From positions 520,322 to 584,321 of the forward strand of contig OY970290.1 of assembly GCA_963716205.1 (NCBI GenBank): a stretch of DNA of 64,000 nt, given 5' to 3'. The position numbers and the translations under genes are program-made. Below the pieces are notes generated by a model. It ran no database searches. It was not told the origin of the DNA and worked only from the letters and a program-made list of their open reading frames with translations. Of this stretch, positions 1 through 64,000 are shown piece after piece (positions within the stretch are counted from its first letter, which is position 1; each line of letters opens with the position of its first letter). The stretch is from an uncultured bacterium (GTDB lineage Bacteria > Patescibacteriota > Minisyncoccia > Phycocordibacterales > GWA1-40-21).

Positions 1-905
1 GAGGCCGAGAGCGGCAAATAGATATTTGCCGCTGTTGCACTTGTCAGATATGAGGCAAGGGTTCCACTGAATGTTGAAGTAGAAACATAATCATTTTGAA
101 GTAAAGCGATTGGTTCAAATGTGCTTGCCACCCATGTTGTTGAAGCGTATGTGGAGGAAGCTTCGGCAGAAGTGAGATATGAATTCGTGTCCGTGTAAAG
201 CTGACCGCTTGCCGTGCTTCGAACAATGCCTGCGGTTAAATTTGCAATTGTCGTCGAGCCATTTGCATTGATTGAAAATAAATTATTTCCCGTGGAATTT
301 TGCACATCAAAAAGATCGGCGACTTGCCCAAAGAATCCGCCGATAGTCAGTGCTGTAGAATTGGTGGAGGTGGAGACGATACTGACAACGGAATTCGCGA
401 TCGGTGTCGTTGTGCCAAACGATGACTGCCCAACTCCGGAAACCGCACCCGCAAGCTGCGCAAACGCCGCCGCAGTGATGAGCTGCCGCGGAGAAAGCGT
501 TTGGAATGTAACATTGTCAGAAGAAACTTCGATCTGTAAATAGATGGTGCTGTTAGTATTGAAATTATAATTCAATGCATCGGGATATCCATCCGCCGTG
601 TCGCCAATATTCACATTAAAAACTCCCGATTTTACGATTGACGGAAAAGATGTCGGAGCTGATGCCGGCCACAAACGCGAACCAGAACCGACGGTCGGAT
701 TGTCCCAGAGAGAAAATTTGAAATAGTATGTCGTGCCGGCGCCGCCGAGCAGATTACCGGAAGCGTCATACAGTCTACCTTGAAAACTTAGGGTTGTTGG
801 AGCACCAGATGCCGCGAAGGCATAGCTGAATGAGACGAAAAACAGCAGCATTGTCGCGCATAATTTCAGAAATGTTTTTTTGGCGAAAAAATGTTTTTTT
901 TGCAT
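1..905 (-). CDS. Tail-fibre-like secreted surface protein, N-terminal ~301 codons only; the gene continues past the window start
   Basis: ATG at 905..903. It is absent from the ORF track because the frame stays open to position 1, and it was hand-translated stop-free for at least 905..480. Signal peptide MQKKHFFAKKTFLKLCATMLLFFVSFSYAFA. G/S/T-rich with SxxSTYASTTW and YLPLSAS motifs shared with the 1883-aa protein at 40916..46567. Confidence 0.55.
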   Translation of the reverse strand, partial: MQKKHFFAKKTFLKLCATMLLFFVSFSYAFAASGAPTTLSFQGRLYDASGNLLGGAGTTYYFKFSLWDNPTVGSGSRLWPASAPTSFPSIVKSGVFNVNIGDTADGYPDALNYNFNTNSTIYLQIEVSSDNVTFQTLSPRQLITAAAFAQLAGAVSGVGQSSFGTTTPIANSVVSIVSTSTNSTALTIGGFFGQVADLFDVQNSTGNNLFSINANGSTTIANLTAGIVRSTASGQLYTDTNSYLTSAEASSTYASTTWVASTFEPIALLQNDYVSTSTFSGTLASYLTSATAANIYLPLSA

Positions 906-1100
906 TTGCAAAATGTTAAAACATGCAACAAAGTCCTACCGAAATAGCCTCCCGGCGCACTAAATTCGCGAGGCTTTTTTGTTCACTTTATAATTATAAA
1001 ATACTATAAAGAAAAATACAATAGTTTTTCCGGAAAAATCTATGCAAAATATGGATTTTTCGGCAGTAACTGTGGATAACTGGCTTTATTCTAGATTTTC

Positions 1101-1185
1101 TTGGTGCGCCGGGTTGGACTCGAACCAACGATGCCCGAAGGCGGGAGATTTACAGTCTCCTGTAATAGCCGCTATACGACCGGCG
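1101..1185 (-). tRNA. tRNA-Tyr(GTA), CCA encoded
   Basis: Cloverleaf on minus strand: acceptor GCGCCGG/CCGGCGC, anticodon stem GGAGA/TCTCC with loop CTGTAAA, long variable arm, T-loop TTCGAGT, 3' ACCA. Confidence 0.85.
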
Positions 1186-1600
1186 CAATATTAAAATAAA
1201 TACTTCTTATACTTTTTGGTTTCTATAGAAATTTCATTTCGATTATCCAAATCAGTCCATGGAATAAGATATTTTTCTCTCCGTTCTGTAAAAACAAAAA
1301 GAAAATCAAAATCTTTTTTCCCATATTTTTTGAATAATTGAATGACTGGTTCCCTCCCGTAATCCTTAAACCAACCTCGCATTTATTGGACTTTCTGTAA
1401 ATCCCAGCAAATTTTACCTGAATTTTTCTCAAAAGTCCACTTTTTCAACGACAAAATCATAGCTTCTTTTATCGCCAATCGGCAGGCAAACCTCGTAGTT
1501 TTTTGGATATAAAATATCCAATTACCACTCCAATTGTCTGATCACCTTTTTGTCTTGAATTTATTTTCTCCATACAGCAGAGTATATTACTGCTGCTATT

Positions 1601-4282
1601 TTATACAACCATTTCTTTCAAAAATTCTTTTTCAAGTATCGCTCCACGCTTGCCTTTTTTCACTTCAAAAGTTAATTCATTGTTTTTCAAACTGATGGTC
1701 ACCGTGCCGCCTTTGACAATTCCCTGCGAGATGATGAGCGATGCAATCGGATTAAGGATTTTATTTTGGATCAGCCGTTTCAGTGGCCTGGCGCCATTTT
1801 GCGGATTGTATCCTTCTTTTGAAAGATATTCCAGAGCTTCGTTTTTTATTTCCAAAATAATTTCTTTTATCTTCAATCGCTCCCGCACTTCTTCGATTTG
1901 AATGTCCACGATTTTTCGTATCGCATCGCGGCTCAAAACATCAAAGACGATTACATCGTCGAGACGATTGAGGAATTCCGGACGGAAGAAATCTTTGAGT
2001 GATGCAAGCACTTTTTCTTTCACCAAATTGTATTCATTTTTCTTTCCGTCGGATGTCGTAAAACCAATTTGCTCCATTTTGTCTATGAATTGCGCGCCGA
2101 TATTTGACGTCATGATGATGACGGTATTTTTGAAATTGACCGTTCTGCCTTTCGCATCCGTCAATCTGCCATTGTCAAGAACCTGCAAAAGCAAATTAAA
2201 AACTTCCGGGTGCGCTTTCTCGATTTCGTCAAAAAGTATCACCGAATACGGTCTGTGCCTGACGGTTTCCGTCAGTGTTCCCCCCTCTTCATGTCCAACA
2301 TATCCGGGCGGCGAGCCGATCAATTTTGAAGTGGAATGCTTTTCCATAAATTCCGACATATCCACCCGCACAAGAGCTTTTTCATCGTCAAAAAGGAATT
2401 CCGCGAGCGCTTTGGTCAATTCCGTCTTTCCGACGCCAGTCGGACCAAGGAAAATAAATGAACCAATCGGACGATTTGGATCTGCAATTCCCGCTCGACT
2501 TCGCTTTATCGTATCAGAAATTTTTCTCACAGCTTCATCCTGTCCGACGATTCGTTTTTTCAAATCTTCTTCCATGCGCACGAGCTTGTGCGCCTCGCTT
2601 TCAAGCATTCGCGAGACCGGCACGCCCGTCCATTTGGAAACAACAGTGGCAATATCCTCTTCAGTAATTTCCTCTTTCAAGACTCTGCGCGAGCTTTGCA
2701 ATTTTTTCAGTTTTTTTAATTTCACATCCAAATCTTTTTCCGCTTGAGGAATTTTCCCGTAGCGGATTTCCGCCGCGACGGCAAGATTTGCCTGAATTTC
2801 CGCATTTTCCGCTTCAATGCGCAAAAGTTCCAATTGTTTTTTCAGAGTTTTAATACCGGTGAGAATTTCTTTTTCATTTGTCCAGCGGAGCTCGAGATCG
2901 GCGGTCTTTTCTTTCAAATCGGCAATTTCTTTTTCGATCACGAGGACGCGCTTTTTCGTTTCTTTCTTTTTTTCTCCTTCCGCTTCTTTTTTCAGCGCTT
3001 CTTTTTCTATTTCAAGGCGCATGATTTTCCTGCGGGTTTCCTCCAAAACCGGCGGCAGATTTTCAAGTGAGATTTTCAGCATTGAAGATGCTTCATCAAT
3101 CAAATCGACTGCCTTGTCCGGCAAAAATCTGTCTGTGATATACCGCGAGCTCAAATTGACCGCTGCCAAAATCGCGTCGTCGGTAATGCGCACGCCGTGA
3201 TACAGCTCATATTTTTCTTTGAGGCCGCGGAGGATGGCAACGCAATCGTCAATCGTTGGCTCGCTGACCACGACTGGCTGAAAACGCCGCGTCAGTGCCG
3301 GATCTTTTTCAATTTTCTGATATTCCCTGAGCGTCGTCGCGCCGATAGTGCGAAGCTCGCCGCGGGAAAGCGCGGGCTTGAGCATATTTGAAGCATCCAT
3401 TGATCCTTCGGCGGAACCCGCGCCGACAATCGTATGAATTTCATCGATAAAAATAATTATTTTACCTTCGGATTTTTCTATCTCTTTGATGATTCCTTTC
3501 ATCCGTTCCTCGAATTCTCCGCGGTATTTCGTGCCAGCAACAAGCAAGCCGAGATCAAGCGATACCAGTTCTTTATCTTTGAGAGATTCCGGCACGTCAT
3601 TCATTGCGATACGCAGCGCGAGACCTTCGACGATTGCCGTCTTTCCGACACCGGCTTCGCCGATGAGAATGGGATTATTTTTTGTTCTTCTCGAAAGTAT
3701 CTGGATGATGCGCGAGATTTCATTGTCGCGTCCGATAACAGGATCCAATTTATTTTCTTTTGCGAGCTTGGTCAGATTTCTCGTATATTTCAAAATGGCC
3801 CGATACTTTTTCGGCTGGTTCATTTCATCGCCTTTGAGATTTTTCAATTCGGAAAGGATTTTAAGGATCGTCGCTTTGTCGATTTTGAATTTCTGCAAAA
3901 TATCCCGCGCGGAACATGGCGTATCAAGCACAGCGAGAAAAAGATGCTCTGTGGAGATGAATTCATCTTTGAGATCGCTCGCCTCTTTGCCGGAAAGTTC
4001 AAGGATGGATGCAAGTTCTGGTGTCAGATAAATCTGATTATGCGGAGAAAGTGTCGTCGACGTGAGGTTGGATTCGATCGCTTCCATGATTGAATCGGTG
4101 AATAAAATGATATCAATATCGAGCCGGTCCAAAATCGAAGTAACGACGCTTTCTTCCTGAAGAACAAGTGCGGCGAGTAAGTGCAAAGGACCGACGTGAT
4201 TTTGTCCACGTTCAATCGCAAGCTCGTGAGCTCTTCTGATGACTTCCTTTGCTTTTGTGGTGAAATTATTTAGTGGTGGCAT
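1601..4282 (-). CDS. clpB: ATP-dependent chaperone ClpB (two AAA+ modules)
   Basis: 893 aa. Clp N-domain, two Walker A motifs ([16 protein letters not shown]), a long coiled-coil M-domain between NBD1 and NBD2, and the sensor-2 region. Confidence 0.95.
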
Positions 4283-4376
4283 AATTTATGGCTAAAAATA
4301 AGGTTAAAATTAAATTTATAAATGTATTATACACCAAAAATAGTTTGGGTCAAAATTAAATTATTGGAAAAAACTT

Positions 4377-5270
4377 TTATTGTTTTTTCTGGCTACTGAC
4401 AAAAGAAAGTGCGGATTGGATTGCGGAGATCGGAGCAAAAAATGTATCGCCGTTTGGATATGCGGATTTGACACCAACAAGTTCTCCGGAAAGATCAAAA
4501 AGAAGTCCGCCGGGAATCAAATCGCCTGCCGGAACACTTGTGTCAATCGAAACGATTTGCGTCTCGACCGTCTGCGTACTCGTTGCGCTTGAAGTCGCTT
4601 CTGTGCTTGTCGCGGAAATATTTTTTGTGCCGAGACTCGAAACGATTCCTGTTGCAACGGAATTTTTCGTCTCGCCACCGATATAGACGACAGCTTGTCC
4701 GAGTTGGAGATCATTGCTCGCGAGCGTCACGCCGGAAAATAAAGATGTGCTCGTGCTTGTCGTGCTAATCTCTAAAAGTGCAACTATTTGGCTGTCGTCG
4801 GCTTCCAAAACATTTGCATTGTATGATATACCGTCACTCGTTTGTACTGAATATTTTCCGCCTGAATCAATGACACCGTTATCAGTTGCGATCGTTCCAT
4901 TGCTTGCGATGACGGCGCCGAGACCGACAAAGCTTGATGTCGGAAGTCCTGTTTTCGGATCAACACCTTCGGCAAAAATTCGCACGACACTTTGCGTATT
5001 GTTGTTGATCGCGCTGACCACCTGGCTGTCTTCGGAAACAACGACTGTTTCTTTCGTCTCTTCAGGATTATTTTTTGAGGGAGTAGATGTGGCAGCAACT
5101 GTCTCTATTGTCCGCTCAACGACGCGATTAATCGTCTGGGAGACGCCGATCGGTGCCTGATTCATCAGGGCGACCGTCACGATTCCCGTCGCAATTGAAG
5201 TAATGAAGCTGACAAGAAGCGTGAGTAGAATAATTTGATGTTTGGTGAGACCTTCCATAATAAATAGCAT
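4377..5270 (-). CDS. Membrane-anchored HtrA/trypsin-fold protein lacking the catalytic His and Ser (probable pseudoprotease)
   Basis: N-terminal TM segment. Segments align to S1C protease blocks, but TNNHVI is TDNGVI, the Asp block (DSQIVALLEI) is retained, and GNSGGPL is IPGGLLFDLSGELVGV. Confidence 0.45.
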   Translation of the reverse strand: MLFIMEGLTKHQIILLTLLVSFITSIATGIVTVALMNQAPIGVSQTINRVVERTIETVAATSTPSKNNPEETKETVVVSEDSQVVSAINNNTQSVVRIFAEGVDPKTGLPTSSFVGLGAVIASNGTIATDNGVIDSGGKYSVQTSDGISYNANVLEADDSQIVALLEISTTSTSTSLFSGVTLASNDLQLGQAVVYIGGETKNSVATGIVSSLGTKNISATSTEATSSATSTQTVETQIVSIDTSVPAGDLIPGGLLFDLSGELVGVKSAYPNGDTFFAPISAIQSALSFVSSQKKQ

Positions 5271-5286
5271 TATAAGCTAAATGGAA

Positions 5287-6450
5287 CTATTTGCAAATTA
5301 CGGAAAGTTTTTTCAAAAGATATGTGATGTCTGATTTTTTTGTTTCCCTACCGAGAGAAAACCGCAGGGTGGATTTTGCCCGCGCAAGATTAGAAATTTT
5401 CTTCACCACGTCGGATTCTCCTGCACCTGATGCGCACGCCGACGCTGCTGAACAAATAATCCCCGCTTCATCAAGCCGCAAAACCATCATCTCACCGTCT
5501 TGTCCGGGAATGGAAATATTGATGTTGTTTGGCAAACGATTTTTCAAATTGCCGTTCATCATGGCATTCGGGACGAATTTTTTGACTCCTTCAAAAAATT
5601 CGTCCCTCAATTTTGCCACTCTCTTTCCTTCTTTTCCTTTTATTTTTTCATTGATCTTCACCGCTTTCGCAAATCCGACAATCGCCGGCACATTTTCCGT
5701 TCCGCTTCTCTTTCCATTTTCTTGTCCTCCGCCGAAAATTATCGGTTCGATCTCCACGCCGTCTCTTATGTAGAGCGTGCCGATACCTTTCGGACCGTAA
5801 ATTTTCTGCGCATCGATTGTAACTAAATCCGCACCAAGCTCCTCGACATTCATATTCTCATATTGCATCGCGGCGGATGCATCGAGATGTAAATATGGCA
5901 TTGCAATCCTTCCTCTGCCAAGTTCTTTTCTCGCGTGACGGATTTCCTTTATAATTTCTTTTATCGGCTGGATTGTTCCTATCTCACTATTTGCGTATCC
6001 AATGGAAACGATCACCGTTTCCGGCTTTATCATCTCCCGCAGATTTTTTGGATTGACTAGTCCATTTTCATCCACCTTCAAATAGCTCACAGTGCATCCA
6101 ATCCTTTCCAATTCCTTAAATGATTCGAGAATGGAGCTGTGCTCGATTTCAGTGGTGATGGCATGGACTTTTTTCCCCATCATCAATTGTTTTTTAACGA
6201 CACCAAAAAAAGCAAGGTTATTCCCCTCCGTTCCTCCGCTGGTGAAAATAATTTCCCGCTCGTGTGCATTCAAACTCTCGGCAATAATTTTCCTCGCGTT
6301 TTGCACCGCTTTTTTTGCCGTGACCCCCATCGAGTGTATCGAGCTCGGATTGGCAAAATCTGCGTTCCAGTATTTCTTCATCGCCTCAACCACCTTTTTA
6401 TCGGTCGGTGTAGTCGATGCATTGTCCAGATATATCTTTTTCATCAACAT
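5287..6450 (-). CDS. Cysteine desulfurase (class V aminotransferase, IscS/NifS-like)
   Basis: SGGTEGNNLA, PLP-lysine block DAQKIYGPKGIGTLYIR, and active-site Cys loop SAASACASG. The His normally preceding the PLP Lys is Gln. Confidence 0.85.
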   Translation of the reverse strand: MLMKKIYLDNASTTPTDKKVVEAMKKYWNADFANPSSIHSMGVTAKKAVQNARKIIAESLNAHEREIIFTSGGTEGNNLAFFGVVKKQLMMGKKVHAITTEIEHSSILESFKELERIGCTVSYLKVDENGLVNPKNLREMIKPETVIVSIGYANSEIGTIQPIKEIIKEIRHARKELGRGRIAMPYLHLDASAAMQYENMNVEELGADLVTIDAQKIYGPKGIGTLYIRDGVEIEPIIFGGGQENGKRSGTENVPAIVGFAKAVKINEKIKGKEGKRVAKLRDEFFEGVKKFVPNAMMNGNLKNRLPNNINISIPGQDGEMMVLRLDEAGIICSAASACASGAGESDVVKKISNLARAKSTLRFSLGRETKKSDITYLLKKLSVICK

Positions 6451-6507
6451 GAATATAGCAAGGAGAAAAGATATTTACAATCGGATAAAAAAATATATAA
6501 TAATCTC

Positions 6508-6969
6508 ATGAATTTCAACTTATACACACTCGCGGGCGTTGCGGTCATCATCTTACTTCTCCTTTTTTGGATCATTCGCTTGGAAATCACTTTGAGAAAA
6601 TTATTGAAAGGCAAAGCCGGCTCGCTTGACGATGTCCTTGCCGACATGCGAAGCAATATTGAATATCTGAAAAAATATTCAGAAGGTGCGACGAAACATT
6701 TTGATGTTATCGATGCCAAAATGAAGAAAACAATTTCCGGCAATGAGACCGTACGCTTCAATCCGTGGAAAGGCGACGGCTCGGGAAGCAATCAGAGCTT
6801 TGCCACCGCTCTTGTCAATGCCGATGGCGACGGCGTGGTCATCTCTTCGCTCTATTCGCGCGACCATATCAGCGTCTTTTCCAAGCCGGTCAAAGGAATG
6901 AAGTCCGAATATGAATTGAGCACTGAAGAGAAAACTGCCTTGCAAAAAGCAAAAGAAAGCATATTATAA
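6508..6969 (+). CDS. DUF4446-like small membrane-anchored protein
   Basis: Start re-placed at the internal ATG at 6508, because the 5' part of track ORF 6139..6969 overlaps the desulfurase on the other strand. N-terminal TM helix, then a conserved soluble domain. Confidence 0.5.
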   Translation: MNFNLYTLAGVAVIILLLLFWIIRLEITLRKLLKGKAGSLDDVLADMRSNIEYLKKYSEGATKHFDVIDAKMKKTISGNETVRFNPWKGDGSGSNQSFATALVNADGDGVVISSLYSRDHISVFSKPVKGMKSEYELSTEEKTALQKAKESIL

Positions 6970-7026
6970 GGAAAATCACACAAAAAATGGAATCAGGAAT
7001 TCTTTTTTTATTGCCCGAAAAATATT

Positions 7027-8556
7027 ATGGAAAAAAATGCCCACAAAAGCATCGTTCAGCGTTCTCCCATTGTTTGCATCATGGGGCATATTGATCATGG
7101 TAAATCCACTCTTTTAGACTACATTCGAAAAACAAATATTGTGGAGGGTGAAGCCGGCGGCATCACGCAGAGAATTTCCGCGTATGAAGTTATTCACAAG
7201 ACGCCGGCGGGTATTGAGGAAAAAATAACTTTCCTTGATACACCCGGACATGAAGCATTCAATGCGATGCGTTTGTCGGGAACAAGCGTTGCCGATATCG
7301 CCGTGCTTGTCGTCTCAGCGGAGGACGGCGTCAAAAAACAAACGCTCGAGGCTTTGAAAGCAATTACTGACAGCAAGCTACCATACGTCGTTGCAATATC
7401 CAAAATAGACAAACCGGGAGCAAATGTCGAAAAAACAAAAAACAGTTTGGTGGAAAACGGCATCTATATAGAAGGCTACGGCGGAAATATTCCGTATGTG
7501 CCGATTTCCTCAAAGACCGGACAAGGTATTCCCGAGCTGATGGATATGATTCTTCTCGTTTCTGAAATGGCGGAATTGAAAGGAGATGTGAAAAAGCCGG
7601 CGGAAGGATTCGTCGTCGAAGCGCACATGGACAATCAAAAAGGTATTACCTCGACCGTCATCATCAAAGACGGCACGATCAAAAAGAATATGTTCGTGGT
7701 TTCTGGAGATGCGATCGCTCCGACGAGGATGATGGAAGATTTTCTCGGCAAGAAAATCACGCAGGCAAGCTTTTCATCTCCGATCCATATCATCGGCTTT
7801 GACAAACTGCCGGATGTCGGCAAACACTTTGTTAGTTTTGAAAATAAAAAGGAAGCCGAGGCGTATGTCGAAGCCGAAAAAGAAAAAAATAAAAAAAATG
7901 AAATCATCATTCCGAAAAAGTCTGCCGAGGAAACAGCGGAAAATCCGGATGAAATTTTTATCCGTATCATGATCCGTGCGCAGGTTGTTGGCGCGATCAA
8001 GGCCATTGAGCATGAAATCCAAAAAATAAAAAACGACAAAGTCATGATAAAAATCATCAACGCCGGCATCGGAAATATCACCGAAAATGACATCAAACTC
8101 GCCTCTGGCAGAAATCCGGCGACCATTCTTGGTTTTGATGTCGGCGTGGACGCATCGGCAAAATCGCTCGCTGAACGCCTTTTTGTCGAAATAAAAACAT
8201 TCGATGTCATTTATAAAATCTCCGAATGGCTTGCCGAAGAAGTGGAAAAGAAAACTCCGAAAGTCATGGTGGAAGAAACGACTGCTGAAGCAAAGGTGCT
8301 AAAAATTTTCAGCTCGATGAAAGACAAGCATATTATCGGCGCGCGAGCCGAAAAAGGAACTTTTTTTGTCGGCGAAAACGCAAAAATCATGCGCGGTGGG
8401 ACCGAAATCGGCCGCGGAAAGATACGCGAGCTGCAAAAAGAAAAAAATAAAGCGAGCGAAGTCGGTGCCGGGGTCGAATTCGGCTGCCAATTCCAATCTG
8501 ACATCATTCCCGCCCCCGGAGACAAGCTTGAGATTTTTAAAATAATGGAAAAATAA
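7027..8556 (+). CDS. infB: Translation initiation factor IF-2 (short form lacking the N-terminal extension)
   Basis: G-domain motifs [17 protein letters not shown] and NKID, followed by IF-2 domains II to IV. 509 aa. Confidence 0.9.
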
Positions 8557-8557
8557 C

Positions 8558-8896
8558 ATGTCGGCCAACCGAAGCGAAAAAATAATAAAAATTGTGAAAG
8601 GCGCGGCGGCGGATTTCATGCAAAAAGAATCCAACGGCGCATCACTCATTACCATTACGAACGCAATCCTTTCAAACGACGAGAAATATGCTACTATTCT
8701 TTTCACGGTGCTGCCGGCCGACAAAGAGCAGCCGGCGCTTGAATTTGCCAAAAGAATGCGCAGCGAATTCAAAGAATACGTGAAGACGCACACCAAGCTC
8801 GGCAAGATTCCCATGTTTGATTTTGCGATCGATCTTGGAGAAAAGCATCGCCAAAAGATTGATTTGATTTCATTGAAAAAAAATAAGGCCCAGTAG
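8558..8896 (+). CDS. rbfA: Ribosome-binding factor A
   Basis: 112 aa, immediately after infB (the conserved infB-rbfA order). KH-like RbfA pattern ...FMQKESNGASLITITNAILSNDEKYATILFTVL. Confidence 0.7.
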   Translation: MSANRSEKIIKIVKGAAADFMQKESNGASLITITNAILSNDEKYATILFTVLPADKEQPALEFAKRMRSEFKEYVKTHTKLGKIPMFDFAIDLGEKHRQKIDLISLKKNKAQ

Positions 8897-8957
8897 CCAA
8901 GTGGTAAGGCAGAGATCTGCAAAATCTCTATGCGGCGGTTCAATTCCGCCCTGGGCC
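8886..8957 (+). tRNA. tRNA-Cys(GCA)
   Basis: Acceptor GGCCCAG/CTGGGCC, anticodon stem GAGAT/ATCTC with loop CTGCAAA, T-arm GGCGG-TTCAATT-CCGCC. Confidence 0.85.
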
Positions 8958-9027
8958 TCACCAGAATTTATGTTTCTATTATATAATGGTATACTCGTAT
9001 ATGTTCTAAAACTTATTCGTATACCAT

Positions 9028-9501
9028 ATGCCAAAAAGCAAAAATTGGACAGAAAAATCTTTAAAAGATGCAGTGCTCCATTCCACAAGCATTAGGCAAG
9101 TTTTATATAAAATCAATCTCATACCAGCTGGCGGAAACTATGATCAAGTTAAAAAATATATAAGAAAATTAGGTATTGATACAAAACATTTTAAGGGAAA
9201 GGCGTGGAACCGCGGAATGAAATTCATCAGCGTGCCAAAAATAAAATTAGAGGATATTCTTGTAAAAAATAGTGATTTTCAAAGTTTTAAATTAAAAGAA
9301 AGACTTTTCAAAGCAAAAATAAAAAATATTGAATGCGAAGAATGTCACTGGGCAAAGGTATCTGAAGATGGTAGAATCCCCCTTGAGTTGGACCATATTA
9401 ATGGCAACAAAAGAGACAATCGGCTGGAAAATTTAAGGGTTCTCTGTCCAAATTGTCATAGTTTGAAATTGACGCGCAGAGGAAGAAATAAAGGGAAATA
9501 A
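9028..9501 (+). CDS. HNH endonuclease (homing-endonuclease-like), inserted in the tRNA cluster
   Basis: C-terminal HNH motif: CEECHWAKVSEDGRIPLELDHINGNKRDNRLENLRVLCPNCHSLK. Confidence 0.8.
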   Translation: MPKSKNWTEKSLKDAVLHSTSIRQVLYKINLIPAGGNYDQVKKYIRKLGIDTKHFKGKAWNRGMKFISVPKIKLEDILVKNSDFQSFKLKERLFKAKIKNIECEECHWAKVSEDGRIPLELDHINGNKRDNRLENLRVLCPNCHSLKLTRRGRNKGK

Positions 9502-9506
9502 TAAAT

Positions 9507-9591
9507 GCCTGGGTGGTGGAACTGGTATACACGCAACACTTAAAATGTTGTCTGCTTAACGCGGATGTGGGTTCGATTCCCACCCCAGGCA
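9507..9591 (+). tRNA. tRNA-Leu(TAA)
   Basis: Acceptor GCCTGGG/CCCAGGC, anticodon stem CAACA/TGTTG with loop CTTAAAA, long variable arm, T-loop TTCGATT. Confidence 0.85.
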
Positions 9592-9604
9592 CAAAAAAAC
9601 TTAG

Positions 9605-9677
9605 TGCACCCAGTTGGGATCGAACCAACGACCTTATCCTTAAGAGGGATTTGCTCTACCAGCTGAGCTATGGGTGC
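9605..9677 (-). tRNA. tRNA-Lys(CTT)
   Basis: Minus strand: acceptor GCACCCA/TGGGTGC, D-arm GCTCAGCTGGTAGAGC, anticodon loop CTCTTAA, T-arm GTTGG-TTCGATC-CCAAC. Confidence 0.85.
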
Positions 9678-9747
9678 AAGTCATTAAAATAACAGAAAAA
9701 TAACAAAAAATCAATTTATTTGAGTTTTTGTTGAAAAGCACGTATGA

Positions 9748-9838
9748 TGCTTTTTGTTGGGCGGGTGGTGAAATGGTAGACACGCTAGCCTTAGGAGCTA
9801 GTGCCGCAAGGCATGGAGGTTCAAGTCCTCTCCCGCCC
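9748..9838 (+). tRNA. tRNA-Leu(TAG)
   Basis: Acceptor GGGCGGG/CCCGCCC, anticodon stem CTAGC/GCTAG with loop CTTAGGA, long variable arm, T-loop TTCAAGT. Confidence 0.85.
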
Positions 9839-10870
9839 ACAGTTTGAAACTTTTAGCTCATAAAGAGCATCGAAAGGCGCATTTAGCGTATATTTTTCAA
9901 CGTTTTTCCCCTTTACCGTAAAGTTCAAGAATACTTTTCTGATAAAATAATCCAGTTCAGCCATATTTTTGATAGAAGCCAATGTTTTAGCCATATTCTC
10001 CATAATTTCAAGAAATTCAGAATATGTCTTGATATTTATTTTATTCTTTCCAATAAATTTTTCTGCCTCGGCTATAGCTACCTCACTTTCCTTTATTTTT
10101 TCGTCATACCGTTTTAGATCATCCTTGTAATAGGCTTTGACACTCTCCGGCTCATCATGCAAAAGCAAATCCTTAGTTCTCAGCAATTTTTCATTGGATT
10201 GAATTTTAGTTGCTTGAAGAGAAAGAAGTTTTTGTCTTGCCTCATTCACGCGGTTTTTGGATACAATTTTCATCTCCTCGACATAATGATCATAACTTTC
10301 TTTGGAAGAAAAAGGTTTGCTAGCCAAAAATTTATAAATATAGGATGTGATCACATTGGCACGCAAAGATTTTCCACGCCTTGGACAATCATCATTATCG
10401 CAACGATAGTAAAAATATCTGACAATACCATCTTTTGTTTTCTTTGATGTCGCTCCTGCCGTCATTGATTCGCCACATTCACTACAAAAAATAATACCGT
10501 TCATAAGATGGGCTTTTACACCTTCGGCTTTGCGATAAGCCTTTGCCAATCTAATATACTGTGCATCCGAAGACAACTTATTTATCTGCATAAATTCCGG
10601 AACACTGATCATTGGCACAAATCCATACAACTCTATGAGATTCGTGATCTCATTTTTTCCATACTTGAGTATACCCGTATAAACAGGATCTCTGAGCATC
10701 TTATCAATTTTTTGTTTTGTCGCTTTGAAAGGTTTTGGTTTTTCACCGACATTATTGGTGTGAGTATATCCGCTTGCATTTATATAATCCGCGATTTCAT
10801 CGAGTGTTTTGCCTAACAGCCGTGTTTGGTTTCTCAGTAACAACAGGCTTCGGCAAACGCTCAACAACAT
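9821..10870 (-). pseudogene. Large serine recombinase remnant lacking the N-terminal catalytic domain; its 3' end overlaps tRNA-Leu(TAG)
   Basis: Recombinase-domain block (LGKTLDEIADYINASGY...VYTGIL), Zn-ribbon (CSECGESM...YYRCDNDDCPRRGK) and C-terminal coiled coil. No resolvase catalytic Ser region, and nothing resembling one upstream to 11129. Confidence 0.55.
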
Positions 10871-11073
10871 CCGTCAAATTATCCTTTTTTGTAAAACCCC
10901 TTAACATACCCATATGATATAACGTTATAATTTTATTTGCAAAACCTGATCTTTACGCTCCTGACCCATAAATTCCTTCATTTCAGCGTTCCATTTTTGG
11001 AAAATCTCAAGATTATTCGTTATAATATCAAAAAGTTCAAGTGTGGTCTCACTATCACCACATCATAAAAAAT

Positions 11074-11106
11074 AAAGAGCGGCGCGCTTCGCGCGCCGCT
11101 CTTTTT
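11074..11106. terminator. GC-rich hairpin terminator downstream of nrdJ (copy 1 of a three-copy hairpin family)
   Basis: AAAGAGCGGCGCGC-TTCG-GCGCGCCGCTCTTTTT in an AT-rich context, 24 nt after the nrdJ stop. Confidence 0.7.
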
Positions 11107-11129
11107 GCATTATTTTTCAAACTTTCTCA

Positions 11130-13400
11130 TCAAGCTATTTCGCACATTCCCCCGACACATGCCGCCTCTTTTGCTCCGATTGTCTCATCGCTCTTTTCAT
11201 ACAGAGGAAGCTTGGAAAAATCAACATGTCCAATCTCCTTCTTGCGGCGCTCATATTCCTCTTTGGTAATTTCTTCATATGGAGCGAGCTGGTAGACATG
11301 ATTGCTTCTTGGTAAGAAAGAAAGTCCGCCAATGATATCCCAATTTTTATAAACGAAATCGGCCACGGAGATCCATTCATCCTCGCCGACATAGATAGTC
11401 GAGGATGGATTGTGTTCGGTAAAATTAATTTTCAGTCTTTTCCATTCTGTCAAAAGCTCGAGGGCGGTAACATCTTTGTTGACCATCGCTTCGTCCGGTG
11501 CTTTGCAAGGAAATTCCAAAACCATCGTAGCCGCATTTGACGTGGAATATCCCACTTCGGGTTTGACCGGCACGCCTTGATCAGCAATAAGTTTCAAAAG
11601 CGGATCGTTTGCTGAAATACGGACGCGGCGAATATAATAATGCGAATACCAAGTATGCATTCCCGAACCCACACCCAAAAGCTGACCCGAATTTCCATGT
11701 GGCTTCACACAGGTAATTGCCGTTGATTCATTCGTACCGAATCTTTTTGCGTATTTTTTATTTGTTTTGACAGCTTCATTTCTCAATAATTGCAAATTTT
11801 TATCATTTCGGACAATTTTATTGTCATAATAGCCGGTAATGGAAACTCCGAGCAGCTGTTCTTTTTCGCAATTTTCTTTCCATTCCTTTGAAAGATACTC
11901 GAATTTGGTTAATGTTGCCTGATAGGTGCCGAGAATAGTCGCAAGACGCATTTTATTTTTCAATGTTTCCATCGTATCATGCGGCCTGACCACGATTGAG
12001 GTCAAATTGCAGAATTGTTTTGACTGTAAATAAATTTCTCCGCAGGGATTCATTCCCACTTGTTTTGCATTTTTCAGATTTTTCCATCGGCGGGCAGGAA
12101 CTTGGGATTGAAGACCTCCCCGATTGAAAATGCCCCGCTCGCCAGAATGCGAAGTAACAAGAGCTGTCCATTCTTCGAGAAATTCCTCCGCGGATGGTCT
12201 GTTTTCATAGACTGCGGAATCATTCGCCATCGAACGTTGCCCGTCTGTCTGCCAAAAAGCTCCTTTTTTTGCATCACGCATTTCAGAATCATCAAAATCG
12301 GAAAGAGAAATAAGCGCACTTCGCCTGACACCACCGGCAACTACGATCAAACCTATCTGGCAGATGATATCATGAAGATCGAGTGTCGAAAGACGTCGGC
12401 CTTGGCGAGCAAGAATTTTTCGGCGGGTAAATTGCATAAGTTCGCGAAGCGGATCCGGACCGGATGCACGGCCTCCCATAACAGATAATTTTGCACCGGC
12501 TGGACGGACTTTTGAATAATCAATATCCACATCCATTCCCTTTTCCCACGCCTCGCATGCTGAAACAAAAGCATTGCACCATCCTTCCTTGCTATCTTCA
12601 ACGATAATTTTTTGAGCTTTTGCACCGATCTGTTTTTGAATCTGGGGAAATTTTCCGACATTCTCGGATTCAACGGAAAAACCGCATCCTCCTCCGCACA
12701 TGGAAACGTACATAATTTCTGAAAGATCTCGCCATGTTGTCGGAGCGATATAAGCGCAGTTATACGCAGTCACATTTGATCTTCTTGCTGCTTTGCCCGA
12801 TGACCAGAGAAGTCTCATTGACGGACAAACTTCCTGATGAATGATCGCCTCTCGAATTTCAAGATATTCTTTTGGGGTCAATTTCGATTTCATATTCTCT
12901 TTCATGAAATCCATAAAACGGTCGATGGCTTCAACCCATGTTTCGCGGCGTCCGAGTTCTTCACGCCATCTCGAATAAAATTGATAGAAAATAAATTCCT
13001 GATATGACGATATGAAATATTTGCCGTCTTCGGTAATTTTTTTCCTGACATCTGCCGGAACGGATTCATTTCGCTCGCGAATTCTTGTTCTTTCCTGCCG
13101 ATACAGAATATATTCCTTCGCCGTTTTTACATATTCGGAAAGAATCAATTCTTTTTCGACAATATCCTGAATTCCCTCAACATCTGGCACAAAATCCTTG
13201 AATTTCTTGGTGATTCTGACAAGTTCGGCAAGAACTTTGTTGGCAACAAGCGCAGCTTCCTCGGGAGATCCCTCTCCAACAACGGTCATGGCTTTGCTGA
13301 TAGCGTTTGCAATTTTCGATTCATCGAATGCGACAATTTGTCCGTCTCTCTTTTTGATATGCTTGATAAAACTTGTCTTGCCGCTTCCTATTTTCACCAT
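11130..13400 (-). CDS. nrdJ: Adenosylcobalamin-dependent (class II) ribonucleotide reductase with N-terminal ATP-cone
   Basis: 756 aa. ATP-cone (KRDGQIVAFDESKIANAI), catalytic NPCGEI motif, RNR barrel blocks, C-terminal Cys pair. Confidence 0.85.
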   Translation of the reverse strand: MVKIGSGKTSFIKHIKKRDGQIVAFDESKIANAISKAMTVVGEGSPEEAALVANKVLAELVRITKKFKDFVPDVEGIQDIVEKELILSEYVKTAKEYILYRQERTRIRERNESVPADVRKKITEDGKYFISSYQEFIFYQFYSRWREELGRRETWVEAIDRFMDFMKENMKSKLTPKEYLEIREAIIHQEVCPSMRLLWSSGKAARRSNVTAYNCAYIAPTTWRDLSEIMYVSMCGGGCGFSVESENVGKFPQIQKQIGAKAQKIIVEDSKEGWCNAFVSACEAWEKGMDVDIDYSKVRPAGAKLSVMGGRASGPDPLRELMQFTRRKILARQGRRLSTLDLHDIICQIGLIVVAGGVRRSALISLSDFDDSEMRDAKKGAFWQTDGQRSMANDSAVYENRPSAEEFLEEWTALVTSHSGERGIFNRGGLQSQVPARRWKNLKNAKQVGMNPCGEIYLQSKQFCNLTSIVVRPHDTMETLKNKMRLATILGTYQATLTKFEYLSKEWKENCEKEQLLGVSITGYYDNKIVRNDKNLQLLRNEAVKTNKKYAKRFGTNESTAITCVKPHGNSGQLLGVGSGMHTWYSHYYIRRVRISANDPLLKLIADQGVPVKPEVGYSTSNAATMVLEFPCKAPDEAMVNKDVTALELLTEWKRLKINFTEHNPSSTIYVGEDEWISVADFVYKNWDIIGGLSFLPRSNHVYQLAPYEEITKEEYERRKKEIGHVDFSKLPLYEKSDETIGAKEAACVGGMCEIA

Positions 13401-13591
13401 GTTTGTAAAAAATTATTTCGATTAATAAAAGTTATACTCATATTACACTAAATATCCTGAAAAAAAATAGAAAATGAAGTTTTTTTCAAAAAATAAACTA
13501 AAAAAACTGTCCTGTAAAGCACCTTGCCGAGAGGCGCTTATAAATAAAGAGATTTTTGGTCGTCAAAAATAATTTTCGAGTGCCAGCTTTT

Positions 13592-14125
13592 TTATTTTTC
13601 GGAAAAACTGATTTTGTTACCCACTTCCAGATTATTTTTATCGGAAAATCCGGCCGGCAGCTCCAAAACATACTGTGCGAGATATTGTCCGCCGAATGTT
13701 TGCGATTGTTGCGGATTTTGCGCATTAAATGTGCTCGGATTTACATTTTTTGCAATGCCGACAATCTGAAAATCCGCGCTGATCCACACCATATCGAGCG
13801 AAAAATTCATATCCTGCATCCAAAACGGATAATATCCGGGAACATCAAAAATAAAAATCATTCCGGTACCGTCAGCAAGTGTAGCTCTTCCGGAAAGTCC
13901 GAGCACCCGCTTGCATTCCGTGTCGGAAATATCGACGTTTATTGTTTTACTATTTATGGCGACCAAACCCTGCTGATAACTTCCGCAGCTTCCAGGAATT
14001 TCCGCGGAGCTTGTCGCAATATTTGTGTTGGAAGAATTATTTGGATGCCAGGTAAAAGAAATAATCGCAAAAATAATCAGGAGAAATAACAAAAGAATAT
14101 AGGTGTGCTTGTTTTTATATTCCAT
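13592..14125 (-). CDS. DUF192 family secreted/membrane-anchored protein
   Basis: N-terminal TM. DUF192 core GMIFIFDVPGYYPFWMQDMNFSLDMVWISADFQIVG. Confidence 0.6.
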   Translation of the reverse strand: MEYKNKHTYILLLFLLIIFAIISFTWHPNNSSNTNIATSSAEIPGSCGSYQQGLVAINSKTINVDISDTECKRVLGLSGRATLADGTGMIFIFDVPGYYPFWMQDMNFSLDMVWISADFQIVGIAKNVNPSTFNAQNPQQSQTFGGQYLAQYVLELPAGFSDKNNLEVGNKISFSEK

Positions 14126-14136
14126 ACAAATAAAAT

Positions 14137-15018
14137 TTAGAGAAATTTGAAACTCTGCGCCATGCTTTCCAAAATAGTTTGCACTTTTGATTCATCAAAC
14201 GCTGTCACTGCACCGACAGGATAATTTTCAATATTTCCGGAGTGAATCGTATACTCAATTGCGTAGCATTCGCCGCCTCGCACCACTCGATAACTTGTCG
14301 TATCATATAAATTCCCCGCGCCGGCGTCAGAAAAAGTAATTTTGGTAAATTGAATGCCATTGATCGTTGCCAGTGAAACTTTTTCCATGTTCGGAAATTC
14401 GGGAACGAGGCATTGTGAGACGGCATCCGGATCGCCTGATACGCCTATCGTGAACTTCGCATCACCGAAATTCGTCTGCGGCATAAATGTTTTCGGAATA
14501 TAAATTTCGGCAAGTTGAAGTCCCGAGCTCGTCGACTCCTCTGCCCAATCTTGCGAGTATCCCGCCTCGCCGAAAAGAGAAAATTGATTCGGGAATGAAA
14601 AGGAAAATAGTTTTGATGTATCGGTAAAGCTTGTCGTATTCACATCGATTGATTTTTCAATTCCGGAAATGCAATTTGAATAGGTCGTTGCATCGCCTTC
14701 GGTGATAAACGCATTGTCTCCTTCGTTCCAGAAAACCAGCGTGTCGGATGCATAGCGTGCGCCCGATGCGGAGATCGTTTGCGGCAAAGTCATTTGTCGC
14801 CCATCGGAAAGAGAAAGTGCAACGCTGCTTGACGAATAAACGGCGACAATCGCACCCTCCTGACAATAATACGTCGAGACATTCGATGCAATTCCTGCGG
14901 GCGATTGAGGAATTCTACTGCCAATAATGCTTCCGACACCAATGGCGGCAATAACGATAACGACACAAATACCTATGTAAATAATGATCTTTTTGATCAT
15001 GGCAATATTATAGCACAA
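14137..15018 (-). CDS. Hypothetical membrane-anchored extracytoplasmic protein
   Basis: N-terminal TM helix, then a 260-aa Ser/Thr/Gly-rich soluble domain. No recognisable catalytic motif. Confidence 0.45.
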   Translation of the reverse strand: MCYNIAMIKKIIIYIGICVVIVIAAIGVGSIIGSRIPQSPAGIASNVSTYYCQEGAIVAVYSSSSVALSLSDGRQMTLPQTISASGARYASDTLVFWNEGDNAFITEGDATTYSNCISGIEKSIDVNTTSFTDTSKLFSFSFPNQFSLFGEAGYSQDWAEESTSSGLQLAEIYIPKTFMPQTNFGDAKFTIGVSGDPDAVSQCLVPEFPNMEKVSLATINGIQFTKITFSDAGAGNLYDTTSYRVVRGGECYAIEYTIHSGNIENYPVGAVTAFDESKVQTILESMAQSFKFL

Positions 15019-15032
15019 ATTTTTTGTCTCTG

Positions 15033-15120
15033 CGGAGGGTGCGAGATTCGAACTCGCGAGACCCTTTCGAGCCTACAGACTTTCCAGGTCTGCGCACTAG
15101 ACCAACTATGCGAACCCTCC
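15033..15120 (-). tRNA. tRNA-Ser(GGA)
   Basis: Minus strand: acceptor GGAGGGT/ACCCTCC, anticodon stem CAGAC/GTCTG with loop CTGGAAA, long variable arm, T-arm GCGAG-TTCGAAT-CTCGC. Confidence 0.85.
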
Positions 15121-15137
15121 GTGAAAAGGATAATACG

Positions 15138-15818
15138 CTAAATCGAACGATAAATCAAAATGCTCAGAAGTGCAAAAAGGATCGCGAGATATAAAGTATA
15201 TTTCGCGATGATTAAAAAAACACCGGCGCCGGAGAGCATAAAAAGAAAAATAAATCCGACTCCGCAGCATTCGAGAATCATTTTTATTTTTCCAACGGTT
15301 TTTGCCGGCACGATTTTCCCTTTGAATCGATAATATGCTGATGCAATAAGCAGAAGCTCGATGCCGATGATACTGAATGCGAGAAGCGGGCTTAAAAATT
15401 TGAATATCAGAATGCCGCCGACACTTCCGATCAAAAGTTTGTCGGCAAACGGATCAAAAACAATTCCCCAATCGGTGATCTGATTTCTCGTCCGGGCGAG
15501 TGCGCCGTCGACTGCATCCGAAAGTGCTGCAATGAAAAATAAAATGAAAGCTGTCATATAATCATTGTTCAGTAAAAGAATAATAATGAACGGAATCGAA
15601 ACGAATCTGAAAATCGTCACCATGTTCGGCCGCACATATTGTGGAATCGCCCACAAAAGCACCGCATTTAAAAATGTGTCCACCGGAGTAACCTTGGCGA
15701 TATATTTCGGCCTCGGCTTGTCAAAAACCCTGAACAGCAATGCCTTCAGCTCGATTTTATTTTCAATATTTGAAGAAATTCTCTTTGCAAACTTTTCTTT
15801 TTTAAAATTTTCTTCCAT
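15138..15818 (-). CDS. CDP-alcohol phosphatidyltransferase family protein (PgsA/PssA-like)
   Basis: Signature D-G-x2-A-R...G-x3-D-x3-D present: DAVDGALARTRNQITDWGIVFDPFADK. Polytopic membrane protein. Confidence 0.8.
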   Translation of the reverse strand: MEENFKKEKFAKRISSNIENKIELKALLFRVFDKPRPKYIAKVTPVDTFLNAVLLWAIPQYVRPNMVTIFRFVSIPFIIILLLNNDYMTAFILFFIAALSDAVDGALARTRNQITDWGIVFDPFADKLLIGSVGGILIFKFLSPLLAFSIIGIELLLIASAYYRFKGKIVPAKTVGKIKMILECCGVGFIFLFMLSGAGVFLIIAKYTLYLAILFALLSILIYRSI

Positions 15819-15829
15819 TGAAGATTTGA

Positions 15830-16726
15830 TTACTGGATATTCATTCCCACGAGCGCTTTGATTCTATCGGCAATCGGCGGATGCGTGCTGAACAAAGCCG
15901 CGGTCTTTTTGCCAAGTCCGCTGAACGGATCAGAAATGAAAAGATGGGCTGTCGCGGTATTCGGATTTTTCATGGGAATGCTGGCAGCGGAAATTTTCTG
16001 CAGTGCCGAAGCTAAACCTTCCGGATACCTTGTTAAAAGTGCGCCGGAGGCATCGGCGAGATATTCCCTCTTGCGCGAAATCGCAAGCTGTATCAATGTC
16101 GCAACGATCGGCGAAAGAATGATGAAAATAACTCCGACAATCATAATGATCGCCCCGCCTTCACCTTTTTCACGGTTTTGTCCGCTGCCGAACATGCTTC
16201 CACGGATGAAAATATTTGCGAGCAGTGAAATGAATCCGACAAGCACCACGACAACGGTTGAAAGTAAAATATCCCTGTTGCCGATATGCGACATTTCATG
16301 GGCGATGACACCTTCAAGCTCGACTTTATTCATCATACTGAGCAATCCTGTTGTTACACAGACAACGGCATGCTCTTTATTTCTTCCGGTGGCAAAGGCA
16401 TTCGGCGAAGGATCTTGCACTATATACACCTTTGGCATCGGCAATCCGGCAGTGATGGAAAGATTTTCGATAATATTATAGAGATCATGATATTGAGTCC
16501 TGTCTGCCTCTTTTGCACCGGAAACAGAAAGGACGATGTTAGCAGAATACCAATAGCTCGCGATGTTCATGAGAACACTAAAAATAATGGCGATATACAA
16601 AATATCCGGACTGTCGAAATAATAGCTCGCAAAATATCCGATGCCGACAATCACAGCCAAAAACACGGCCATCAAAAGCCATGTGCGATGAATATTTTTC
16701 GATTGTTGCGTGTAGAGCGTGGACAT
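15830..16726 (-). CDS. htpX: Zinc metalloprotease HtpX (M48)
   Basis: HEMSHIGNRD (HExxH), two N-terminal TM helices, M48 organisation. Confidence 0.85.
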   Translation of the reverse strand: MSTLYTQQSKNIHRTWLLMAVFLAVIVGIGYFASYYFDSPDILYIAIIFSVLMNIASYWYSANIVLSVSGAKEADRTQYHDLYNIIENLSITAGLPMPKVYIVQDPSPNAFATGRNKEHAVVCVTTGLLSMMNKVELEGVIAHEMSHIGNRDILLSTVVVVLVGFISLLANIFIRGSMFGSGQNREKGEGGAIIMIVGVIFIILSPIVATLIQLAISRKREYLADASGALLTRYPEGLASALQKISAASIPMKNPNTATAHLFISDPFSGLGKKTAALFSTHPPIADRIKALVGMNIQ

Positions 16727-16727
16727 A

Positions 16728-17210
16728 TTATTTTTTCACAAGAATTTTATCAACCATTTCTATTTCTTCCCAAATGCCGGAGATCAAATCATAATCTTTT
16801 GCCTCTTCCAAAGTAACCCATTTGTAATCCATGCTGTCGGCATCAAGCTTCACAACGCCAGATTTATATTCCGCATAATAACTCAAAACCACCACTGGAA
16901 TTCCTTTTTTGTTTATAAAAATCAAATCGAGCAAATATTCCGGCTTCTCAATTTCAAGATTTACTTCTTCGCGGACTTCCCTTTTTAAGGTTTCATCAAG
17001 AATATGATACCATTGATTTTCTTTGGTTGTCGGTTTGGAATTCATGTAATCATCCGCACTCAACTTTCCTCCCGGCACATGCCAGCGATGAGTAAAATTT
17101 TCCTCTGTCGAAGATCTCTGAGTAATGAGATATTCAAAATCGTTTCCTCTTTTTTTATAAACAATAGCGGTTAACGCAATCTTATGCAGTTCTTTGTCTT
17201 GAATCTCCAT
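16728..17210 (-). CDS. NUDIX hydrolase
   Basis: Nudix box GGKLSADDY...LKREVREEVNLEI. Confidence 0.75.
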   Translation of the reverse strand: MEIQDKELHKIALTAIVYKKRGNDFEYLITQRSSTEENFTHRWHVPGGKLSADDYMNSKPTTKENQWYHILDETLKREVREEVNLEIEKPEYLLDLIFINKKGIPVVVLSYYAEYKSGVVKLDADSMDYKWVTLEEAKDYDLISGIWEEIEMVDKILVKK

Positions 17211-17219
17211 TTTTAAAAA

Positions 17220-17777
17220 CTAGAATTTTACTTCGACAGGATTCTTTGCCGCAGCATCGGATTCATCAAGCGTAAAGAGTTCCATTTTCACGAAATGAAA
17301 TGTTCCGGCAATGAAGTTGCTCGGGAATGCATCAATGGCAATATTGAGATCCATGACATTGCCGTTATAAAATCTTCGCGCTGACTGGATTTTATTTTCC
17401 GTGTCCGAAAGCTCGCTCTGCAGGGAAAGAAAGTTTTGGTTTGCCTTCAAATCCGGATATGCTTCAGCGATTGCAAAAATGGATTTGAGTGCGCTGGAAA
17501 GGACATTTTCTGTCTTGCCTTTATCCACGATATTTTGCGCGCCCATCGCCGCTGCCCGCGCCTTGGTCACATTTTCAAACGCTTCAGACTCGTGCGCTGC
17601 GTACCCTTTCACGGTATTGACCAAATTTGGAATCAAATCGTATCTTCGTTTCAGTTGAACATCGATATCGGACCATGCTTCTTTTGCGTGGTTGATGAGT
17701 GTGATGAATTTGTTGTAAGCAAAAATCGCCCAGAGAACGATAACTGCCAAAATAATCAATAATACGGTTCCTGTCAT
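17220..17777 (-). CDS. LemA family membrane protein
   Basis: N-terminal TM and LemA core WSDIDVQLKRRYDLIPNLV. Confidence 0.8.
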   Translation of the reverse strand: MTGTVLLIILAVIVLWAIFAYNKFITLINHAKEAWSDIDVQLKRRYDLIPNLVNTVKGYAAHESEAFENVTKARAAAMGAQNIVDKGKTENVLSSALKSIFAIAEAYPDLKANQNFLSLQSELSDTENKIQSARRFYNGNVMDLNIAIDAFPSNFIAGTFHFVKMELFTLDESDAAAKNPVEVKF

Positions 17778-17909
17778 AGTTTTGTTTTTATTTCAATAAT
17801 TAAATAATTAAAAGCAATAAAATTGCTCGGTGCCTATCATATCATAAAAATAGAAATAGACCAGCAAAATGGGTTGATTTTTTCCTGCTTTTTGCTATAC
17901 TCTTCTCTC

Positions 17910-18146
17910 ATGACAACTTTTATCGCATTCCTGCCGTATATACAGATCATCCTCGCCGTGCTTTTGGTGGCGGCGATTTTGATGCAAAAATCCGATACCG
18001 GCGTCAGCGGAACGTTCGGCGGAGCGGACAACTGGAACAACGGCTATCATACGAGACGCGGTTTTGAAAAATTCATTTTTAACGCCACCATTATTCTCGC
18101 CGTGCTTTTTGCCGCGGCATCACTTGCAGCTTTGCTTTTGAAATAG
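17910..18146 (+). CDS. secG: Preprotein translocase subunit SecG
   Basis: 78 aa from the internal ATG at 17910. Two TM helices flanking a Gly-rich loop (LMQKSDTGVSGTFGGADNWN), typical of SecG. Confidence 0.65.
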   Translation: MTTFIAFLPYIQIILAVLLVAAILMQKSDTGVSGTFGGADNWNNGYHTRRGFEKFIFNATIILAVLFAAASLAALLLK

Positions 18147-18191
18147 TAAAATAGCATCACTGATTCTGTGCGCATACTCTAAACACCTTTC

Positions 18192-19946
18192 GTGAAAGAC
18201 AAGATTAAAGATATTCTCAATAAAAAATGGAGAGTGAAATTTTTTGAAAAGCTCTCGCATGCCGTAAAAAATTTCAGCGTCGCTGAAAAGGTTATTTTTT
18301 ATGGGCTTTCGACGATTCTCATTTGTTCAGGACTTGTCATACTTGAAAAAGTAAATATGTCTTTGTCAGTCAATGTGCCGGCAAACGGAGGATCCTTGAC
18401 CGAAGGCATCATTGGCAGCCCGCGATTCGTCAATCCGGTGCTTGCGGTATCGGATGTTGATCAAGACCTCACCGAACTGGTGTATTCCGGTCTGATGAAA
18501 GCGACTTCCAATGATACTTTTGTGCCGAATCTCGCCGAAAGCTATCAAGTATCAACAAGCGGGCTTGAATATATCTTCACCTTAAAAGACAATGCGTATT
18601 TTTCAGACGGAGTGAAAGTCACAGCGGATGATGTCGTCTATACGATAAATGAAATTCAGGATAGTGCGATCAAAAGCCCGGAGCAGCCGGAATTTTACGA
18701 TGTGAAAGTTGAAAAAATAAGCGATAATCAAGTGGAGTTCACACTCAAGCAGCCGTATGCGGCATTTTTAGGAAATCTGACCGTCGGCATATTGCCGAAA
18801 CATATCTGGGGCAACTTGAGCGATACCGAATTCCCTCTTTCTCAATACAATATCGAGCCTGTCGGTTCCGGTCCATATAAAATAAGCAATATGAAAACCT
18901 TGCAGACAGACATGCTGATTATTCCAACTTCTTACGAGCTGACACCTTCCGCCAGTTACGTTTTGGGAAAACCGTTCATTGATCAGCTTTTCATCAATTT
19001 TTATCCTGATGAAAAAACATTGATTGACGCATACAATGGCGGCGCAATAGAATCAATGAATTCGATAGACCCGGCGGATGTTGCAAGCATCAGGAAGCAG
19101 AATAATTCCACCATTCTTACATCGCCCTTGCCGAGAGTTTTTGCGGTCTTTTTCAATCAAAACCAATCTGAAGTTCTCGCGGATAGCGCAGTCAGACAGG
19201 CGCTCAATGAATCGGTGGACAGAAACCAAATTGTTCAGCAAGTGCTTTTCGGATACGGAGAGCCGATTGACGGCCCGATACCGGCGGGATTTTTGGGAAA
19301 TGAAACTTCATCGACAACCATAACGTATAATATTGCACAGGCATCAAGCACTTTGGCAAAAGATGGCTGGACAAAAGATCCGACAACCGGAATACTGGAA
19401 AAGAAAGTGGGGGAAAATACGGAGCAGCTCGCATTTTCAATATCAACACTCAACAGTCCGGATCTCGTCAAAACCGCGGAAATTATTCAGGATGACTGGC
19501 AGCAATTGGGAGTGAAAGTCGACATCGAGCAGTATGATCTCGGTGATTTGGAGCAAAATATCATCCGTCCGAGAAAATTTGATGCGCTTTTATACGGACT
19601 TGTCACCGGACGCGATATGGATTACTTCGCATTCTGGGATTCGTCGCAAAGAAATGATCCTGGCTTGAATATTTCCATGTATGCCAATAGCGATGTCGAC
19701 AAACTTCTGGAAGATGCGAGGGGTACGACAAATCTTGCTGAGCAAAATAAAGATTTCACAGCTTTTGAAAGCGATATTGAACAGGATGTGCCGGCAGTCT
19801 TTCTGTATTCTCCGGAATTCATTTATGTCGTGCCGAATAAAATACAAGGATTGTCGCTCGGCGATATAACGCTGCCGTATGAAAGATTTTTGGACATCAA
19901 CACGTGGTATATCGATACAAACAACATTTGGAAAATATTTCAATAA
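18192..19946 (+). CDS. ABC transporter substrate-binding protein, family 5 (peptide/nickel type), membrane-anchored
   Basis: 584 aa, N-terminal TM anchor, SBP_bac_5-like blocks (GSPRFVNPVLA..., LVYSGLMK). No cognate permease or ATPase genes adjacent in the window. Confidence 0.7.
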   Translation: MKDKIKDILNKKWRVKFFEKLSHAVKNFSVAEKVIFYGLSTILICSGLVILEKVNMSLSVNVPANGGSLTEGIIGSPRFVNPVLAVSDVDQDLTELVYSGLMKATSNDTFVPNLAESYQVSTSGLEYIFTLKDNAYFSDGVKVTADDVVYTINEIQDSAIKSPEQPEFYDVKVEKISDNQVEFTLKQPYAAFLGNLTVGILPKHIWGNLSDTEFPLSQYNIEPVGSGPYKISNMKTLQTDMLIIPTSYELTPSASYVLGKPFIDQLFINFYPDEKTLIDAYNGGAIESMNSIDPADVASIRKQNNSTILTSPLPRVFAVFFNQNQSEVLADSAVRQALNESVDRNQIVQQVLFGYGEPIDGPIPAGFLGNETSSTTITYNIAQASSTLAKDGWTKDPTTGILEKKVGENTEQLAFSISTLNSPDLVKTAEIIQDDWQQLGVKVDIEQYDLGDLEQNIIRPRKFDALLYGLVTGRDMDYFAFWDSSQRNDPGLNISMYANSDVDKLLEDARGTTNLAEQNKDFTAFESDIEQDVPAVFLYSPEFIYVVPNKIQGLSLGDITLPYERFLDINTWYIDTNNIWKIFQ

Positions 19947-20008
19947 AAAAATAAAATTATTATTAACAATTAACGCATCCGAATTTTCCGGGTGCACAAT
20001 ACTATATT

Positions 20009-22012
20009 ATGGTACAAGACAAATTCAACGGGCAACAGAGAAATTTCGGTCGAGGAAGATCTGATCGACAAAATTCCGGCGGAGGAAATTATCCGCCAAG
20101 CCGATCGTATTCGCCGATACCAGTGCGACCGACGCATTCGTATTCTTCCGAAGACGCAAAAATCTTCAACAGCGCAAATCCCGAAGAACAAAAAGACAAA
20201 AAAATTGTTTTTGTCAGAAAGAGCCAACCACATGGACACGGACACAGCAATCGCAATAAGCCCGTAGAAAGAAAAAACGCTCCGATGAGGAAAGTGACTT
20301 CAGAATTCGCCGCGCGCAAAGAGCATACCATTCCACCGATAGCGGAAGGTGTTATACGAATCATACCGCTTGGCGGAGTGGAGGAAATTGGAAAAAATAT
20401 GACTGCGATCGAATATGGGGACGATATTGTCATCATTGATGCCGGACTCCAATTCAAAACCGAGGATACGCCGGGTATCGATTACATACTTCCCAATACA
20501 AAATATCTCGAACAAAGAAAAAATAAAATACGCGGACTTATCATCACGCACGGCCACTTGGATCATATCGGTGCAATACCGTTTATCATGGAACTCATCG
20601 GCAATCCGCCGATCTACACCAGAGAATTTGCGGCGCTCTTGATCAAAAAGAGACAGAGTGAGTTTCCTCATCTGCCGGAACTCAATATTAAAATCGTCGA
20701 TGCACAAACAAGTTTTTTGCCGATCACGCAAAACATAAAAATAAGATTTTTTGGCGTCACTCATTCGATCCCGGAATCGACTGGCATCATTGTGGAAACT
20801 CCCGTCGGAGATATCGTCTCAACCGGAGATGTCAGGATCGACAATAACAACGGCATACCGACTGACGAGGAAACAGACCAATATAAAATTTTTAAAGACA
20901 GAAATGTTCTGTTGCTTCTGGTTGATTCGACCGGCATCGACAAATACGGCTGGGGAATTTCCGAGGAAGTTGTCATATCGACAATCGATAAACTCATCAA
21001 AGACGCGCCGGGAAGAGTTGTCATCGGAACGTTTGCTTCGCAAGTCGAACGCATTTTAGGATTTCTGACGATTGCTAAAAAATATGAAAAGAAAATTATT
21101 ATTGAGGGACGTTCGATGAAAAACAATGTTGAGATTATTAAATTCCTCAAACTTGCCAATACCGATAACATCATTGCTATTGAAGATATTGCCAATTATC
21201 CCTCGCACAAGATCGTCATTATCGCGACCGGTGCCCAAGGCGATGAATTCGCCGCGCTCATGAGAATGTCAAACGACTCGCACAAATATATCAAGCTGAA
21301 TAAAACCGACACGATTATTCTTTCCTCTTCAGTCATTCCAGGAAATGAAAAAGCGGTTGAAGGATTGAAAGACAATCTGTATCGCCACGACTCGCGCATC
21401 ATTACCTATGCGGACGGCGATGTGCATGCGGGAGGTCACGGCAAGCGGGACGAGCTCACGTGGCTGCACAAAAATATTCCTCACAAATTCCTTATGCCGG
21501 TACACGGCAATCATGCCCGTCTGAAAATGCATGCGGAGCTCGCGGTCGCAGGCGGCATGAAGCGAGAGGATATCATTGTGCCAGATGACGGCTCGATCGT
21601 CGAAATCACTGACAATGGAACAAAAATAGGCATGAGAAAAGAAAAAGCTCCGTCGGGGATCGTCATGGTTGACGGATTTTCAGTCGGTGATGTGCAGGAG
21701 GTTGTCATTCGAGACCGCCAAATGCTCGCACAGGACGGCATGTTTGTCATCGTCGCTTCCATCGATGTGAATACAGGCAAATTGAGAAAATCACCGGACC
21801 TCATCTCGCGCGGATTCGTTTATCTGAAAGAATCGCAGGACCTTTTGAAGCAAACGAGATTCATCATCAAAAAAACAGTCGAGGAAGGAGCCATCGGCAA
21901 TCCGATTAATTTCGATATGCTGAAAGATGCTATCACAGACAATGTCGCGCGATATCTGTTTCAGGAAACCGCAAAAAAACCGATGGTCATCCCTGTCGTC
22001 ATCGGAGTGTAA
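20009..22012 (+). CDS. rnj: Ribonuclease J (metallo-beta-lactamase/beta-CASP) with a low-complexity N-terminal extension
   Basis: THGHLDHIGAIPF motif, beta-CASP and C-terminal domain. Gly/Arg/Ser-rich N-terminus. Confidence 0.9.
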   Translation: MVQDKFNGQQRNFGRGRSDRQNSGGGNYPPSRSYSPIPVRPTHSYSSEDAKIFNSANPEEQKDKKIVFVRKSQPHGHGHSNRNKPVERKNAPMRKVTSEFAARKEHTIPPIAEGVIRIIPLGGVEEIGKNMTAIEYGDDIVIIDAGLQFKTEDTPGIDYILPNTKYLEQRKNKIRGLIITHGHLDHIGAIPFIMELIGNPPIYTREFAALLIKKRQSEFPHLPELNIKIVDAQTSFLPITQNIKIRFFGVTHSIPESTGIIVETPVGDIVSTGDVRIDNNNGIPTDEETDQYKIFKDRNVLLLLVDSTGIDKYGWGISEEVVISTIDKLIKDAPGRVVIGTFASQVERILGFLTIAKKYEKKIIIEGRSMKNNVEIIKFLKLANTDNIIAIEDIANYPSHKIVIIATGAQGDEFAALMRMSNDSHKYIKLNKTDTIILSSSVIPGNEKAVEGLKDNLYRHDSRIITYADGDVHAGGHGKRDELTWLHKNIPHKFLMPVHGNHARLKMHAELAVAGGMKREDIIVPDDGSIVEITDNGTKIGMRKEKAPSGIVMVDGFSVGDVQEVVIRDRQMLAQDGMFVIVASIDVNTGKLRKSPDLISRGFVYLKESQDLLKQTRFIIKKTVEEGAIGNPINFDMLKDAITDNVARYLFQETAKKPMVIPVVIGV

Positions 22013-22014
22013 TT

Positions 22015-23184
22015 TTATTTCGTATCTATGATAGCCACGCTGTAGCGCAAACCAAAAAGCATCAGGAATCCGAGTGCGAAGAAAATATATTGTATTTTGA
22101 AATACCAGAGAAATACGATGGCAACAAGCGGCGCAACACCATATGCAACGAGTGACATCAGGCGATACATGGTGATGATGTCGACATTCTTCTCGCCGAT
22201 TTTTTTGAAAAAATAGGTGTCAGACATGACTTGCACAAGCGCTGCGCCAATTCTTGTCATGCACAAAAGTATCGCCCAGATCAAAAAACTTTTGCCGCCG
22301 ACAAGCGGGATCAATGCGCATGATATTGCCATGATGACAAATCCGATCGAAAGCATTTCCTTTTCGCCGTATTTTTTATCAGCAAGCTCCCCCGCCGGCA
22401 CTTGGATAAAGACAAACGGCACCAGCATAATCGTGAACATGGCGCCGATCGTCACCCAGCTGAAACCGATATATTTGTTCAAATACAACGGCGTATAAAT
22501 GACCATCCACGCAAAGAAAAAATTCAACAGAAACGACGAGGCAAAAATGGACCGGATATCTTTATTCGCCCGCACATCGCGAACAGTCGCAAGAAATTTC
22601 AGATTGGAATATTCCGGATCTTTGAATCCTTTCAGATTATATGAAACGAGCAGCGTTGTCGGGATCATAACCGCAGTCGCCGCCAAAAATACTTTCCAAT
22701 ATGAAGAAGTGCCGATTAAAAGTCCTGAAAGCCACGGCGAAAAGAGATAGGCAATGTTGATCGCGGTCAAATAAAAACTTCTGATCCTTCCGGTGTCAAA
22801 ATTAAACGAATTATGTTCGATAAAAACATCGAGACATAAGCTGATGAGTGTCGTCGTAATGTAGCTCACAATAAAGCATAAAATAATGACATACGCATTT
22901 TTTGAAAAAGTGATGCCCAAAAGAGCAAAAAATGTCAGGATGCAAAGATATAGCGTCAGCTTATAATTGCCGTATTTCCGGAACAATTGCGGCATAAATA
23001 CAAAAACGATAATCGTCGCGATCGCACAAAATACGTAAATGATTCCGGTCGCCTGCTCGCTCGTAAGCCCTGCAAGAAATGTCGAGCTGATGTAGTTCGG
23101 CAGAGACGAAGAAAAAGTAAAAACAAAACTCAATACGTAGAGGACGAAAAGTGCCGGCGCGGTAAAACGAAATATTTTTTTCAT
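22015..23184 (-). CDS. MFS transporter
   Basis: About 12 predicted TM helices, MFS-type loop between TM2 and TM3. Confidence 0.7.
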   Translation of the reverse strand: MKKIFRFTAPALFVLYVLSFVFTFSSSLPNYISSTFLAGLTSEQATGIIYVFCAIATIIVFVFMPQLFRKYGNYKLTLYLCILTFFALLGITFSKNAYVIILCFIVSYITTTLISLCLDVFIEHNSFNFDTGRIRSFYLTAINIAYLFSPWLSGLLIGTSSYWKVFLAATAVMIPTTLLVSYNLKGFKDPEYSNLKFLATVRDVRANKDIRSIFASSFLLNFFFAWMVIYTPLYLNKYIGFSWVTIGAMFTIMLVPFVFIQVPAGELADKKYGEKEMLSIGFVIMAISCALIPLVGGKSFLIWAILLCMTRIGAALVQVMSDTYFFKKIGEKNVDIITMYRLMSLVAYGVAPLVAIVFLWYFKIQYIFFALGFLMLFGLRYSVAIIDTK

Positions 23185-23190
23185 ACGATA

Positions 23191-23637
23191 TTATTTCAAA
23201 ATAACCTGAATGAATTTTTCCTGATTAAGCTGTCGATTTCCGCTCGGGTTGTCATTTTTGAGCATGATCAATCCGCGGTCAGTCGTCGTGGCTTTCGGAT
23301 AAACAAGTGTCGCCGAAAAATCAATGATACTTGTCGTCGCCCAGTCTCCTGGTGTTTGCGCGGTTGTCGTCGCAATGACATCGCCGTTCGAATCAAAAAG
23401 CTCAACGGGAAACGAACCTTCGAAAAACCAATTGCCGGAAACTTTCCCGCTTATCCGTATCGGGCTCGTCACCGTTTCTCCGTCAATCGGAGAAAAAATA
23501 TCGGGTGTATCGGAAGCCACTGTATTTTGATCCGTCATCGGAATACGCGCGTCATTTTTGCCCCAGTCAAAAATAAATGTGCAAGCGGCGAGCGCCACTA
23601 TCAGCACGACAAGAATAAAAACGATGATTTTTTTCAT
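23191..23637 (-). CDS. Secreted Gmad2-type immunoglobulin-like domain protein
   Basis: Start re-placed at ATG 23637 (MKKIIVFILVVLIVALAAC signal/anchor). Gmad2-like block PIRISGKVSGNWFFEGSFPVELFDSNGDVIA. Confidence 0.55.
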   Translation of the reverse strand: MKKIIVFILVVLIVALAACTFIFDWGKNDARIPMTDQNTVASDTPDIFSPIDGETVTSPIRISGKVSGNWFFEGSFPVELFDSNGDVIATTTAQTPGDWATTSIIDFSATLVYPKATTTDRGLIMLKNDNPSGNRQLNQEKFIQVILK

Positions 23638-23641
23638 GTAT

Positions 23642-24058
23642 TTATTGCGGCAAGGCGCAGCCGGTCGATGAAGCAAGCAATTTCATTGTCGCATCGCCAT
23701 CAAAACCGACATCAATGATCGTTGAGGAACCGAGAATCCATGTTGGATATCCTTGTACTCCTTTGTCAATGCAAAGCTGCGTGTTGTTCGGACATTCAAC
23801 ATATTTTACATACTGGAACGAATTGCCGAACGTTGCCTTTAATGCCTGGCAATGCGGACACCATGACGCGCCATACATTACCGCGCCGGCATTTGTCAGA
23901 CACTCTGCAAACGCATCATATGTGCTTGAAGCATTTGAATATGAAACCGTACCTGCACTTTTTGTATTGACGAGTGCGAATATGATGACTGCCGCCGCAA
24001 TAACGACCGCCGCGCCCATGATTATTTTATTCTGCCTGCTGATTTCATTTTTTTCCAT
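23642..24058 (-). CDS. Membrane-anchored thioredoxin-fold thiol:disulfide oxidoreductase
   Basis: N-terminal TM. WCPHC active site (YGASWCPHCQALK). Confidence 0.65.
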   Translation of the reverse strand: MEKNEISRQNKIIMGAAVVIAAAVIIFALVNTKSAGTVSYSNASSTYDAFAECLTNAGAVMYGASWCPHCQALKATFGNSFQYVKYVECPNNTQLCIDKGVQGYPTWILGSSTIIDVGFDGDATMKLLASSTGCALPQ

Positions 24059-24077
24059 ATATTTTTTATTATTATAA

Positions 24078-24575
24078 TTATTCCTTGCAACAATCGATAA
24101 GCCTGCTCATGATATCTTTCATATTCATCGGCTGATTTTCATCTATTTTTTTAATATTGGAAACATTGATGATTTTTAATCTAAGGGCAAAAAACATGTT
24201 GAACATTTTATACGCTTCTTCAAACATTTCCTTCGCTTCGTCTTTCTTGTCGCTTGCCTCCAGCTTCGTGCCGACTTCAAAAAGCCGCATTGAAGTCGCA
24301 AGCAGATGTTTGGATATGCACCAGCTTTCTCCTTCTGTTTTCTCTATCATTTTTGCCAAAAGTTTCGTTCGCACCGATCGAACTTCAAGAAGCAAATCGA
24401 AATATTCCGGCTTGTCCGTCTTTGCGCCAGTAAAGAAAAAATGCTCCTCGAGACTGACGAGATTCATGATTGCAATGGCGAGATCTTCCTCGGTCGACAG
24501 ATCAAAATTTCTGCCTTTTTTCAGTTCTTCGATTTTCTTCAGAACTTCCTCATAATGTAAATTATTCTCCTGCAT
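24078..24575 (-). CDS. Hypothetical protein (helical/coiled-coil)
   Basis: 165 aa, no recognisable motif. Sits between the thioredoxin and CcdA genes. Confidence 0.4.
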   Translation of the reverse strand: MQENNLHYEEVLKKIEELKKGRNFDLSTEEDLAIAIMNLVSLEEHFFFTGAKTDKPEYFDLLLEVRSVRTKLLAKMIEKTEGESWCISKHLLATSMRLFEVGTKLEASDKKDEAKEMFEEAYKMFNMFFALRLKIINVSNIKKIDENQPMNMKDIMSRLIDCCKE

Positions 24576-24579
24576 ATTT

Positions 24580-25365
24580 TTATTGTATCACAAAAATCAG
24601 CAAGCCCAAAAGGATCATGATGAGCGCAAGCCAGATCCTCGCTTTTTTGGTTTCCGCTTTGCGAATTGTGTCCATCGTGTTGAGAACTTTTTTGTTTGAG
24701 GCGATGAGAAGCGCAATGAAAAGCGGAAGAACAAATACAAGATTATAAAATATCAGATACGCCAGTCCCGTCCAAAATTGATGCTGATCATGCAGAAGTC
24801 CGAGAACAAATAAATACGGTCCGCCCGTGCACGGGAATTCAAAAAGTCCGACAACAACGCCGAGCACGAATGTCGCCGGCAAAGTGGCTTTTTCCATCAA
24901 AGTCGCAATCCTTCCGTAGGCAAAATCGGGGATTTTTAATTTAATTGGAAAGTTCGGCACGAATTCATTGATCAGATTGATAACGCCGAAAAGAATGATG
25001 CATGTCGCGCCGACTTTAGACATCAGATCCGGAATATTGAAAATGGAAAGCACGCGCAAGATGCCAAGACCGATGAGCACATAGGTGGCAAAAATTCCGA
25101 AGACATATGAAAGCCCCGCTTGGAATATTTTCGTCCGAGATCTGCCGATACTGAAAAGAAATGCGACTGTCAGAAATAAAACCGAAAAAGCGCACGGATT
25201 GACGCTATCTACAAGTGCCGCGATCGCAATAAGTGCCGGCAGCCATCCTTTGTAGGTGCGGATATCCGGTGCATGAAAATGAAAAACTCCGGAATACAAA
25301 AGTATCAAAAATCCGAAAATGACCACAAACAGGCTTACTGCGATTATTTTATTCTTGTCCGCCAT
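24580..25365 (-). CDS. ccdA: Cytochrome c biogenesis protein CcdA / DsbD-type transmembrane electron transporter
   Basis: DsbD-family TM domain with conserved NPCAFSVL Cys and a second Cys in FPCTGGPYL. Confidence 0.8.
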   Translation of the reverse strand: MADKNKIIAVSLFVVIFGFLILLYSGVFHFHAPDIRTYKGWLPALIAIAALVDSVNPCAFSVLFLTVAFLFSIGRSRTKIFQAGLSYVFGIFATYVLIGLGILRVLSIFNIPDLMSKVGATCIILFGVINLINEFVPNFPIKLKIPDFAYGRIATLMEKATLPATFVLGVVVGLFEFPCTGGPYLFVLGLLHDQHQFWTGLAYLIFYNLVFVLPLFIALLIASNKKVLNTMDTIRKAETKKARIWLALIMILLGLLIFVIQ

Positions 25366-25387
25366 GGAGCGATTATATCATACGGAT

Positions 25388-26308
25388 TTATTTTTCATGC
25401 ACCGCATGGCCGCCGAAATGTTTCCGCAAAAGTGCGACGAGTTTATTGGAAAATTTATTCTGATTTTTCGGATCGGCGGATTCTGCGCGGACATTGACCG
25501 CATCAGCAATTATCCTCGCATCCACACCAAGCTCTTTTGCAATTTTTACCGTCCACTCGCCCTCTCCGGTCGAATCGATTTTCCCCGAAGTGTTTTTGAT
25601 ATCTTCATTCTTAAAAATATCGGCGCACAAATCAACAAGCCAGCTGCGCACGACAGAACCTTTCTGATATATGCGCGTTACATCGGAAAGATTCAAGACA
25701 AACGGACTTGCATCGAGAACGGCGTATCCTTCGGCAATCGCTTCCATCATGCCGTATTCAATGCCGTTGTGAACCATTTTGGTGAAATGCCCCGCGCCGG
25801 ATTTCCCCAGATACGCATAATTGTCGCCGGATGAAAGTGATTTTATAATCGGTTCAATACTATCCCATTTTTCTTTTGGTCCGCCGACCATTAAAGCAAA
25901 ACCGTTTTTTTCTCCCCAAATACCGCCTGATGTGCCGCAGTCAAAAAAATCCACGCCGATTTTTGCCAATTTTTCCGCCCGTTCCATACTGTTTTTGTAA
26001 AAAGAATTTCCGCCGTCAATGACAATGTCTTCTTTTTTCAAATGTCCGCCAAGATGCTCCGGACTAAAAATAAATTCATCGACGATTTCCGCCGGAAGCA
26101 TAATCCAGAAAATTCTCGGTTCTCCATTTATCTTTTCCACCGCTTCTTTTATCTCCGTCGTCGCAAAAATTCCCGTTTTTTTTATTTCAGTGACTGCTTC
26201 AACAGAACGATTCCAGCCGATGACATCAAAACCGCCCGCATGTAATCGTCTTGCAATCTGGCTTCCCATTTTTCCAAGTCCGAACACTGTGATTGGCTGT
26301 TTTTTCAT
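25388..26308 (-). CDS. gnd: 6-phosphogluconate dehydrogenase, short (Gnd-like/YqeC) form
   Basis: N-terminal Rossmann VFGLGKMGSQIARRL. 6PGDH signature GKSGAGHFTKMVHNGIEYGMM. The ATG at 26308 overlaps the zwf stop by 1 nt. Confidence 0.8.
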   Translation of the reverse strand: MKKQPITVFGLGKMGSQIARRLHAGGFDVIGWNRSVEAVTEIKKTGIFATTEIKEAVEKINGEPRIFWIMLPAEIVDEFIFSPEHLGGHLKKEDIVIDGGNSFYKNSMERAEKLAKIGVDFFDCGTSGGIWGEKNGFALMVGGPKEKWDSIEPIIKSLSSGDNYAYLGKSGAGHFTKMVHNGIEYGMMEAIAEGYAVLDASPFVLNLSDVTRIYQKGSVVRSWLVDLCADIFKNEDIKNTSGKIDSTGEGEWTVKIAKELGVDARIIADAVNVRAESADPKNQNKFSNKLVALLRKHFGGHAVHEK

Positions 26309-27690
26309 TATGATTTCCAAAAAATATTATTTTTTTGCGACCATGCCTCAAATTCTTTCGGGCCATTGCCGCCGACTGAATATGAAAACACCGGCAATTT
26401 TTCCCGCTTCACCGCATCGACGATTTTCCACGAATATTCCATCTCATCTTTACCGATAAAAAACGACTGCTCACCCCGGAGCGCTTCATCGATGAGGACG
26501 ACATAGGCATCCATATTGTGCGGACCATATGCGTCATGATTATAATCAAGATCGATTGTCTGTATTTCGTAATTGCCGGTCTGTGCTTTCGAATTTATTT
26601 CAAATGCGAATCCTTCGTTCGGCTCGACGCGGATCGTCAGATAATTGTTGTCGGACGGGCATGTTTTGGAAAGCAAACATTCCACTCCTTTGAATCTGAT
26701 GTGCGCAATGGTCTGCTTTTTCGCCAAATTTTTCCCTGCGCGGATGAAAAACGGCACGCCTTTCCATCGCGAATTATTTATTTCAAGCTTTGCCGCAAAA
26801 AATGTGTCGGTTTTTGAATCCGGCTTTACAAACTGCTCGTTTGTATATTCTTCATATTGCCCGAAAATACTATCGGTGATTTTCGTCATTTTCAAAACAT
26901 CGGCTTTCTTTTCTCTGATATGCTCGCCTGTCAGCCGATCCGGCGACTCCATGGCGAGAAGCGCGAGTATTTGCAAAGCGTGACTTTGCATCATATCTTT
27001 CATCGCGCCGTAGCTGTCGTAATATTTTCCGCGCCCTTTGATGCCAAAATTCTCATCGAGAATGATCTGCACCGAGTCCACATCGCGGCGGCTCCAGAGT
27101 GGCTCGAGAATTCTATTGGTAAAACGCAAAAGAGCTATATTTGCCACGAGCTCTTTGCCGAGATAATGATCCGCTCGGTAAATATTTTTCTCGTCAAAAA
27201 TTGTGCCGATGCATGCATTGATCTTTTTCGCGGAAGTCAAATTATGTCCGAACGGCTTTTCATAAATGACTCTTTGGATTTTCCCCGCACCGCCGACAAG
27301 CCCGACTTTTGAGAGATTGCGCGTAATGGATTCGAAATTCTCCGGAAGTGTCGCGAGATAAAATAATCTATTGCCGGATAAAACATTTTTTGTTTCTATT
27401 TCATCGATTTTGCTTTTCAAATTTACATAATCTTCCGGCATACCGAAATTGACTTTGCAATACATGAAAGAATTTTTCAGAATATTCCAGATGTTTTCAT
27501 CAATCTCTGTAATATTTTTCTTCACTTCATCGAGAATCATATTTGCATCTCGTTCGCTTGATGCCGTGCCGATCAATGAAAATTTCCCTATCTTTTTCGA
27601 TTTGATGAGTTCATATATTGCCGGAATAAGCTTGAGCTTCGCCAAGTCCCCCGTCACGCCGAGTATTACGATGGTGCAATTTTCGTTCAT
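26308..27690 (-). CDS. zwf: Glucose-6-phosphate 1-dehydrogenase
   Basis: VILGVTGDLAKLKLIPAIY NADP site and DHYLGKE active-site motif. Confidence 0.9.
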   Translation of the reverse strand: MNENCTIVILGVTGDLAKLKLIPAIYELIKSKKIGKFSLIGTASSERDANMILDEVKKNITEIDENIWNILKNSFMYCKVNFGMPEDYVNLKSKIDEIETKNVLSGNRLFYLATLPENFESITRNLSKVGLVGGAGKIQRVIYEKPFGHNLTSAKKINACIGTIFDEKNIYRADHYLGKELVANIALLRFTNRILEPLWSRRDVDSVQIILDENFGIKGRGKYYDSYGAMKDMMQSHALQILALLAMESPDRLTGEHIREKKADVLKMTKITDSIFGQYEEYTNEQFVKPDSKTDTFFAAKLEINNSRWKGVPFFIRAGKNLAKKQTIAHIRFKGVECLLSKTCPSDNNYLTIRVEPNEGFAFEINSKAQTGNYEIQTIDLDYNHDAYGPHNMDAYVVLIDEALRGEQSFFIGKDEMEYSWKIVDAVKREKLPVFSYSVGGNGPKEFEAWSQKNNIFWKS

Positions 27691-27694
27691 ATCT

Positions 27695-28582
27695 CTATTC
27701 TACTATGACACTTAACTTCTCACCAAAGATTTTTGATGCTTCTTCAATATATCGCTCAATATTTTCCTTGAAATACGGCGGGTTGGCTTTTTGGATCTGC
27801 CCGATGACATAATACCCGACTGCCAAAAGCGTGCCGTAGCTGAAGCCTTCCGGCAATTCAATATGCAATCTGTTTTTACCGAATATTTCATCGTGATATC
27901 CAAGACCGATGAATAATTCCGCATCTGACGGTTCCACCGTCTTTGCATGCTTGGTCTCATCCGGCGTGAATACTCGGCCGAGCAGGTTCGGACCGAAGAG
28001 CTCGTCAAACTTGGTCAGGAAAAATTCACGAATATCTTCAAACTCATCGGAAATAAGAATGAAAAATGCTTTGTATTTTGAAAGATCATTCGGAATCGTA
28101 TTTTTTATTTTTTCTATCGCGCCCATTATCATTTTTGGATCTTCGCCTGTTTTGCCAAGAATCATGCCGAGATATGTCGAGGTGTTGTAAGTATATGGCT
28201 CCGGATTTTTGGCAAAAACATGGACCTCGTCAACTATTTTTCCAGCTGCGGAATTTTCTGTATTCGTCAAAAGGACTGTTTTAATTCCTCTTTTCTTTAA
28301 TTCAGCCGCAATGATCGGTGCGTGCTTGCCGCCGGAAGCGGAAATCAAAATAGCTCCGTCAATTGCCTTAATTGAGTCCAATTTCTGCACATAATTGCTC
28401 TCATCGGCAAAGACAGCGTCAGTGTCTTCAAAAATAATTTTTCCCGTTACTGCTGCATTACCGCTCCCCACCACGATTGGCCGCGCGAAGCTCGGCAATT
28501 CCAATTTTGGAATACCTTTTTCAATAAAAAGATTGAGCGCATTGAGAACGCATTCATCGAGGTTGATAAGTTCTTCTTTCAT
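27695..28582 (-). CDS. SIS-domain sugar-phosphate isomerase-like protein (possibly a bifunctional phosphoglucose/phosphomannose isomerase)
   Basis: SIS-like block ILISASGGKHAPIIAAELKKRGIKTVLLTN. Adjacent to zwf/gnd. Family assignment not secure. Confidence 0.45.
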   Translation of the reverse strand: MKEELINLDECVLNALNLFIEKGIPKLELPSFARPIVVGSGNAAVTGKIIFEDTDAVFADESNYVQKLDSIKAIDGAILISASGGKHAPIIAAELKKRGIKTVLLTNTENSAAGKIVDEVHVFAKNPEPYTYNTSTYLGMILGKTGEDPKMIMGAIEKIKNTIPNDLSKYKAFFILISDEFEDIREFFLTKFDELFGPNLLGRVFTPDETKHAKTVEPSDAELFIGLGYHDEIFGKNRLHIELPEGFSYGTLLAVGYYVIGQIQKANPPYFKENIERYIEEASKIFGEKLSVIVE

Positions 28583-28600
28583 AATTTTATTTTATCATAA

Positions 28601-30124
28601 TTACATAAACCCTGGGAAGAAGTCAGTTTTGATATGGGATTTGTGAACACCAATCTTTTTCAATTCGATATCTGCGGTTACAACCATATCTCGCGTGCCG
28701 GAAATATAAAAATGTCTGTCGTGGAAATCCGGAATCGTTTTTGCAATCATCTCCCCCATTATTCTGCCGTTTGCATAATTCTGATTTGATGCCTGATTGT
28801 CCCGCGTCAAAAAATAAATCGTCTTCAATCCGATTTTTGTCCGAGCATCTTCAAAAATATCTTTGTAGGCAATGTCGGCAAGGGTCAGATTGGAATACAG
28901 AAATACAATATCCCTTTTTTCGCCAATATCAATCAGATATTTGATCATGCTTCGAAACGGCGTCACGCCGATGCCCCCGGCAATGAAAACTAGTTTCTCT
29001 TTTCTATTTCTCGGCATAGTAAAATCTCCAGCAAGCCCGCTCGCGACAATCGTATCTCCTTTCTGAAAATCGAGAATTTCTTTTTTGAACGTGCTTCCGT
29101 TCTCATAAAATTTCACACCGAGATGAATTTCATTTTCCGTCGGCGAGGATGCAATCGTGAAATATCGGCGATTGCCGCGACTGTCAGTATTTTCATGTCC
29201 GAGCGTCCATTCCAAATATTGCCCGGGAACAAATGAGACCTTTTTATCGGCCGCAAAAACAAAATCATAAATATTCGAGGTCAGCTGTATTTTTTCTTTG
29301 AGCGTCAATATTGATTTTACTTTCGGACTGACAAGGTAGGAAAAAATATTGCCGAGGATCAAAGCGATCTCCGGCGTCATGTAAATATTTCCAAAGTGAA
29401 TGAACGGCGCAAAAAAAATCCCGATCAAAATTCCGTACATGATCCGCAAGCTTCTCGTCGGCGGAGTGGTGAGCGGCTCGGTGAGCATTACTGTTGCAAA
29501 AAAGAAAACTGGTGTATCAAGGGCAATTCTTACCAGATAACTTGGAATGGCAAAAAGATTCGTCACCTGCACCGACAAAATAACAATTATTGCAACTGCC
29601 AGAAAAGATAAAACCAAATCTTCCCGCATGGTCTTTCTGGTAATCAAAAATCCGGCAACAAGCACGAACGGCAACATAATAGCGGTGCCGATCCACCAGC
29701 TCGCGGTAAAATTAAAAAGAAATGCCGTCGCAACAACAGCAATTGCTGCGGGATTAAATACATGTTTTTTGCCGATTGCAAAAATATATTTTGATGCACT
29801 GGCAATTGATGACGCCCAAAATGCAAACCAAATGAAATTCACATCTGCCGGCGATTTGAGCGGTGTGATGATAAGCGCAAGGATCAAAGCGGTGATATAA
29901 ACCGACTCAACATTCGTCTGTGCATTGAACACTTTTGCAAAAATCGCATTGCTGACAATGGAAACTGCAAGAATAAACAATGTGCTGACAACAAGTGCAA
30001 ACGGCGTGAACGGCAAAGAGCCAAAAAAACTGATGCAAAACGCCACGAAAAGAAGCGCAATCAAAGAATAAAGTACTATTCGATACATCGTAATCCTGTT
30101 CAAAAAATTGTCGATATATTTCAT
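28601..30124 (-). CDS. Membrane-embedded flavoprotein oxidoreductase: polytopic N-terminal domain fused to an FNR-type FAD- and NAD(P)-binding module
   Basis: About 8 TM helices in the first ~290 aa. Then RRYFTIASSP (RxYS FAD motif), FIAGGIGVTPF (NAD(P) GGxGxxP) and a C-terminal FNR fold. Confidence 0.7.
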   Translation of the reverse strand: MKYIDNFLNRITMYRIVLYSLIALLFVAFCISFFGSLPFTPFALVVSTLFILAVSIVSNAIFAKVFNAQTNVESVYITALILALIITPLKSPADVNFIWFAFWASSIASASKYIFAIGKKHVFNPAAIAVVATAFLFNFTASWWIGTAIMLPFVLVAGFLITRKTMREDLVLSFLAVAIIVILSVQVTNLFAIPSYLVRIALDTPVFFFATVMLTEPLTTPPTRSLRIMYGILIGIFFAPFIHFGNIYMTPEIALILGNIFSYLVSPKVKSILTLKEKIQLTSNIYDFVFAADKKVSFVPGQYLEWTLGHENTDSRGNRRYFTIASSPTENEIHLGVKFYENGSTFKKEILDFQKGDTIVASGLAGDFTMPRNRKEKLVFIAGGIGVTPFRSMIKYLIDIGEKRDIVFLYSNLTLADIAYKDIFEDARTKIGLKTIYFLTRDNQASNQNYANGRIMGEMIAKTIPDFHDRHFYISGTRDMVVTADIELKKIGVHKSHIKTDFFPGFM

Positions 30125-30125
30125 A

Positions 30126-30884
30126 TTATTCCTTTAAATATTTTTCAAATCCGCTCGTGAATGTCGCAATGCCTTGTGCATCAATCATATATCCTTCCAA
30201 GCCGTCGATATTTTCGATAAAGCTGATCCCCTTTTTGCCCATGGCGAATGCCGGCGTGGCAAAACGATCCGCTTCGTAAATATTTGAACCAATGACCGTC
30301 AGGCTTACAATGTCGGTGATCGGCTTATTTTCGGCATCGTGCGGATTGTAAATATGCTGACCGCGCAGATACGTGCCTGATGTTGCAATACCTTCGCTGT
30401 GCGCGAGGTAGACGACTTTGACGATTTTCTGCTGCGTCTTATCAAACGGATCTTTGATGCCGACCGACCACGCTTTTCCTTTTTCATTTTTGCCGGCAAC
30501 TTGGATATCGCTTCCGGCATTGACGTAATAATTTTTGAAGCCCGCTTTTTTCAAAAGAAGTCCGGCATGATAAATCGCCCATCCTTTGACAAGCCCCGAC
30601 GTATCATATTTCCCGTCGGGTTTTTTGATATTGAAATATCCGTTCGTCAACCGCCGCAATTCCTCCGAAAGATAGAAAACTTCCTTCATCTCGGAACTAA
30701 ATTCTTTTTCCCTGACTTCGCCGGTATTGATGCGCGAAAGCTCGCTTGTTTTTTTATACGGACTGAACCTTTCATCAATGGATGTGAAATATGTAAAAAT
30801 TTTATTAAGATCAGACGAAGCCGCCAGTGGATCAATGACATCGATAGTAATTGGCATACCCATGATACTTCTGGTTTCTTTCAT
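30126..30884 (-). CDS. apbE: FAD:protein FMN transferase (ApbE family)
   Basis: ApbE blocks MGMPITIDVID..., GIATSGTYLRGQHIYNP. Sits between the reductase and the FMN-binding-domain gene. Confidence 0.85.
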   Translation of the reverse strand: MKETRSIMGMPITIDVIDPLAASSDLNKIFTYFTSIDERFSPYKKTSELSRINTGEVREKEFSSEMKEVFYLSEELRRLTNGYFNIKKPDGKYDTSGLVKGWAIYHAGLLLKKAGFKNYYVNAGSDIQVAGKNEKGKAWSVGIKDPFDKTQQKIVKVVYLAHSEGIATSGTYLRGQHIYNPHDAENKPITDIVSLTVIGSNIYEADRFATPAFAMGKKGISFIENIDGLEGYMIDAQGIATFTSGFEKYLKE

Positions 30885-30907
30885 AAAAATGATTGGAATA
30901 AAAGAAA

Positions 30908-31366
30908 TTAATTTTTTGCGAGAGCAAGAGCTGTCGCAAGAGATTGTTCAAATGCATTGCTTGTCTGCGTCGCACCGGAAACGATATTCACATCTGCACT
31001 CTGCGACTGTATCGTTTCGGATTTCAAAATCGGCATTGAAGAATTGCTGACATCAAGCGAATGTCCGTGATTGGGATATTGCAGAAATGCTATATTGGCA
31101 AGCGCACCATTTTGTATAACGGCTTGGACCTGAAGGTTTCCGTAATATGCGTTTGCAACAGAGCCGATATACGTGCCGTCTTTGTAGGCACCACCGTTTT
31201 GCGAAATATTTTCTGAACTTGTTGTTGCTTGAGTTGTTGTTTGAACTATCGGCTGATTTTTATTGCCTGAAACCGCGGCAATATTCGTCTGCCCGGTCAT
31301 ATTCTGATATATGATATAGCCGGCAACAGCAAGGATAAATATAGAAGATACTATGATTTTTTTCAT
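30908..31366 (-). CDS. Membrane-anchored FMN-binding domain protein (flavinylation target)
   Basis: N-terminal TM (MKKIIVSSIFILAVAGYIIY). FMN_bind domain with flavinylation motif SGAT in DVNIVSGATQTSNAF. Confidence 0.75.
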   Translation of the reverse strand: MKKIIVSSIFILAVAGYIIYQNMTGQTNIAAVSGNKNQPIVQTTTQATTSSENISQNGGAYKDGTYIGSVANAYYGNLQVQAVIQNGALANIAFLQYPNHGHSLDVSNSSMPILKSETIQSQSADVNIVSGATQTSNAFEQSLATALALAKN

Positions 31367-31520
31367 GGAATTAATTATATAATGACTGATAATAAAGGCA
31401 ATAAAGCTATTTTGTTTGTTTTTATACGTCTACTCTGTGAATAAGTTGCTTGTTTTTACATGGCTTATGATATAATTGTATGGTCGAATTTTATTTAACT
31501 TATTTTATTTTAATAATAAT

Positions 31521-31793
31521 ATGATGGACGGAAAAGACAATATGCATATGTGCGGATGCGGCGGATCATGCAATTGTGGATGCGGCATGGGACATAAGCA
31601 TCGCGGATATTGGATAGCAAAGAAAGTTTTTTGGTTGCTTGTTTTGATCGTAGTTTTCTGCTTTGGTATCCAGCTTGGGGAATTGAGAACATTGTCAAGA
31701 GAATTTTCTCAGCCTCGCATGATGGGAATGTATGGAAACATGAGTGGAAATATGATGTATAACCGAATGGGAACATCAACAATGAATCAGTAG
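31521..31793 (+). CDS. Small Cys- and Met-rich membrane protein (candidate metal/copper-binding)
   Basis: Start placed at ATG 31521. HMCGCGGSCNCGCGMGHKH cluster, one TM helix, Met-rich tail MMGMYGNMSGNMMYNRM. Confidence 0.45.
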   Translation: MMDGKDNMHMCGCGGSCNCGCGMGHKHRGYWIAKKVFWLLVLIVVFCFGIQLGELRTLSREFSQPRMMGMYGNMSGNMMYNRMGTSTMNQ

Positions 31794-31801
31794 GACAAAT
31801 C

Positions 31802-31832
31802 AAAAGAGCGGCGCCGAAGGCGCCGCTCTTTT
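31802..31832. terminator. Bidirectional hairpin terminator (copy 2 of the three-copy family)
   Basis: AAAAGAGCGGCGCC-GAAG-GGCGCCGCTCTTTT, between convergent genes ending at 31793 and 31846. Confidence 0.8.
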
Positions 31833-31845
31833 GATTTTGCGTTTT

Positions 31846-32235
31846 TTATTTTTTGTCCAAATCCAAACATACCGAATTCATGCAATACCGTTTCCCCGTT
31901 TTTGTCGGACCGTCATCAAATACATGGCCGAGATGCGATCCACATTTCGCGCAGACTACTTCTGTGCGATGCATTCCATCGCTGTCATCGTCTTTCAATT
32001 CCACTGCACCGGGCAAAGCTTGGTCAAATGAGGGCCAGCCCGTGCCGGAGTCAAACTTCGCATCGGATGAAAAAAGTGGATTGCCGCAGACCATGCAATT
32101 GTATGTGCCTTGTGCTTTTTCATACACATACGTGCCGGAAAATGGCTTCTCCGTCCCTTTTTGCCGCAGGACTTCATATTGCTCCGGCGTCAGCTTCTTT
32201 TTCAATTCTTCTTCATTTACTTGTATTTTATTCAT
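31846..32235 (-). CDS. msrB: Peptide methionine-(R)-sulfoxide reductase MsrB
   Basis: Two CxxC zinc sites and catalytic [28 protein letters not shown] motif. Confidence 0.9.
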
Positions 32236-32245
32236 AAAAATTTTA

Positions 32246-32785
32246 TTAAATTGTTTTTAAAAATTCCGCGTATTTTTTCTGCACTTTTTCGAGCTTCGGA
32301 TTGATGACGAGCAGGCAGTAGGAATTGTTCGGATGATTGGCAAAATAATCTTTGTGGTAATTTTCCGCCGGATAAAATGTTTCGAGCGGCACGACCTCGG
32401 TCACCACCTTCGCCCCAGCTTTGTTTGAATTATTTATATCTTTGATGAAATCTTCTGCTTCTTTTTTCTGTAATTCCGTCGTATAAAAAACCACTGAGCG
32501 ATATTGCGTCCCTACGTCATTTCCCTGCCTATTGAGCGTCGTCGGATCATGGCTTGCAAAAAATATCGTCAGAAGCGTTTCGTATTTCACGAGCGCAGGA
32601 TCGTATTCCACTTTCACCACTTCGGCATGTCCGGTATCACCCATACTCACTTCCTCATACGTCGGATTCAATGTCCTCCCACCAGCATATCCCGGCAAAA
32701 CGGAAGAAACGCCTTTCATCATTTTGAAGACGGCCTCCGTGCACCAAAAGCATCCCCCTCCGAATACCGTTGTTTCTGTTTTCAT
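32246..32785 (-). CDS. msrA: Peptide methionine-(S)-sulfoxide reductase MsrA
   Basis: [11 protein letters not shown] active-site motif. Confidence 0.9.
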
Positions 32786-32803
32786 ATTTTTATTATATCA
32801 AAA

Positions 32804-34585
32804 TTATCCAAACGTAAACGTGTACGCATCAAGTCCGCTTCCTTCCACTTCAATTTTAACGGTGTGCGTGCCGTAAGAATCCGACTGCAAAAGTTTGTAG
32901 AGCTTGTCGCCTTGTATCGTCGCCGTGCCATCGGGTGAAACATCCGCTCCTGCCATTGCACCCGGAGCTTTGCCGTCAACAGTGATTTTTATTTGCGTGC
33001 CAGCTGGATTTTCCGATGCCGCCACAAAATACAGATTTTTTGCGGAATATTGATATTCAATCTCGCTTCCCGTCGCCGCTTGCGCGTATTGGGGAGTGAA
33101 ATTCCAATTGCCACCAAGATACAATTGATTCATTGCGATTAAACTCGGAATTACCAGACTCTGCATTCCATTGACGCTTTGATTTCCATTCGAGAGATAT
33201 TCATTTCTGTTTGAGCCGAAATATGTTTCAGGGCTCGCGACCGCGGAATAATTTATCGAGACTGCGTCCGACGGATTGACAATGCCGGCGGAAATTGGAG
33301 TCGATGTGCCGAGCACCGTATCAAGCTGTCCGAGTGCTTTTTGTATCGCCTCTTCCGTCACGTCGTAGTCGCCCTCGCCCGGATGATTGTAGACAATGTA
33401 ACCCTCAGCATCGATCAAGTATGTATTCGGCCAATATTCATTACCGAAAGCGTTCCATGTGCCGTAATCATTATCCATGACGACTGGATACGTGATGGCA
33501 TCCGTTGCGACTGCTTGCTCGACATTCGATTGCACTTTTTCAAACGAGAATTCCGGAGTGTGAATGCCGATAATCTCCAATCCCTCGGATGCATATTTGG
33601 CATTCCATGCTTTGATATACGGCGTGGCGCGCTCGCAATTGATACAGCTGTATGTCCAAAAATATACGAGTACTATTTTTTTATTTTTGAATTGTCCGAT
33701 GGTAATCGGCGAGCCGTTGGTATTGATGAATGCAGACGGATCTGTAATTTCTGGCGCCTTTTGATAATGCGCTTCATCGTATGCAAGCAATTTCGCGGCA
33801 TTTTCCGCGGAGCTCGTGGCATTGAGTGTGACAGTGCTCGTGGCGATTGTATTTGATGATTGTGAATTTTCTAAAAGATTTTGCTCTATCTTTGTCACAT
33901 CAAAATATCCGGAATTGGTGATTGCCGATTCGATTTGCGTATCAAGCCCGAACATAATCAGTATGCCAAGCGCAACAAAAATTACGCCGATCGTTTTCTT
34001 CAGCCAGCCGTTCGGGTCCGAAGCAATATTAAATTTTGCCAAAAGCTTTTGTCCGGCGACCGATATCAAAAGCAAGGTGCCGCAAAGCCCGATCGTGTAG
34101 ACAAGCAAATACAAAATTCCCACAACGATGCTTCTCGGCAAAACGGTGGCAAGAATAAGGAAATATGTCGGTGAACAGCTCGAAAATACCGGACCAAGCG
34201 CCACACCGATCAAAACATCACCGATGAAATTTTGTTTTTGATAGCCAACGGTGATTAATTTATTCGAATCGCGGTTGATCATGGAGAGAAATGGAATTTT
34301 GTCGAGCAGCTTCGGAAAGACCATGGTCAATCCAAGACCGAAAATAATCACGCCCGAAAGTATTTGCCAGAATGACTGCGGGACATTAATGAACACCGTG
34401 CTAACTTTCAGAATAAGCGTAAAAAGAATGACCGACACGCCGAGCGATGTAGTGACGACAAATGCGCGGCGCATGTTGCGCTCCCCGCTCAATGTCCCGC
34501 CGACAATCACAGGCAGTAGCGCCAAAGTGCACGGCGCAAGGACAGTCAGTATTCCGGCGATCAATGATAATGCCAAAAGTATCAT
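32804..34585 (-). CDS. CcdA/DsbD-type transmembrane domain fused to an extracytoplasmic thioredoxin (redoxin/TlpA-like) domain, plus a C-terminal beta-rich domain
   Basis: N-terminal DsbD-family TM domain (LAPCTLALLPVIVG). Redoxin domain with WTYSCINCERATPYI. 593 aa. Confidence 0.8.
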   Translation of the reverse strand: MILLALSLIAGILTVLAPCTLALLPVIVGGTLSGERNMRRAFVVTTSLGVSVILFTLILKVSTVFINVPQSFWQILSGVIIFGLGLTMVFPKLLDKIPFLSMINRDSNKLITVGYQKQNFIGDVLIGVALGPVFSSCSPTYFLILATVLPRSIVVGILYLLVYTIGLCGTLLLISVAGQKLLAKFNIASDPNGWLKKTIGVIFVALGILIMFGLDTQIESAITNSGYFDVTKIEQNLLENSQSSNTIATSTVTLNATSSAENAAKLLAYDEAHYQKAPEITDPSAFINTNGSPITIGQFKNKKIVLVYFWTYSCINCERATPYIKAWNAKYASEGLEIIGIHTPEFSFEKVQSNVEQAVATDAITYPVVMDNDYGTWNAFGNEYWPNTYLIDAEGYIVYNHPGEGDYDVTEEAIQKALGQLDTVLGTSTPISAGIVNPSDAVSINYSAVASPETYFGSNRNEYLSNGNQSVNGMQSLVIPSLIAMNQLYLGGNWNFTPQYAQAATGSEIEYQYSAKNLYFVAASENPAGTQIKITVDGKAPGAMAGADVSPDGTATIQGDKLYKLLQSDSYGTHTVKIEVEGSGLDAYTFTFG

Positions 34586-34630
34586 GGGATAATTTTAACA
34601 TATATACAAAATATGCAACATTTGCACTTT

Positions 34631-36112
34631 TTATTCTATGTGCACTTTCACATTGGTATTTTCATGCTTCAATTTCATGAAAAGAATGGTGAATGAACCG
34701 AGAAAAACGATGATTGCTGACACAAGGAAAACATACGAATACGCATCCACCTGCGCTTTGAGCTCGATGAGTGCGATATATTTTTGAATATCCAGCGGAT
34801 TGAAACTGCGCAAAAAACTGAAACTGTTGATGGAAAGGATATTATGATTAACTCGATCCGTAAGAATCGTGCCGAAGACTGCGATGCCAAATGCTCCGGC
34901 AATATTCCTGCCGAGCGCGAGAATCGATGATGCCACGCCGATCTCTTCCTGCTTGACGATTGAAGCAATGACATTTGTTCTCTGCGCCATACCGAAACCC
35001 ATGCCAAATGCCATGATTGCAAGCGGATAGATCAAATCGAATGCACTCGATCTCGGATCAATAAATGAAAATAAATAAATGCCGAGTGCCGCCACGACCG
35101 TGCTGCCAAAAATCACGTATTTCGCTTTTACTTTGCCGATAAGCGCTCCTCCAATCGGCGCGGCAAGCATCATGGCTGCTGCCATGGGAATAAAAAGATA
35201 ACCAGATTGCGTCGCCGTGTAGCCGAGAAATGTCTGGGCAAAAACCGGCACGAGAAAAAGCGATCCCATCATACCCATAAAGACAATGAAATTGTTGCCA
35301 AGCGTGTTGACGAACGCCGGCATCTTGAAAAAATCGAGATCGACAATCGGCTCTTTTGCTTTTCTTTCTATTACAAGAAATATTTTGGTAAATGCGATAC
35401 ATGCGATATAGCAGATGATGCTTGAAAATGAGAACCATCCCCATGTCGGCCCCTGATCAAGCACGAGCACGAGTGCCGAGAGCGCGATACCAAGCGTAAT
35501 CGAACCCCACCAGTCGAATGACACCGTCTTTTTTTCCGATTTTGATTCATGGACAAACCGCAGTGCCATGAAAAGTCCCAGCAATCCGACGGGAAGATTG
35601 ACGAGAAAAACTGATCGCCATCCAAAGCTATCGATGAGCGGTCCGCCGATGAGCGGTCCGAATACCGCCGCCGCGGCAAATGATGACGACCAAATGCCGA
35701 GTGCCTGCGCACGCTCCTTGCCTTGCGTAAATGTCACCGCGATGATGGCCATGGCAGTAGGATAATCCGCCGATCCTGCGATCGCCTGGATGACGCGAAA
35801 GACGATGAGCGATGAAAGATTCCATGAAAGTCCGGCAAGAACCGATCCAAAAATAAAAATACTGAAACCAAGAATATAGATCTTTTTTCTGCCGAGCGTG
35901 TCGCCAAGCTTGCCCCAGATCGGCACAAAGATTGCATTCGCCAAAATATACGCAGTGGCAATCCATCCCGCAGCGGTGACTGTAATACCAAAATCGCTGA
36001 TGACTTTCGGAATGGCGAGATTGACAATTGTCTGATCCAGCCTGCCGAGAAATGTTCCGATGATGACCGTCAGAAGAACCCACCATTTGAGATTGGATTC
36101 TTTTTCTTCCAT
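34631..36112 (-). CDS. MFS drug:H+ antiporter, DHA2 (EmrB/QacA) family, 14 TMS
   Basis: 493 aa, 14 predicted TM helices, conserved motif A (GKLGDTLGRKKIY). Confidence 0.8.
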   Translation of the reverse strand: MEEKESNLKWWVLLTVIIGTFLGRLDQTIVNLAIPKVISDFGITVTAAGWIATAYILANAIFVPIWGKLGDTLGRKKIYILGFSIFIFGSVLAGLSWNLSSLIVFRVIQAIAGSADYPTAMAIIAVTFTQGKERAQALGIWSSSFAAAAVFGPLIGGPLIDSFGWRSVFLVNLPVGLLGLFMALRFVHESKSEKKTVSFDWWGSITLGIALSALVLVLDQGPTWGWFSFSSIICYIACIAFTKIFLVIERKAKEPIVDLDFFKMPAFVNTLGNNFIVFMGMMGSLFLVPVFAQTFLGYTATQSGYLFIPMAAAMMLAAPIGGALIGKVKAKYVIFGSTVVAALGIYLFSFIDPRSSAFDLIYPLAIMAFGMGFGMAQRTNVIASIVKQEEIGVASSILALGRNIAGAFGIAVFGTILTDRVNHNILSINSFSFLRSFNPLDIQKYIALIELKAQVDAYSYVFLVSAIIVFLGSFTILFMKLKHENTNVKVHIE

Positions 36113-36113
36113 A

Positions 36114-36764
36114 TTAATTATTGGTGTAGACAGTTATTTTTGCCGACATGCCGCTCTTCAATTCCGAATACTTGCTATCATCAAATGAAACTTTGATGTC
36201 AAATTTATTTACCGGGCGCTCATCGGAAATGGAAAATACCACGCCGGTATCTTCGGAAACCGGACTGATCTCGGCAACGACGCCTTCGTATGTTTTTCCC
36301 GGATAGGTATCGACGGTAAATGTTGCGCGGTCGCCGACAGAAATATTTTTCAATCCTTTTGTCTCATCAACCGAACCGATGACCGTCATATCGCTGTTAT
36401 CAACGACTGAAATGACCGTTTGACCGGGTTCATAATATGAGCCGAGCACTTCCGGAGTGCTTGCAATAATGCCGCCATCTTTTGCATAAAGAATTTCCGA
36501 TCCGACGAGTGCAATCTGGCTATTGGGAGCGACAGTATCTCCTTCTTTAACATACAGCGCATTGAGCATGCCCGGAGTTGTCGGCGAAATATCTGCAACT
36601 GGAGCGGAAAGATATGAATTTTCAATAAAAACGGTATCGCGAACCGAGAGCCAATATAAAAATACAAACAGCAGCCCAAAAATAATTACGATTGCAAAAA
36701 CGCTCTGCACCCACGGCGTTTTCAAATGATTCTTTCCTTGTTTTGGTTGTGTTGTTGGTTCCAT
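36114..36764 (-). CDS. Short HlyD/biotin-lipoyl-like membrane-fusion-type protein
   Basis: N-terminal TM. Biotin-lipoyl-like hairpin YVKEGDTVAPNSQIALV, beta-barrel C-terminus. 216 aa. Confidence 0.5.
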   Translation of the reverse strand: MEPTTQPKQGKNHLKTPWVQSVFAIVIIFGLLFVFLYWLSVRDTVFIENSYLSAPVADISPTTPGMLNALYVKEGDTVAPNSQIALVGSEILYAKDGGIIASTPEVLGSYYEPGQTVISVVDNSDMTVIGSVDETKGLKNISVGDRATFTVDTYPGKTYEGVVAEISPVSEDTGVVFSISDERPVNKFDIKVSFDDSKYSELKSGMSAKITVYTNN

Positions 36765-36772
36765 ATGTTTGT

Positions 36773-38077
36773 TTAGTGAATGACGACTTCATCGCCAGCT
36801 GATAATCCGGAAAGAATTTCTGTGTTCGTCGCGTCTGATGCACCGGTCGTAATGACTTTCTGCACTGTGCCGTTTCCTGATTTGACGAGCACATACAATG
36901 TACCGGCATTGTCGATGATCGCGCTGTTTGGAATCATCATTGCGACATTTTTAGAAATGGTTTGCCCAGCGAGATCAATTGCGGGTGCATTCGCAGAAGC
37001 AATTTGTCCAACGGTTATATATACCGCGGTCACGACCCCATCGCCCGGGGCGGCAATAATGCGATTATCGTAAGCTGATTGTGCGATTTGCACTGCGCCT
37101 TGCGCACTTGCCATCTGCGCTTGCGCTGCCGCAATATCCTCCGGTCTCGCTTGTGCGGTTGTAAGTGTCAAACCAGCCTGGCTTTGTGCAACTCCTACTT
37201 CGGCGCTTGAAACTGCCTGCGTTGCGCCAGTAAGTGCTGCGATCTGTCCGGTAATAACACCCTGTGCGGAAATAATATTGCCCTCCGCCGTGCTTTGTAC
37301 AGCCGCATTTCCCGAAACATACGTGGTAAAAAGAGAATTCAGATCAGAAAGATATGTTGAGATGGAATGCAAATTATTTTGTGCATCGTTTGCAAGCGTT
37401 GTCAGATCGCTTGCAGTATTGGTTCCGACAAGTTCGGATTGCCAGCCTGAAAGCATGAGATTGACCGATGCGCGTTCATTTTGGATCTGGTATTCTAAGC
37501 TTTGATTGCTGAAATTCACGCCGGATGTGTTGAGCATCGGAGTGTTTGCATCGGCATTGCTGAAAAAGATGTCGGTGTCGTTGCGCACTGCGTTCGTCCC
37601 GGCTGTCAATGAATCATTTAATGTCTGGATCAGAGTTTCTTCGCTGTGCGCGAGTGCTGTCTGCGCCGCATCAAGCGATGAACTGCTGACCGCAATATCC
37701 GCCGCCGTGGCGCCATTTTCCAATTTATTATAATTAGCAAGTGCAGAAGCGTACGCGGCTTTCGCTTGAGTCAAAGCGCCGAGCGAATTTTCTTGGTCAA
37801 GCGTTGCAAGCACTTCACCGTCTTTCACCATGTCGCCGACTTTGACGAAAACGCCGTCGATCTGACCGGAACCTTGGAAACTCAATGTCAGATTTTGTGC
37901 TGAGGCGCCAGTCGTCGTACCGAGACTCCAAACGTTCTGGATTATTCCCGCTTGCGCTTTTGCAAACTGATACGTCGGCGGGCGAGTGATGATGATTGCG
38001 CCGACAATTCCAATGATAATTGCAACGATGACTGAAATCGCCGCGACATGCTTTGGTTTGTGAATGATGTGAGTCAT
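36773..38077 (-). CDS. HlyD-family efflux adaptor (membrane fusion protein)
   Basis: N-terminal TM. Lipoyl-like VKVGDMVKDGEVLATLDQ, a long Ala/Gln-rich coiled coil, C-terminal MP domain ...LYVLVKSGNGTVQKVITTG. Confidence 0.7.
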   Translation of the reverse strand: MTHIIHKPKHVAAISVIVAIIIGIVGAIIITRPPTYQFAKAQAGIIQNVWSLGTTTGASAQNLTLSFQGSGQIDGVFVKVGDMVKDGEVLATLDQENSLGALTQAKAAYASALANYNKLENGATAADIAVSSSSLDAAQTALAHSEETLIQTLNDSLTAGTNAVRNDTDIFFSNADANTPMLNTSGVNFSNQSLEYQIQNERASVNLMLSGWQSELVGTNTASDLTTLANDAQNNLHSISTYLSDLNSLFTTYVSGNAAVQSTAEGNIISAQGVITGQIAALTGATQAVSSAEVGVAQSQAGLTLTTAQARPEDIAAAQAQMASAQGAVQIAQSAYDNRIIAAPGDGVVTAVYITVGQIASANAPAIDLAGQTISKNVAMMIPNSAIIDNAGTLYVLVKSGNGTVQKVITTGASDATNTEILSGLSAGDEVVIH

Positions 38078-38094
38078 ATATTCTTAGGTTCGTC

Positions 38095-38523
38095 TTGAGT
38101 ATATTGAATGAAGCAAAAAAGTCAATTGGAAAAATCCGCCGTTTCAGATATACTTACCTTATGGATTTGCAACAAAATATTCTTATCTGTTCTGTCTGCC
38201 ACCAGCCGTTATTGCCGAGTTATTATTTCTGTCCGAATTGCGGGACAAAAATAAACCAAGCTCCCCTTTCCACGTCAGTGGCGACACAGATCGGTATCTA
38301 TGCGTTCAGTATTGCCCTGCCGTGGATTCTCTATATCATGATTTCAAAATGGCCGGCGCTGAAATACGCAAAATCAAAAGATCCCAAAACTCGGCAGATC
38401 GGCATTATTGCCATTGCACTTCTGGTACTCTCGACGATTCTCACTATTTATCTCGCCTATGTCTGGACGCAAAGTGCAATCCAATCATCCGTGAACAGCA
38501 TCAATACTGACTTGAGTTTTTAG
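38095..38523 (+). CDS. Zinc-ribbon membrane protein
   Basis: CSVCHQ...CPNCGTKI zinc ribbon followed by two TM helices. An alternative start exists at ATG 38161. Confidence 0.45.
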   Translation: MSILNEAKKSIGKIRRFRYTYLMDLQQNILICSVCHQPLLPSYYFCPNCGTKINQAPLSTSVATQIGIYAFSIALPWILYIMISKWPALKYAKSKDPKTRQIGIIAIALLVLSTILTIYLAYVWTQSAIQSSVNSINTDLSF

Positions 38524-38531
38524 AATTATTT

Positions 38532-38684
38532 TTAGTGAATCAAAATGTAATTCACGAGCTTCGACACCCAAAGATTTTGCGTGCATAAAAGAATGATGCC
38601 GATAATAATAAGTACCAAAAGAAAGATTCGAATCACCCGAATAAGCGGGCTCGGATGATCATTGTTTCTCCAATTGAATGACAT
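38532..38684 (-). CDS. Small hypothetical membrane peptide (50 aa), not in the ORF track
   Basis: Hand-translated: MSFNWRNNDHPSPLIRVIRIFLLVLIIIGIILLCTQNLWVSKLVNYILIH. Lies in a 360-bp gap with no other annotation. Weak RBS. Confidence 0.25.
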   Translation of the reverse strand: MSFNWRNNDHPSPLIRVIRIFLLVLIIIGIILLCTQNLWVSKLVNYILIH

Positions 38685-38695
38685 GGGAATAAAAT

Positions 38696-38821
38696 TTATC
38701 TTCTTTTCTTCAGAAAATTCTGTCTGGTCTTTTTCGCTTCACGAAGCTTGTCGAGTTTTGACTTTTCTTCCCGGACTTTTTCTATCGTTCGTATTTTTTT
38801 GAATGCGTCTTGTCTTCTCAT
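38696..38821 (-). CDS. Small highly basic peptide (41 aa), not in the ORF track
   Basis: Hand-translated: MRRQDAFKKIRTIEKVREEKSKLDKLREAKKTRQNFLKKRR. Its stop is 12 nt before the start of the 50-aa ORF. Weak RBS. Confidence 0.25.
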   Translation of the reverse strand: MRRQDAFKKIRTIEKVREEKSKLDKLREAKKTRQNFLKKRR

Positions 38822-38883
38822 AAGTATAGTATATCTTCTTTCTTCAGATTTTGCCAAGGATAAGAAATTGATATAATACGATT

Positions 38884-39744
38884 ATGAAATTTTTCAAAAC
38901 TATTCTTTTGTTTCTGACTGCAATGCTTTTTATTCCTCAAGCGGCTCTGGCGCAAACAGTGCCGGCACTGCATATTGCCCCGCAAGCCATTTCCCAAGGT
39001 GATCCGGCCATGATTACCGTTTCCGGCACGACAAGCCTGCCCTTCAAAAGCGTGCCGTCTCTGTATTTTTTTCTCTACAAAAATATTCCAACGGCTTTCT
39101 ACGGAATCGATCTCAATCAAAAAACCGGTACAACGACGATCACGGTAACTTTCAAAAACGGATTATTGCTTACTTCTTCGTTTTTTATCGCCCCCCGATT
39201 GCAGCCGCAAGAACCTCTTCCGATACCGGCGCAAATGGGCGGCAATAGCGCGGCAAACCAAACAAAAGTTATATCGAATCTGGAAAAAGATAATGCAAAT
39301 ATCGCGCTTACCTATTCGCGCATGGACAAAGCTTTGTGGACAAGCGCCTTTGCATTTCCCGTTTCTCCTCCGATTATCGTCACCGATCCGTACGGCTATG
39401 GTCGGAACAGCGGCGATTACACAATCACACACAAAGGCGTTGACTTTCGCGCTCCGCCTGGTACGCCAATCTATGCGATCAATCGTGGTGTCGTTCGCGT
39501 GGCGAAAAATTATATTACCTACGGCAATACGGTCATTGTTGATCATGGACTCGGTCTTCTTTCAATGTATATGCATCTGTCACAAATCGATGTTACTGTC
39601 GGCGAGCTTGTGCAAAAAGGAGAGTTCATCGGACTTTCCGGCGAGACTGGATATTCCGAGGGTCCGCATTTGCATCTGACCGTGCGCATCAATGGAATAT
39701 CGATAGATCCGCTTGCATTCTTTGCACTTTTCGGAATCAAATAA
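38884..39744 (+). CDS. M23 family metallopeptidase (LytM domain), secreted
   Basis: Signal peptide. HKGVDFRAPPGTPIYAI ... GETGYSEGPHLHLTV (HxxxD and HxH motifs). Confidence 0.85.
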   Translation: MKFFKTILLFLTAMLFIPQAALAQTVPALHIAPQAISQGDPAMITVSGTTSLPFKSVPSLYFFLYKNIPTAFYGIDLNQKTGTTTITVTFKNGLLLTSSFFIAPRLQPQEPLPIPAQMGGNSAANQTKVISNLEKDNANIALTYSRMDKALWTSAFAFPVSPPIIVTDPYGYGRNSGDYTITHKGVDFRAPPGTPIYAINRGVVRVAKNYITYGNTVIVDHGLGLLSMYMHLSQIDVTVGELVQKGEFIGLSGETGYSEGPHLHLTVRINGISIDPLAFFALFGIK

Positions 39745-39761
39745 AAATATTCAGTTTATTT

Positions 39762-40125
39762 TTATAACTCTCGGAAAAATATCGCCAGTACAATCAAAAG
39801 AAGAACAAAATATAAAATATAGCTTGCTTGAGAATTTTTTTGCGCAGTACTCGTCGCCGTTATCATCGTTCCAACGTTAGTATTTACAATTTTTGTCGAA
39901 GTCGATGTAGTTGAAACAATCGGCAAATTTGGCGGGAGTCCGCCGCTTATTGTCGGAGTTTTTGTTTGAATAAATGATGAAGGTATCGGAGTATTTATCG
40001 CAACACTGTTTTTTTGAACCGATGGTGACGGAGTTTGATTTGAAAAAAGAGCTGCTTCAGGACTTGCAAAAAAAGATGCCTCCGCCGCCCGTAAAACTGA
40101 CGGCGCTGACTTGATTGGGTCGCCA
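39762..40125 (-). other. Open +1-frame continuation of the WINF-repeat gene: Ser/Thr/Pro-rich stalk plus C-terminal hydrophobic anchor, with no start codon of its own
   Basis: A 120-codon frame with no in-frame stop, ending TAA at 39764..39762. It encodes ...SNQTPSPSVQKNSVAINTPIPSS...STTSTSTKIV...ILYFVLLLIVLAIFFREL. It joins the upstream ORF in-frame if the T7 tract (A7 on plus strand, 40068..40074) were T6. Confidence 0.5.
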
Positions 40126-40524
40126 ATCCGTCACCACATTGCAATACGCGCAATCAAACGTGATCGTTCCGGCGAGTGCGCCATTCGCGGTGCCGGAAAA
40201 TTTACCGGTCGCAGGATTTATGGTAACTCCCGAAAAATTAATCCATCCCAAATTTTCACCCCATGCAAATCCGGACAAATTTCCTTCTCCGTCATTGATA
40301 ACACCTCCTTCAGCCGGAGCAAAATTGATCCATCCGGCATTTGCCGACCATGCGTATCCGGAGAGACTATTGCTATTGACAATAACATTTTCAAAATTGA
40401 TATATCCAACATTATTGCTCCATGCATATTCATACGGATCGGAAATTGTTCCTGCTGCAGCAAACGAAATAAAAAGAAAAAAACTTAAAGAACAAATAGA
40501 GATGATAAGCTGTTTTTTAATCAT
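40057..40524 (-). CDS. Secreted WINF-repeat protein whose frame breaks at a T7 tract (see the entry at 39762..40125)
   Basis: Signal peptide. Three ~27-aa repeats (YAWSNNVGYINF, YAWSANAGWINF, FAWGENLGWINF). The stop TGA lies 2 codons after a TTTTTTT run. Confidence 0.6.
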   Translation of the reverse strand: MIKKQLIISICSLSFFLFISFAAAGTISDPYEYAWSNNVGYINFENVIVNSNSLSGYAWSANAGWINFAPAEGGVINDGEGNLSGFAWGENLGWINFSGVTINPATGKFSGTANGALAGTITFDCAYCNVVTDWRPNQVSAVSFTGGGGIFFCKS

Positions 40525-40530
40525 AAAATA

Positions 40531-40905
40531 TTATTGAGTATTGGTCGTCGATGTCGAAATTGGTGCAACATTGATGAGTTTATTGATTGATGGACGATAC
40601 AAGATTGCTTTCATTGAAGTTGTGTAAGCAAACAACACATCTCCATTTTCGGCATCGGCAAAAAACGGCTGATTTTTCAGTTTGCTCGTATCGGAAATGA
40701 CAGCAATGCTCGGTGTTTCATTTGCCGGAAGTTGAATCAGTTTTCCGAGATCAGCAATGAGTTCATTTTCCTCCTTTTGCGCTTTCGCATTTGCATTCAC
40801 CGTCAATGATTCATATTTATGATAAAAATAAAAAGAACCGCATGTGCCTACAACGGCGATACCGGCGAGAATGATGATGAAAAGTTTTTTTGATTTGGAT
40901 TTCAT
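40531..40905 (-). CDS. Small membrane-anchored hypothetical protein
   Basis: N-terminal TM (LFIIILAGIAVVGTCGSF), 124 aa. Immediately downstream of the giant surface-protein gene on the same strand. Confidence 0.45.
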   Translation of the reverse strand: MKSKSKKLFIIILAGIAVVGTCGSFYFYHKYESLTVNANAKAQKEENELIADLGKLIQLPANETPSIAVISDTSKLKNQPFFADAENGDVLFAYTTSMKAILYRPSINKLINVAPISTSTTNTQ

Positions 40906-40915
40906 AATTTATAAT

Positions 40916-43900
40916 TTACGGCGTTGTTGTAGCATCTGTTTGTGACAGGTCTGATGTTGTCGCCATGTCCGCATCGCTGCTTGCATCTTGGTCATCCGTT
41001 GATGATGCATCGCTTACGACCGTCTGATCGTCTGTTGAAGTCGCTGTTTGATCGTCAACTGATGAGGAATCCGTGCTTGATGCCGAATCATCCGTCGAAG
41101 TTGCCGTTATATCCGATGGATCGGAAGAGCTTGCTTCAGTTGTGGTTGCAATTTGCGTCGAATCTCCTGCCGAAGAAGGTGTCTGTATTTCAGTTGGAGC
41201 GAGAGAAGAACTTACATTACTATTGTCCATAATCGCTTGGAGCTGATCGCCGGTCAAACATACTTCAGTTCCGTCTGATTTGGCAACACAAATCTGATTT
41301 GTATAAATTTGTTTCGCAAATATTTCGTCAAAATATCCCCTGATTGCCGTTACTCGAGCTGAAATAAAATTAACAAGAAATTCGGTACTTGAAGCTATTT
41401 CCTGACCGATCACCACATCGGGATCTTGAGCTGTTTCGGATTGAATCGTTGATATGAGCGTGGAAAGACCGTTGTCAGTGCTTGAAGCAGATGGAGAAAT
41501 ATCACCGAGAAGTGCCGATTGTTCTTGAATCGCCTTTATAATTACGGGCGTGATCTGACTATAATCAAGCGCGTATGGCAAACCCTGATCATCGAGAACG
41601 ACTGCTTCCGGAATAAGCGGATAAACTTCTTCCGCAATCAAACCGTTTTGAAGCGCGGTTGTGCCGCTATCATAATAATAATTCACCGGTCGCAAAGCAT
41701 CAATCGTTTCCAGACCCATGGTCAAATCTGTTATGTCATTTTTGAAACGCTCGGATGAAGTATTGCATGCATTTTGCGCAGCACCCTTTACAACTCTATT
41801 GCCAGCCGTAATACATAAAACCGTATTGCCATTGCTTTGAGGACCAGGGTTGCTAAAATCCAATGTTCCCGCTCCAAGCGTCAGTGTGTCCAAAGATGAA
41901 CCGATACCGATAGTATCGGCCGTCGTATTATTCGTCCCAATATTGATTGCATCGCCGGCAGTGCCTGTGCCGATATTTATCGTCTTTGCATTATTTCCCG
42001 TTCCAAGATTCACCGTTCCCGTTGTTCCCGAATCAAGCGTGACGGAACCTGTTGTGCCGGAGGTTATTGAAACATTGCCAGTCGTTCCGGTGAGAAGCGT
42101 CAATCCGCCGGTACCAGAATCCAATGCCAAACTTGTCGCGCCGGTCGTATTTCCCAGAGTAATCGTCTTTGCAATATTGATACCGATATTCATTGCCCCC
42201 GTGCCAGAATCAAGAGTCAGCGCGGAAGCGCCGTTTGTCGAACCGATAACAATCGTCTGCGTAGCTGCCCCATTTCCAATATCAATCGTTCTCGCTTGAG
42301 CGCCAGTGCCAATAGCAATATTTCCCGTACCGGAATCAACCGTAACAGTTGATGTGCCTGTTTGATTTCCGATATTTATTGTTTTTGCCGAAGCGCCGGT
42401 GCCAAGATTGAGTGTTTGAAGTCCTGCAGTTGCAACACCGGAAAGAATATTAACGGTTGAATTCGCGGCGGAGGCGCCAGCTGCAATATTCAAAACTTGA
42501 GCGGAAGTATTTGCGCCATTTCCTACTGAAATAGTATTACCAGCTGTTCCATTTCCAATATTTATTGTTTTAATGCCAGTGCTGCCTCCGCCGAAATTTA
42601 AAATCTGCGCACCAGTCGAGCCACCAACATTGATGGTGCCTGTCATTGCGCCGTTTGAATTGCCGATATCAATCGTGCCGGTCGTCAATGCACCGCCGAT
42701 TGCAATAGATCCGCCGACTTGTGCATTGCCGATTCCGATAACGTTTGCACCGGTGCCGCCAATATTTATTGTTTCGACAGATGCAGCCGCATTGCCAAGA
42801 TTGATCGTTCTCGCAACGGCGTTTGTGCCGATTTCAATATTCCCCGTACCGGCATTTAAAACAAGTGATGTCGCTCCCGTCCCATTTCCAATAGTAATAG
42901 TTTTTGCATTTGTGCTTGTTCCAATGTCTATGTTCCCGGTAGTTCCAGAATCAAGATCCAAATTCCCTGTCGTTCCAGAAACCACCAAAAGAGATGCTGC
43001 AGCAGCAGATGTAAGTGAAAGCGTATTATTTGAAGTAAGTAATGTTGCTCCTGTTCCGGTAAATGTGGCGGATGTGGTTGCAATAGTAAAACGATTGGCG
43101 CCAGCGGTAATAAATGAAAGCGGATTTGCATCGGTCGTACCGAGCGTTGCGGGAGCCCCGAAAGCGTTGCCTGATTGTTCGAAAGCATACGAACTTATAT
43201 TTTGCTGATTGGCGGGCAAAGAAGCTACATGCCATGTTGATGATTGAGTGTTGTAAATAAACTCCGCGATATTATCCGTTGTCAAAATAATACTGCTCCC
43301 TGTCGGAGTTTCAACGCGATTTGCCGCAGTGGATGAACTATCCGTATCGGTAATGGTCAGAGTAAAATTGCTGTCATTCAAAAGATAAAATACCTTGCCG
43401 TCAATGCCTCCGGAAAAACCGGTGAAAGTTGCCGGGCCGTTTCCGTTATAAATAAACCATGAACCCGTTCCCAAATTTACATTATTTTGAGATCCCGTTG
43501 TCATATAGTCAGCTCCTTCCGGAATAAGAAAATTACCCGATATGGAAATATTAGTTGTTGAAGCGCTGCCCAATGTTGTTTGCCCAGATACCGTGAACGT
43601 ATTGGAACCCAAATTTACATTTGCATTTGCTCCAGTATACGGAACATAAAGTGAACTTGATGCAAACGGAATATACGCAAGTGAAGTCGAAGCTGAAAGT
43701 GGAAGATATGCTGCTGCGGCTGATGTGGTTGAAAGATATCCAAGCAAAGTAGTGGTAAAGGTTGAAGTAGAGACGTAATTCGTAAGAGTGGATGTAGTTG
43801 CCGTGACATATCCTGCCGGATTGGTGTTGAGATAATACAAAGTTGAGGAGGCAAATGGAATGTACGCCAATGATGTCGAAGCTGAGAGCGGAAGAAATGT

Positions 43901-46567
43901 ATTATTTACATACGTGGTCGAAGCGTATGTCGATGATGCATATGCCGATGTAATGTAATTAGAAAGTAAATTAGCAGTCGATGTCGCGATGACATTACCC
44001 TTTGTATCGACTGCGAGAAATGAATTTGCAAGATTTGAAATATTTAATGCTTGGGTCGTCGAGGTACCGATGATAGAAAGTGCGGTTGCCGGAGTCGTCG
44101 TGCCGATGCCTATTTTTCCGGCAGTATCAATATTGAACACTCCTGTTTGATTCCAATCCGAGGTCAAAGGACCGAGCGAAACTTGCGTTCCAAATGTCGT
44201 AAGACCGCTCATAAAAGTAAAATTGGCGGAGGCTGAAAGCTGAACCCACTCGGACAAAGAAGAAGAATAGGTGAAAGATACATCGTGATAAAAAGCGTTT
44301 GTATTGCTTACAAATACCGCGTAATTATTTACGGGAGCTGCAAATGTATAGGTAAAAGCTCCCGCTGAACCTCCGGTAATTTCAACGATGTAATTCTTTT
44401 TTCCCGTCATTGAGCCGGATGGTGTTGATGTTGATGAAAAATCAATACCCATATAATCGCCGATAGCCAAAGATTTGATCTTCACCCAAGAAGGGCTTTG
44501 GTATTGGACCAGATCTCCCGCGGCAAAGCTTGACCATGCGCCGGTATTGCCTCCGGTATTTATTATGTAGGCATCATCATTATTTGGTGAAGCAATCGGA
44601 GCACTCGCATCACCGATTACATTTATGACTTGCACCGGATTCTGCCAGATTAATCCGGTGGCAACATTATCCACGTATGTTTTTACGGCATTCTGCGTCG
44701 GATACAAAATATCCGAAGTTCCAAGCGTAGTACTTGTGGATTTATCGCTTAAAACTTCAAAGGTAGATGATGCGTATGTATAAGGAACATAATTATTTGT
44801 CAGTGTTGAAGTGGAAACATAGTTTGAAGCAGCCTGAGCAAGCGAAAGAAATGTTGATGAGGCATAGGTAAATGTCGGAAAAGTATTATTCACATATGTT
44901 GTTGAAGCATACGTCGAGGAAGCGTATGCGAATGTGACGTAATTGGAAAGTAAATTTGCGGTCGATGTCGCGATGACATTGCCACTTGCATCAACAGCGA
45001 GGAAATTGTTGACAAGACCGTTGCCGAGGGAAAGCCGGCTGATTGATGTGGTGGCAAGGGTTGAGATGCCAGAAACATTAAGTGCCCCGAGCGTGCCGAG
45101 CGATGTGAGAGATGAATTCAAAATTCCGGATCCCAATGTATTTGAGGTTAATACATCATTACCGGTAATTTGATATTTTGTTTGAGTATTGACGATGCCA
45201 TTTGTGGTAGTTGAAAGACCGTCGACTGAAATAGCGTTGGCTGCCGTGAGATTTGTTGCGGAAACATTGCCGAGCGTTACAAGCCCGACAAGATTTATTC
45301 CTCCTGTTCCTGAATTAATATTTATTGCCGTCCCTCCCGTCCCATTGCCTATCGTAATCGTCTTTGCATTCGTGCTTGAACCGATAGAAATATTTCCTGT
45401 TGTTCCGGAATCAAGATTGAGATTTCCCGTAGTGCCGGAAGTTATATCAAGATCGGATGCAGCAGCAGATGTAAGTGAAAGCGTATTATTTGAAGTAAGT
45501 AATGTTGCTCCTGTTCCGGTAAATGTGGCGGATGTGGTTGCAATAGTAAAACGATTGGCGCCAGCGGTAATAAATGAAAGCGGATTTGCATCGGTCGTAC
45601 CGAGCGTTGCGGGAGCCCCGAAAGCATTGCCACCCTGTTCATAAGCGTATCCTGCTATAGTTACGGCAGTTGCCGTTAATTCCGTTACTTGCCATTTGGC
45701 GGCAGGTCCGTCATATTGAAAATCAATGGAAACATTCGGAGGGACCGTCAGCGTGCCGCCAGTTGAAGTAATAATACGATCTGCAGCGACTGAATTGGCA
45801 TCCTGATCAGTAAAAAATATATTTGAAGTGGAATGATTTGAAACTCGTTTTTGTTCTCCATCAACTCCAGCCGCCATGCCGGTGAATGTTGCCGGGGCCG
45901 ATCCCGCATAATCAGTAACGGAACCGTATCCGAAATATACATTATTTTGCGTTCCCGTCGTGACATAATCCGGAGTTTTAGTGGTAACAAACGGTCCCGG
46001 AAGCGTGCTCGTGCCTGCCACAGTAAGATTGCCGCTCGCGGAAATATCGCCGGTATTATCAAAATTGATATCGCCGAGAGTTCCGTGAAAATCAAGTGAA
46101 TTTCCGTTGAAAGAAAGTGTTCTGTTTCCGGAAAGCGTCAGATCCGAATTGCCGATGTCCGGACTTGAACCGGTATTCCACACCGGAGTTCCGCTCGCAG
46201 AGACTGTCAGCACCTGACCGCTTGTTCCGATTCCGAGATTTGCAAGCGTTCCCGGACTGAGAGCATAAAGAATATCTCCGGGATTATACAATGAAAGACC
46301 GGTACCTCCTTCAGAAGGCGCAAGCGCGGTTGTAAGTCCGGAGAGAGATGTTATATCAGAATTCGCACCCGATGCCGCCCCTGTCGATGTGGCAATACCG
46401 CATGTTGACAAGCTATCAGTCGGGGGGCAATCCGGCTCAAGCGTCACGCCGGGCGCATAAAGCGTTGCGTAGACATTTTGTGCAAAAAGAAAAAGAGATG
46501 CAATGACAAAACAGAAGATAAATATCTTTTTATGTTCTTTTTTGAAGCTGTCTCGTAAATTGCTCAT
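40916..46567 (-). CDS. Giant (1883 aa) secreted tail-fibre-like surface protein with a C-terminal S74-type intramolecular chaperone (autoproteolytic) domain and an acidic Ser/Thr/Asp tail
   Basis: Signal peptide. Long Gly/Thr/Ser/Asn-rich beta-repeat region with an internally duplicated ~70-aa block. C-terminal block ...NTSSERFKNDITDLTMGLETIDALRPVNYYYD...GLIAEEV matches the S74 intramolecular-chaperone fold of phage tail spikes/endosialidases. Confidence 0.8.
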   Translation of the reverse strand: MSNLRDSFKKEHKKIFIFCFVIASLFLFAQNVYATLYAPGVTLEPDCPPTDSLSTCGIATSTGAASGANSDITSLSGLTTALAPSEGGTGLSLYNPGDILYALSPGTLANLGIGTSGQVLTVSASGTPVWNTGSSPDIGNSDLTLSGNRTLSFNGNSLDFHGTLGDINFDNTGDISASGNLTVAGTSTLPGPFVTTKTPDYVTTGTQNNVYFGYGSVTDYAGSAPATFTGMAAGVDGEQKRVSNHSTSNIFFTDQDANSVAADRIITSTGGTLTVPPNVSIDFQYDGPAAKWQVTELTATAVTIAGYAYEQGGNAFGAPATLGTTDANPLSFITAGANRFTIATTSATFTGTGATLLTSNNTLSLTSAAASDLDITSGTTGNLNLDSGTTGNISIGSSTNAKTITIGNGTGGTAININSGTGGINLVGLVTLGNVSATNLTAANAISVDGLSTTTNGIVNTQTKYQITGNDVLTSNTLGSGILNSSLTSLGTLGALNVSGISTLATTSISRLSLGNGLVNNFLAVDASGNVIATSTANLLSNYVTFAYASSTYASTTYVNNTFPTFTYASSTFLSLAQAASNYVSTSTLTNNYVPYTYASSTFEVLSDKSTSTTLGTSDILYPTQNAVKTYVDNVATGLIWQNPVQVINVIGDASAPIASPNNDDAYIINTGGNTGAWSSFAAGDLVQYQSPSWVKIKSLAIGDYMGIDFSSTSTPSGSMTGKKNYIVEITGGSAGAFTYTFAAPVNNYAVFVSNTNAFYHDVSFTYSSSLSEWVQLSASANFTFMSGLTTFGTQVSLGPLTSDWNQTGVFNIDTAGKIGIGTTTPATALSIIGTSTTQALNISNLANSFLAVDTKGNVIATSTANLLSNYITSAYASSTYASTTYVNNTFLPLSASTSLAYIPFASSTLYYLNTNPAGYVTATTSTLTNYVSTSTFTTTLLGYLSTTSAAAAYLPLSASTSLAYIPFASSSLYVPYTGANANVNLGSNTFTVSGQTTLGSASTTNISISGNFLIPEGADYMTTGSQNNVNLGTGSWFIYNGNGPATFTGFSGGIDGKVFYLLNDSNFTLTITDTDSSSTAANRVETPTGSSIILTTDNIAEFIYNTQSSTWHVASLPANQQNISSYAFEQSGNAFGAPATLGTTDANPLSFITAGANRFTIATTSATFTGTGATLLTSNNTLSLTSAAAASLLVVSGTTGNLDLDSGTTGNIDIGTSTNAKTITIGNGTGATSLVLNAGTGNIEIGTNAVARTINLGNAAASVETINIGGTGANVIGIGNAQVGGSIAIGGALTTGTIDIGNSNGAMTGTINVGGSTGAQILNFGGGSTGIKTINIGNGTAGNTISVGNGANTSAQVLNIAAGASAANSTVNILSGVATAGLQTLNLGTGASAKTINIGNQTGTSTVTVDSGTGNIAIGTGAQARTIDIGNGAATQTIVIGSTNGASALTLDSGTGAMNIGINIAKTITLGNTTGATSLALDSGTGGLTLLTGTTGNVSITSGTTGSVTLDSGTTGTVNLGTGNNAKTINIGTGTAGDAINIGTNNTTADTIGIGSSLDTLTLGAGTLDFSNPGPQSNGNTVLCITAGNRVVKGAAQNACNTSSERFKNDITDLTMGLETIDALRPVNYYYDSGTTALQNGLIAEEVYPLIPEAVVLDDQGLPYALDYSQITPVIIKAIQEQSALLGDISPSASSTDNGLSTLISTIQSETAQDPDVVIGQEIASSTEFLVNFISARVTAIRGYFDEIFAKQIYTNQICVAKSDGTEVCLTGDQLQAIMDNSNVSSSLAPTEIQTPSSAGDSTQIATTTEASSSDPSDITATSTDDSASSTDSSSVDDQTATSTDDQTVVSDASSTDDQDASSDADMATTSDLSQTDATTTP
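42999..43160. repeat. Intragenic direct repeat, copy A (~160 bp, one mismatch versus copy B at 45459..45620)
   Basis: Direct comparison of the sequence. Flanks are diverged but homologous, so this is a duplicated domain unit. Confidence 0.85.
45459..45620. repeat. Intragenic direct repeat, copy B
   Basis: Identical to 42999..43160 except one G/A difference near the 3' end. Confidence 0.85.
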
Positions 46568-46630
46568 GAAATAAATTTGATTAAATGAACAAATTTTCGG
46601 GCTTCATGAGCCTCCGTATCTTATTTGCAG

Positions 46631-47101
46631 TTATAACTTTTTTTCTAGAATGACTTCCACGCCGATATAAAACATGACTTCGCCGTGGACATTAAGAATG
46701 GGTGATATGGAAAAATCAACCTCATATAATTCGCCATTCTTTCTTTTGTTCGTCACCTGGGTCTTGAATGTCTTGTTGCCGTCTTTTATTTCTTTCCACA
46801 TTTCATTATAAAATTCCTGAGACATTTGTTTTCCCCACATTTCCGACGGCTTCTTGCCGATAGCCTCATGAAGATTGTATCCTGTTGCATCTTCCGCCGC
46901 TTTATTGATAAATAAAATCTTTCCTGACGGATCGGTAATGATCACTTGCTCAACCATTTCCTCAAATGCAATATTGAGTGTGCCGCACCGAAGACATTTT
47001 ATTTCAAAACGTCCACGCAGCAAATTCTTTGCGATAAGCTTACCGCATTTTACACAACGAAGCTCCTTTTCTTTCTTATTTTTTTCTAAATTATCACTCA
47101 T
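46631..47101 (-). CDS. Zinc-ribbon (Com-like CxxC...CxxC) plus PAS domain protein
   Basis: Start placed at ATG 47101. CVKCGK...CLRCGT zinc ribbon, then a PAS fold (ITDPSGKILFINKAAEDATGYNLHEAIGK...). Confidence 0.6.
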   Translation of the reverse strand: MSDNLEKNKKEKELRCVKCGKLIAKNLLRGRFEIKCLRCGTLNIAFEEMVEQVIITDPSGKILFINKAAEDATGYNLHEAIGKKPSEMWGKQMSQEFYNEMWKEIKDGNKTFKTQVTNKRKNGELYEVDFSISPILNVHGEVMFYIGVEVILEKKL

Positions 47102-47271
47102 AATATTAATATTACTGCCATTACATAAACTTACTTTTATGAGCTTCAAGGAGCTTCGGAACTTCCAACTATCTATTATTATAACATACATAATGAATAC
47201 TCCATACTCTATTGTGGATATGTCAACATTCAACTCTCTGTATAGGATAGGTCTTTCGATAAAAAACTAAA

Positions 47272-47306
47272 CTGCTGACCGTTTGGGATGATATCCGAAC
47301 GGTTTT
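47272..47306. repeat. 35-bp conserved element, copy 1: imperfect hairpin CCGTTTGG-GATGATAT-CCGAACGG followed by TTTT
   Basis: 32/35 identical to 47641..47674. Lies downstream of the minus-strand gene ending at 47373. Confidence 0.6.
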
Positions 47307-47372
47307 ACAAAAATTGAAATAAAAGAAAAGACCTCCTGATTATGAATCATTCGGTCTTTGTTTTGTGTTGAA

Positions 47373-47606
47373 TTACAGGTCTTGAACCATGATGCCTGTT
47401 CCACTTAATTCAACGGCATCAACTTTCACTTCCTCCCCCTTTTTATTGTTGAAAGTGAATTCTCCTCCCATAACCTCAGTATTAACTTCGGCTATCACCG
47501 TTGGACCGATGTTGTATGTTTCCTGTATCTTTTTGGGAATTTTGGTCAGCTTCGCACGCTGAGACATTTTTCCAACTCCTTGATTTTGATTGTGCAACAA
47601 ATTCAA
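47373..47606 (-). CDS. Small hypothetical protein (64 to 77 aa)
   Basis: ORF only. An internal ATG gives MSQRAKLTKIPKK.... No recognisable motif. Confidence 0.35.
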   Translation of the reverse strand: MNLLHNQNQGVGKMSQRAKLTKIPKKIQETYNIGPTVIAEVNTEVMGGEFTFNNKKGEEVKVDAVELSGTGIMVQDL

Positions 47607-47640
47607 TAGTGATTATATAAGATAAAATTTATTTGTCAAA

Positions 47641-47674
47641 TGCTGATCGTCTGGGATGATATCCGAACGGTTTT
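47641..47674. repeat. 35-bp conserved element, copy 2
   Basis: ATGCTGATCGTCTGGGATGATATCCGAACGGTTTT, 24 nt downstream of the gene ending at 47698. Confidence 0.6.
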
Positions 47675-47697
47675 GATTAAAAATATAGAGGAATAAT

Positions 47698-48192
47698 CTA
47701 TTGTTCAGCTGTAAGACCAAGAGTATTTTCGATATAGTCTATACTCACTTTTTTCCCTTTAATCTGATTTTCAAAAGTTTCTTTGTCAATAAAGTAAACT
47801 TTAACGCCGTTTTCAATCATCGCTTGTAGACCAGAATCAAAATGAATTTTGTTGAGCGGTTTTACCTTTTCTTTCGTTGACCATTCCCTACTCCATTGTT
47901 TTGGGTCTAAAGTAAAATGTGCATCCGGTAATTCATAAATGGTGCCGCCCTTATCAAGCTCCATAAATTTTTCTTTATTAGAAATCACATAATAATAAGT
48001 TCCATTTTCATATCCCTTCGATGAATCGTTGTCATACATTCGAACCAAAAATAATGTTGCACCAGCCATATCGGGGCTTGCAAATAGTAATTCACCTTCT
48101 TCTTTCTTCCTATAACTTTTTTGTTTTGGCTCAAGTTCTTCAATATTCCTGTCAGACGAGCCGTGATAGAATTTTTCGGGTTTTCCTTCCAT
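47698..48192 (-). CDS. Hypothetical protein
   Basis: 164 aa, soluble, no recognisable motif. Confidence 0.45.
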   Translation of the reverse strand: MEGKPEKFYHGSSDRNIEELEPKQKSYRKKEEGELLFASPDMAGATLFLVRMYDNDSSKGYENGTYYYVISNKEKFMELDKGGTIYELPDAHFTLDPKQWSREWSTKEKVKPLNKIHFDSGLQAMIENGVKVYFIDKETFENQIKGKKVSIDYIENTLGLTAEQ

Positions 48193-48351
48193 ATTAAAAT
48201 TATATCAAATTTGAAAAGTATTTGCTGTCCGACTCGTGCTGGAACCGTACTCGGTCAAGGCCTGTAATGTCCGTTTGTTAGATTTTTAAGTTTTAAAACG
48301 ACGCGACTTGAGCTAGTTGAAAAAGTGACAAAAGTGACACTTTTAACAAGT

Positions 48352-48377
48352 AAAGGTTACACGTGCGTGTAACCTTT
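48352..48377. terminator. Perfect 12-bp inverted repeat (AAAGGTTACACG-TG-CGTGTAACCTTT) 11 nt after the S9 peptidase stop
   Basis: Seen directly. Probable terminator for the peptidase gene, but without a strong U-run on the minus strand. Confidence 0.5.
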
Positions 48378-48387
48378 ATTATATCTA

Positions 48388-50187
48388 TTAGTTATTTTTC
48401 AGTATCCTATCCAAAAAAGTTACAACTTTCGGATAGACATCAAGTCTGTTTTTCAGCTTCGCGATGCCATGTCCCTCGTCGTCGTATACGACAAGCTCAA
48501 CTTCTCTACCAAGCTCTTTAAGCTTTGATACCAACTGTCTTGCTTCCGATACCGGCACGCGAGGATCATTCTCCCCGTGAATGACGAACAATGGTGCTTT
48601 GATGTTTTGTATCGAATTGATTGGTGAAATTGATTCAAGGAGTGTGCGATCTTTTGCAAGCGAACCATATTCAGCTTCTCTCATCGCCCGTCTGTATGAT
48701 GATGTATTTTCAAGAAATGTAACGAGATTCACAATACCGACAGTATCAACTCCAGCTGCCCATAAATCGGGGTAGAAAGCAAGTCCCGCAAGAGTCATGT
48801 ATCCACCGTAGCTACCGCCCATAAGAGCGATTTTATTTGTGTCTAACTGCGATATTGATTTCAAATGTTCATGAAGCGATGCGATATCTTTTACAGAATC
48901 CATTCTTTTTTCAATGTCGTCGAGCGCCAAGTATTTTTTTCCGTATCCGGCGCTTCCCCTTACATTCGGCGCAACAACGGCATATCCCTGATACACAAAA
49001 TATTGAGTAAGTGATGCAAATCCTGGCGTATACTGGGATTCTGGTCCGCCGTGAATATTGATAATGACTGGAATCTTTTTATTTTGTTCAATATCTTTTG
49101 GAAGGAATAAAAAATATGGCACATTCAATTCATCGAACGATTTGAATCTGTGAAGTTCCGGATCGACAAGCTCATCCGCCGGCACTCCTTGATGACTTTG
49201 TGTAATCTGTTTTGATTTTTGATTTTCAAGAGAATATGTCCAAACATCGCTCGTGTGGCGTGCATCGCCAACACTCATTATGAGATTCTTGGAATCCTTT
49301 GAAAACCCCGCGCCATAAACCATACCTGTTTTTGGCAAATCAGTTAGTTTTACTTCGGTCATAGACGGGATATTGTAAAGAGTTAATTTACTGTATCCAT
49401 CTTCATTTACCATCACCGACAACAATTCAGAATTTCGAGATATGGAAACATTTTCAACATTCCATTCAGGCTCAAGGATATACTTTAATTCTTTTGATCC
49501 AATATCGTATTTGCATAACGTCTCAAAATCTCTGTCTTTATTTGTAATGGTATAGAACGAGGATTCATCAGATAGCCACGACATGCCAGCAAAATAGACC
49601 GGGCCTTCATGGGGCGTGATATGTTCAAGCTTTTTATCTTTCATCGACATCAAATATATATCGCAATCAAGATTCGAATTGAATTTTCGTATTCCAAAAT
49701 AACTGTTTTTCGGAGAAAAATTCGAAGCGTAACAATGTCCTCCTTTGTCATACACGCATTCGACAATACCAGTTTCCATATCGCGAATGTATACGTCAAA
49801 ATCAGTGCCATTTCTTTCATTTCCTGAATACCCGATGTACTTTCCATCTCTCGACCATCCACCGAAGTTATATTTTACTTTTGGATTGTCAGTCAATGCT
49901 TTTGTTTCTTTGGTTTCAAGCGAATATAAATAAAATTGAGTCTGCTCATTTCCTCCTTCTGATTTACCAAACAGTATCTCGTCTTTGATCGGAGAAAACA
50001 TTGAGAAAGAAACGGAATCTTCAAATGAGGTTATTTGCTCAGGATCTCCGCCGTTACTTGGAACAATATAGACTTGCGAAGTACCTGTCGTATTGCTTAT
50101 AAAGCATATTTTACTGCCGTCGTAATTAAACGATCCTCCACCGGACGATTTTACCTCAAGAAAATCTTGTATGGTGTATTTTTTCAT
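48388..50187 (-). CDS. S9 family serine peptidase (prolyl oligopeptidase / acylaminoacyl-peptidase type) with N-terminal beta-propeller
   Basis: GGSYGGYM nucleophile elbow (GxSxGG), C-terminal alpha/beta hydrolase with Asp and His (ENDPRV, GHG), propeller repeats upstream. Confidence 0.85.
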   Translation of the reverse strand: MKKYTIQDFLEVKSSGGGSFNYDGSKICFISNTTGTSQVYIVPSNGGDPEQITSFEDSVSFSMFSPIKDEILFGKSEGGNEQTQFYLYSLETKETKALTDNPKVKYNFGGWSRDGKYIGYSGNERNGTDFDVYIRDMETGIVECVYDKGGHCYASNFSPKNSYFGIRKFNSNLDCDIYLMSMKDKKLEHITPHEGPVYFAGMSWLSDESSFYTITNKDRDFETLCKYDIGSKELKYILEPEWNVENVSISRNSELLSVMVNEDGYSKLTLYNIPSMTEVKLTDLPKTGMVYGAGFSKDSKNLIMSVGDARHTSDVWTYSLENQKSKQITQSHQGVPADELVDPELHRFKSFDELNVPYFLFLPKDIEQNKKIPVIINIHGGPESQYTPGFASLTQYFVYQGYAVVAPNVRGSAGYGKKYLALDDIEKRMDSVKDIASLHEHLKSISQLDTNKIALMGGSYGGYMTLAGLAFYPDLWAAGVDTVGIVNLVTFLENTSSYRRAMREAEYGSLAKDRTLLESISPINSIQNIKAPLFVIHGENDPRVPVSEARQLVSKLKELGREVELVVYDDEGHGIAKLKNRLDVYPKVVTFLDRILKNN

Positions 50188-50230
50188 TAAAAGTCAGTTT
50201 ATCACATTACGTGAAATTTATAAAAAATAA

Positions 50231-50260
50231 AATGGGGGATCTTAAGTTTCCCCCATTTTT
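50231..50260. terminator. Hairpin terminator (ATGGGGGA...TCCCCCAT flanked by A/T runs) downstream of the ABC exporter and small ORF
   Basis: 8-bp GC stem, T-runs on both sides (bidirectional). Confidence 0.7.
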
Positions 50261-50281
50261 GCTGCGCCAACGGCCGAAGGC

Positions 50282-50374
50282 CTATTGGTCCGGTATTGCC
50301 GGATTGTTCCCTTGTTCGGTTGAAGCTTCGTCATCGATTGACGTATCTTCGTCATCTGGGCCTAGATAAGGCAT
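50282..50374 (-). CDS. Small acidic ORF (30 aa) with a strong Shine-Dalgarno, not in the ORF track
   Basis: AAGGGGGT then a 9-nt spacer before ATG 50374. Encodes MPYLGPDDEDTSIDDEASTEQGNNPAIPDQ. Lies between the ABC exporter stop and the terminator. Confidence 0.3.
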   Translation of the reverse strand: MPYLGPDDEDTSIDDEASTEQGNNPAIPDQ

Positions 50375-50483
50375 GAGCGTTTACCCCCTTCCATAAAATG
50401 AACTGCACTATAATGTTAACAAACGTAGTGAATTTGTCAAAAACAGATTATTGATTTCTCCAGATAGAGGAATCAATGGATAC

Positions 50484-52274
50484 TTATTCATGCAGTCCGA
50501 TCTGATATTCGTACAATTTTCTGTACACTCCGTTTTCTTTCTGAATCAGTTCATTATGCGTGCCAACTTCGACTATTTTACCTTTTTCAAATACAAGAAT
50601 TTTATTTGCTTTTCGCACCGTTGAAAGGCGGTGAGCAATAATCAGTGTCGTGCGATTATGCATTAATTTTTCCAATTCCGTCGTAACAATTTTTTCCGTT
50701 TGAGAATCAAGCGCGCTTGTTGGTTCATCTAGAATAAGGATTGATGGATTTCTCAATATGGCACGTGCAATTGCTACGCGTTGTTTTTGTCCAACCGATA
50801 ATTTAATGCCACGCTCGCCTACTAAGCTATCGTATCCTTTTGGTAGTGTCCGTATAAATTCATCAATATGAGCTTCCTTTGCAGCTTTGAAAATATCTTC
50901 GTCCGAAGCGTTGAAAGATCCATAGGCAATATTTGTTTTTATGGAATCATTAAACAAAGCGACTTCTTGCGGCACAACCGCGATGTGTTTTCTGAGATTG
51001 GATAAATTCCATTTTCTCGTATCTATGCCATCAACTAATACTTCTCCTTGCGATGGGAAATAATAGCCGGAGATAAGGGAAATGGTGGTGCTTTTGCCAA
51101 CGCCCGATTCGCCGACAAATGCGACAATCTCACCCGCTTTTATTGTAAAATCAATATCGGTCAAAACACTCGGCTGATTTTCTCCATAGTTGAAGTACAC
51201 ATGTTTGAAATCAATATTTCCTGCCACCTGCTCCTGACTGACTGAACCGCTTGGATTGTAAACCTCCTCTTTTTTGTCGAATATTTCTTCTGCATGCGCC
51301 GCAGTCGTAATTCCGTTTTGGATTGTTTGCCATTGATATCCAAGAGCAACAAAAGGACCGAAAAACATGAGTGCATATCCGTTGAGTGCTATCAGTTGAC
51401 CGATGCTCATTGCAGAGGTTGCAACCAAATGTATCGAAAGACTGAAAATGGCTAATTGCGTGAGAAATACGATACTGCGCTGAAAGAAACCAACATTGCT
51501 CCATGTTATTTCAACTTTGCTCCACATATTCATGACGTCCTTCAAAAAACCGGTTTTCACTCTTTCCGTTTCATACTCTTCAGCGACAGCTTGTTTGAGA
51601 CTTTCGACTTGTTGCACTGCCTGCGCCGCGTCATCCCAGCTATCGCTCCACTTGTGACGTGCAGCGGAATCAATCGCCGCTATCGGTCTGAGGATTTTGA
51701 TCAATGAAAGAATATACAATGCCACGCCAGCAACCAAAACCCACGCCATCATTTTATTGATGGTCATCGCAAGCACAAAACCAATGATAATACTCAAAAA
51801 CTGCGGCATGAGAGTAACAATTGAATTAATAATTGCCGAGATTCTCCATCCTGCACTGCCTAATTTCTGTATATCTCCATTTAAATGAGCGTTCTTGTGA
51901 TATGTAATGGGAAGTTTGAATAAGTGAATGAGACCGCTGCTCTCAACATTAAGTTGTATGCCGAGCTTTACTTTTCGTCCTATTCGATCACTTATCCAAT
52001 CAATGTTGTTTGCAACAAGCTGAACGATAGTCCATGCGATAAGCAAAAAAAGCCAGAGTGGCAGACCGGCTTGGAGAGCTGATTTGTGCTCGGATACACT
52101 TACCAGTGCATCAAAAAATTTACCGGTGACAAAAGGAACAAAACCGTTTGCGATTGCGGAAATGATGCCGAGAACAAAAAGTGCTACCAGTGTGCCTTTA
52201 AATGGTTTGGCATGACGCCAGATCGCTTTTGCACCAGTTTTGAGTTCCTTGTCAGAAATAGTCTTGTCTTCCAT
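50484..52274 (-). CDS. ABC transporter, fused permease/ATP-binding exporter (type I half-transporter, MsbA/peptide-exporter-like)
   Basis: Six-TM domain, then Walker A GESGVGKST, signature LSVGQKQR, Walker B ILILDE. Confidence 0.85.
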   Translation of the reverse strand: MEDKTISDKELKTGAKAIWRHAKPFKGTLVALFVLGIISAIANGFVPFVTGKFFDALVSVSEHKSALQAGLPLWLFLLIAWTIVQLVANNIDWISDRIGRKVKLGIQLNVESSGLIHLFKLPITYHKNAHLNGDIQKLGSAGWRISAIINSIVTLMPQFLSIIIGFVLAMTINKMMAWVLVAGVALYILSLIKILRPIAAIDSAARHKWSDSWDDAAQAVQQVESLKQAVAEEYETERVKTGFLKDVMNMWSKVEITWSNVGFFQRSIVFLTQLAIFSLSIHLVATSAMSIGQLIALNGYALMFFGPFVALGYQWQTIQNGITTAAHAEEIFDKKEEVYNPSGSVSQEQVAGNIDFKHVYFNYGENQPSVLTDIDFTIKAGEIVAFVGESGVGKSTTISLISGYYFPSQGEVLVDGIDTRKWNLSNLRKHIAVVPQEVALFNDSIKTNIAYGSFNASDEDIFKAAKEAHIDEFIRTLPKGYDSLVGERGIKLSVGQKQRVAIARAILRNPSILILDEPTSALDSQTEKIVTTELEKLMHNRTTLIIAHRLSTVRKANKILVFEKGKIVEVGTHNELIQKENGVYRKLYEYQIGLHE

Positions 52275-52482
52275 ACAGGAAAAAGAATAGCATGAAATTA
52301 TAAATATGAATAATCAAAACAGACCCTGACTTTCTCTAGGCAGTGAAGCAGACTAAGTTTGATTAAAATGATCGCTATTCGTTTAAGTCAAGGAGTTGTG
52401 TTAGTCCAGCAGTTTGACAATTACTCACAAAAAATATATAAATCAACTCAGTTGGTTCTTAAAAATTCTAGGGGGTGATCCA

Positions 52483-52749
52483 ATGATACTCTTTTCTCTT
52501 TTGTGCAGCTTGCTGCAAATCGCAGGTACGATTACAATGGTAGTCTGCTGTTTAACTGGCACTACCGGTGTTAAATTACAACCCGACCTTATTCTTTTTG
52601 TCATGGTTTGCGGCATTGCAGCGCCACTCAAGTTGCTTTACAAGAAAAATCGGGAGCAACCATTAAACTGGGCTGCCGCAGTCTGCGGATCCATGATAGC
52701 TGTTGTATTGTTCCTGATGTTTGTGAAGGTCATCAACCCGGCAAGTTAA
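52483..52749 (+). CDS. Small membrane protein (3 TM), divergent from the ABC exporter
   Basis: RBS GGGGGTGA 4 nt before ATG 52483. 88 aa, hydrophobic. Confidence 0.4.
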   Translation: MILFSLLCSLLQIAGTITMVVCCLTGTTGVKLQPDLILFVMVCGIAAPLKLLYKKNREQPLNWAAAVCGSMIAVVLFLMFVKVINPAS

Positions 52750-52838
52750 AAGGAAACTTAATCAGAAAAATAAGCCTCTGTAGAAATACGGAGGCTTTTT
52801 TATTACGTAAAACACTCTGTCAAAGGAAGTAGAAATTA

Positions 52839-53342
52839 TTAATTTAAATATTGTTTTGCCTCAGTTAAAAATGTTAAATCTCTTTGCTTGATGTACGGAT
52901 TACCGGTTGTACCGTCTACGTTACTTTTAAGAGCATTTATTGCATCTTCATAGGATAACCATACAGGTTCGAATCCATCATTAATCTCTTTTTCAGTAAA
53001 ATTCGGTGTACCTTTTTGACCAACTACTTTTGCCAAATAACAATATGAAATCTGTTTGAGATGAATAGCTTTATTATATTCTGTAATGATACCGATTTCA
53101 TTGACAACTTCTATGTTACACCCGATCTCTTCCTTACATTCTCTTTTGAGGGCAAGCGCTCTATCTTCCTCACTTTCTATACCACCACCCGGTAATTTAT
53201 AAAAGTTACGTTTTGTAACATGAAGTAAAGCAATCATTCCATCATCATCAAAAACAACCGCTCTAGATGCTTCACGTAAGCGGAAACCATTTGCTTCACT
53301 GTCAGGAATATTCTCGGGATTTAATAATAAAAGATTTTTCAT
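52839..53342 (-). CDS. NUDIX hydrolase
   Basis: Start re-placed at ATG 53342. Nudix box GGGIESEEDRALALKRECKEEIG. Confidence 0.7.
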   Translation of the reverse strand: MKNLLLLNPENIPDSEANGFRLREASRAVVFDDDGMIALLHVTKRNFYKLPGGGIESEEDRALALKRECKEEIGCNIEVVNEIGIITEYNKAIHLKQISYCYLAKVVGQKGTPNFTEKEINDGFEPVWLSYEDAINALKSNVDGTTGNPYIKQRDLTFLTEAKQYLN

Positions 53343-53346
53343 ATTT

Positions 53347-53838
53347 TTATTCTTTTCCCGAAATAAAAAGTTTCTTGCACTCTTCTCGAAGAACCCCTTC
53401 GACTGCTTGTACTTGCGGTTTTCTCCCTTTGGCAAATATCTCCCGTGCCGGGATATCTATAGTCAGCCATGTATAGTTTTCATTACCGTGTGCTTGTCTA
53501 AATGCAGCCATATCTGCGATTTTTGCACCGATTACGACACCTTCAAGTCGTGCCCATACGCAAGCAGATGCACACATAGGACATGGTTCATGTGTTGTAT
53601 AAAGTATACAACCATACAAATGGCGGGTACCAAGCTTTTTAGCCGCTTTTCTGATAGCAGCAACTTCAGCATGTTGAGTGGGATCGTTATCAGTTTTTGC
53701 ACGATTGGGAGATTTAGCAATTATTTTCCCATCTTTTACAATAACAGCTCCAATAGGATAGTCGCCAACTTTTTTGTTTTTGTTTGCCTCTGCAATGGCA
53801 ACTCGCATAAATTTTTCCTCAACGTGAATTGTTTTCAT
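53347..53838 (-). CDS. CMP/dCMP-type zinc deaminase (tRNA adenosine deaminase TadA-like or guanine deaminase-like)
   Basis: HAEVAAIRKA (H-A-E) and PCPMCASA zinc-binding motifs. Confidence 0.75.
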   Translation of the reverse strand: MKTIHVEEKFMRVAIAEANKNKKVGDYPIGAVIVKDGKIIAKSPNRAKTDNDPTQHAEVAAIRKAAKKLGTRHLYGCILYTTHEPCPMCASACVWARLEGVVIGAKIADMAAFRQAHGNENYTWLTIDIPAREIFAKGRKPQVQAVEGVLREECKKLFISGKE

Positions 53839-53839
53839 A

Positions 53840-54406
53840 TTATTTCATCATCTTATCTAACGCTTCCAAACATTGCGGAAGTGAAGTCCAACCGGCTGAT
53901 CCGTTCAGGTGTCCTCCATTTTTGATAATAATGAGTTCCCCATTCAATTCTTTTGACAGAGTCGTCGCATTGCTAACCGGAACCACGGGATCATTATCGC
54001 CATGAATAATCGAGAATTTCTTTGTCTTTGATTTAATCGTTTGATAGTCAAAACCATTTTTCAAGAAGTCTTCTATTTGCTTATCTTCGTTTTCTTCATT
54101 TAATACGCAGCGGCCGGAGGCTAAAACAACTCCTACAATATTCAACGTTTTCGGCGAAGATTCCAAATATCGCAAAATAGCTGGAACACCGAGACTGTGA
54201 CCGACTAAGTAGATTTCATCATCCGTATTTTTTTCCACATTTCTTGCTATTTCTTCTACCCACTCACTGCAAACTGGTTTCTCCGGACTTGGCATGGAAA
54301 GCGCACACGCGTAGATATCCTTTTTATCCAATTCAGCCATAAGCCATGGTCGCCAACCGCCGTTCGGACGACTTCCGTATCCGTGAATGATAAAAACTTT
54401 TTTCAT
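53840..54406 (-). CDS. Alpha/beta hydrolase (RBBP9/YdeN-like serine hydrolase)
   Basis: GHSLGV nucleophile motif. 188 aa. Confidence 0.65.
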   Translation of the reverse strand: MKKVFIIHGYGSRPNGGWRPWLMAELDKKDIYACALSMPSPEKPVCSEWVEEIARNVEKNTDDEIYLVGHSLGVPAILRYLESSPKTLNIVGVVLASGRCVLNEENEDKQIEDFLKNGFDYQTIKSKTKKFSIIHGDNDPVVPVSNATTLSKELNGELIIIKNGGHLNGSAGWTSLPQCLEALDKMMK

Positions 54407-54726
54407 ATATTTTCTAAAGAATAAACATCTAAAGCTACTTCTTCATACGGGTGCACTTTTTTAATTGCACTAATAACATCCTGTAATTTTTCTTGTGAGC
54501 ATACTGTTTCAATCCGTTCCTCAACAACTTCTTCGACTTTTCCAATCTTGCCGATATGAGGTTTAGCCCCCTGTTCTGGTTTGAACCTACCAATACCTTT
54601 TGTCGAAAATGTACAGTGAGTGTAATTGCCGATAACACCGGCACCAGCCGTTGCCATTGCTTCACGGACTACATCAGTATGTGTTTCGGGAACAAAGACA
54701 ACAATTTTTACATTTTTACTTTGCAT
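54403..54726 (-). CDS. Stand-alone NIF3 PII-like insertion-domain protein (DUF34-related)
   Basis: Start placed at ATG 54726. KIVVFVPETHTDVVREAMATAGAGVIGNYTHCTFSTKGIGRFKPEQGAKP...HPYEEVALDV matches the NIF3 (YqfO) inserted domain. Confidence 0.5.
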   Translation of the reverse strand: MQSKNVKIVVFVPETHTDVVREAMATAGAGVIGNYTHCTFSTKGIGRFKPEQGAKPHIGKIGKVEEVVEERIETVCSQEKLQDVISAIKKVHPYEEVALDVYSLENI

Positions 54727-54730
54727 GTTT

Positions 54731-55393
54731 TTACCAATTTCTCTCTTTTCCTTCAAGCCAGAATTTTCCCGTTTCGACTTTTGATATGGCGAGGTTGTAA
54801 ATATCTTCGGCTGCATCTTTTGGATCGCGCGGTGCCTCGTCTCCTCCCATGTCGGTTTTCACCCATCCCGGATCGAGAGCCGAAACGATAATGCCTTGTG
54901 GTTTTAACTGCCTGCCCATCGTTCTTGTAAACATGTTAATAGCGGTCTTTGAAATCTTATATGCTGGAACATAGAAAGAAGCTTCTATCGGATCTATCAA
55001 TGATGATGCCATTGAGGAGATATTAATAATATGACTCGGATTGTTTAGCAAAGGTAAAATTTGAATCGTAAAATCCGCCGTACCCACGACATTCACTTCA
55101 AGTGTTGTTCGCAGATCGTTTGCGTCAAGATCGGCGTCAATATCGTCAAGTGCAATGGCAGCCCCATTTACCAGAACATCGATTTTTTTGTTTAATTTTT
55201 TTATCTGTTTGATTGCCTCTTTAATTGTCTCTGATTTAAGATAATCCGCTCGGACGGGAACGAAATTCTTATCGGCAATATTTATTTTTCCCATCGTCGA
55301 CGTACCGATGACAAACCACCCTTCTTTCAAGAATTTTTTGGCCGTTGCCATTCCAATGCCGCGACTTGCCCCGGTGATAATGACTGTTTTCAT
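54731..55393 (-). CDS. Short-chain dehydrogenase/reductase (SDR)
   Basis: TGASRGIG cofactor motif and YxxxK catalytic motif (YVPAYKISK). Confidence 0.8.
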   Translation of the reverse strand: MKTVIITGASRGIGMATAKKFLKEGWFVIGTSTMGKINIADKNFVPVRADYLKSETIKEAIKQIKKLNKKIDVLVNGAAIALDDIDADLDANDLRTTLEVNVVGTADFTIQILPLLNNPSHIINISSMASSLIDPIEASFYVPAYKISKTAINMFTRTMGRQLKPQGIIVSALDPGWVKTDMGGDEAPRDPKDAAEDIYNLAISKVETGKFWLEGKERNW

Positions 55394-55553
55394 GGAACGA
55401 TTTTAACATAAAATCAATAAAATATATTCTGAGCTTCCTATCCAGCAAAACGGAAATTGACAATACTGAATTAGCGTGATAATGTTCTTACGAGTTGTTG
55501 CCAGCGGATCTTTTCAAAGAATCCGTCTGAGTTTGAAAATTTGGAGGAAAGAA

Positions 55554-55805
55554 ATGATGCAAATACTTCTTATTTCTCTGGGAATAATTGTTCTCGTTGT
55601 TTTGGCTTTTGTTCTTCTTCCTACGTCAAAATCAAGGGAGTGTCCGAACTGCAATAGTCATACGTTGAGCCCTTTTTGCTCAACCTGCGGCAGTAAGACT
55701 GTACGAGTTCAGTGTTGCTGGAAGTGCTGGGGAGAGGTTTTTAAGCAAGATCATTACTGCAAAGGATGCGGCCTTTCACGGAAGGAGGCTCTTAACCTAG
55801 AGTGA
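55554..55805 (+). CDS. Small zinc-ribbon membrane protein
   Basis: RBS GGAGGAAAG before ATG 55554. One TM, then CPNCNSH...CSTCGSK...CCWKCWG...CKGCG (four Cys pairs). Confidence 0.5.
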   Translation: MMQILLISLGIIVLVVLAFVLLPTSKSRECPNCNSHTLSPFCSTCGSKTVRVQCCWKCWGEVFKQDHYCKGCGLSRKEALNLE

Positions 55806-55874
55806 GCGTCTGGTCTCGATTTAAGACTAAATGTAGTGATCCCTGAAAAAAGCTAAATCCTCCGTGTTGTCTTC

Positions 55875-55908
55875 AGCCTCGTTCCGATTTATCGGAACGA
55901 GGCTTTTT
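55875..55908. terminator. Rho-independent terminator
   Basis: AGCCTCGTTCCGAT-TTAT-CGGAACGAGGCT followed by TTTTT. Confidence 0.8.
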
Positions 55909-55930
55909 ATTATTCTAAAAAGATAAGTGT

Positions 55931-56640
55931 TTAAAGGAACAACAAATCCCTATCAATCTCATCCGAATCCGTTCCCTTCTCCTTGTGCCCCATGGCTTTG
56001 TGAGTAGAAGCCAGATACACGACGTTTTTTCCGAATTTCTCTTCAAGAGAATCAATACGCTCGTGAATCAGTTTGAATTTGTCCGATTGATTGCTGTTAC
56101 CGAACAGGTCTTTCTGCGAAACGGAATCAGGAATGAGATCTTCGAGGATCACTCCCGTCGTGCGATATGGAACACCTTTTGTATGTACTGTCTTGAAGCG
56201 TTCTCGGATCAAGGGAATGAGTATCTCAGGAGAATTTGTCGGTGAAGGAAGCATGACAGAGCAAGTTGAATACTTGAAACCGCTCGTTTTGAGGAAGAAT
56301 GAAAATTTCTTGGCGGCAAGTTTATAATGTCTTGCCTTTCTGCAAGCTTCCTCCGCATGTTTGGAAAGCTGGGAGAGGAGAAAGTCTATATCGTTTGTCG
56401 CTGGATGGAATGTTCTCGTTTTCTGGATAGATGAATAGCTAGTCTTCGGATTTGAATCGATTTCCATGACGGAAACTCCGTTGAGTTCCTGCCACATGGT
56501 CTCATATGGTTTGGAAAGATTCTCCCTGATCCAATCAATGTTCTTTTGCGCCAGATTGAGTGCGGTATAAATCTTCTTGTCTTTCAGATACTCCGCAGTC
56601 CTTGGCCCCTCACCGAATGAAAAGTTTTTGTTGATGATTT
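55931..56640 (-). pseudogene. Y-family DNA polymerase (UmuC/DinB-like) C-terminal fragment: little-finger region plus DUF4113-like tail only
   Basis: Matches only the C-terminal third of UmuC/DinB (…SGFKYSTCSVMLPSPTNSPEILIPLIRERF…IDSLEEKFGKNVVYLAS). No palm/fingers catalytic domain. The 5' part of track ORF 55931..56767 is non-coding-looking and overlaps the recombinase fragment. Confidence 0.45.
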
Positions 56641-57542
56641 TGTGTTCGCAGGCGAAACTGGAAAACGATAACAAAAGCGTAAACGTAAAACGCGGACTTC
56701 GCACTCGTTGCGAAATGGGACTGCGTCCCGGTCCCGCGGTCGTTGGATATTTGAATGAACGGCACATGGATCGAAAGTGTCAGGTTATCATTGATCCCGA
56801 GCGCGGTCCGATCATCAAGAAAATCTTTGAGAAAGTGGCATATGAAAAGTGGAGTGGTCACAAGATATATAACTGGCTGAAGTTTGAAATCAATTTCAAG
56901 AGCGTAACAGGCAATAAAGGGTTAACCCTCGGTAACATCTATCAAATACTGGAAAATCCGTTCTACTACGGCGTATTCGAATATCCCGTCAAAAGTGGAA
57001 AATGGTATACTGGCAAACATACCCCTCTCATCACCAAAGAACTCTACGATCAGGTGCAAAAGCAGGTCAAAAGCAATATTTTGAAGGTGGAGAATAAAGA
57101 ATTTGCCTTTACAAAATTAATGACTTGCGGACTATGCAGTTCAGGCATTACAGCAGATGAAAAGTTCAAGAAATTGAAAGATGGCACCTTTAATCGGCAT
57201 GTTTACTATGGCTGTACCAAAGTGAGAGATCGGAATTGCAAGTGCGGATATATCACCGAGGAAGAGCTTGTCAAACAGCTTGAAGTTTTCATTGAAAAAA
57301 TTGATCTGAATGAAATTGGCATCAAGGATACGATCAAACATGAAGTCGAACGAATCAAAAAATTCATGCGGGTCATGTTCAATCAAAATGAAACGATTGA
57401 AGCCAAAGATATCGACATTCGCAATTACGTGAAATTCATTTTGAGAGACGGCACGAATCTGGAAAAACGGGAGTTGCTCGGATGTTTGAAAAGTAGGATC
57501 AGTTTGAAGGATAAGGTAATATTTTTAACGGAAGAAAAATAA
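56577..57542 (+). pseudogene. Large serine recombinase remnant (recombinase domain + zinc ribbon + coiled coil) lacking the catalytic domain
   Basis: GYLNERHMDRK...PIIKKIFE recombinase-domain block. Zn-ribbon CGLCSS...YYGCTKVRDRNCKCG. No resolvase catalytic Ser domain. Confidence 0.55.
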
Positions 57543-57567
57543 TTTGTTTGATCACCTTATTTTTTAT

Positions 57568-58293
57568 TTAGATTTTTTCAATCAAAGCGATATATGAGGC
57601 CTTGCCAGAATCGATGATTTTCCTTATTCTCCAACCAGTGCCTTCAAGTATCATTTTCATCTCATTCGGTGACACGAAAAGATAATCGAACCAATCGCCG
57701 ATAACTTTACCGAATCGAACCCTGATTCTTATCTGTCCTGGCATTCTGCCTCGCTTTACGTTCAATTTTTGATATGCATGATGGTCATCGCTCTTTGTTT
57801 TATACGGATTGTTGCTTTCAGCCAGAATAAGTGCTCTTGGAGTGGTGATTTTGTAAAAATCTTTGAGTAATCTTTTAGCTTTATGAACGTTGCCGAAAAG
57901 GCCGAAATTATTCCCAAACATGATGATCGTATCGAATTTTGATGGTGATAATTTAGCTATATCTTCAATTGGCAAAACCTTGGCTTTTTTCACTCCTCTT
58001 TTTCTGCAAACAGAAATAGCAAGTGGCGAGTTATCAATTGCCATAACATCAAATCCTTTCTTTTGTAGATAGAGAGGAACCCGCCCGGCACCAGCGCCGA
58101 CATCAAGAATTTTTCCTTTCACATTTGATATGGCTTTTCGTTCAAAAAGATGCCATTTTTTAAAATCCTTAAAGTATCCGCTCACATTATCCACATCGAT
58201 ATAATCGTCATCCCGTTCAATGATTCCCACGGAACTGCCGTTTTTCAGGTATTCCATCACTTCTAATCCAAATGAGTCTTTGTTTGTTTTCAT
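57568..58293 (-). CDS. Class I SAM-dependent methyltransferase
   Basis: Motif I ILDVGAGAGRVPLYL, post-I acidic D (DNS). Confidence 0.8.
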   Translation of the reverse strand: MKTNKDSFGLEVMEYLKNGSSVGIIERDDDYIDVDNVSGYFKDFKKWHLFERKAISNVKGKILDVGAGAGRVPLYLQKKGFDVMAIDNSPLAISVCRKRGVKKAKVLPIEDIAKLSPSKFDTIIMFGNNFGLFGNVHKAKRLLKDFYKITTPRALILAESNNPYKTKSDDHHAYQKLNVKRGRMPGQIRIRVRFGKVIGDWFDYLFVSPNEMKMILEGTGWRIRKIIDSGKASYIALIEKI

Positions 58294-58409
58294 ACGACAG
58301 AATTATATCAAAAAAATCAAAATTAAACCAAAAGAATTCATCAATTTAAAAAATACAACGCAACTCGAGCGCTCATATTACATCACGAATATATGCTACC
58401 TGTCAACGG

Positions 58410-58480
58410 CTGCGGGACTTGGACTCGAACCAAGATAACATCCTCCAGAGGGATGTGTCCTACCATTAGACGATCCCGCA
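58410..58480 (-). tRNA. tRNA-Gln(CTG)
   Basis: Minus strand: acceptor TGCGGGA/TCCCGCA (U1-A72 as in Gln tRNAs), anticodon stem CATCC/GGATG with loop CTCTGGA, T-arm CTTGG-TTCGAGT-CCAAG. Confidence 0.8.
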
Positions 58481-58529
58481 AAAAATAAACGAACAAAAGA
58501 ACAATACGCGAAAAACTTGATAATTTCAA

Positions 58530-58564
58530 GGCGTAATTTTCGCGAAGCGAAAATTACGCCTTTT
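58530..58564. terminator. Strong hairpin terminator downstream of ftsX
   Basis: GGCGTAATTTTCGC-GAAG-GCGAAAATTACGCC (14-bp perfect stem) followed by TTTT. Confidence 0.8.
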
Positions 58565-58579
58565 ATCAAAAATAGGCTT

Positions 58580-59509
58580 TTAATCTTTCAGATATTTCTG
58601 CACTGCCAGATAGCTTGAAAGTGCGCCGAGTAAGATTCCCGATCCGGTGATGATTCCCAGAATTTCAAAGAAATTATTCATATAATATTGGAACACGTCA
58701 AAGCCGACAAAATATACTCCGTAATATCTGTTGATTGAAAAAGTAACGATTGCAAAAAGCATGAGAACGAGAAATGCCGATATGATTCCGCAGAATACTC
58801 CGGAGACGACAAACGGACCCTTGACGTATTTATTTGAAGCGCCGACGAGCCGCATGACGGAGATTTCATCTTTTGCCATGAAAATAGTGAGCCGTATGGT
58901 ATTGAACGCAACGATAATGGAAATGAGGATAAAGAAAACTGCAAGCCAGAAGCCGATCTCGTTTGCAGAATTGATAATGCTGTTCAGGCGGTCAATGACA
59001 ATTTTATTCTGGGCATAATCAACGCTGTCGATGATTGTCGAGCCGTCTGACGAAAGAAGTTCGCTGCTGTCGCCGTTTAAAAAGTCTGCGATGCCGGCAT
59101 ATTGGGACGGATCCTTTGCTTTGATGTTGAGTGACGCATCAAGAGGATTTTCTCCAAGCTCGCTCAAGGCGGAGAGTGTCAAACTATCGCTTGCATGCTT
59201 GGCTTGAAAATCAGCCAGTGCTTGGTCGCGCGAGGTATAGGTAACGCTTTCAACTTCCGGCAATGCTTCAAGCGATTTCTGAACAGACAAAATATCGGAC
59301 TCGTCGGCAGTCGTCACAAAATATACCGTGACATCGACTTTATTTTTTACTTGTGCAAGACTGTAACTGAAAAAACCGGAAAGCAACATGACTGAAACGA
59401 TGATAAAAAGAGTGATAGTCATAACCAAAAGAGAAGAGAGCGAAACAAAACCGTTTCTGAAAAAATTCTGCAGTCCCGATTTGAAAATTCTTTTTGTTGC
59501 AAGCCACAT
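58580..59509 (-). CDS. ftsX: Cell-division ABC transporter permease FtsX
   Basis: Start re-placed at ATG 59509. N-terminal TM, large extracytoplasmic loop, three C-terminal TM helices. Directly follows ftsE. Confidence 0.8.
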   Translation of the reverse strand: MWLATKRIFKSGLQNFFRNGFVSLSSLLVMTITLFIIVSVMLLSGFFSYSLAQVKNKVDVTVYFVTTADESDILSVQKSLEALPEVESVTYTSRDQALADFQAKHASDSLTLSALSELGENPLDASLNIKAKDPSQYAGIADFLNGDSSELLSSDGSTIIDSVDYAQNKIVIDRLNSIINSANEIGFWLAVFFILISIIVAFNTIRLTIFMAKDEISVMRLVGASNKYVKGPFVVSGVFCGIISAFLVLMLFAIVTFSINRYYGVYFVGFDVFQYYMNNFFEILGIITGSGILLGALSSYLAVQKYLKD

Positions 59510-59531
59510 ATAATTTATAAATAAAAAAATA

Positions 59532-60212
59532 TTACATCGAATACTTCCCTGTTGGATCGTCGCGCACGACTTTTCCATTTTCCATCGAAAGCACGCGTTT
59601 GCCGAGTGAATCGATAACGCCTTTATTATGCGTCGTCAGTATGATTGTCGTGCCGAGGTCGTTTATTTTTTTCAAAATCTGGATTATTTCGTAGGTGTTG
59701 ATCGGGTCAAGATTGCCGGTCGGCTCATCGGCAATGATGATGTCCGGCTGATTGACGATGGCTCTCGCGATAGCCACGCGTTGCTTTTCACCGCCCGAAA
59801 GCTCATGCGGAAAATTGAACGCTTTCTCGGAAAGATTAACGAGATCGAGCACATGAGGAACATCAGAATGGATTTCCTCGTCGCTTCGTCCGGAAACTTC
59901 CATGGCAAAAGCAATATTTTCATAAATGGTCTTGTTCGGCAAAAGGCGGAAATCCTGAAACACCGTGCCGATTTTTCTCCTGAAATAATTTATTTCATGC
60001 TTGGTCAGCTTGTGAATGTCAAGCGATTCATAAAATATTCTGCCTTTGGTCGGCTTTTCCTCGGCAAGAAGCATTTTGATAAGCGTTGTTTTTCCGGCGC
60101 CGGAATGTCCGACAATGGAAACGAATTCTTTTGGCTCGATGGAAATCGTAACATCTTTCAAGGCGGCCGTGTTGTCAGAATATATTTTTGTGACTTTCTC
60201 AAAAACAATCAT
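59532..60212 (-). CDS. ftsE: Cell-division ABC transporter ATP-binding protein FtsE
   Basis: Walker A GHSGAGKTT, signature LSGGEKQR, Walker B IIIADEPTGNLD. Confidence 0.9.
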   Translation of the reverse strand: MIVFEKVTKIYSDNTAALKDVTISIEPKEFVSIVGHSGAGKTTLIKMLLAEEKPTKGRIFYESLDIHKLTKHEINYFRRKIGTVFQDFRLLPNKTIYENIAFAMEVSGRSDEEIHSDVPHVLDLVNLSEKAFNFPHELSGGEKQRVAIARAIVNQPDIIIADEPTGNLDPINTYEIIQILKKINDLGTTIILTTHNKGVIDSLGKRVLSMENGKVVRDDPTGKYSM

Positions 60213-60221
60213 GAACGGTTA

Positions 60222-61094
60222 TTATACCATATTTTTTTCCGCTTCAATGAATTCATCGAGATCACCCGCCAAAACTTTGTCTATCTGTGAAGTCTCGACT
60301 CCCGTGCGGTGATCTTTGATCATTTTATACGGATGAAAAACATAGGAACGGATCTGACTTCCCCAATCAATCGACGTCGTCTTGCTGATATGCAATCCCT
60401 TTTCTTTCATTTTTTTCTCTTCTTCGCGTAGAGCAAATAATTTTCCTTTCAAAATCTGCAATGCCTTTTCTTTATTTTGCAGCTGACTTCGCTCGCTCGC
60501 GCTCCGCACTGAAATACCGGTCGGAATATGCAAAAGCCGGACTGCGGTTTCGCGCTTGTTCACATTTTGCCCGCCTGGACCGCCAGCTTTCGAGACTTCC
60601 ATTTTAATTTCATTTTCCGGAATTTCTATCTCGCTGTCCTTTTCTATTTTCGGCACAACTTCAACGAGAGAAAAAGAAGTTTGCCTCAGATTTTTAGAAT
60701 TGAACGGGGAAAGACGGACCAAGCGATGCACACCGTTCTCGCCTTTAAGCTCGCCGTAGACATTTGCGCCGATGATTTCAAGCGTAATGTTACGGTAGCC
60801 GCCGTGGTCATTTTCATTTTCATCAAGAATATGATATATCCATCCTTTTTTCGTAAAAAATTTCGTATACATCTCAAAAAGAATTCTGGAAAAATCTTCC
60901 GCGTCATCCCCGCCCGCACCGGAAAAAATAGTCATGATAGCATGACCGCCGTTATATTTATCTTTTCCAAAAAGCTCGGATTTCAATTCCGCAATCTCTC
61001 TGATGGTCGCTTGCGCTTTTGTTTTGTCGTTCCAAAAATCCGCCGCTTGCATTTGGCTTTCCAATTCTTTGATTTTATTTCCAATTTCTTTCAT
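60222..61094 (-). CDS. prfB: Peptide chain release factor 2, N-terminally short form without a programmed frameshift
   Basis: SPF tripeptide motif (RLSPFNS), GGQ (KAGGPGGQNVNK). The single ORF starts next to tRNA-Thr. Confidence 0.85.
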   Translation of the reverse strand: MKEIGNKIKELESQMQAADFWNDKTKAQATIREIAELKSELFGKDKYNGGHAIMTIFSGAGGDDAEDFSRILFEMYTKFFTKKGWIYHILDENENDHGGYRNITLEIIGANVYGELKGENGVHRLVRLSPFNSKNLRQTSFSLVEVVPKIEKDSEIEIPENEIKMEVSKAGGPGGQNVNKRETAVRLLHIPTGISVRSASERSQLQNKEKALQILKGKLFALREEEKKMKEKGLHISKTTSIDWGSQIRSYVFHPYKMIKDHRTGVETSQIDKVLAGDLDEFIEAEKNMV

Positions 61095-61095
61095 G

Positions 61096-61168
61096 AGCCA
61101 CCTCCCAGGATCGAACTGGGGACCCCATCTTTACGAAAGATGTGCTCTACCAACTGAGCTAAGGTGGC
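61096..61168 (-). tRNA. tRNA-Thr(CGT)
   Basis: Minus strand: acceptor GCCACCT/AGGTGGC, D-arm GCTCAGTTGGTAGAGC, anticodon loop TTCGTAA, T-arm CCCAG-TTCGATC-CTGGG. Confidence 0.8.
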
Positions 61169-61200
61169 CAAAACATTTTGCAAAAAGCAAAATGTATGGG

Positions 61201-61273
61201 AGCCGTTGACCAGGATCGGACTGGTGACCTCGTCATTACCAATGACGTGCTCTACCAACTGAGCTACAACGGC
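61201..61273 (-). tRNA. tRNA-Thr(GGT)
   Basis: Minus strand: acceptor GCCGTTG/CAACGGC, anticodon stem CGTCA/TGACG with loop TTGGTAA, T-arm ACCAG-TCCGATC-CTGGT. Confidence 0.85.
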
Positions 61274-61365
61274 TTGTTGTATAAAAACAAAGGTGGAGAC
61301 CAACGAATACTAAATGATTTTTACCTTTTTTGCAATTATGCTATCATTAGTTTTAATAAAAAATT

Positions 61366-61920
61366 ATGAACCAAAGACTTGGAATCAGGGCGCTTGTTTT
61401 ATATATCGTGAAAGGTCTTCTGCCAGGAGTTATTCTTTTGTTCCTCACATTCATTGTATTGTCCCTGAAAGATACGCTGATAAACAGTTTTATCAATTCC
61501 GGATATGCGGCGCCGGATGTCATCAATAAAATCGTTCTTTTCGTTATCGGCGGAATGTATGTTCTTTCGACGCTTATTCTGATATTCGGACTTCTGATCA
61601 ATTTGATACATTATTTCACGTGCATATTCGGCATGGACGATTACGGCTTCAAAATGCATCGTGGACTTATCAGCAGAGATGAAGTAACAATTCCCTACCA
61701 TCAGATTGAAGATGTCGATGTCGATCAGAGCGTCATCGGAAGACTGCTTGGTGTCGGCAAACTTATCATTCTGACAGCGGGAAATGAAAACAAAGACAAG
61801 CACGGCGAAGAAAATGAAATTGTCTTCAGCATTATCGATATATCAATAGCAAAATCTCTGCAGAAAATCCTCGTTGAAAGAAGTTCCGTACAGTTGGTCA
61901 AAGAAGTTCCGAAAGTATGA
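61366..61920 (+). CDS. Membrane protein with bacterial PH (bPH_2/DUF304) domain
   Basis: Three TM helices, then IPYHQIEDVDVDQSVIGRLLGVGKLIILTAG typical of YdbT/YdbS-type PH domains. Confidence 0.55.
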   Translation: MNQRLGIRALVLYIVKGLLPGVILLFLTFIVLSLKDTLINSFINSGYAAPDVINKIVLFVIGGMYVLSTLILIFGLLINLIHYFTCIFGMDDYGFKMHRGLISRDEVTIPYHQIEDVDVDQSVIGRLLGVGKLIILTAGNENKDKHGEENEIVFSIIDISIAKSLQKILVERSSVQLVKEVPKV

Positions 61921-61931
61921 TATAAAAAAAT

Positions 61932-61966
61932 AAAAAGAGCGGCGCCCGCAGGGCGCCGCTCTTTTT
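61932..61966. terminator. Bidirectional hairpin terminator (copy 3 of the three-copy family)
   Basis: AAAAAGAGCGGCGCCC-GCA-GGGCGCCGCTCTTTTT, between convergent genes ending at 61920 and 61985. Confidence 0.8.
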
Positions 61967-61984
61967 ATGTATCGGATATTTTAT

Positions 61985-62785
61985 TTAGAACCCGAATAAG
62001 TGACTGAAGAATGATCCGATTGATCCGAAGAATCCTCCCATGCCTCTGCCTTGCGGCTTTGCAGAATTCGTCTGGTCAATGACTGAGGAAGCTGTGACGG
62101 ATGTTCCATTCACATTTCCCTGAACAATCACTTGATCTCCGATCGCAATGCTTGAAACTGATGCACCCGTCACGCCCGGCTTGGTAACTTTTGCGCTTGA
62201 TGCGTCAATCGTGTAGGTAACATTTCCGCTGTTGGTAATCGTAAGCGTTGTGCCGCTTATGGCAGTTATTTTTCCTGCGACGACCGGCTCGCCATTGCCG
62301 ACAATCTGCAGCGTTGACGATGCATGCTGCATATTTCCACCAGGTCTCATACCCATACCAAACTTGCCGTCAAAAATTTTTGTCGCGGTGACATTTGCTC
62401 CGGAAACAGTTCCTTGAATCATAACCGTATCACCGACTGCAATTGCAGATACCGAACTTGTCGCGTTTGATTTCATGACAGTGGCATTGCTTGCATCAAC
62501 CGTGTATGTGGTTGCCGGAGTAGTTGTCCCATTTCTGCCAAAACTTTCGCTGGTCACTGTCAGTGTCGTGCCGTTTATCGATGCGACTTCTCCGACAACT
62601 GCCGGTTTCATTCCCATTCGATTTCCTGCATTGCCCTGAAATTGTCCATGCATTTGCATTTGAGGATTATTTCCCCATCCGACTTGTCCTACTGCGGGCG
62701 GCACAGCGGCAAACGCCGGCACAATGAGCGCAAGACTGGTGACAAGAGCGACCGAAAGCGAACCGATAATATATTTCTTATTCAT
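61985..62785 (-). CDS. Secreted protein with two tandem ~100-aa beta-rich repeats (DUF5666-like) and a Gly/Met-rich linker
   Basis: Signal peptide. Internal duplication (…INGTTLTVTSESFG…TYTVDASNATVMKS…IAVGDTVMIQG / …ISGTTLTITNSGNVTYTIDASSAKVTK…IAIGDQVIVQG). Confidence 0.5.
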   Translation of the reverse strand: MNKKYIIGSLSVALVTSLALIVPAFAAVPPAVGQVGWGNNPQMQMHGQFQGNAGNRMGMKPAVVGEVASINGTTLTVTSESFGRNGTTTPATTYTVDASNATVMKSNATSSVSAIAVGDTVMIQGTVSGANVTATKIFDGKFGMGMRPGGNMQHASSTLQIVGNGEPVVAGKITAISGTTLTITNSGNVTYTIDASSAKVTKPGVTGASVSSIAIGDQVIVQGNVNGTSVTASSVIDQTNSAKPQGRGMGGFFGSIGSFFSHLFGF

Positions 62786-62925
62786 AAATTATTATATTTT
62801 TATTGATTGATAATCTTTTCGACAAAAGGATTGTATCCTTTGTAGCTTGTTATACGCTTTTCAAGCTTGGCGAGGTGCATAAAATAAATTGACTAATGCT
62901 CATTTGAAAGTTAGAATGGCGAAAT

Positions 62926-63882
62926 ATGAAAAACATTGTTACTCTTGGCGGTGCAAGCGGACATACGCAAGTCCTTCTCGCGCTCAAAAATATTCCCGAT
63001 ATTCAAATCACCGCAGTTTGTCCGAGCACGGATTCAGGCGGTTCAACGGGAATATTGAAAGATGTCTACGGCTCAAGCGGCTATCTTGGGGATCTGACAA
63101 AATGCATCGTCGCCCTTTCAAATAATAAATCTCTCGCACAAGCTCTGATGTATCGCTACGCTGGCGGTCCGATTGAAGGCCATACCGTAAAAAATCTTTT
63201 ATTTTTCGCGCTTGAAAAAACCGGCAATTTGAAATCCGCACTCGATGTTATGTCTGATATTTGCAAACTCGGCATTCATCGCGTCCTGCCGGTCACCAAT
63301 AAAAAAACGGAATTGCGCGCCCGGCTTGAAATCGGCAATGAAATTTCCGGCGAGACCAATATCGACAATATCGCCAAAAATCCGCTGTGGAATCCGTATG
63401 TCCATTCCATCAAAAATGTCTATCTCGTCCCGTCGGTTTCCGCATCAGAAGATGTGCTTCAAGCGATAGAAAAATCGGAATACGTTATCATCTCGCCGGG
63501 CGATCTGTATTCAAGCATCGTCCCGACACTTTTGCCCCAAGGCGTGACAAAATCCATAAAAAAGAGCGGGGCAAAAATAATTTTATTTTTGAACATCATG
63601 ACCAAGCAGGGCGAGACGGACAATTACACCGCGAGCGATTTCATCAATGCCGTTGAAAAATATCTTGGTAAAAAAGTGGACTATATCATTTCGAACAATT
63701 CAAAGATTTCGAAAAAAGTTTTATTGAATTATTCTCTCGAAAGCAAAGTTGAACTCTCGAAATTTGTCAAAAAATCTGATAAGCGGGTTTCCTTCGCCCC
63801 GCTTGCCATGGTCAACAAAGCCGGCGCTCTCGTTTCCAATCCAAAGGTGATCAAAAAGTGCGTAATGAAGATTATGAAGTAA
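62926..63882 (+). CDS. YvcK-like gluconeogenesis-factor family protein (UPF0052 / CofD-like)
   Basis: N-terminal GGASGHTQVLLALK...AVCPSTDSGGSTGILKD matches the YvcK/CofD phosphate-binding region. 318 aa. Confidence 0.75.
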   Translation: MKNIVTLGGASGHTQVLLALKNIPDIQITAVCPSTDSGGSTGILKDVYGSSGYLGDLTKCIVALSNNKSLAQALMYRYAGGPIEGHTVKNLLFFALEKTGNLKSALDVMSDICKLGIHRVLPVTNKKTELRARLEIGNEISGETNIDNIAKNPLWNPYVHSIKNVYLVPSVSASEDVLQAIEKSEYVIISPGDLYSSIVPTLLPQGVTKSIKKSGAKIILFLNIMTKQGETDNYTASDFINAVEKYLGKKVDYIISNNSKISKKVLLNYSLESKVELSKFVKKSDKRVSFAPLAMVNKAGALVSNPKVIKKCVMKIMK

Positions 63883-63962
63883 TTTTCTCAAACAATCAAA
63901 TCAAAAAGAAGATTCTTGATTGCGTTCAAAACTGCAGCACTGGGCAGTGTTGATAACTTTTT

Positions 63963-64000
63963 GCGCGACCGATGGGACTCGAACCCACGACCTCTCCCGT
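63963..64000 (-). tRNA. Partial tRNA (3' half only; anticodon lies beyond the window end)
   Basis: Minus-strand T-arm GTGGG-TTCGAGT-CCCAT and acceptor 3' strand visible. Identity cannot be assigned. Confidence 0.4.

Follow-up and report, generated by a model that had tools for sequence, protein, structure and literature searches.

A predicted NQR/RNF-like flavin system of Patescibacteria encoded with an ApbE that lacks an export signal

Patescibacteria (CPR) are generally seen as fermenters without electron-transport chains, and a locus of this lineage that places an FMN-binding protein, an ApbE-family flavin transferase, and a membrane reductase side by side raises the question of which kind of redox system it encodes, and from where to where its electrons would run. 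ORF calling resolves three minus-strand ORFs of 152, 252, and 507 aa (Table 1), and their Pfam scores confirm the trio proposed in the initial annotation, namely an FMN_bind protein, an ApbE, and a fusion of a membrane domain with an FNR module; Pfam matches were accepted at the curated cut-off of each family, and every domain assignment of the trio scores above its own. The FMN_bind and apbE genes are 23 nt apart, and a single nucleotide separates apbE from the fusion gene. The site listed as promoter-like is the top one on the minus strand across 24-35 kb of the window (the whole stretch of DNA that was analysed, 64 kb in length) and stops 7 nt upstream of the FMN_bind ATG; since no Shine-Dalgarno sequence is visible there, the FMN_bind mRNA may be leaderless. 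A search of the divergent promoter region for a regulator-binding palindrome found none.

Table 1. Features of the flavin locus and of its flanks, in window positions.
Feature	Position	Strand	Evidence or remark
gnd_rel (short-type 6-phosphogluconate dehydrogenase), overlaps the end of zwf	25388..26320	-	NF007161 340 bits, TIGR00872 326 bits, above the cut-offs
zwf (glucose-6-phosphate dehydrogenase), 4 nt past the SIS-like gene	26308..27690	-	TIGR00871 453 bits (cut-off 400.6)
SIS-like protein of unknown function, 295 aa, 18 nt past the fusion gene	27695..28582	-	weak SIS match
FNR-type FAD and NAD(P)H domain of the 507-aa fusion, residues 269-507 and stop	28601..29320	-	NAD_binding_1 48.5 bits (cut-off 22)
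NqrB/RnfD-like membrane domain of the 507-aa fusion, residues 1-268	29321..30124	-	NQR2_RnfD_RnfE 33.3 bits (cut-off 27.7)
Short ApbE-family FAD:protein FMN transferase (predicted activity), 252 aa (245 from Met8)	30126..30884	-	PF02424 130.4 bits (cut-off 25.6)
Membrane-anchored FMN_bind protein, 152 aa, NqrC/RnfG-type subunit	30908..31366	-	PF04205 32.1 bits (cut-off 22)
Predicted ApbE flavinylation motif NIVSGAT, residues 127-133 of the FMN_bind protein	30968..30988	-	motif match, orthologue conservation
Signal-anchor helix of the FMN_bind protein, residues 4-20 after MKK	31307..31357	-	hydropathy 2.4
Promoter-like site TTGCCT-16 nt-TATAAT	31374..31401	-	10/12 consensus positions; consensus match only
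Divergent small membrane protein, 89 aa	31524..31793	+	Cys/Gly/Met-rich N-terminus, Met-rich C-terminus
Bidirectional intrinsic-terminator-like hairpin, 19-bp stem with 10 G-C pairs	31797..31837	.	boundary between the Msr operon and the trio locus

In the FMN_bind protein, an N-terminal anchor is followed by a low-complexity linker and by the FMN_bind domain itself, ~90 aa long; the SGAT motif reported in the initial annotation lies at residues 130-133, with Thr133 (codon 30968-30970) as the predicted FMN attachment site. The motif, [S/T]GA[T/S] in general form, is conserved in 73/73 FMN_bind orthologues ~23 aa before the C-terminus, and nearly all of them have D or N at -6 ([D/N]xx[S/T]GA[T/S]). 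The best solved relative of the FMN_bind profile is 8P2A (SaFMN3-D2, with covalent FMN on Thr; E = 5e-22), and the Thr133 motif aligns with its SGAT; as the phosphoester bond is visible in that crystal structure, the alignment predicts a covalent FMN phosphoester on Thr133 as well. Neither NqrC nor RnfG is found among the profile matches to solved structures at E <= 1, and the PplA NCBIfam model matches the window protein weakly (16.7 bits, cut-off 325). As for topology, the flank of the anchor carries a net charge of +2.0 on the N side versus 0.03 on the C side across the family, with N exceeding C in 63/74 members, a bias that predicts an N-in/C-out orientation, with the FMN domain on the outer side of the membrane and not in the cytoplasm. 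The linker, with a family median of 61 aa, 73% of them P/T/S/A/G/Q/N, has a composition that looks typical of an extracellular stalk.

The 507-aa fusion protein was described in the initial annotation as having an architecture different from that of NqrF and other known reductases, a view that did not hold, since its membrane domain is a homologue of NqrB/RnfD and its C-terminus is NqrF-like. Specifically, FAD_binding_6 scores 27.3 bits (cut-off 21.1) next to the NAD(P)H-binding match, and the FNR motifs RRYFT (319-323), GGIGVTP (383-389), and the C-terminal DFFPGFM are all present, with RRYFT, GGIGxTP, and DFFPGF invariant or nearly so in the family. The membrane domain alone gave nothing meaningful against the PDB in a single-sequence phmmer search, and its relation to the NqrB/RnfD structures became apparent with a profile of 37 sequences. 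Eight hydropathy peaks between residues 16 and 244 agree with the ~8 transmembrane helices first counted, whereas the AlphaFold model has ~10-11 helices in residues 1-265 instead. The stretch matching NqrB 179-271 is ~43 residues shorter in the fusion, so that the flavinylated loop and its Thr are missing, and an [ST]GA[ST] motif is absent from the window protein and from 80/80 orthologues. An exact look-up of the 507-aa protein retrieved no recorded sequence.

These features match a flavinylation-associated class, named NQR/RNF-like, that has been described bioinformatically (Méheust et al. 2021, eLife, PMC8238504; Huang et al. 2024, mSystems, PMC11334425) and that is known from members of the candidate phyla radiation as well as of Actinobacteria, with a modelled example from Ktedonobacter racemifer. 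The window system shares with this class an N-terminal NqrB/RnfD domain (PF03116) fused to an NqrF-like PF00175, neighbouring FMN_bind and ApbE genes, and a reduction to just two structural subunits, of which the NqrB-like one has no flavinylated Thr (Huang et al. 2024). PF00175 on the same polypeptide and an ApbE and/or FMN_bind gene within five genes (here both immediately upstream) are also the features by which Méheust et al. (2021) delimit the class. The window locus is a member of this known class and does not differ from it in kind. What the published descriptions, in their available portions, do not contain is the ~250-aa ApbE without a signal peptide, the spread over at least 585 species-level genomes, and the apparent run-on into zwf and gnd in this lineage. 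A search of the literature returned no experimental characterisation of an NQR/RNF-like member and no CPR-specific work on the module.

Compared with the Na+-NQR and RNF complexes, the window lacks NqrA/D/E, RnfA/B/C/E, and every Fe-S subunit, and none of them emerged from the 80 loci as a conserved neighbour of the trio; the NqrB-like domain no longer has a flavinylation loop and continues directly into the fused FNR module, and the FMN_bind domain is nearer to the compact domains of the SaFMN3/PplA type than to NqrC or RnfG. The locus is not a six-subunit Na+-NQR or RNF complex, and its NqrB/RnfD domain has no covalent FMN site (SGAT Thr). Electron flow would presumably be one-way, in contrast to the semicircular path of Na+-NQR/RNF. 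The likeness to the flavin-based extracellular electron transfer of Listeria (Ndh2, DMK, EetA/B, PplA, FmnB) lies in the predicted delivery of NAD(P)H electrons to an extracytoplasmic FMN_bind protein that ApbE flavinylates and a membrane anchor tethers, but neither Ndh2, a quinone, nor EetA/B has a part here; the window contains no gene for Ndh2, EetA/B, or demethylmenaquinone synthesis, and the transmembrane step would instead be taken by an NqrB-fold flavoprotein. SaFMN3 of Streptomyces azureus (8P2A; PMC10339131), whose Thr-bound FMN has an Em of -184 mV and is oxidised by O2 in its reduced form, comprises three tandem domains with an unknown donor, whereas the window protein has one domain and a membrane reductase encoded next to it. 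An NADPH oxidase or ferric reductase of the kind of Streptococcus pneumoniae SpNOX was also considered and rejected: PF01794, the bis-haem ferric-reductase domain, has no match in the fusion, the PF08030 match stays below its cut-off, the membrane domain is NqrB/RnfD-like and not a 6-TM bis-haem one, and the carriers of the window system are flavins, not haems.

The spread of the module was followed in 80 loci carrying orthologues of the fusion, 75 of which have enough room for synteny to be counted. FMN_bind orthologues are present in 71/80 loci and the order FMN_bind-ApbE-fusion is kept in 67/75, so the trio is syntenic elsewhere. No conserved terminal reductase or other partner was found near the trio in the 80 loci, where the most frequent neighbour family is a generic ABC transporter (22/80, not adjacent to the trio). 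With no other conserved neighbour, and with neither another Nqr/Rnf subunit nor any respiratory gene within the 64-kb window, the trio is a self-contained module. The class occurs in at least 585 species-level genomes and is much commoner in Patescibacteria than suggested by the 127 clusters of the published accounts. The surveys probably under-counted CPR because they filtered on signal peptides, and the cognate ApbE has none.

This ApbE keeps the motifs GLVKGWA, ATSGTY, HIYNP, and EADRFAT; the underlying patterns GxxKG, ATSGxY, HxxNP, and DxxxT can be aligned to those of E. coli ApbE and do not vary in A3. Its AF2 model (pLDDT 93) superposes on every solved ApbE, Ftp, and FmnB with a query-normalised Foldseek TM-score of 0.78-0.88, and sequence, fold, and catalytic and ligand motifs together assign the protein to the ApbE family with a predicted transferase activity. 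A signal peptide, lipobox, or TM segment is absent from the window protein and from ~70 orthologues. The window enzyme has no hydrophobic N-terminus; in the model the chain enters the fold at once, with residues 2-7 in a core beta-strand, and most orthologous loci have no coding room upstream of apbE. The best 120 homologues measure 239-269 aa. The cognate ApbE is a trimmed form of ~250 aa, without a signal peptide in any orthologue examined and ~50-60 residues shorter than canonical ApbE. A second ApbE in locus L079, checked as a possible secreted contrast, has no signal peptide either. FmnB of Listeria, conversely, is a secreted lipoprotein, and the cytoplasmic ApbE of Klebsiella pneumoniae, which flavinylates a soluble fumarate reductase (PMC12052999), resembles the window enzyme in having no signal peptide but acts on a cytoplasmic target, where the target here is predicted to be extracytoplasmic. 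An ApbE without an export signal conflicts with flavinylation outside the cell and leaves no obvious route by which an extracytoplasmic FMN domain could be flavinylated there. The initial annotation did not remark on the missing signal.

Downstream of the trio, the operon appears to run on, in this lineage, into the SIS-like gene, zwf, and gnd. From the trio to gnd the gaps do not exceed 18 nt and contain no terminator-like site, a spacing that points to co-transcription, and the SIS-like gene, behind its 18-nt gap, is probably co-transcribed with the trio. The SIS-like product, which retrieved spurious antibody matches only from the PDB, has a 300-aa homologue at the equivalent position in the relatives L081 and L082, and the order of SIS-like gene, zwf, and gnd after the trio recurs in L081. 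Across the wider loci, a G6PD gene lies near the trio in 4/80 and a 6PGDH gene in 2/80, so that the linkage to zwf and gnd is lineage-specific. The zwf product is a possible source of NAD(P)H for the fusion protein, and the apparent continuation of the operon into zwf and gnd suggests that the module reoxidises NAD(P)H of the oxidative pentose-phosphate pathway as a redox valve.

The reading that best joins these observations, to which we give a probability of about 0.7, is an NQR/RNF-like flavin system that would take electrons from cytoplasmic NAD(P)H across the membrane to an external flavoprotein, its redox steps being modelled on homologous systems. Hydride from NAD(P)H would reduce a non-covalent FAD in the cytoplasmic FNR domain; electrons would then cross the NqrB/RnfD-fold domain, where at least one further non-covalent flavin would be required, and reach the FMN that the adjacent ApbE would install, through a phosphoester, on Thr133 of the FMN_bind subunit at the outer face. 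The reduced FMN would finally pass them to an extracytoplasmic acceptor, with O2, Fe(III), free flavins, or quinones as candidates. The domain composition supports the electron transfer from cytoplasmic NAD(P)H to an extracytoplasmic flavoprotein anticipated by the initial annotation, which also matches the literature proposal for the class. In a published AlphaFold-multimer model of a homologue, the FMN docks in the pocket that holds the covalent FMN of NqrB/RnfD itself.

The properties of the ApbE leave some room for a different arrangement, in which flavinylation occurs in the cytoplasm, either before the C-terminal domain of the FMN_bind protein is exported or because this domain faces inward, so that the module would be an oxidoreductase and not an electron exporter. 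The enzyme has no export signal in the window or in the family, with its first residues already committed to the core fold, the FAD that it requires is available in the cytoplasm, and ApbEs modifying soluble enzymes are documented, as in K. pneumoniae (PMC12052999). An inward-facing domain is, however, at odds with the charge bias in 63/74 members and the Pro/Thr/Ser-rich stalk, with an anchor architecture like that of the periplasmic NqrC and RnfG, and with the position of the subunit outside the membrane in the published complex model. Flavinylation before export meets other obstacles: the strongly hydrophobic anchor suggests co-translational targeting, and we know of no precedent for the export of an already flavinylated chain. 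Cytoplasmic flavinylation in either form is accordingly considered distinctly improbable. Subunits of the NqrB and NqrC type belong to the portion of Na+-NQR that has been linked to Na+ translocation, and the pair encoded here might by the same token be a minimal redox-driven ion pump that couples the flow from NAD(P)H to the acceptor with Na+ or H+ export and energises the membrane of Patescibacteria. The absence of NqrD/E and RnfA/E and of the covalent FMN and loop of NqrB speaks against it, and the literature proposes unidirectional electron flow only. No result of the present analysis points to ion coupling, and such a pump is very unlikely.

A further alternative concerns the upstream side, where the initial annotation saw an envelope redox hub, that is, a cooperation of the flavin module with a Cys/Met-rich peptide and an Msr/CcdA-TlpA system, for instance as an electron source for the repair of methionine sulfoxides or disulfides outside the cytoplasm. 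The trio is indeed flanked upstream by CcdA-TlpA-MsrA-MsrB and downstream by CcdA-like and thioredoxin-like genes, DsbB and DsbA-like genes lie near it in the relative L081, and MsrA and MsrB adjoin it in 4/80 loci. The small Cys/Met-rich ORF is likewise real: the 89-aa protein is conserved in L081, and gene calling also reports it in L083. It has no family match, however, and occurs in 0/80 of the wider loci, which makes it a lineage-specific neighbour and a candidate member of the flavin system at most. The extracytoplasmic Msr repair system stands only in part: CcdA-TlpA, a fusion protein, sits in the membrane, whereas no signal peptide or TM segment is seen in MsrA or MsrB, which look cytoplasmic. 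The Msr operon is set apart from the trio by a strong terminator as well as by a divergent gene, CcdA-TlpA is syntenic with the trio in 2/80 loci, and an unbiased neighbour census of the 80 loci revealed no conserved neighbour. CcdA/DsbD systems, moreover, take their electrons from cytoplasmic thioredoxin, not from flavins. The hub idea is weak, and cooperation of this kind seems extremely doubtful.

The electron-exporting flavin system described above could have a broader role, although we regard the following extension as unlikely: the module might serve much of Patescibacteria as their main, or even sole, membrane redox device, with FMN attached in the cytoplasm by the trimmed ApbE before export (or with an inward carrier), and, in this lineage, wired to the oxidative pentose-phosphate dehydrogenases as a valve for NAD(P)H disposal or O2 scavenging. 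A stronger version would have the NqrB-fold domain still translocate ions, as a minimal redox pump.

The cognate ApbE, free of a signal peptide, raises the question of where flavinylation happens, which bears on the published surveys. As a clean three-gene unit from a public genome, the locus lends itself to heterologous reconstitution. Lastly, a widespread flavin wire from NAD(P)H to the outside would let Patescibacteria rebalance their redox state, detoxify O2, reduce iron, or exchange electrons with their hosts.

The three-gene flavinylation operon proposed in the initial annotation was found as claimed, with its ORFs, Pfam domains and SGAT motif all in place, and the observation was correct and careful: the module is real and strongly conserved. 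The FMN_bind, ApbE and fusion genes are consecutive on the minus strand, with intergenic gaps of 23 nt and then 1 nt, and every domain match exceeds the Pfam curated threshold, including NQR2_RnfD_RnfE (PF03116) at residues 145-265 of the fusion protein against a cut-off of 27.7 bits. The SGAT motif occupies residues 130-133 of the FMN_bind protein in the context NIVSGAT, with the Thr133 codon at 30968-30970. Relatives of the fusion protein number more than 7,900 at 90% clustering, with 360 representatives at 50% identity and E <= 1e-30, mostly of 480-515 aa, and at least 585 species-level genomes encode it, mostly Patescibacteria and some Chloroflexota. Among the 75 loci with upstream room (80 fetched), 67 keep the FMN_bind-ApbE-fusion order and strand, so synteny is retained, and 72 have FMN_bind and/or ApbE upstream of the fusion gene. 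At loci L015, L027 and L039 an FMN_bind gene directly precedes the fusion gene without an intervening ApbE, and at L048, L051 and L058 neither gene was found upstream; ApbE is thus sometimes not encoded within the cluster. Two FMN_bind genes are present at each of L039 and L063.

Features of the trio and its surroundings (window positions)
Feature	Position	Strand	Description
FMN_bind gene	30908-31366	-	152 aa; FMN_bind 32.1 bits (Pfam)
ApbE gene	30126-30884	-	252 aa; ApbE 130.4 bits (Pfam)
Fusion gene	28601-30124	-	507 aa; FAD_binding_6 27.3, NAD_binding_1 48.5, PF03116 33.3 bits (Pfam)
SIS-like gene	27695-28582	-	295 aa; marginal SIS-domain match only
Co-directional gene run	22015-31366	-	FMN_bind, ApbE, NqrB-FNR fusion, SIS-like, zwf, short gnd first; remaining genes: CcdA/DsbD-like membrane protein (261 aa), 165-aa protein of no assigned family, thioredoxin-like (138 aa), Gmad2 Ig-like, MFS transporter
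Promoter-like site	31401-31374	-	TTGCCT-16-TATAAT; consensus match, best minus-strand site in region
Small membrane protein gene	31524-31793	+	89 aa, divergent from trio
Terminator-like hairpin	31797-31837	both	bidirectional, 19-bp stem; divides 89-aa gene from MsrB-MsrA-CcdA/TlpA operon
CcdA/DsbD-type membrane, TlpA/ResA-like thioredoxin and Thioredoxin_10 C-terminal fusion	32804-34585	-	593 aa; first gene of operon with MsrA, MsrB

The membrane domain of the fusion protein, initially regarded as an unclassified polytopic region, is by profile comparison an NqrB/RnfD homologue. Specifically, a profile of residues 1-268 (37 orthologues, alignment A2) searched against the whole PDB retrieved only RnfD (8ahx_D, E = 7e-6) and NqrB (E ~0.01), alongside the PF03116 match. 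For the full protein, AlphaFold2 gave a model with a mean pLDDT of 84 and a pTM of 0.74; RRYFT and GGIGxTP do not vary across the family, and DFFPGF at the C-terminus hardly does. The NqrB-type flavinylation site is lost, [ST]GA[ST] being absent from the window protein and from 80/80 orthologues, and only ~50 residues align with NqrB residues 179-271, a stretch that includes the flavinylated Thr236 (V. cholerae NqrB).

These features correspond to a published class. As defined by Méheust et al. 2021 (PMC8238504), the NQR/RNF-like class is a flavinylation gene cluster in which one protein carries an N-terminal PF03116 and a C-terminal PF00175, and the window locus, with both domains on one polypeptide in such a cluster, fits this definition. 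Huang et al. 2024 (PMC11334425) present an AlphaFold-multimer model of the Ktedonobacter racemifer subunit pair, in which the anchored subunit's FMN site is docked beside the corresponding flavin pocket of the NqrB/RnfD-like subunit, whose own flavinylation site is gone, a loss shared by the window fusion protein. Since the class was already described in 2021 and 2024, CPR included, the window trio is a further member of it and not a new system; no experimental work on the class was found in the literature searched.

In the FMN_bind carrier, [S/T]GA[T/S] lies ~23 residues from the C-terminus in 73/73 orthologues, almost always with D or N at -6, confirming that the motif is conserved. The proteins open with MKK and then a hydrophobic helix; the net charge is +2.0 in the N-flank versus 0.03 in the 15 residues past the helix (N > C in 63/74), and the linker beyond (median 61 aa) is 73% P/T/S/A/G/Q/N. 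Together, charge bias and linker composition argue for an anchor in N-in/C-out orientation and a stalk on the extracytoplasmic side, which would place the FMN domain outside, as first proposed. The best solved relative of the family profile (alignment A4) is 8P2A (E = 5e-22, SGAT motifs aligned), domain 2 of a Streptomyces azureus three-FMN protein in which FMN was seen crystallographically on threonine, with a midpoint potential of -184 mV and a reduced form reoxidised by O2 at 1.2 per second (PMC10339131). Among solved structures, no NqrC or RnfG chain was matched at E <= 1; hence, the subunit is NqrC/RnfG-like in role and Pfam family only, and in sequence it is closer to compact extracellular FMN_bind domains.

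Computation established the domain identities, folds, motif conservation and synteny of the trio, together with the missing NqrB flavinylation site and the missing ApbE export signal. Homology and the published model suggest an electron path in which the FAD of the cytoplasmic FNR domain would be reduced by NAD(P)H, electrons would cross the NqrB-fold domain by way of one or more non-covalent flavins, and Thr133-FMN on the outer face would receive them and release them to an extracytoplasmic acceptor. That the NqrB-fold domain pumps ions is unlikely, and no result of the analysis supports it. For the proposed transfer to the outer face, O2 is a candidate acceptor, indirectly supported by the O2 reactivity of the closest solved relative (PMC10339131). 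Iron assimilation has been proposed in the literature for six published clusters with VIT1; no iron-related genes were seen at the window locus.

Hydropathy shows the window ApbE to be free of hydrophobic segments. Relative to E. coli ApbE, ~50 residues (roughly 100-152) are missing and GxxKG, ATSGxY, HxxNP and DxxxT are kept; in its model (pLDDT 93, pTM 0.89) residues 2-7 form a core strand, and the TM-scores against every solved ApbE/Ftp/FmnB are 0.78-0.88 (query-normalised) and ~0.67 (target-normalised). The length is 239-269 aa in all of the best 120 database homologues, and neither signal peptide nor lipobox occurs in the ~70 trio-type orthologues examined (~250 aa), all of which are likewise short of the canonical enzyme by ~50 residues. 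At roughly half of 70 orthologous loci, the interval between the upstream stop and the position aligned with ApbE residue 1 is shorter than 15 codons; where there is more room, the extra stretch is non-hydrophobic and runs across the FMN_bind gene in a different reading frame. Given the kept motifs, the confident fold and the missing export signal, the modelled enzyme looks functional but cytoplasmic, whereas its target appears extracytoplasmic; in contrast, the cytoplasmic ApbEs on record have cytoplasmic targets (PMC12052999). An Anaerolineae contig carries, downstream of the trio, a second ApbE of the full-length type (~310 aa; L079:3923-4864, minus strand), also without a signal peptide.

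Upstream, 7 nt separate the end of the -10 hexamer from the FMN_bind ATG (31366) and no Shine-Dalgarno sequence is visible before this codon, so the trio transcript may be leaderless. The divergent 89-aa protein, which has no Pfam or NCBIfam matches, is rich in Cys, Gly and Met at its N-terminus (MHMCGCGGSCNCGCGMGH) and in Met, Gly and Tyr at its C-terminus, and contains a single TM helix; its gene keeps this position in L081 and L083, both close relatives, and in 0/80 wider loci. Small TM-plus-Met-rich proteins, loosely similar to it, adjoin HlyD-like genes in 11/80 loci. The catalytic GCFWC of MsrA lies at residue 11, near the start, MsrB lacks a hydrophobic start, and no signal peptide or TM segment was found in either; both therefore appear cytoplasmic, and the extracytoplasmic repair system first suggested is only partly borne out. 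The “envelope redox hub” of the initial annotation, joining the trio to the Msr genes and the peptide, is at most a lineage-specific local arrangement, because the hairpin and the divergent gene intervene, only 4/80 loci have Msr genes within 6 kb of the trio, and an unbiased neighbour census of the 80 loci returned no conserved partner gene.

Downstream, the SIS-like gene follows the fusion gene after 18 nt and zwf after a further 4 nt, gnd (6-phosphogluconate dehydrogenase, short type) overlaps zwf, and no terminator-like site is present in these gaps. L081, with a fusion protein of 71% identity, has the same order. Co-transcription of the trio with two NAD(P)H-generating dehydrogenases is plausible in this lineage. 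Across the wider set, G6PD and 6PGDH genes lie near the trio in 4/80 and 2/80 loci, and the link is lineage-restricted, not general. The SIS-like protein, whose gene also separates zwf from the fusion gene in the close relatives L081 and L082 and which has no solved relative in the PDB, may be a sugar-phosphate isomerase or lactonase substitute of the pentose-phosphate branch. The whole run comprises eleven genes with gaps of <=23 nt; L081 instead carries DsbB and DsbA-like genes in the vicinity. The rest of the window holds housekeeping genes (ClpB, IF-2, RF, FtsEX, class II RNR, RNase J); respiratory genes are absent from the 64 kb, as are further Nqr/Rnf genes. The sole Pfam match of a 1883-aa giant protein (40916-46567, minus strand) is to a Peptidase_S74 domain near residue 1604-1656, an intramolecular chaperone characteristic of surface proteins of the tail-spike or fibre-like kind. 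At 8887-10870, tRNA genes (Cys, Leu, Lys, Leu) are interspersed with an ORF for an HNH endonuclease and with part of a recombinase, of which only the Recombinase and zinc-ribbon domains are present; the arrangement looks like the remnant of an integrated element.

The remaining interest of the locus lies in the family-wide short ApbE without a signal peptide, the pentose-phosphate link in this lineage and the prevalence of the trio class in Patescibacteria, which is much above the published figure. Surveys built on signal peptides would overlook the trio-type ApbE, which may partly account for the published under-count in CPR.

What the first reader, a model, noticed from the sequence alone, without database searches (positions are those of the whole stretch)
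39762..40125. Reading frame of the WINF-repeat surface protein breaks exactly at a T7 homopolymer; T6 would append a stalk and a membrane anchor
The 155-aa secreted protein (40057..40524, minus) terminates two codons after a run of seven T (coding strand; A7 at 40068..40074 on plus). The +1 frame then stays open for about 102 more codons and encodes a Ser/Thr/Pro-rich linker and a C-terminal hydrophobic anchor (…ILYFVLLLIVLAIFFREL). This open frame has no start codon of its own. Deleting one T fuses the two parts into a ~255-aa signal-peptide / WINF-repeat / stalk / anchor protein, while the present allele gives a released, anchorless form. Homopolymer slippage of this kind is the classic contingency-locus mechanism. 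It sits in a locus of surface proteins, next to the 1883-aa tail-fibre-like protein. If real, this is a phase-variable switch between anchored and secreted forms in a lineage where phase variation is essentially undescribed. The alternatives are a recent pseudogenising mutation or a homopolymer sequencing error.
Basis: seen in the sequence. Interest (0 to 1): 0.7.

Follow-up and report, generated by a model that had tools for sequence, protein, structure and literature searches.

The report
Frameshift-truncated surface protein gene, strain-polymorphic
A surface-protein gene of an uncultured Patescibacteria (CPR) bacterium is cut short by a one-base frameshift next to a run of seven T, but the only in-frame version found in a near-identical strain keeps the seven T and lacks a G a few bases upstream, so this looks like an ordinary strain-level frameshift and not a homopolymer on/off switch.

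Summary
ORF 40057..40524 (-) ends two codons after T7 (40068..40074). The +1 frame stays open for 101 more codons and ends in a hydrophobic helix. A T6 allele would give a 253-aa protein. Relatives (837 hits, Patescibacteria) almost all carry 50-700 residues after the N-domain, often a C-terminal membrane anchor or a dockerin, so the fused form is the normal architecture.

The switch interpretation is not borne out:
- T7 is ordinary here: 63 A/T runs of 7 or more in 64 kb, none longer than 8.
- No tract length differs in 17 tract-by-assembly comparisons.
- No homopolymer is conserved at this junction in relatives.
- All three assemblies that cover the site have T7.
- Two assemblies (the window and Logan contig L001) are frameshifted.
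- The third (L063, 1291 bp) is in frame because one G of GGAGGC is missing. It also has two substitutions, both synonymous in the restored frame.

All differences among these near-identical contigs fall within 40059..40082, a small variation hotspot that I could not explain.

Best reading: a real, recent, strain-polymorphic frameshift that removes the anchor. A sequencing error is unlikely. Slippage or recoding at U7 is not excluded. Read-level data are needed.

The parts
40057..40524 (-). Present 155-aa ORF: signal peptide, N-terminal barrel domain and a 19-aa tail (…PNQVSAVSFTGGGGIFFCKS*)
   Evidence: The identical product is P0121, on a 681,747-bp NCBI/ENA contig.
40453..40524 (-). Sec-type signal peptide (MIKKQLIISICSLSFFLFISFAAA|G)
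   Evidence: Read from the sequence. It is helical in the model and conserved in the family alignment. The cleavage site is inferred.
40117..40452 (-). Conserved N-domain (residues 25-136, ends TDWR). Predicted 8-stranded beta-barrel built from the 'WINF' hairpins.
40068..40074 (-). T7 tract (A7 on the plus strand) next to the frame break. Same length in all three assemblies that cover it.
40059..40082 (-). Variation hotspot at the domain/linker boundary. L001 has G>A at 40082 and 40079. L063 lacks one G of 40079/40080, has A>T at 40077 and T>G at 40059.
   Evidence: These are the only differences in 8232 nt (L001) and 1291 nt (L063).
40078..40083 (-). GGAGGC. It contains the Shine-Dalgarno-like GGAGG 4 nt 5' of T7. 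It is GAAGAC in L001 and GGAGC in L063.
   Evidence: Any role in frameshifting is speculative.
39762..40067 (-). +1-frame continuation: 101 codons plus the stop, encoding a Ser/Thr/Pro-rich linker and the anchor. Not translated in the present allele unless by slippage.
   Evidence: No sequence relative anywhere.
39774..39821 (-). C-terminal hydrophobic helix YILYFVLLLIVLAIFF, followed by REL and the stop
   Evidence: It aligns with the TM helix of P0033. Similar TM-plus-basic-tail ends are seen in many relatives.
40531..40905 (-). Upstream 124-aa protein with an N-terminal TM helix. Syntenic partner of the barrel gene.
   Evidence: co-located in 11 of 60 loci
40916..46567 (-). 1883-aa fibre-like protein with a Peptidase_S74 intramolecular-chaperone domain. 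First gene of the conserved module.
38884..39744 (+). Convergent M23 peptidase gene. It ends 17 nt from the stop of the +1 frame.

Best explanation
This is a real, recent frameshift allele that is polymorphic between strains. The gene normally encodes a membrane-anchored surface protein with a signal peptide, an 8-stranded beta-barrel domain, a Ser/Thr/Pro linker and a C-terminal TM helix.

In the window strain, and in a near-identical strain, one extra base in the about 25-nt stretch at the barrel/linker boundary shifts the frame. Translation stops 19 residues after the barrel. The product either is released without its anchor or has lost its function.

Compared with the only in-frame allele seen, the lesion is an extra G in GGAG(G)C, 5-6 nt upstream of T7. 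It is not a change in the length of the T tract. T7 is therefore a bystander, or at most one of several nearby places where a compensating indel could occur. The untranslated 3' part is still intact because the event is recent.

Shown: the break, its presence in two assemblies, the in-frame allele, the family architecture, and the ordinary status of T7. Inferred: the direction of the mutation, the fate of the truncated protein, and how recent the event is.
For: - The break and the intact coding-like +1 frame.
- The same break with T7 in an independent Logan assembly: L001 is 99.976% identical over 8232 nt with no gaps.
- No other homopolymer-linked split gene in the 64 kb, so the assembly is not riddled with indel errors.
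- In-frame allele in L063: window minus one G, plus GCA>GCT and CCT>CCG. Both substitutions are at third positions of four-fold degenerate codons and are synonymous in the restored frame.
- Family architecture: the N-domain is always followed by 49-700 aa, and often by a TM helix plus basic tail or a dockerin.
- T7 is commonplace and stable: 63 runs of 7 or more in 64 kb, 0 length changes in 17 comparisons, and no conserved tract in relatives.
Against: - Only three assemblies cover the site, and no reads could be inspected.
- All three differences in L063 lie in the last 46 nt of a short contig, where assemblies are least reliable.
- No complete fused allele of this species is on record.
- The clustering of every difference within 24 nt is not what a single random frameshift predicts. 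It points to a local process: recurrent mutation, a mosaic boundary or a read-error hotspot.
- The direction of change is not known. A T6 ancestor, followed by T7 and then a compensating loss of G, is also possible.
Confidence: 0.55

Rival explanations
1. Homopolymer contingency locus. T7/T6 slipped-strand mispairing reversibly toggles the protein between anchored and released forms at high frequency.
For: - A -1 change in T7 restores the frame.
- The gene encodes a surface protein in a surface-protein module.
- It carries 4 A/T runs of 7 in 763 nt against 0.75 expected.
- Both frame states exist in nature.
- Tracts of 7-9 A do phase-vary in Mycoplasma hominis vaa and vmp (PMC524362).
Against: - The tract length is T7 in all three assemblies, and the in-frame allele differs elsewhere.
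- T7 is not an outlier. With about one such run per gene, a high slippage rate would endanger every gene.
- No tract length differs in 17 comparisons.
- No tract is conserved at the junction in relatives.
- In a repair-proficient bacterium, A7>A6 was measured at about 4e-8 (PMC2831843, section 9).
- The mismatch-repair status of this genome is unknown.
Confidence: 0.12
2. Mosaic or recombination boundary. The variable C-terminal stalk/anchor module is exchanged or diverges faster than the conserved N-domain. The cluster of differences marks the start of a divergent segment, and the frameshift is a by-product of an imprecise junction.
For: - C-termini in the family are highly variable: dockerin, TM anchor or extra domains on the same N-domain.
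- L063 has 0 differences in 1245 nt, then 3 in 30 nt, and the contig then ends.
- The C-terminal part has no relative anywhere.
Against: - L001 is identical to the window for the whole 3' part and 5 kb beyond, yet has its two SNPs at the same spot.
- No donor sequence for the variant patches exists in the window.
- The continuation of L063 is not available.
Confidence: 0.15
3. Artefact. The frameshift in the window, or the in-frame state of L063, is a sequencing or assembly error at a GGC-rich motif followed by a homopolymer.
For: - Homopolymers and GGC motifs are known error contexts (own knowledge).
- The differences in L063 lie at a contig end.
- No reads are available.
Against: - Two assemblies share the frameshifted state while differing at two nearby bases, so they are not copies of each other.
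- No other homopolymer break occurs in 64 kb.
- Both substitutions in L063 fall on four-fold degenerate third positions of the restored frame. My rough estimate is that random errors would do this about 3% of the time.
Confidence: 0.08
4. Recoding. Both products are made from the T7 allele, by a +1 ribosomal frameshift (tRNA-Phe slipping UUU>UUU with the rare UGC codon in the A site and GGAGG upstream) or by transcriptional slippage on U7.
For: - U7 allows perfect +1 re-pairing (read from the sequence).
- UGC is the ninth rarest codon, at 4.5 per 1000.
- GGAGG lies 4 nt upstream, an arrangement found nowhere else in the window's long genes.
- The +1 frame is intact.
Against: - None of the 60 loci, and none of the listed protein hits, shows a split arrangement.
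- GGAGG is simply two Gly codons of the family's Gly run, and it is lost in L001, which is also frameshifted.
- There is no stimulatory RNA structure (z = -0.74).
- The spacing differs from that of prfB (own knowledge).
- Seven U is short for efficient transcriptional slippage (own knowledge).
Confidence: 0.05

Closest known systems
Mycoplasma hominis vaa adhesin and the vmp-2/vmp-3 genes (poly-A frameshift phase variation)
   Same: A short A/T homopolymer inside a surface-protein gene of a small-genome bacterium. A one-base change truncates the protein. In vmp-2 the tract is in the 3' part and removes about 500 bp of C-terminal coding sequence. The 3' modules are variable (PMC524362).
   Different: In vaa, tract lengths of 7, 8 and 9 are actually observed and switch at 1e-3 to 1e-4. 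Here the tract is T7 in every assembly, and the in-frame allele differs at another base.
Listeria monocytogenes inlA (5' A7/A6 tract and premature-stop alleles)
   Same: Strain-polymorphic frameshift or premature-stop alleles of a surface protein. Truncated InlA lacking its C-terminal anchor is released (own knowledge). A 7-nt A tract is involved (PMC2831843).
   Different: The inlA tract polymorphism is documented in many isolates, with rates measured at 4e-8 to 5e-7. The anchor there is LPXTG/sortase, not a TM helix. None of this has been measured here.
Patescibacteria family with the N-terminal WxNxGWINF barrel domain (unnamed; e.g. Candidatus Taylorbacteria A3D52_02555, P0005)
   Same: 60-68% identity over the N-domain. 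Same signal peptide, TDWR end and Gly run. Same gene neighbourhood, with the S74 fibre protein and the 124-aa protein.
   Different: Relatives are single ORFs of 200-860 aa. This allele stops 19 aa after the domain, and its linker and anchor have no sequence relative.
prfB-type programmed +1 frameshifting and transcriptional slippage on A/T runs
   Same: A slippery run with an upstream SD-like GGAGG, and a stop shortly after in the 0 frame.
   Different: The split is not conserved. The A-site codon is a sense codon. The spacing is 4 nt (or 7 nt from the second Phe codon), against 3 nt in prfB (own knowledge). There is no evidence that the product is made.
Hypervariable repeat gene of a Gracilibacteria genome (Sieber et al. 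2019, PMC6851277)
   Same: Extreme local variation inside one surface-protein gene of a CPR bacterium, which fragments assemblies.
   Different: That locus is a long array of 9-mer repeats. This one is a 24-nt patch with a few substitutions and one indel.

Membership tests
Simple-sequence contingency locus (homopolymer phase variation) | A tract inside the coding sequence whose +/-1 change toggles the reading frame | tested here: met
   T6 gives the 253-aa anchored form. T7 and T8 give truncated forms.
Simple-sequence contingency locus (homopolymer phase variation) | Tract length stands out from the genome background | tested here: not met
   63 A/T runs of 7 or more in 64 kb, with a maximum of 8. 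This tract is one of 57 runs of exactly 7.
Simple-sequence contingency locus (homopolymer phase variation) | Tract length differs between strains or within populations | tested here: not met
   T7 in the window, L001 and L063. No length change in 17 tract-by-assembly comparisons. Only three assemblies cover the site, and no reads were available.
Simple-sequence contingency locus (homopolymer phase variation) | High, reversible switching rate | not testable with these tools
   This needs read-level or culture data. The mismatch-repair gene content of the genome outside the window is unknown.
Programmed +1 ribosomal frameshift (prfB-like) | P-site codon that can re-pair in the +1 frame | tested here: met
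   UUU UUU U
Programmed +1 ribosomal frameshift (prfB-like) | Slow 0-frame A-site codon and an SD-like stimulator at the right distance | tested here: inconclusive
   UGC occurs at 4.5 per 1000. GGAGG is 4 nt (7 nt from the second Phe codon) upstream, and is absent in L001.
Programmed +1 ribosomal frameshift (prfB-like) | Split arrangement conserved in orthologues | tested here: not met
   In the 60 loci the N-domain ORF reads on, and the protein hits I read are single ORFs.
Diversity-generating retroelement variable region | A template repeat near the variable patch, and a reverse transcriptase | tested here: not met
   No second copy of 39762..40200 in the 64 kb. No RT among the 26 window ORFs scanned. 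The rest of the genome was not seen.
Patescibacteria WINF-barrel surface protein family (unnamed) | Signal peptide plus a conserved ~110-aa N-domain ending in TDWR | tested here: met
   E-values of 1e-45 to 1e-56 for the listed hits from other organisms, and 17 invariant columns.
Patescibacteria WINF-barrel surface protein family (unnamed) | C-terminal extension with an anchoring device (TM helix or dockerin) in the same ORF | tested here: not met
   Present only in the +1 frame in this allele. In frame in L063, as far as that contig reads.
Decaying pseudogene | Further disabling lesions downstream of the first one | tested here: not met
   101 codons with no stop, and a coding-like codon score. 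This is compatible only with a recent event.

The most novel reading that the evidence does not exclude
The 24-nt patch GGAGGCATC-T7 at the barrel/linker boundary is a genuine anchored/released switch region in a CPR bacterium. One possibility is a locally hypermutable site where frame-breaking and frame-restoring changes recur: three haplotypes in three assemblies, and nothing else varying for kilobases. The other is a recoding site where slippage on U7, helped by the upstream GGAGG and the rare UGC codon, makes both isoforms from one allele. Either would be a first documented on/off or dual-product mechanism for a surface protein in Patescibacteria.
Probability: 0.12. Interest if true: 0.65.

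Novelty: new member of a known kind. Interest (0 to 1): 0.3.

Why it matters
CPR/Patescibacteria are thought to live attached to host cells, and very little is known about how they vary their surface. If anchoring of a conserved surface barrel protein is switched on and off between closely related strains, that would be a handle on host attachment or phage evasion in this group.

As the evidence stands, the case mainly shows two things. A frame break beside a short homopolymer is not evidence of phase variation when such tracts occur about once per gene. And one comparison with a near-identical strain can relocate the lesion.

There is also a useful by-product: a large, unnamed Patescibacteria protein family with a predicted hemophilin-like 8-stranded barrel, encoded in a conserved module with an S74 fibre protein.

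Tried and rejected
- **Exact-allele DNA pattern (T6 to T9) in JGI metagenomes:** 0 hits.
- **C-terminal half as query in JGI metagenomes:** only an unrelated weak hit.
- **114-aa C-terminal query against the 5.8-billion-protein set:** 0 hits.
- **Degenerate anchor in IMG/VR:** 0 hits.
- **GTDB species genomes:** no close orthologue. The best were 66% identity over the N-domain only (residues 1-148) and 47% over residues 2-211.
- **Exact-protein look-ups of four neighbouring gene products** (124-aa protein, M23, Zn-ribbon, MFP): only two contigs reach the junction.
- **The source contig** (681,747 bp) is hidden from the look-up, so its annotation could not be seen.
- **DGR idea:** rejected, no template repeat.
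- **Gene conversion from a local donor:** rejected, no donor.
- **RNA structure around the site:** none.
- **Terminator between the two stops:** none found, uninformative.
- **Pfam and NCBIfam:** no family for the protein.
- **Mismatch-repair genes:** none among the 26 window ORFs scanned, so repair status is unknown.
- **Literature search for the run accession:** nothing.
- **Open alternative frames after long ORFs as a chance control:** not usable, because adjacent genes dominate the result.

Full report
**1. The observation**

The minus-strand ORF 40057..40524 encodes 155 aa. Its coding strand reads ...ACG GGC GGC GGA GGC ATC TTT TTT TGC AAG TCC TGA. The run of seven T is A7 at 40068..40074 on the plus strand, and the stop is at 40057..40059. 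The +1 frame is open from 40130 to the stop at 39762..39764, 101 codons beyond the tract. The first start codon in that frame is a TTG at 39926. Deleting one T gives a 253-aa product that ends ...SYILYFVLLLIVLAIFFREL. T8 gives only a short out-of-frame tail that ends at the next stop codon.

The +1 frame scores 0.18 per codon on the window's own codon usage. In-frame 101-codon windows score 0.38 +/- 0.12 and off-frame windows -0.65 +/- 0.22. So it is coding-like, as expected for a low-complexity linker.

**2. What the gene is**

The fused sequence finds 837 proteins, nearly all from Patescibacteria/CPR (Taylorbacteria, Nomurabacteria, Paceibacterota, Magasanikbacteria and others). Identity is 60-68% over the first ~135 residues. 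No Pfam or NCBIfam model covers the domain.

After the motif TDWR and a Gly run, the relatives diverge completely. Some have a dockerin. Some have a linker plus a C-terminal TM helix and basic tail (P0009, P0026, P0033, P0048). Others have an extra domain plus a TM helix (P0002, P0019, P0052, P0056).

In the 60 related loci from species genomes, the ORF always continues at least 49 aa, and usually 100-700 aa, past TDWR. The fused window protein aligns end to end with the intact 259-aa P0033, TM helix on TM helix. The anchored, fused form is therefore the normal architecture and the 155-aa form is the exception.

The gene sits in a conserved module: S74 fibre-like giant protein, then a 124-aa TM protein, then the barrel protein. 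The 124-aa partner is found in 11 of 60 loci and S74-type similarity in 18.

**3. Is the break real?**

The window's 155-aa product is on record from an NCBI/ENA contig of 681,747 bp. A Logan assembly of run ERR11563597 (L001, 8232 bp) matches window 34796..43027 at 99.976% with no gaps. It has the same T7 and the same stop. A scan of all A/T runs of 6 or more and G/C runs of 5 or more in the window found no other gene broken at a homopolymer. The four other candidates are ordinary gene junctions or antisense frames. A pervasive homopolymer error problem is therefore excluded, and a private error of one assembly is unlikely.

**4. Is T7 a switch?**

- **The tract is ordinary.** The window holds 63 A/T runs of 7 or more: 57 of length 7, 6 of length 8, none longer. 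That is about one per gene, and fewer than a second-order Markov model predicts (about 102).
- **The tracts are stable.** Eight such tracts lie in the 8.2 kb shared with L001, and two or three in each of the short contigs L063-L066. None differs in length in 17 comparisons.
- **No tract is conserved in relatives.** Only 2 of 30 loci have any run of 6 or more within 120 nt after TDWR, and neither is a T run.
- **An in-frame allele exists, and it keeps T7.** This is the decisive result. Looking up the exact 124-aa neighbour gave five public contigs. One of them, L063, covers the junction (NCBI GCA_052915985.1, JBLFLA010489278.1, 1291 bp, matching window 41334..40043). It reads ...GGC GGC GGA GCT TCT TTT TTT GCA AGT CCG GAA GCA GCT CTT..., that is ...GGGASFFASPEAALF.

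The best alignment to the window has one gap (one G of 40079/40080 is missing) and two substitutions (A>T at 40077, T>G at 40059). Aligning L063 to a hypothetical T6 allele is worse. In the restored frame both substitutions are synonymous (GCA>GCT Ala, CCT>CCG Pro). Both fall on four-fold degenerate third positions. I estimate that random errors would do this only about 3% of the time. So the lesion that separates the frameshifted allele from the observed in-frame allele is not in the T tract.

**5. An unexpected feature**

All differences among these nearly identical contigs fall within 40059..40082. L001 differs from the window at exactly two bases in 8232 nt: G>A at 40082 and 40079, which changes GG to ED. 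L063 differs at three positions in 1291 nt, all in this patch. By contrast L066, from another run, shows four scattered differences, three synonymous and one S53T, which is ordinary strain variation.

Even if each contig's changes are counted as one event, the chance that both fall in a 40-nt window is about 1.5e-4 (my calculation). I could not explain this.
- There is no second copy of the region in the window that could act as a DGR template or conversion donor.
- There is no notable RNA structure.
- The remaining possibilities are a mosaic boundary between the conserved N-domain and a fast-evolving C-terminal module, recurrent frame-breaking and frame-restoring mutation, or a read-error hotspot (a GGC-rich motif before a homopolymer).
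- The L063 evidence carries a caveat: its three differences lie in the last 46 nt of a short contig.

**6. Mechanism**

Most likely (about 0.55): a recent one-base insertion at the barrel/linker boundary, present in at least two sampled strains. It removes the linker and the TM anchor. The barrel is then either secreted free or non-functional. The 3' part is intact because too little time has passed for further lesions. My estimate is that a neutral 101-codon frame has about an even chance of still being open after roughly 5% divergence, and the strains here differ by 0.02-0.4%.

The rivals are these.
- A mosaic boundary (0.15).
- True T-tract phase variation (0.12). This is possible in principle, since Mycoplasma hominis vaa switches between A7, A8 and A9 at 1e-3 to 1e-4 (PMC524362). 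But a repair-proficient Listeria shows only about 4e-8 for A7>A6 (PMC2831843).
- An artefact (0.08).
- Recoding at U7 (0.05). The elements UUU-U, the rare UGC codon and GGAGG 4 nt upstream are present. But the split is not conserved in any relative, and the GGAGG is lost in L001.

**7. Comparison and novelty**

Frameshift alleles that remove the anchor of a surface protein are well known, for example Listeria inlA and Mycoplasma vaa/vmp. This is a new instance in a little-studied phylum. It is not a new kind of mechanism, and membership in the class of contingency loci fails on the two features that could be tested: tract length as an outlier, and tract-length polymorphism. Local hypervariation in a CPR surface gene has one published precedent of a different type (PMC6851277).

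**8. Verdict**

The proposed homopolymer switch is not supported. Interest is 0.3. It would rise if read-level data showed recurrent switching in the 24-nt patch.

Noticed in passing
window 40531..46567 and 40057..40524; loci L002, L004, L005, L007, L040, L043, L048: A conserved three-gene module in Patescibacteria: a giant fibre-like protein with a Peptidase_S74 chaperone domain, then a ~124-aa protein with an N-terminal TM helix, then the WINF-barrel protein, all on one strand.
   Followed up: partly
[not shown]
   Followed up: partly
window 40059..40082: Every difference between the window and two near-identical public contigs (L001, L063) lies in this 24-nt patch, with nothing else varying over 8.2 kb and 1.3 kb. 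The cause is unknown.
   Followed up: partly
window 39762..40524: The gene holds four A/T runs of 7 (40477-83, 40068-74, 40009-15, 39835-41) in 763 nt, against 0.75 expected from the window's density. My Poisson estimate is P about 0.007.
   Followed up: no
window 9821..10870 (-), next to tRNA-Leu 9759..9840: A 349-aa ORF has Recombinase and Zn_ribbon_recom domains but no Resolvase catalytic domain. It abuts a tRNA gene within a cluster of four tRNAs. It may be a remnant of an integrated element.
   Followed up: no
window 40916..46567 (-); 45330..45487 versus 42870..43027: The 1883-aa gene contains an internal duplication at about 76% nucleotide identity. The short public contigs L063-L066 all begin inside its Ser/Thr/Asp-rich 3' end (41145..41404), and two contigs from different sources begin at the same base, 41404. 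This suggests a repeat or a variable stretch that breaks assemblies.
   Followed up: no
P0086 (144 aa, ENA): A relative from another organism ends inside the N-domain (…TFDCGFCDVHFGCHAYMLT instead of …CDVxTDWR). It may be another truncated or frameshifted family member, or a contig-end product.
   Followed up: no

Follow-up and report, generated by a model that had tools for sequence, protein, structure and literature searches.

A giant protein encoded in the 64-kb stretch of DNA that we analysed (hereafter the window) ends in a domain characteristic of the tail fibres and spikes of phage, which raises the question of whether the gene makes part of a virus or a structure of the cell that carries it. 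Our preferred reading, to which we assign a probability of roughly 0.7, is that it encodes a fibre made by the small-genome Patescibacterium itself, exported through the Sec pathway, and built from modules that are common to phage tail fibres, with a mechanism that we set out below. The gene starts with an ATG codon, according to the list of open reading frames and the translation. An exact-match look-up of the amino acid sequence returned no record, and a sequence search of the PDB with the whole protein gave zero matches. The features of the gene, in window coordinates and in the order in which they are translated, are as follows:

40916..46567, minus strand: fibre gene, 1883 aa plus stop codon (ORF list and translation)
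46466..46567, minus strand: signal peptide or signal anchor, aa 1-34, MSNLRDSFKKEHKK-IFIFCFVIASLFLFA-QNVYA/T, the slash marking the putative cleavage site (the only hydrophobic 19-mer window)
46088..46465, minus strand: N-terminal head, aa 35-160 (motif recurrence and weak PHROG matches)
45218..46090, minus strand: module A copy 1, aa 160-450 (self-comparison, AlphaFold)
44723..45151, minus strand: module B copy 1, aa 473-615, 'YxxxxxASSTYAST' repeats (self-comparison)
44168..44722, minus strand: single-copy globular insert, aa 616-800, LYPTQNAVKTYVDN ... GDLVQYQSPSWVKIK ... (AlphaFold and homologues)
43679..44167, minus strand: module B copy 2, aa 801-963 (self-comparison)
42728..43639, minus strand: module A copy 2, aa 977-1280 (self-comparison)
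41873..42727, minus strand: run of 11-residue repeats, main part, aa 1281-1565 (autocorrelation, repeats listed singly)
41759..41872, minus strand: last segment of the presumptive mature fibre ahead of the cleavage site, aa 1566-1603, with Cys1585 and Cys1601 (cysteine positions)
41483..41758, minus strand: core of the S74 intramolecular chaperone and autoprotease, aa 1604-1695 (Pfam, dyad, fold)
41756-41758, minus strand: Ser1604 codon (codons checked)
41741-41743, minus strand: Lys1609 codon (codons checked)
41183..41482, minus strand: 'ext' module, aa 1696-1795 (secondary structure of the model, homologues)
40919..41182, minus strand: acidic, low-complexity Ser/Thr/Asp tail, aa 1796-1883 (composition)

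The original prediction had called an S74 domain from the raw sequence, and Pfam family PF13884 (Peptidase_S74) indeed matches aa 1604-1656 over profile positions 1-57 of 58, with 35.2 bits (E 1.6e-8) against a curated gathering cutoff of 22 bits. A tail-fibre profile, PHROG 33119 ('long tail fiber protein distal subunit'), also matches, at aa 1584-1684 (E 8e-6). The residues SSERFK (aa 1604-1609; window 41741-41758) have the S-x-x-x-x-K spacing of the catalytic dyad and, in an alignment that comprised 110 sequences, the serine is kept in 91/93, the lysine in 94/94, and Arg1607 in 87/94. AlphaFold models the core with a pLDDT of 93-98, and the fold agrees both with a solved structure and with viral S74 models: the best PDB match in Foldseek is the ICA domain of MyRF (7dc3; probability 1.00, 24-26% identity over 125-131 columns, TM-score 0.49-0.53 normalised to the target), and 208 viral models in BFVD, named S74, ICA or tail fibre, match at E<=1e-3. 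By sequence, the C-terminal part of the fibre finds a weak MYRF match alone in the PDB (E 0.87). The S74 call passes the checks proposed with the original prediction. The C-terminus of the fibre carries a Peptidase_S74 domain, complete with dyad and fold, from which we infer that it would bring three chains together and cleave its own.

At the other end of the protein, the signal peptide that had been claimed is borne out by a single hydrophobic segment (aa 14-36), a scan of the whole protein having found no second one. The segment is laid out like a Sec signal peptide, with a basic n-region (KKEHKK) before it and VYA/T at its end, where cleavage would be expected, and this layout recurs in ~25 homologues. 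The head that follows contains the motif YAPGVTLEPDC..(8)..C (Cys47/Cys56), then a 'GGTG...GD(I/L)LYA...IGT.GQVL' region. A regular-expression search found the head motif at the N-terminus of 39/98 long proteins that bear the C-terminal ext module, and the head region weakly matches the phage tail-fibre PHROGs 11393 (E 4e-6) and 9851 (E 3e-5).

Between the head and the chaperone, the protein had been described as about 1500 aa of beta-repeats rich in Gly, Thr, Ser, and Asn. The composition stands, with G+T+S+N making up 50.0% of aa 35-1603 and K+R 1.9%, but the description overlooked that the region contains a duplication and three or more globular domains with a confident predicted fold. The map of modules comes from a self-comparison of protein segments, a whole-protein self-BLAST having shown the diagonal alone. 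Module A, which consists of a globular beta domain (aa ~194-299 in copy 1) and a G/T/N-rich fibre segment, occurs twice, at 35-71% identity between segments; the duplication is still apparent in the DNA, where 42843-43142 and 45303-45602 are 83% identical. AlphaFold gives a pLDDT of 77-91 at aa ~199-289 of the first copy, and the domain is present one to four times per homologue. The two copies of module B are 46-48% identical and flank the insert, which is all beta (pLDDT 68-87 at aa ~639-749), is kept at 51-68% identity in 14 homologues, and has a sub-threshold match to Pfam DUF2793 (E 9e-4; 19.5 bits, cutoff 27). The ~35 copies of a unit of ~11 residues, 'xGxxAxTIxIG', begin near aa 1190 and give an autocorrelation peak at lag 11; we presume that they form a beta-helical shaft.

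The protein has three pairs of cysteines (47/56, 1585/1601, 1760/1770), which, like the signal segment, speak for export, and close homologues keep the distal cysteine of the pair ahead of the chaperone 3-4 residues before the catalytic serine. In a monomer AlphaFold model of aa 150-812, the globular domains are confident, and about half of the residues, including shaft, have a pLDDT of <50. The best PDB fold matches of this model are all parts of phage tailspikes or fibres; they are marginal (E 1e-3 to 0.08) and were obtained with the model as a whole. Together with the PHROG matches, these marginal fold matches suggest that the modules other than S74 are likewise tail-fibre-like. Pfam scans of the fibre recognised no lectin, enzyme or ligand-binding domain.

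A second gene had been proposed to be a paralogue that starts at position 905 and runs off the window:

3..905, minus strand: first 301 aa of another large surface protein, whose gene runs off the window (translation)

This gene does share a repeat module with the fibre, so that part of the claim survives. The likeness is confined to that one module (module B, 'ASSTYASTT...YVSTSTF'; BLASTP E 5e-10 over ~108 aa), however, and the N-terminal domain is different, with a sub-threshold match to the NCBIfam model Bdello_MAT_N (27.6 bits, cutoff 60).

Behind the S74 core lie a further ~190 residues for which the classical S74 mechanism does not account. The first part of them, ext, which the original prediction had passed over, is modelled as three helices and a beta hairpin that holds Cys1760 and Cys1770. 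Foldseek found no structural match in the PDB or BFVD beyond the S74 part, and ext has no Pfam or PHROG match. It occurs in 414 representative clusters, where it lies almost without exception 60-250 residues from the C-terminus, and is 50-60% identical among relatives in which the remaining protein is shuffled. In these relatives, ext comes after either S74 or an unrelated C-terminal domain ('GADLAExY...GDVV...PVALSGRVPVKV'), which matches the C-terminal parts of tail-fibre PHROGs. We considered Peptidase_G2, as in phi29 gp12, as a name for this alternative domain and dropped it, because neither Pfam nor a PDB sequence search gave a match. The tail after ext had been noted as long and acidic, in agreement with the composition of the last 88 residues (S22, T20, D18, zero K/R; net charge -19); the equivalent tails of homologues are Pro/Thr/Glu-rich, variable, and of low complexity.

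Two small genes, also absent from the original prediction, follow the fibre gene on the same strand:

40531..40905, minus strand: downstream gene 1, 124 aa, N-terminal membrane helix (10 nt past the fibre stop codon)
40057..40524, minus strand: downstream gene 2, 155 aa, secreted, repeats of 'GYAWSxNxGWINF' (6 nt past gene 1)

Homologues of gene 1 occupy the same place in loci L003 (partial), L004, L005, L008, L009, and L010, at 35-67% identity, and that of L004 has a borderline match to LytR_C (22.1 bits, cutoff 22.2). Those of gene 2 likewise take up the corresponding position in L004, L005, L008, L009, and L010, at 42-66% identity, and the gene 2 product matched no named family. The order of the three genes is thus kept in the five related loci for which the downstream sequence is complete, with gene 1 additionally in L003. 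Both partner proteins, like ext, belong to no named family. An M23 peptidase gene (38884-39744) was also considered as a component of the system and was left out, because its position is not conserved near the relatives. Promoter and terminator scans gave scores no better than those of shuffled sequence.

The surroundings are those of a bacterial chromosome. The window is filled with genes such as those for ClpB, IF-2, RNase J, G6PD, and RF, together with nine tRNAs, and the named relatives of both the fibre and the RNase J of the window fit a Patescibacterial origin. A recombinase-like open reading frame (9821-10870) lies beside tRNAs, 30 kb from the fibre gene and with housekeeping genes between them. 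Among the large open reading frames scanned across the 64-kb window, there was no match to phage structural families (capsid, portal, terminase, sheath, tube, baseplate). The relatives likewise have cellular neighbours (DNA ligase, GatC, RF, and two-component genes among them) in nine other loci. That the gene is cellular, not prophage-borne, as the original prediction held, agrees with this context and with the N-terminal signal peptide.

Based on these features, we propose the following mechanism. The signal peptide would carry the fibre chain out of the cytoplasm, and the S74 chaperone (aa 1604-1695), probably aided by the helical extension behind it, would align three chains. After folding of the shaft, Lys1609 would activate Ser1604, which would then cut its own chain between Thr1603 and Ser1604. 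The products would be a mature fibre of ~1570 residues (aa 35-1603), comprising a small beta domain in two copies, one globular insert, and, at its end, a shaft of 11-residue repeats, and a fragment of 280 residues (S74, ext, and the acidic tail) that is set free. The probable task of the two small envelope proteins from the genes just downstream is to dock the fibre at the cell surface or to assemble it there, and the most likely target of the fibre is a surface structure on another cell. Trimerisation, self-processing, and host-cell attachment, which the original prediction had put forward, are drawn from what is known of the family, and export and the role of the neighbouring genes are likewise inferred. 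A secreted fibre of tail-fibre-like modules with an S74 domain is, for these reasons, a candidate for holding on to other cells. We looked for a cell-anchoring domain in the form of an LPXTG motif, a C-terminal membrane segment, and the N-terminal domain of a known fibre family (see below), and recognised none. The C-terminus, which is acidic and Ser/Thr/Asp-rich and ends in ...SQTDATTTP, has no LPXTG motif; hydrophobicity windows over the whole protein showed no hydrophobic or membrane segment there; and a whole-protein Pfam scan at E<=1 returned S74 alone, and hence no YadA-type beta-barrel anchor. A released, non-anchored fibre is therefore possible.

The relatives of the fibre are mosaic proteins of Patescibacteria, 1.0-3.3 thousand residues long, in which heads, inserts, and C-terminal domains are swapped and copy numbers vary. 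In a limited body of literature, we found nothing relevant that linked Patescibacteria (CPR) with S74 or endosialidase. Among known systems, the mosaic adhesive trimer (MAT) fibres of Bdellovibrio bacteriovorus come closest, in particular their S74 subgroup, of which Bd3182 is an example (Caulton et al. 2024, PMC10769870). S74-ended fibres of Bdellovibrio self-cleave at the catalytic serine and sit on the surface of the predator (PMC10769870). Both are encoded by chromosomal genes, begin with a signal peptide, continue as a long fibre whose modules are shuffled, and carry an S74 domain with S-x-x-x-x-K at the C-terminus, and both families have members that end in other domains. However, the focal fibre lacks the conserved, beta-rich MAT N-terminal domain of ~130 aa that lies directly behind the signal peptide (NCBIfam NF053851; PMC10769870), with no match at E<=0.1. 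It also lacks the capping-loop motif V-G-G/N-pi-x-x-P-x-x-x-L that stands near the fibre tip (PMC10769870), a regular expression for VG[GN]xxxPxxxL having found nothing in the whole protein, even with the leading V dropped. We therefore do not regard it as a member of the MAT family. It is, in addition, about twice as long as MAT fibres (~1000 aa quoted, PMC10769870), has ~190 residues after the S74 core (ext and tail) where Bd3182 has ~140 after the catalytic serine, and, unlike MAT, has two conserved partner genes downstream. Patescibacteria, to which the focal organism belongs, are absent from the MAT-like proteins in the supplement of PMC10769870. The S74 chaperones of phage, among them those of the K1F endosialidase and of the T5 L-shaped tail fibre (PMC10769870), belong to PF13884 as well, terminate a beta-rich fibre in the same way, and share the Ser-Lys dyad and the predicted fold, whereas the focal fibre has an export signal in place of incorporation into a virion, an additional conserved module behind the chaperone, and no phage context in the scanned reading frames.

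Three other explanations deserve consideration. The low charge, the very large size, and the Gly/Thr/Ser/Asn-rich composition of the protein, in which no lectin or enzyme was recognised, would also suit a structural component of the envelope (an S-layer-like coat, sheath or spacer) that is matured by S74 and has no specific adhesive target, and the conserved partner genes could be envelope-assembly factors. We think this unlikely, since strong mosaicism is expected of diversifying recognition proteins, not of a lattice-forming coat, and, among cellular relatives that have been characterised, the nearest are adhesive fibres (PMC10769870).

Less probable still, the C-terminal 280-residue fragment could itself be the functional product or a cell-proximal anchor, with ext and tail as a lineage-specific sorting, anchoring or signalling unit that S74 separates from the rest. 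MYRF is a eukaryotic membrane-bound transcription factor, in which cleavage parts the N-terminal portion from the membrane anchor at the C-terminus. That the best solved match of the chaperone is a protein whose cleavage parts two functional halves speaks for such an arrangement, as do the conservation of ext against a shuffled remainder, its wide occurrence close to the C-terminus, and its placement after either of two unrelated domains. Yet, unlike MYRF, the fibre has no C-terminal membrane segment, the fragment contains no known anchor motif, the tails are of low complexity and not conserved in sequence, and the helical extension could merely lengthen the trimerising chaperone.

Finally, we consider it very improbable that the gene encodes the tail fibre of a phage, prophage, tailocin or contractile injection system, built up on a baseplate within the cytoplasm, for although S74 is typical of the tail fibres and spikes of phage, the best fold matches are viral, several fibre modules match tail-fibre PHROGs, and a recombinase-like gene stands beside tRNAs, that gene is distant and separated by housekeeping genes, the scanned reading frames hold no phage structural family, an N-terminal signal segment is at odds with cytoplasmic assembly of a virion, the relatives have cellular neighbours, and the conserved partners are two envelope proteins rather than tail genes.

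A fibre made and exported by the cell, as we prefer, could be part of something larger. We tentatively suggest, while rating the proposal as a whole as rather doubtful, that Paceibacteria-type Patescibacteria carry an undescribed three-gene fibre system, consisting of a mosaic fibre of giant size, a small protein anchored in the membrane, and a secreted GWINF-repeat protein, in which ext would be a new lineage-specific C-terminal unit, joinable to two unrelated phage-derived domains, that directs assembly, sorting or anchoring. If true, the system would be a host-recognition apparatus comparable to phage receptor-binding proteins, yet made by the cell.

To our knowledge, every cultivated Patescibacterium lives in attachment to other microbes, and type IV pili are reportedly the main structures tested so far for a part in this attachment. 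A self-maturing, cell-encoded fibre made of the parts of phage receptor-binding proteins would be a concrete candidate for the recognition of partners by the many uncultivated lineages of groundwater and freshwater. Relatives of the fibre exchange heads, inserts, and ends, and the same two partner genes are kept. Ext and the two partner proteins offer defined sequence targets for work on structure and localisation. With this fibre, the reuse of tail-fibre architecture for contact between cells, as demonstrated in the predator Bdellovibrio, would reach a branch of the bacteria that is very large and very unlike it.

The best-supported reading of the sequence is that the 1883-aa protein would be an exported fibre that is matured by an S74 domain. 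The original prediction placed its gene at 40916-46567, and the ORF listing and translation returned an ORF at exactly this position, with an ATG start and 1883 codons. The features of the locus are as follows:

40916-46567, minus strand: fibre gene
41741-41758, within the fibre gene: SSERFK motif (aa 1604-1609)
42843-43142 and 45303-45602, within the fibre gene: 300-nt direct repeat
40057-40905, minus strand: two downstream genes
46631-47233, minus strand: gene for a PAS and Com-like zinc ribbon protein
3-905, minus strand: N-terminus of a second large surface protein

The predicted signal peptide is present as a Sec-like pattern, in which a basic stretch precedes a hydrophobic segment (aa 14-36) that is followed by VYA|T; a hydrophobicity scan of the whole protein found no second hydrophobic window. 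Between aa 35 and 1603, Gly, Thr, Ser, and Asn account for 50% of the residues and Lys plus Arg for <2%. The Ser/Thr/Asp tail that had been anticipated occupies the last 88 residues and contains no basic residue. One of the seven cysteines lies in the signal segment and the other six form three close pairs (47/56, 1585/1601, and 1760/1770), of which the positions of the latter two are kept in close homologues. Such pairing is consistent with an extracellular protein.

Peptidase_S74 was the sole Pfam family matched (aa 1604-1656), scoring 35.2 bits (curated cutoff, 22 bits), and aa 1584-1684 matched a long-tail-fibre family in PHROGs. SSERFK carries the S-x-x-x-x-K dyad of S74 proteins, the motif of which has been given as SDxxxK (PMC10769870). 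In an alignment of 110 sequences, comprising the C-terminal parts of large homologues and short S74 proteins found by a second search, the position of Ser1604 is Ser in 91/93 and that of Lys1609 is Lys in 94/94, with the Arg between them present in 87/94. With this alignment as input, AlphaFold modelled aa 1575-1800 at a mean pLDDT of 81.9, rising to 93-98 in the S74 core. The model's sole meaningful match in the PDB is the MyRF ICA domain (7dc3; probability 1.00, TM-score 0.49-0.53 normalised to target), a likeness of fold at 24-26% identity. In addition, 208 predicted viral structures match the model at E≤1e-3, and the best of these bear the names intramolecular chaperone auto-processing domain, Peptidase S74, or tail fibre. 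The S74 tests that had been proposed (profile match, conserved dyad, and predicted structure) were therefore all passed; the finding is real, and the original interpretation was largely right.

The protein extends ~190 residues past the S74 core. The first ~100 aa of this extension form a module that we call ext (aa 1696-1795); it is modelled as three helices and a Cys-Cys beta hairpin, and no counterpart was found in Pfam, PHROG, PDB, or BFVD. Searched in full with HMMER, a set of 1.84 billion representative proteins yielded ext in 414 clusters, 135 of them at E≤1e-10; the proteins are up to 5074 aa long, and ext nearly always lies 60-250 residues from the C-terminus. The domain directly before ext is either S74 or a different domain of ~170 residues with the pattern 'GADLAExY...GDVV..D...IGIVST.P...PVALSGRVPVKV..ENG.I..GDYLT'. 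Among 116 ext proteins with enough upstream sequence, regex counts gave at least 46 with S74 and at least 49 with the alternative domain, a roughly equal split. The latter takes the place of S74 in homologues P0004, P0006, P0008, P0012, P0016, P0033, P0039, and others. It has no Pfam match and no PDB sequence match, but matches the C-terminal ends of tail-fibre PHROGs 6427, 19602, and 22593, and could represent a further type of self-processing or chaperone domain.

Segment-wise self-comparison revealed a large internal duplication. A beta domain with a G/T/N-rich segment (module A) occurs at aa 160-450 and 977-1280 (35-71% identity), and 'ASSTYAST' repeats (module B) occur at aa 473-615 and 801-963 (46-48% identity), the two halves being separated by a single-copy insert (aa 616-800) with a below-threshold match to DUF2793. 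The copies of the 300-nt direct repeat are 83% identical and spaced 2460 nt apart; recombination between them could delete or duplicate a block of 820 residues. Between aa ~1190 and 1565 the sequence is made up of some 35 repeats of the 11-residue unit 'xGxxAxTIxIG'. Modelled as a monomer with AlphaFold, aa 150-812 gave confident predictions for two beta domains only, at ~199-289 (pLDDT 77-91) and ~639-749 (68-87). The repeat segments scored <50, as would be expected where folding occurs solely as a multimer. For this model, the best PDB matches all come from phage tailspikes, tail fibres, or baseplates, with marginal E-values and no assignable aligned domain: an Acinetobacter phage depolymerase, CBA120 TSP4 residues 1-335, a Klebsiella phage baseplate, and 6o38, whose entry title is 'Structure of a chaperone-substrate complex'. 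The N-terminal region of the protein gave weak matches to tail-fibre PHROGs.

The 68 large homologues (1.0-3.3 kaa) that bear names are assigned to Patescibacteria group or Nomurabacteria, and relatives in GTDB genomes are titled Taylorbacteria, Vogelbacteria, and, in two MAGs, Gammaproteobacteria. Module number and order vary between homologues, and there are at least three kinds of N-terminus:

Signal peptide and 'YxPGxTLEPDC....C': the present protein
Signal peptide and 'LxFQGRL...DGxYNxxFKLYD' domain: ORF 3-905; P0023, P0038, P0046, P0053, P0058, P0067
Helix-turn-helix and membrane segment in place of a signal peptide: P0018, P0020, P0028 (PF12728 in P0028)

An N-terminal helix-turn-helix is unusual in a surface fibre. 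The ORF at 3-905, which had been described as a paralogue, does share module B with the fibre, but the similarity is limited to that module; its Bdello_MAT_N match is sub-threshold (27.6 bits against a cutoff of 60).

Ten nucleotides past the fibre gene lies a gene for a 124-aa membrane-anchored protein and, 6 nt further, one for a 155-aa secreted protein with 'GYAWSxNxGWINF' repeats. By tblastn, both were located behind the fibre gene, with order and strand unchanged, at 42-67% identity, in five other loci carrying fibre relatives, listed here with the coordinates of the pair and the type of fibre:

L004, 5867-7735; L005, 8572-10434: S74 and ext fibre, 37% identical to the present one
L008, 8861-10120; L009, 11374-13296; L010, 6624-8578: fibre with the alternative domain and ext

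The pair is thus present whichever C-terminal domain the fibre bears, and the first gene was also found in L003. Because both genes are kept in order across loci, the unit is a three-gene cassette rather than a lone gene. Family profile searches found no named family for either protein; one homologue of the 124-aa protein has a borderline LytR_C match. L004 (CAZFYY010000018.1) and L005 (CAYVHQ010000017.1) come from MAGs labelled 'uncultured Gammaproteobacteria', yet hold the same cassette and N-terminal motif as Patescibacterial loci, and this label or binning may be wrong. The PAS/zinc-ribbon protein, which could be a regulator, is encoded 63 nt upstream of the fibre gene, and in L008 a homologue with 52% identity (1722-2219) is likewise encoded upstream of the fibre locus. 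On the other strand, 1.2 kb away from the cassette, there is an M23 peptidase gene (38884-39744, plus strand) that is not kept beside relatives.

The window is chromosomal: it encodes ClpB, a class-V aminotransferase, IF-2, ribonucleotide reductase, RNase J, G6PD, a release factor, FtsX, CofD, transporters, and nine tRNAs. As had been claimed, the fibre gene is not surrounded by phage genes: a scan of the large ORFs turned up no virion or injection-system gene. RNase J shares 69-73% of its residues with proteins named Patescibacteria, Paceibacterota, and Taylorbacteria, and these relatives, together with the named fibre homologues, identify the organism as a Patescibacterium, probably one with a small genome. 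Across 86% of the length of the RNase J gene (20009-22012, plus strand), its product shows 100% identity to a database protein annotated from a later start. A serine-recombinase-like ORF (9821-10870, minus strand), with Recombinase and Zn_ribbon_recom domains and no detected resolvase catalytic domain, lies inside a cluster of four tRNA genes (8887-9840), overlaps tRNA-Leu by ~20 nt, and may be the remnant of an integrated element. The gene at 14137-15018 (minus strand) codes for a protein bearing an MliC lysozyme-inhibitor domain.

Among known systems, the S74 subgroup of the mosaic adhesive trimer (MAT) fibres of Bdellovibrio bacteriovorus comes closest; there, self-cleavage and surface location were demonstrated by experiment (PMC10769870). 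On present evidence the protein would work like these fibres. It is not a MAT family member, because neither the MAT N-domain nor the capping-loop motif was found in it. Bd3182 of that subgroup has ~140 residues in total after the catalytic Ser, compared with 280 here, and no ext module, tail, or partner genes are described for MATs in PMC10769870, the supplement of which places MAT-like proteins in Micavibrio, Uabimicrobium, and Omnitrophica, and none in Patescibacteria. In the limited literature collection searched, no description of S74 fibres in Patescibacteria was found. In the best-supported reading, the chaperone, probably lengthened by ext, would register three chains, after which Ser1604/Lys1609 would cut the chain ahead of Ser1604, yielding a fibre of ~1570 residues and a freed acidic fragment of 280 residues. 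Adhesion of such a fibre to a host cell is plausible, and the parts not covered by existing knowledge are the ext module and the two partner genes.
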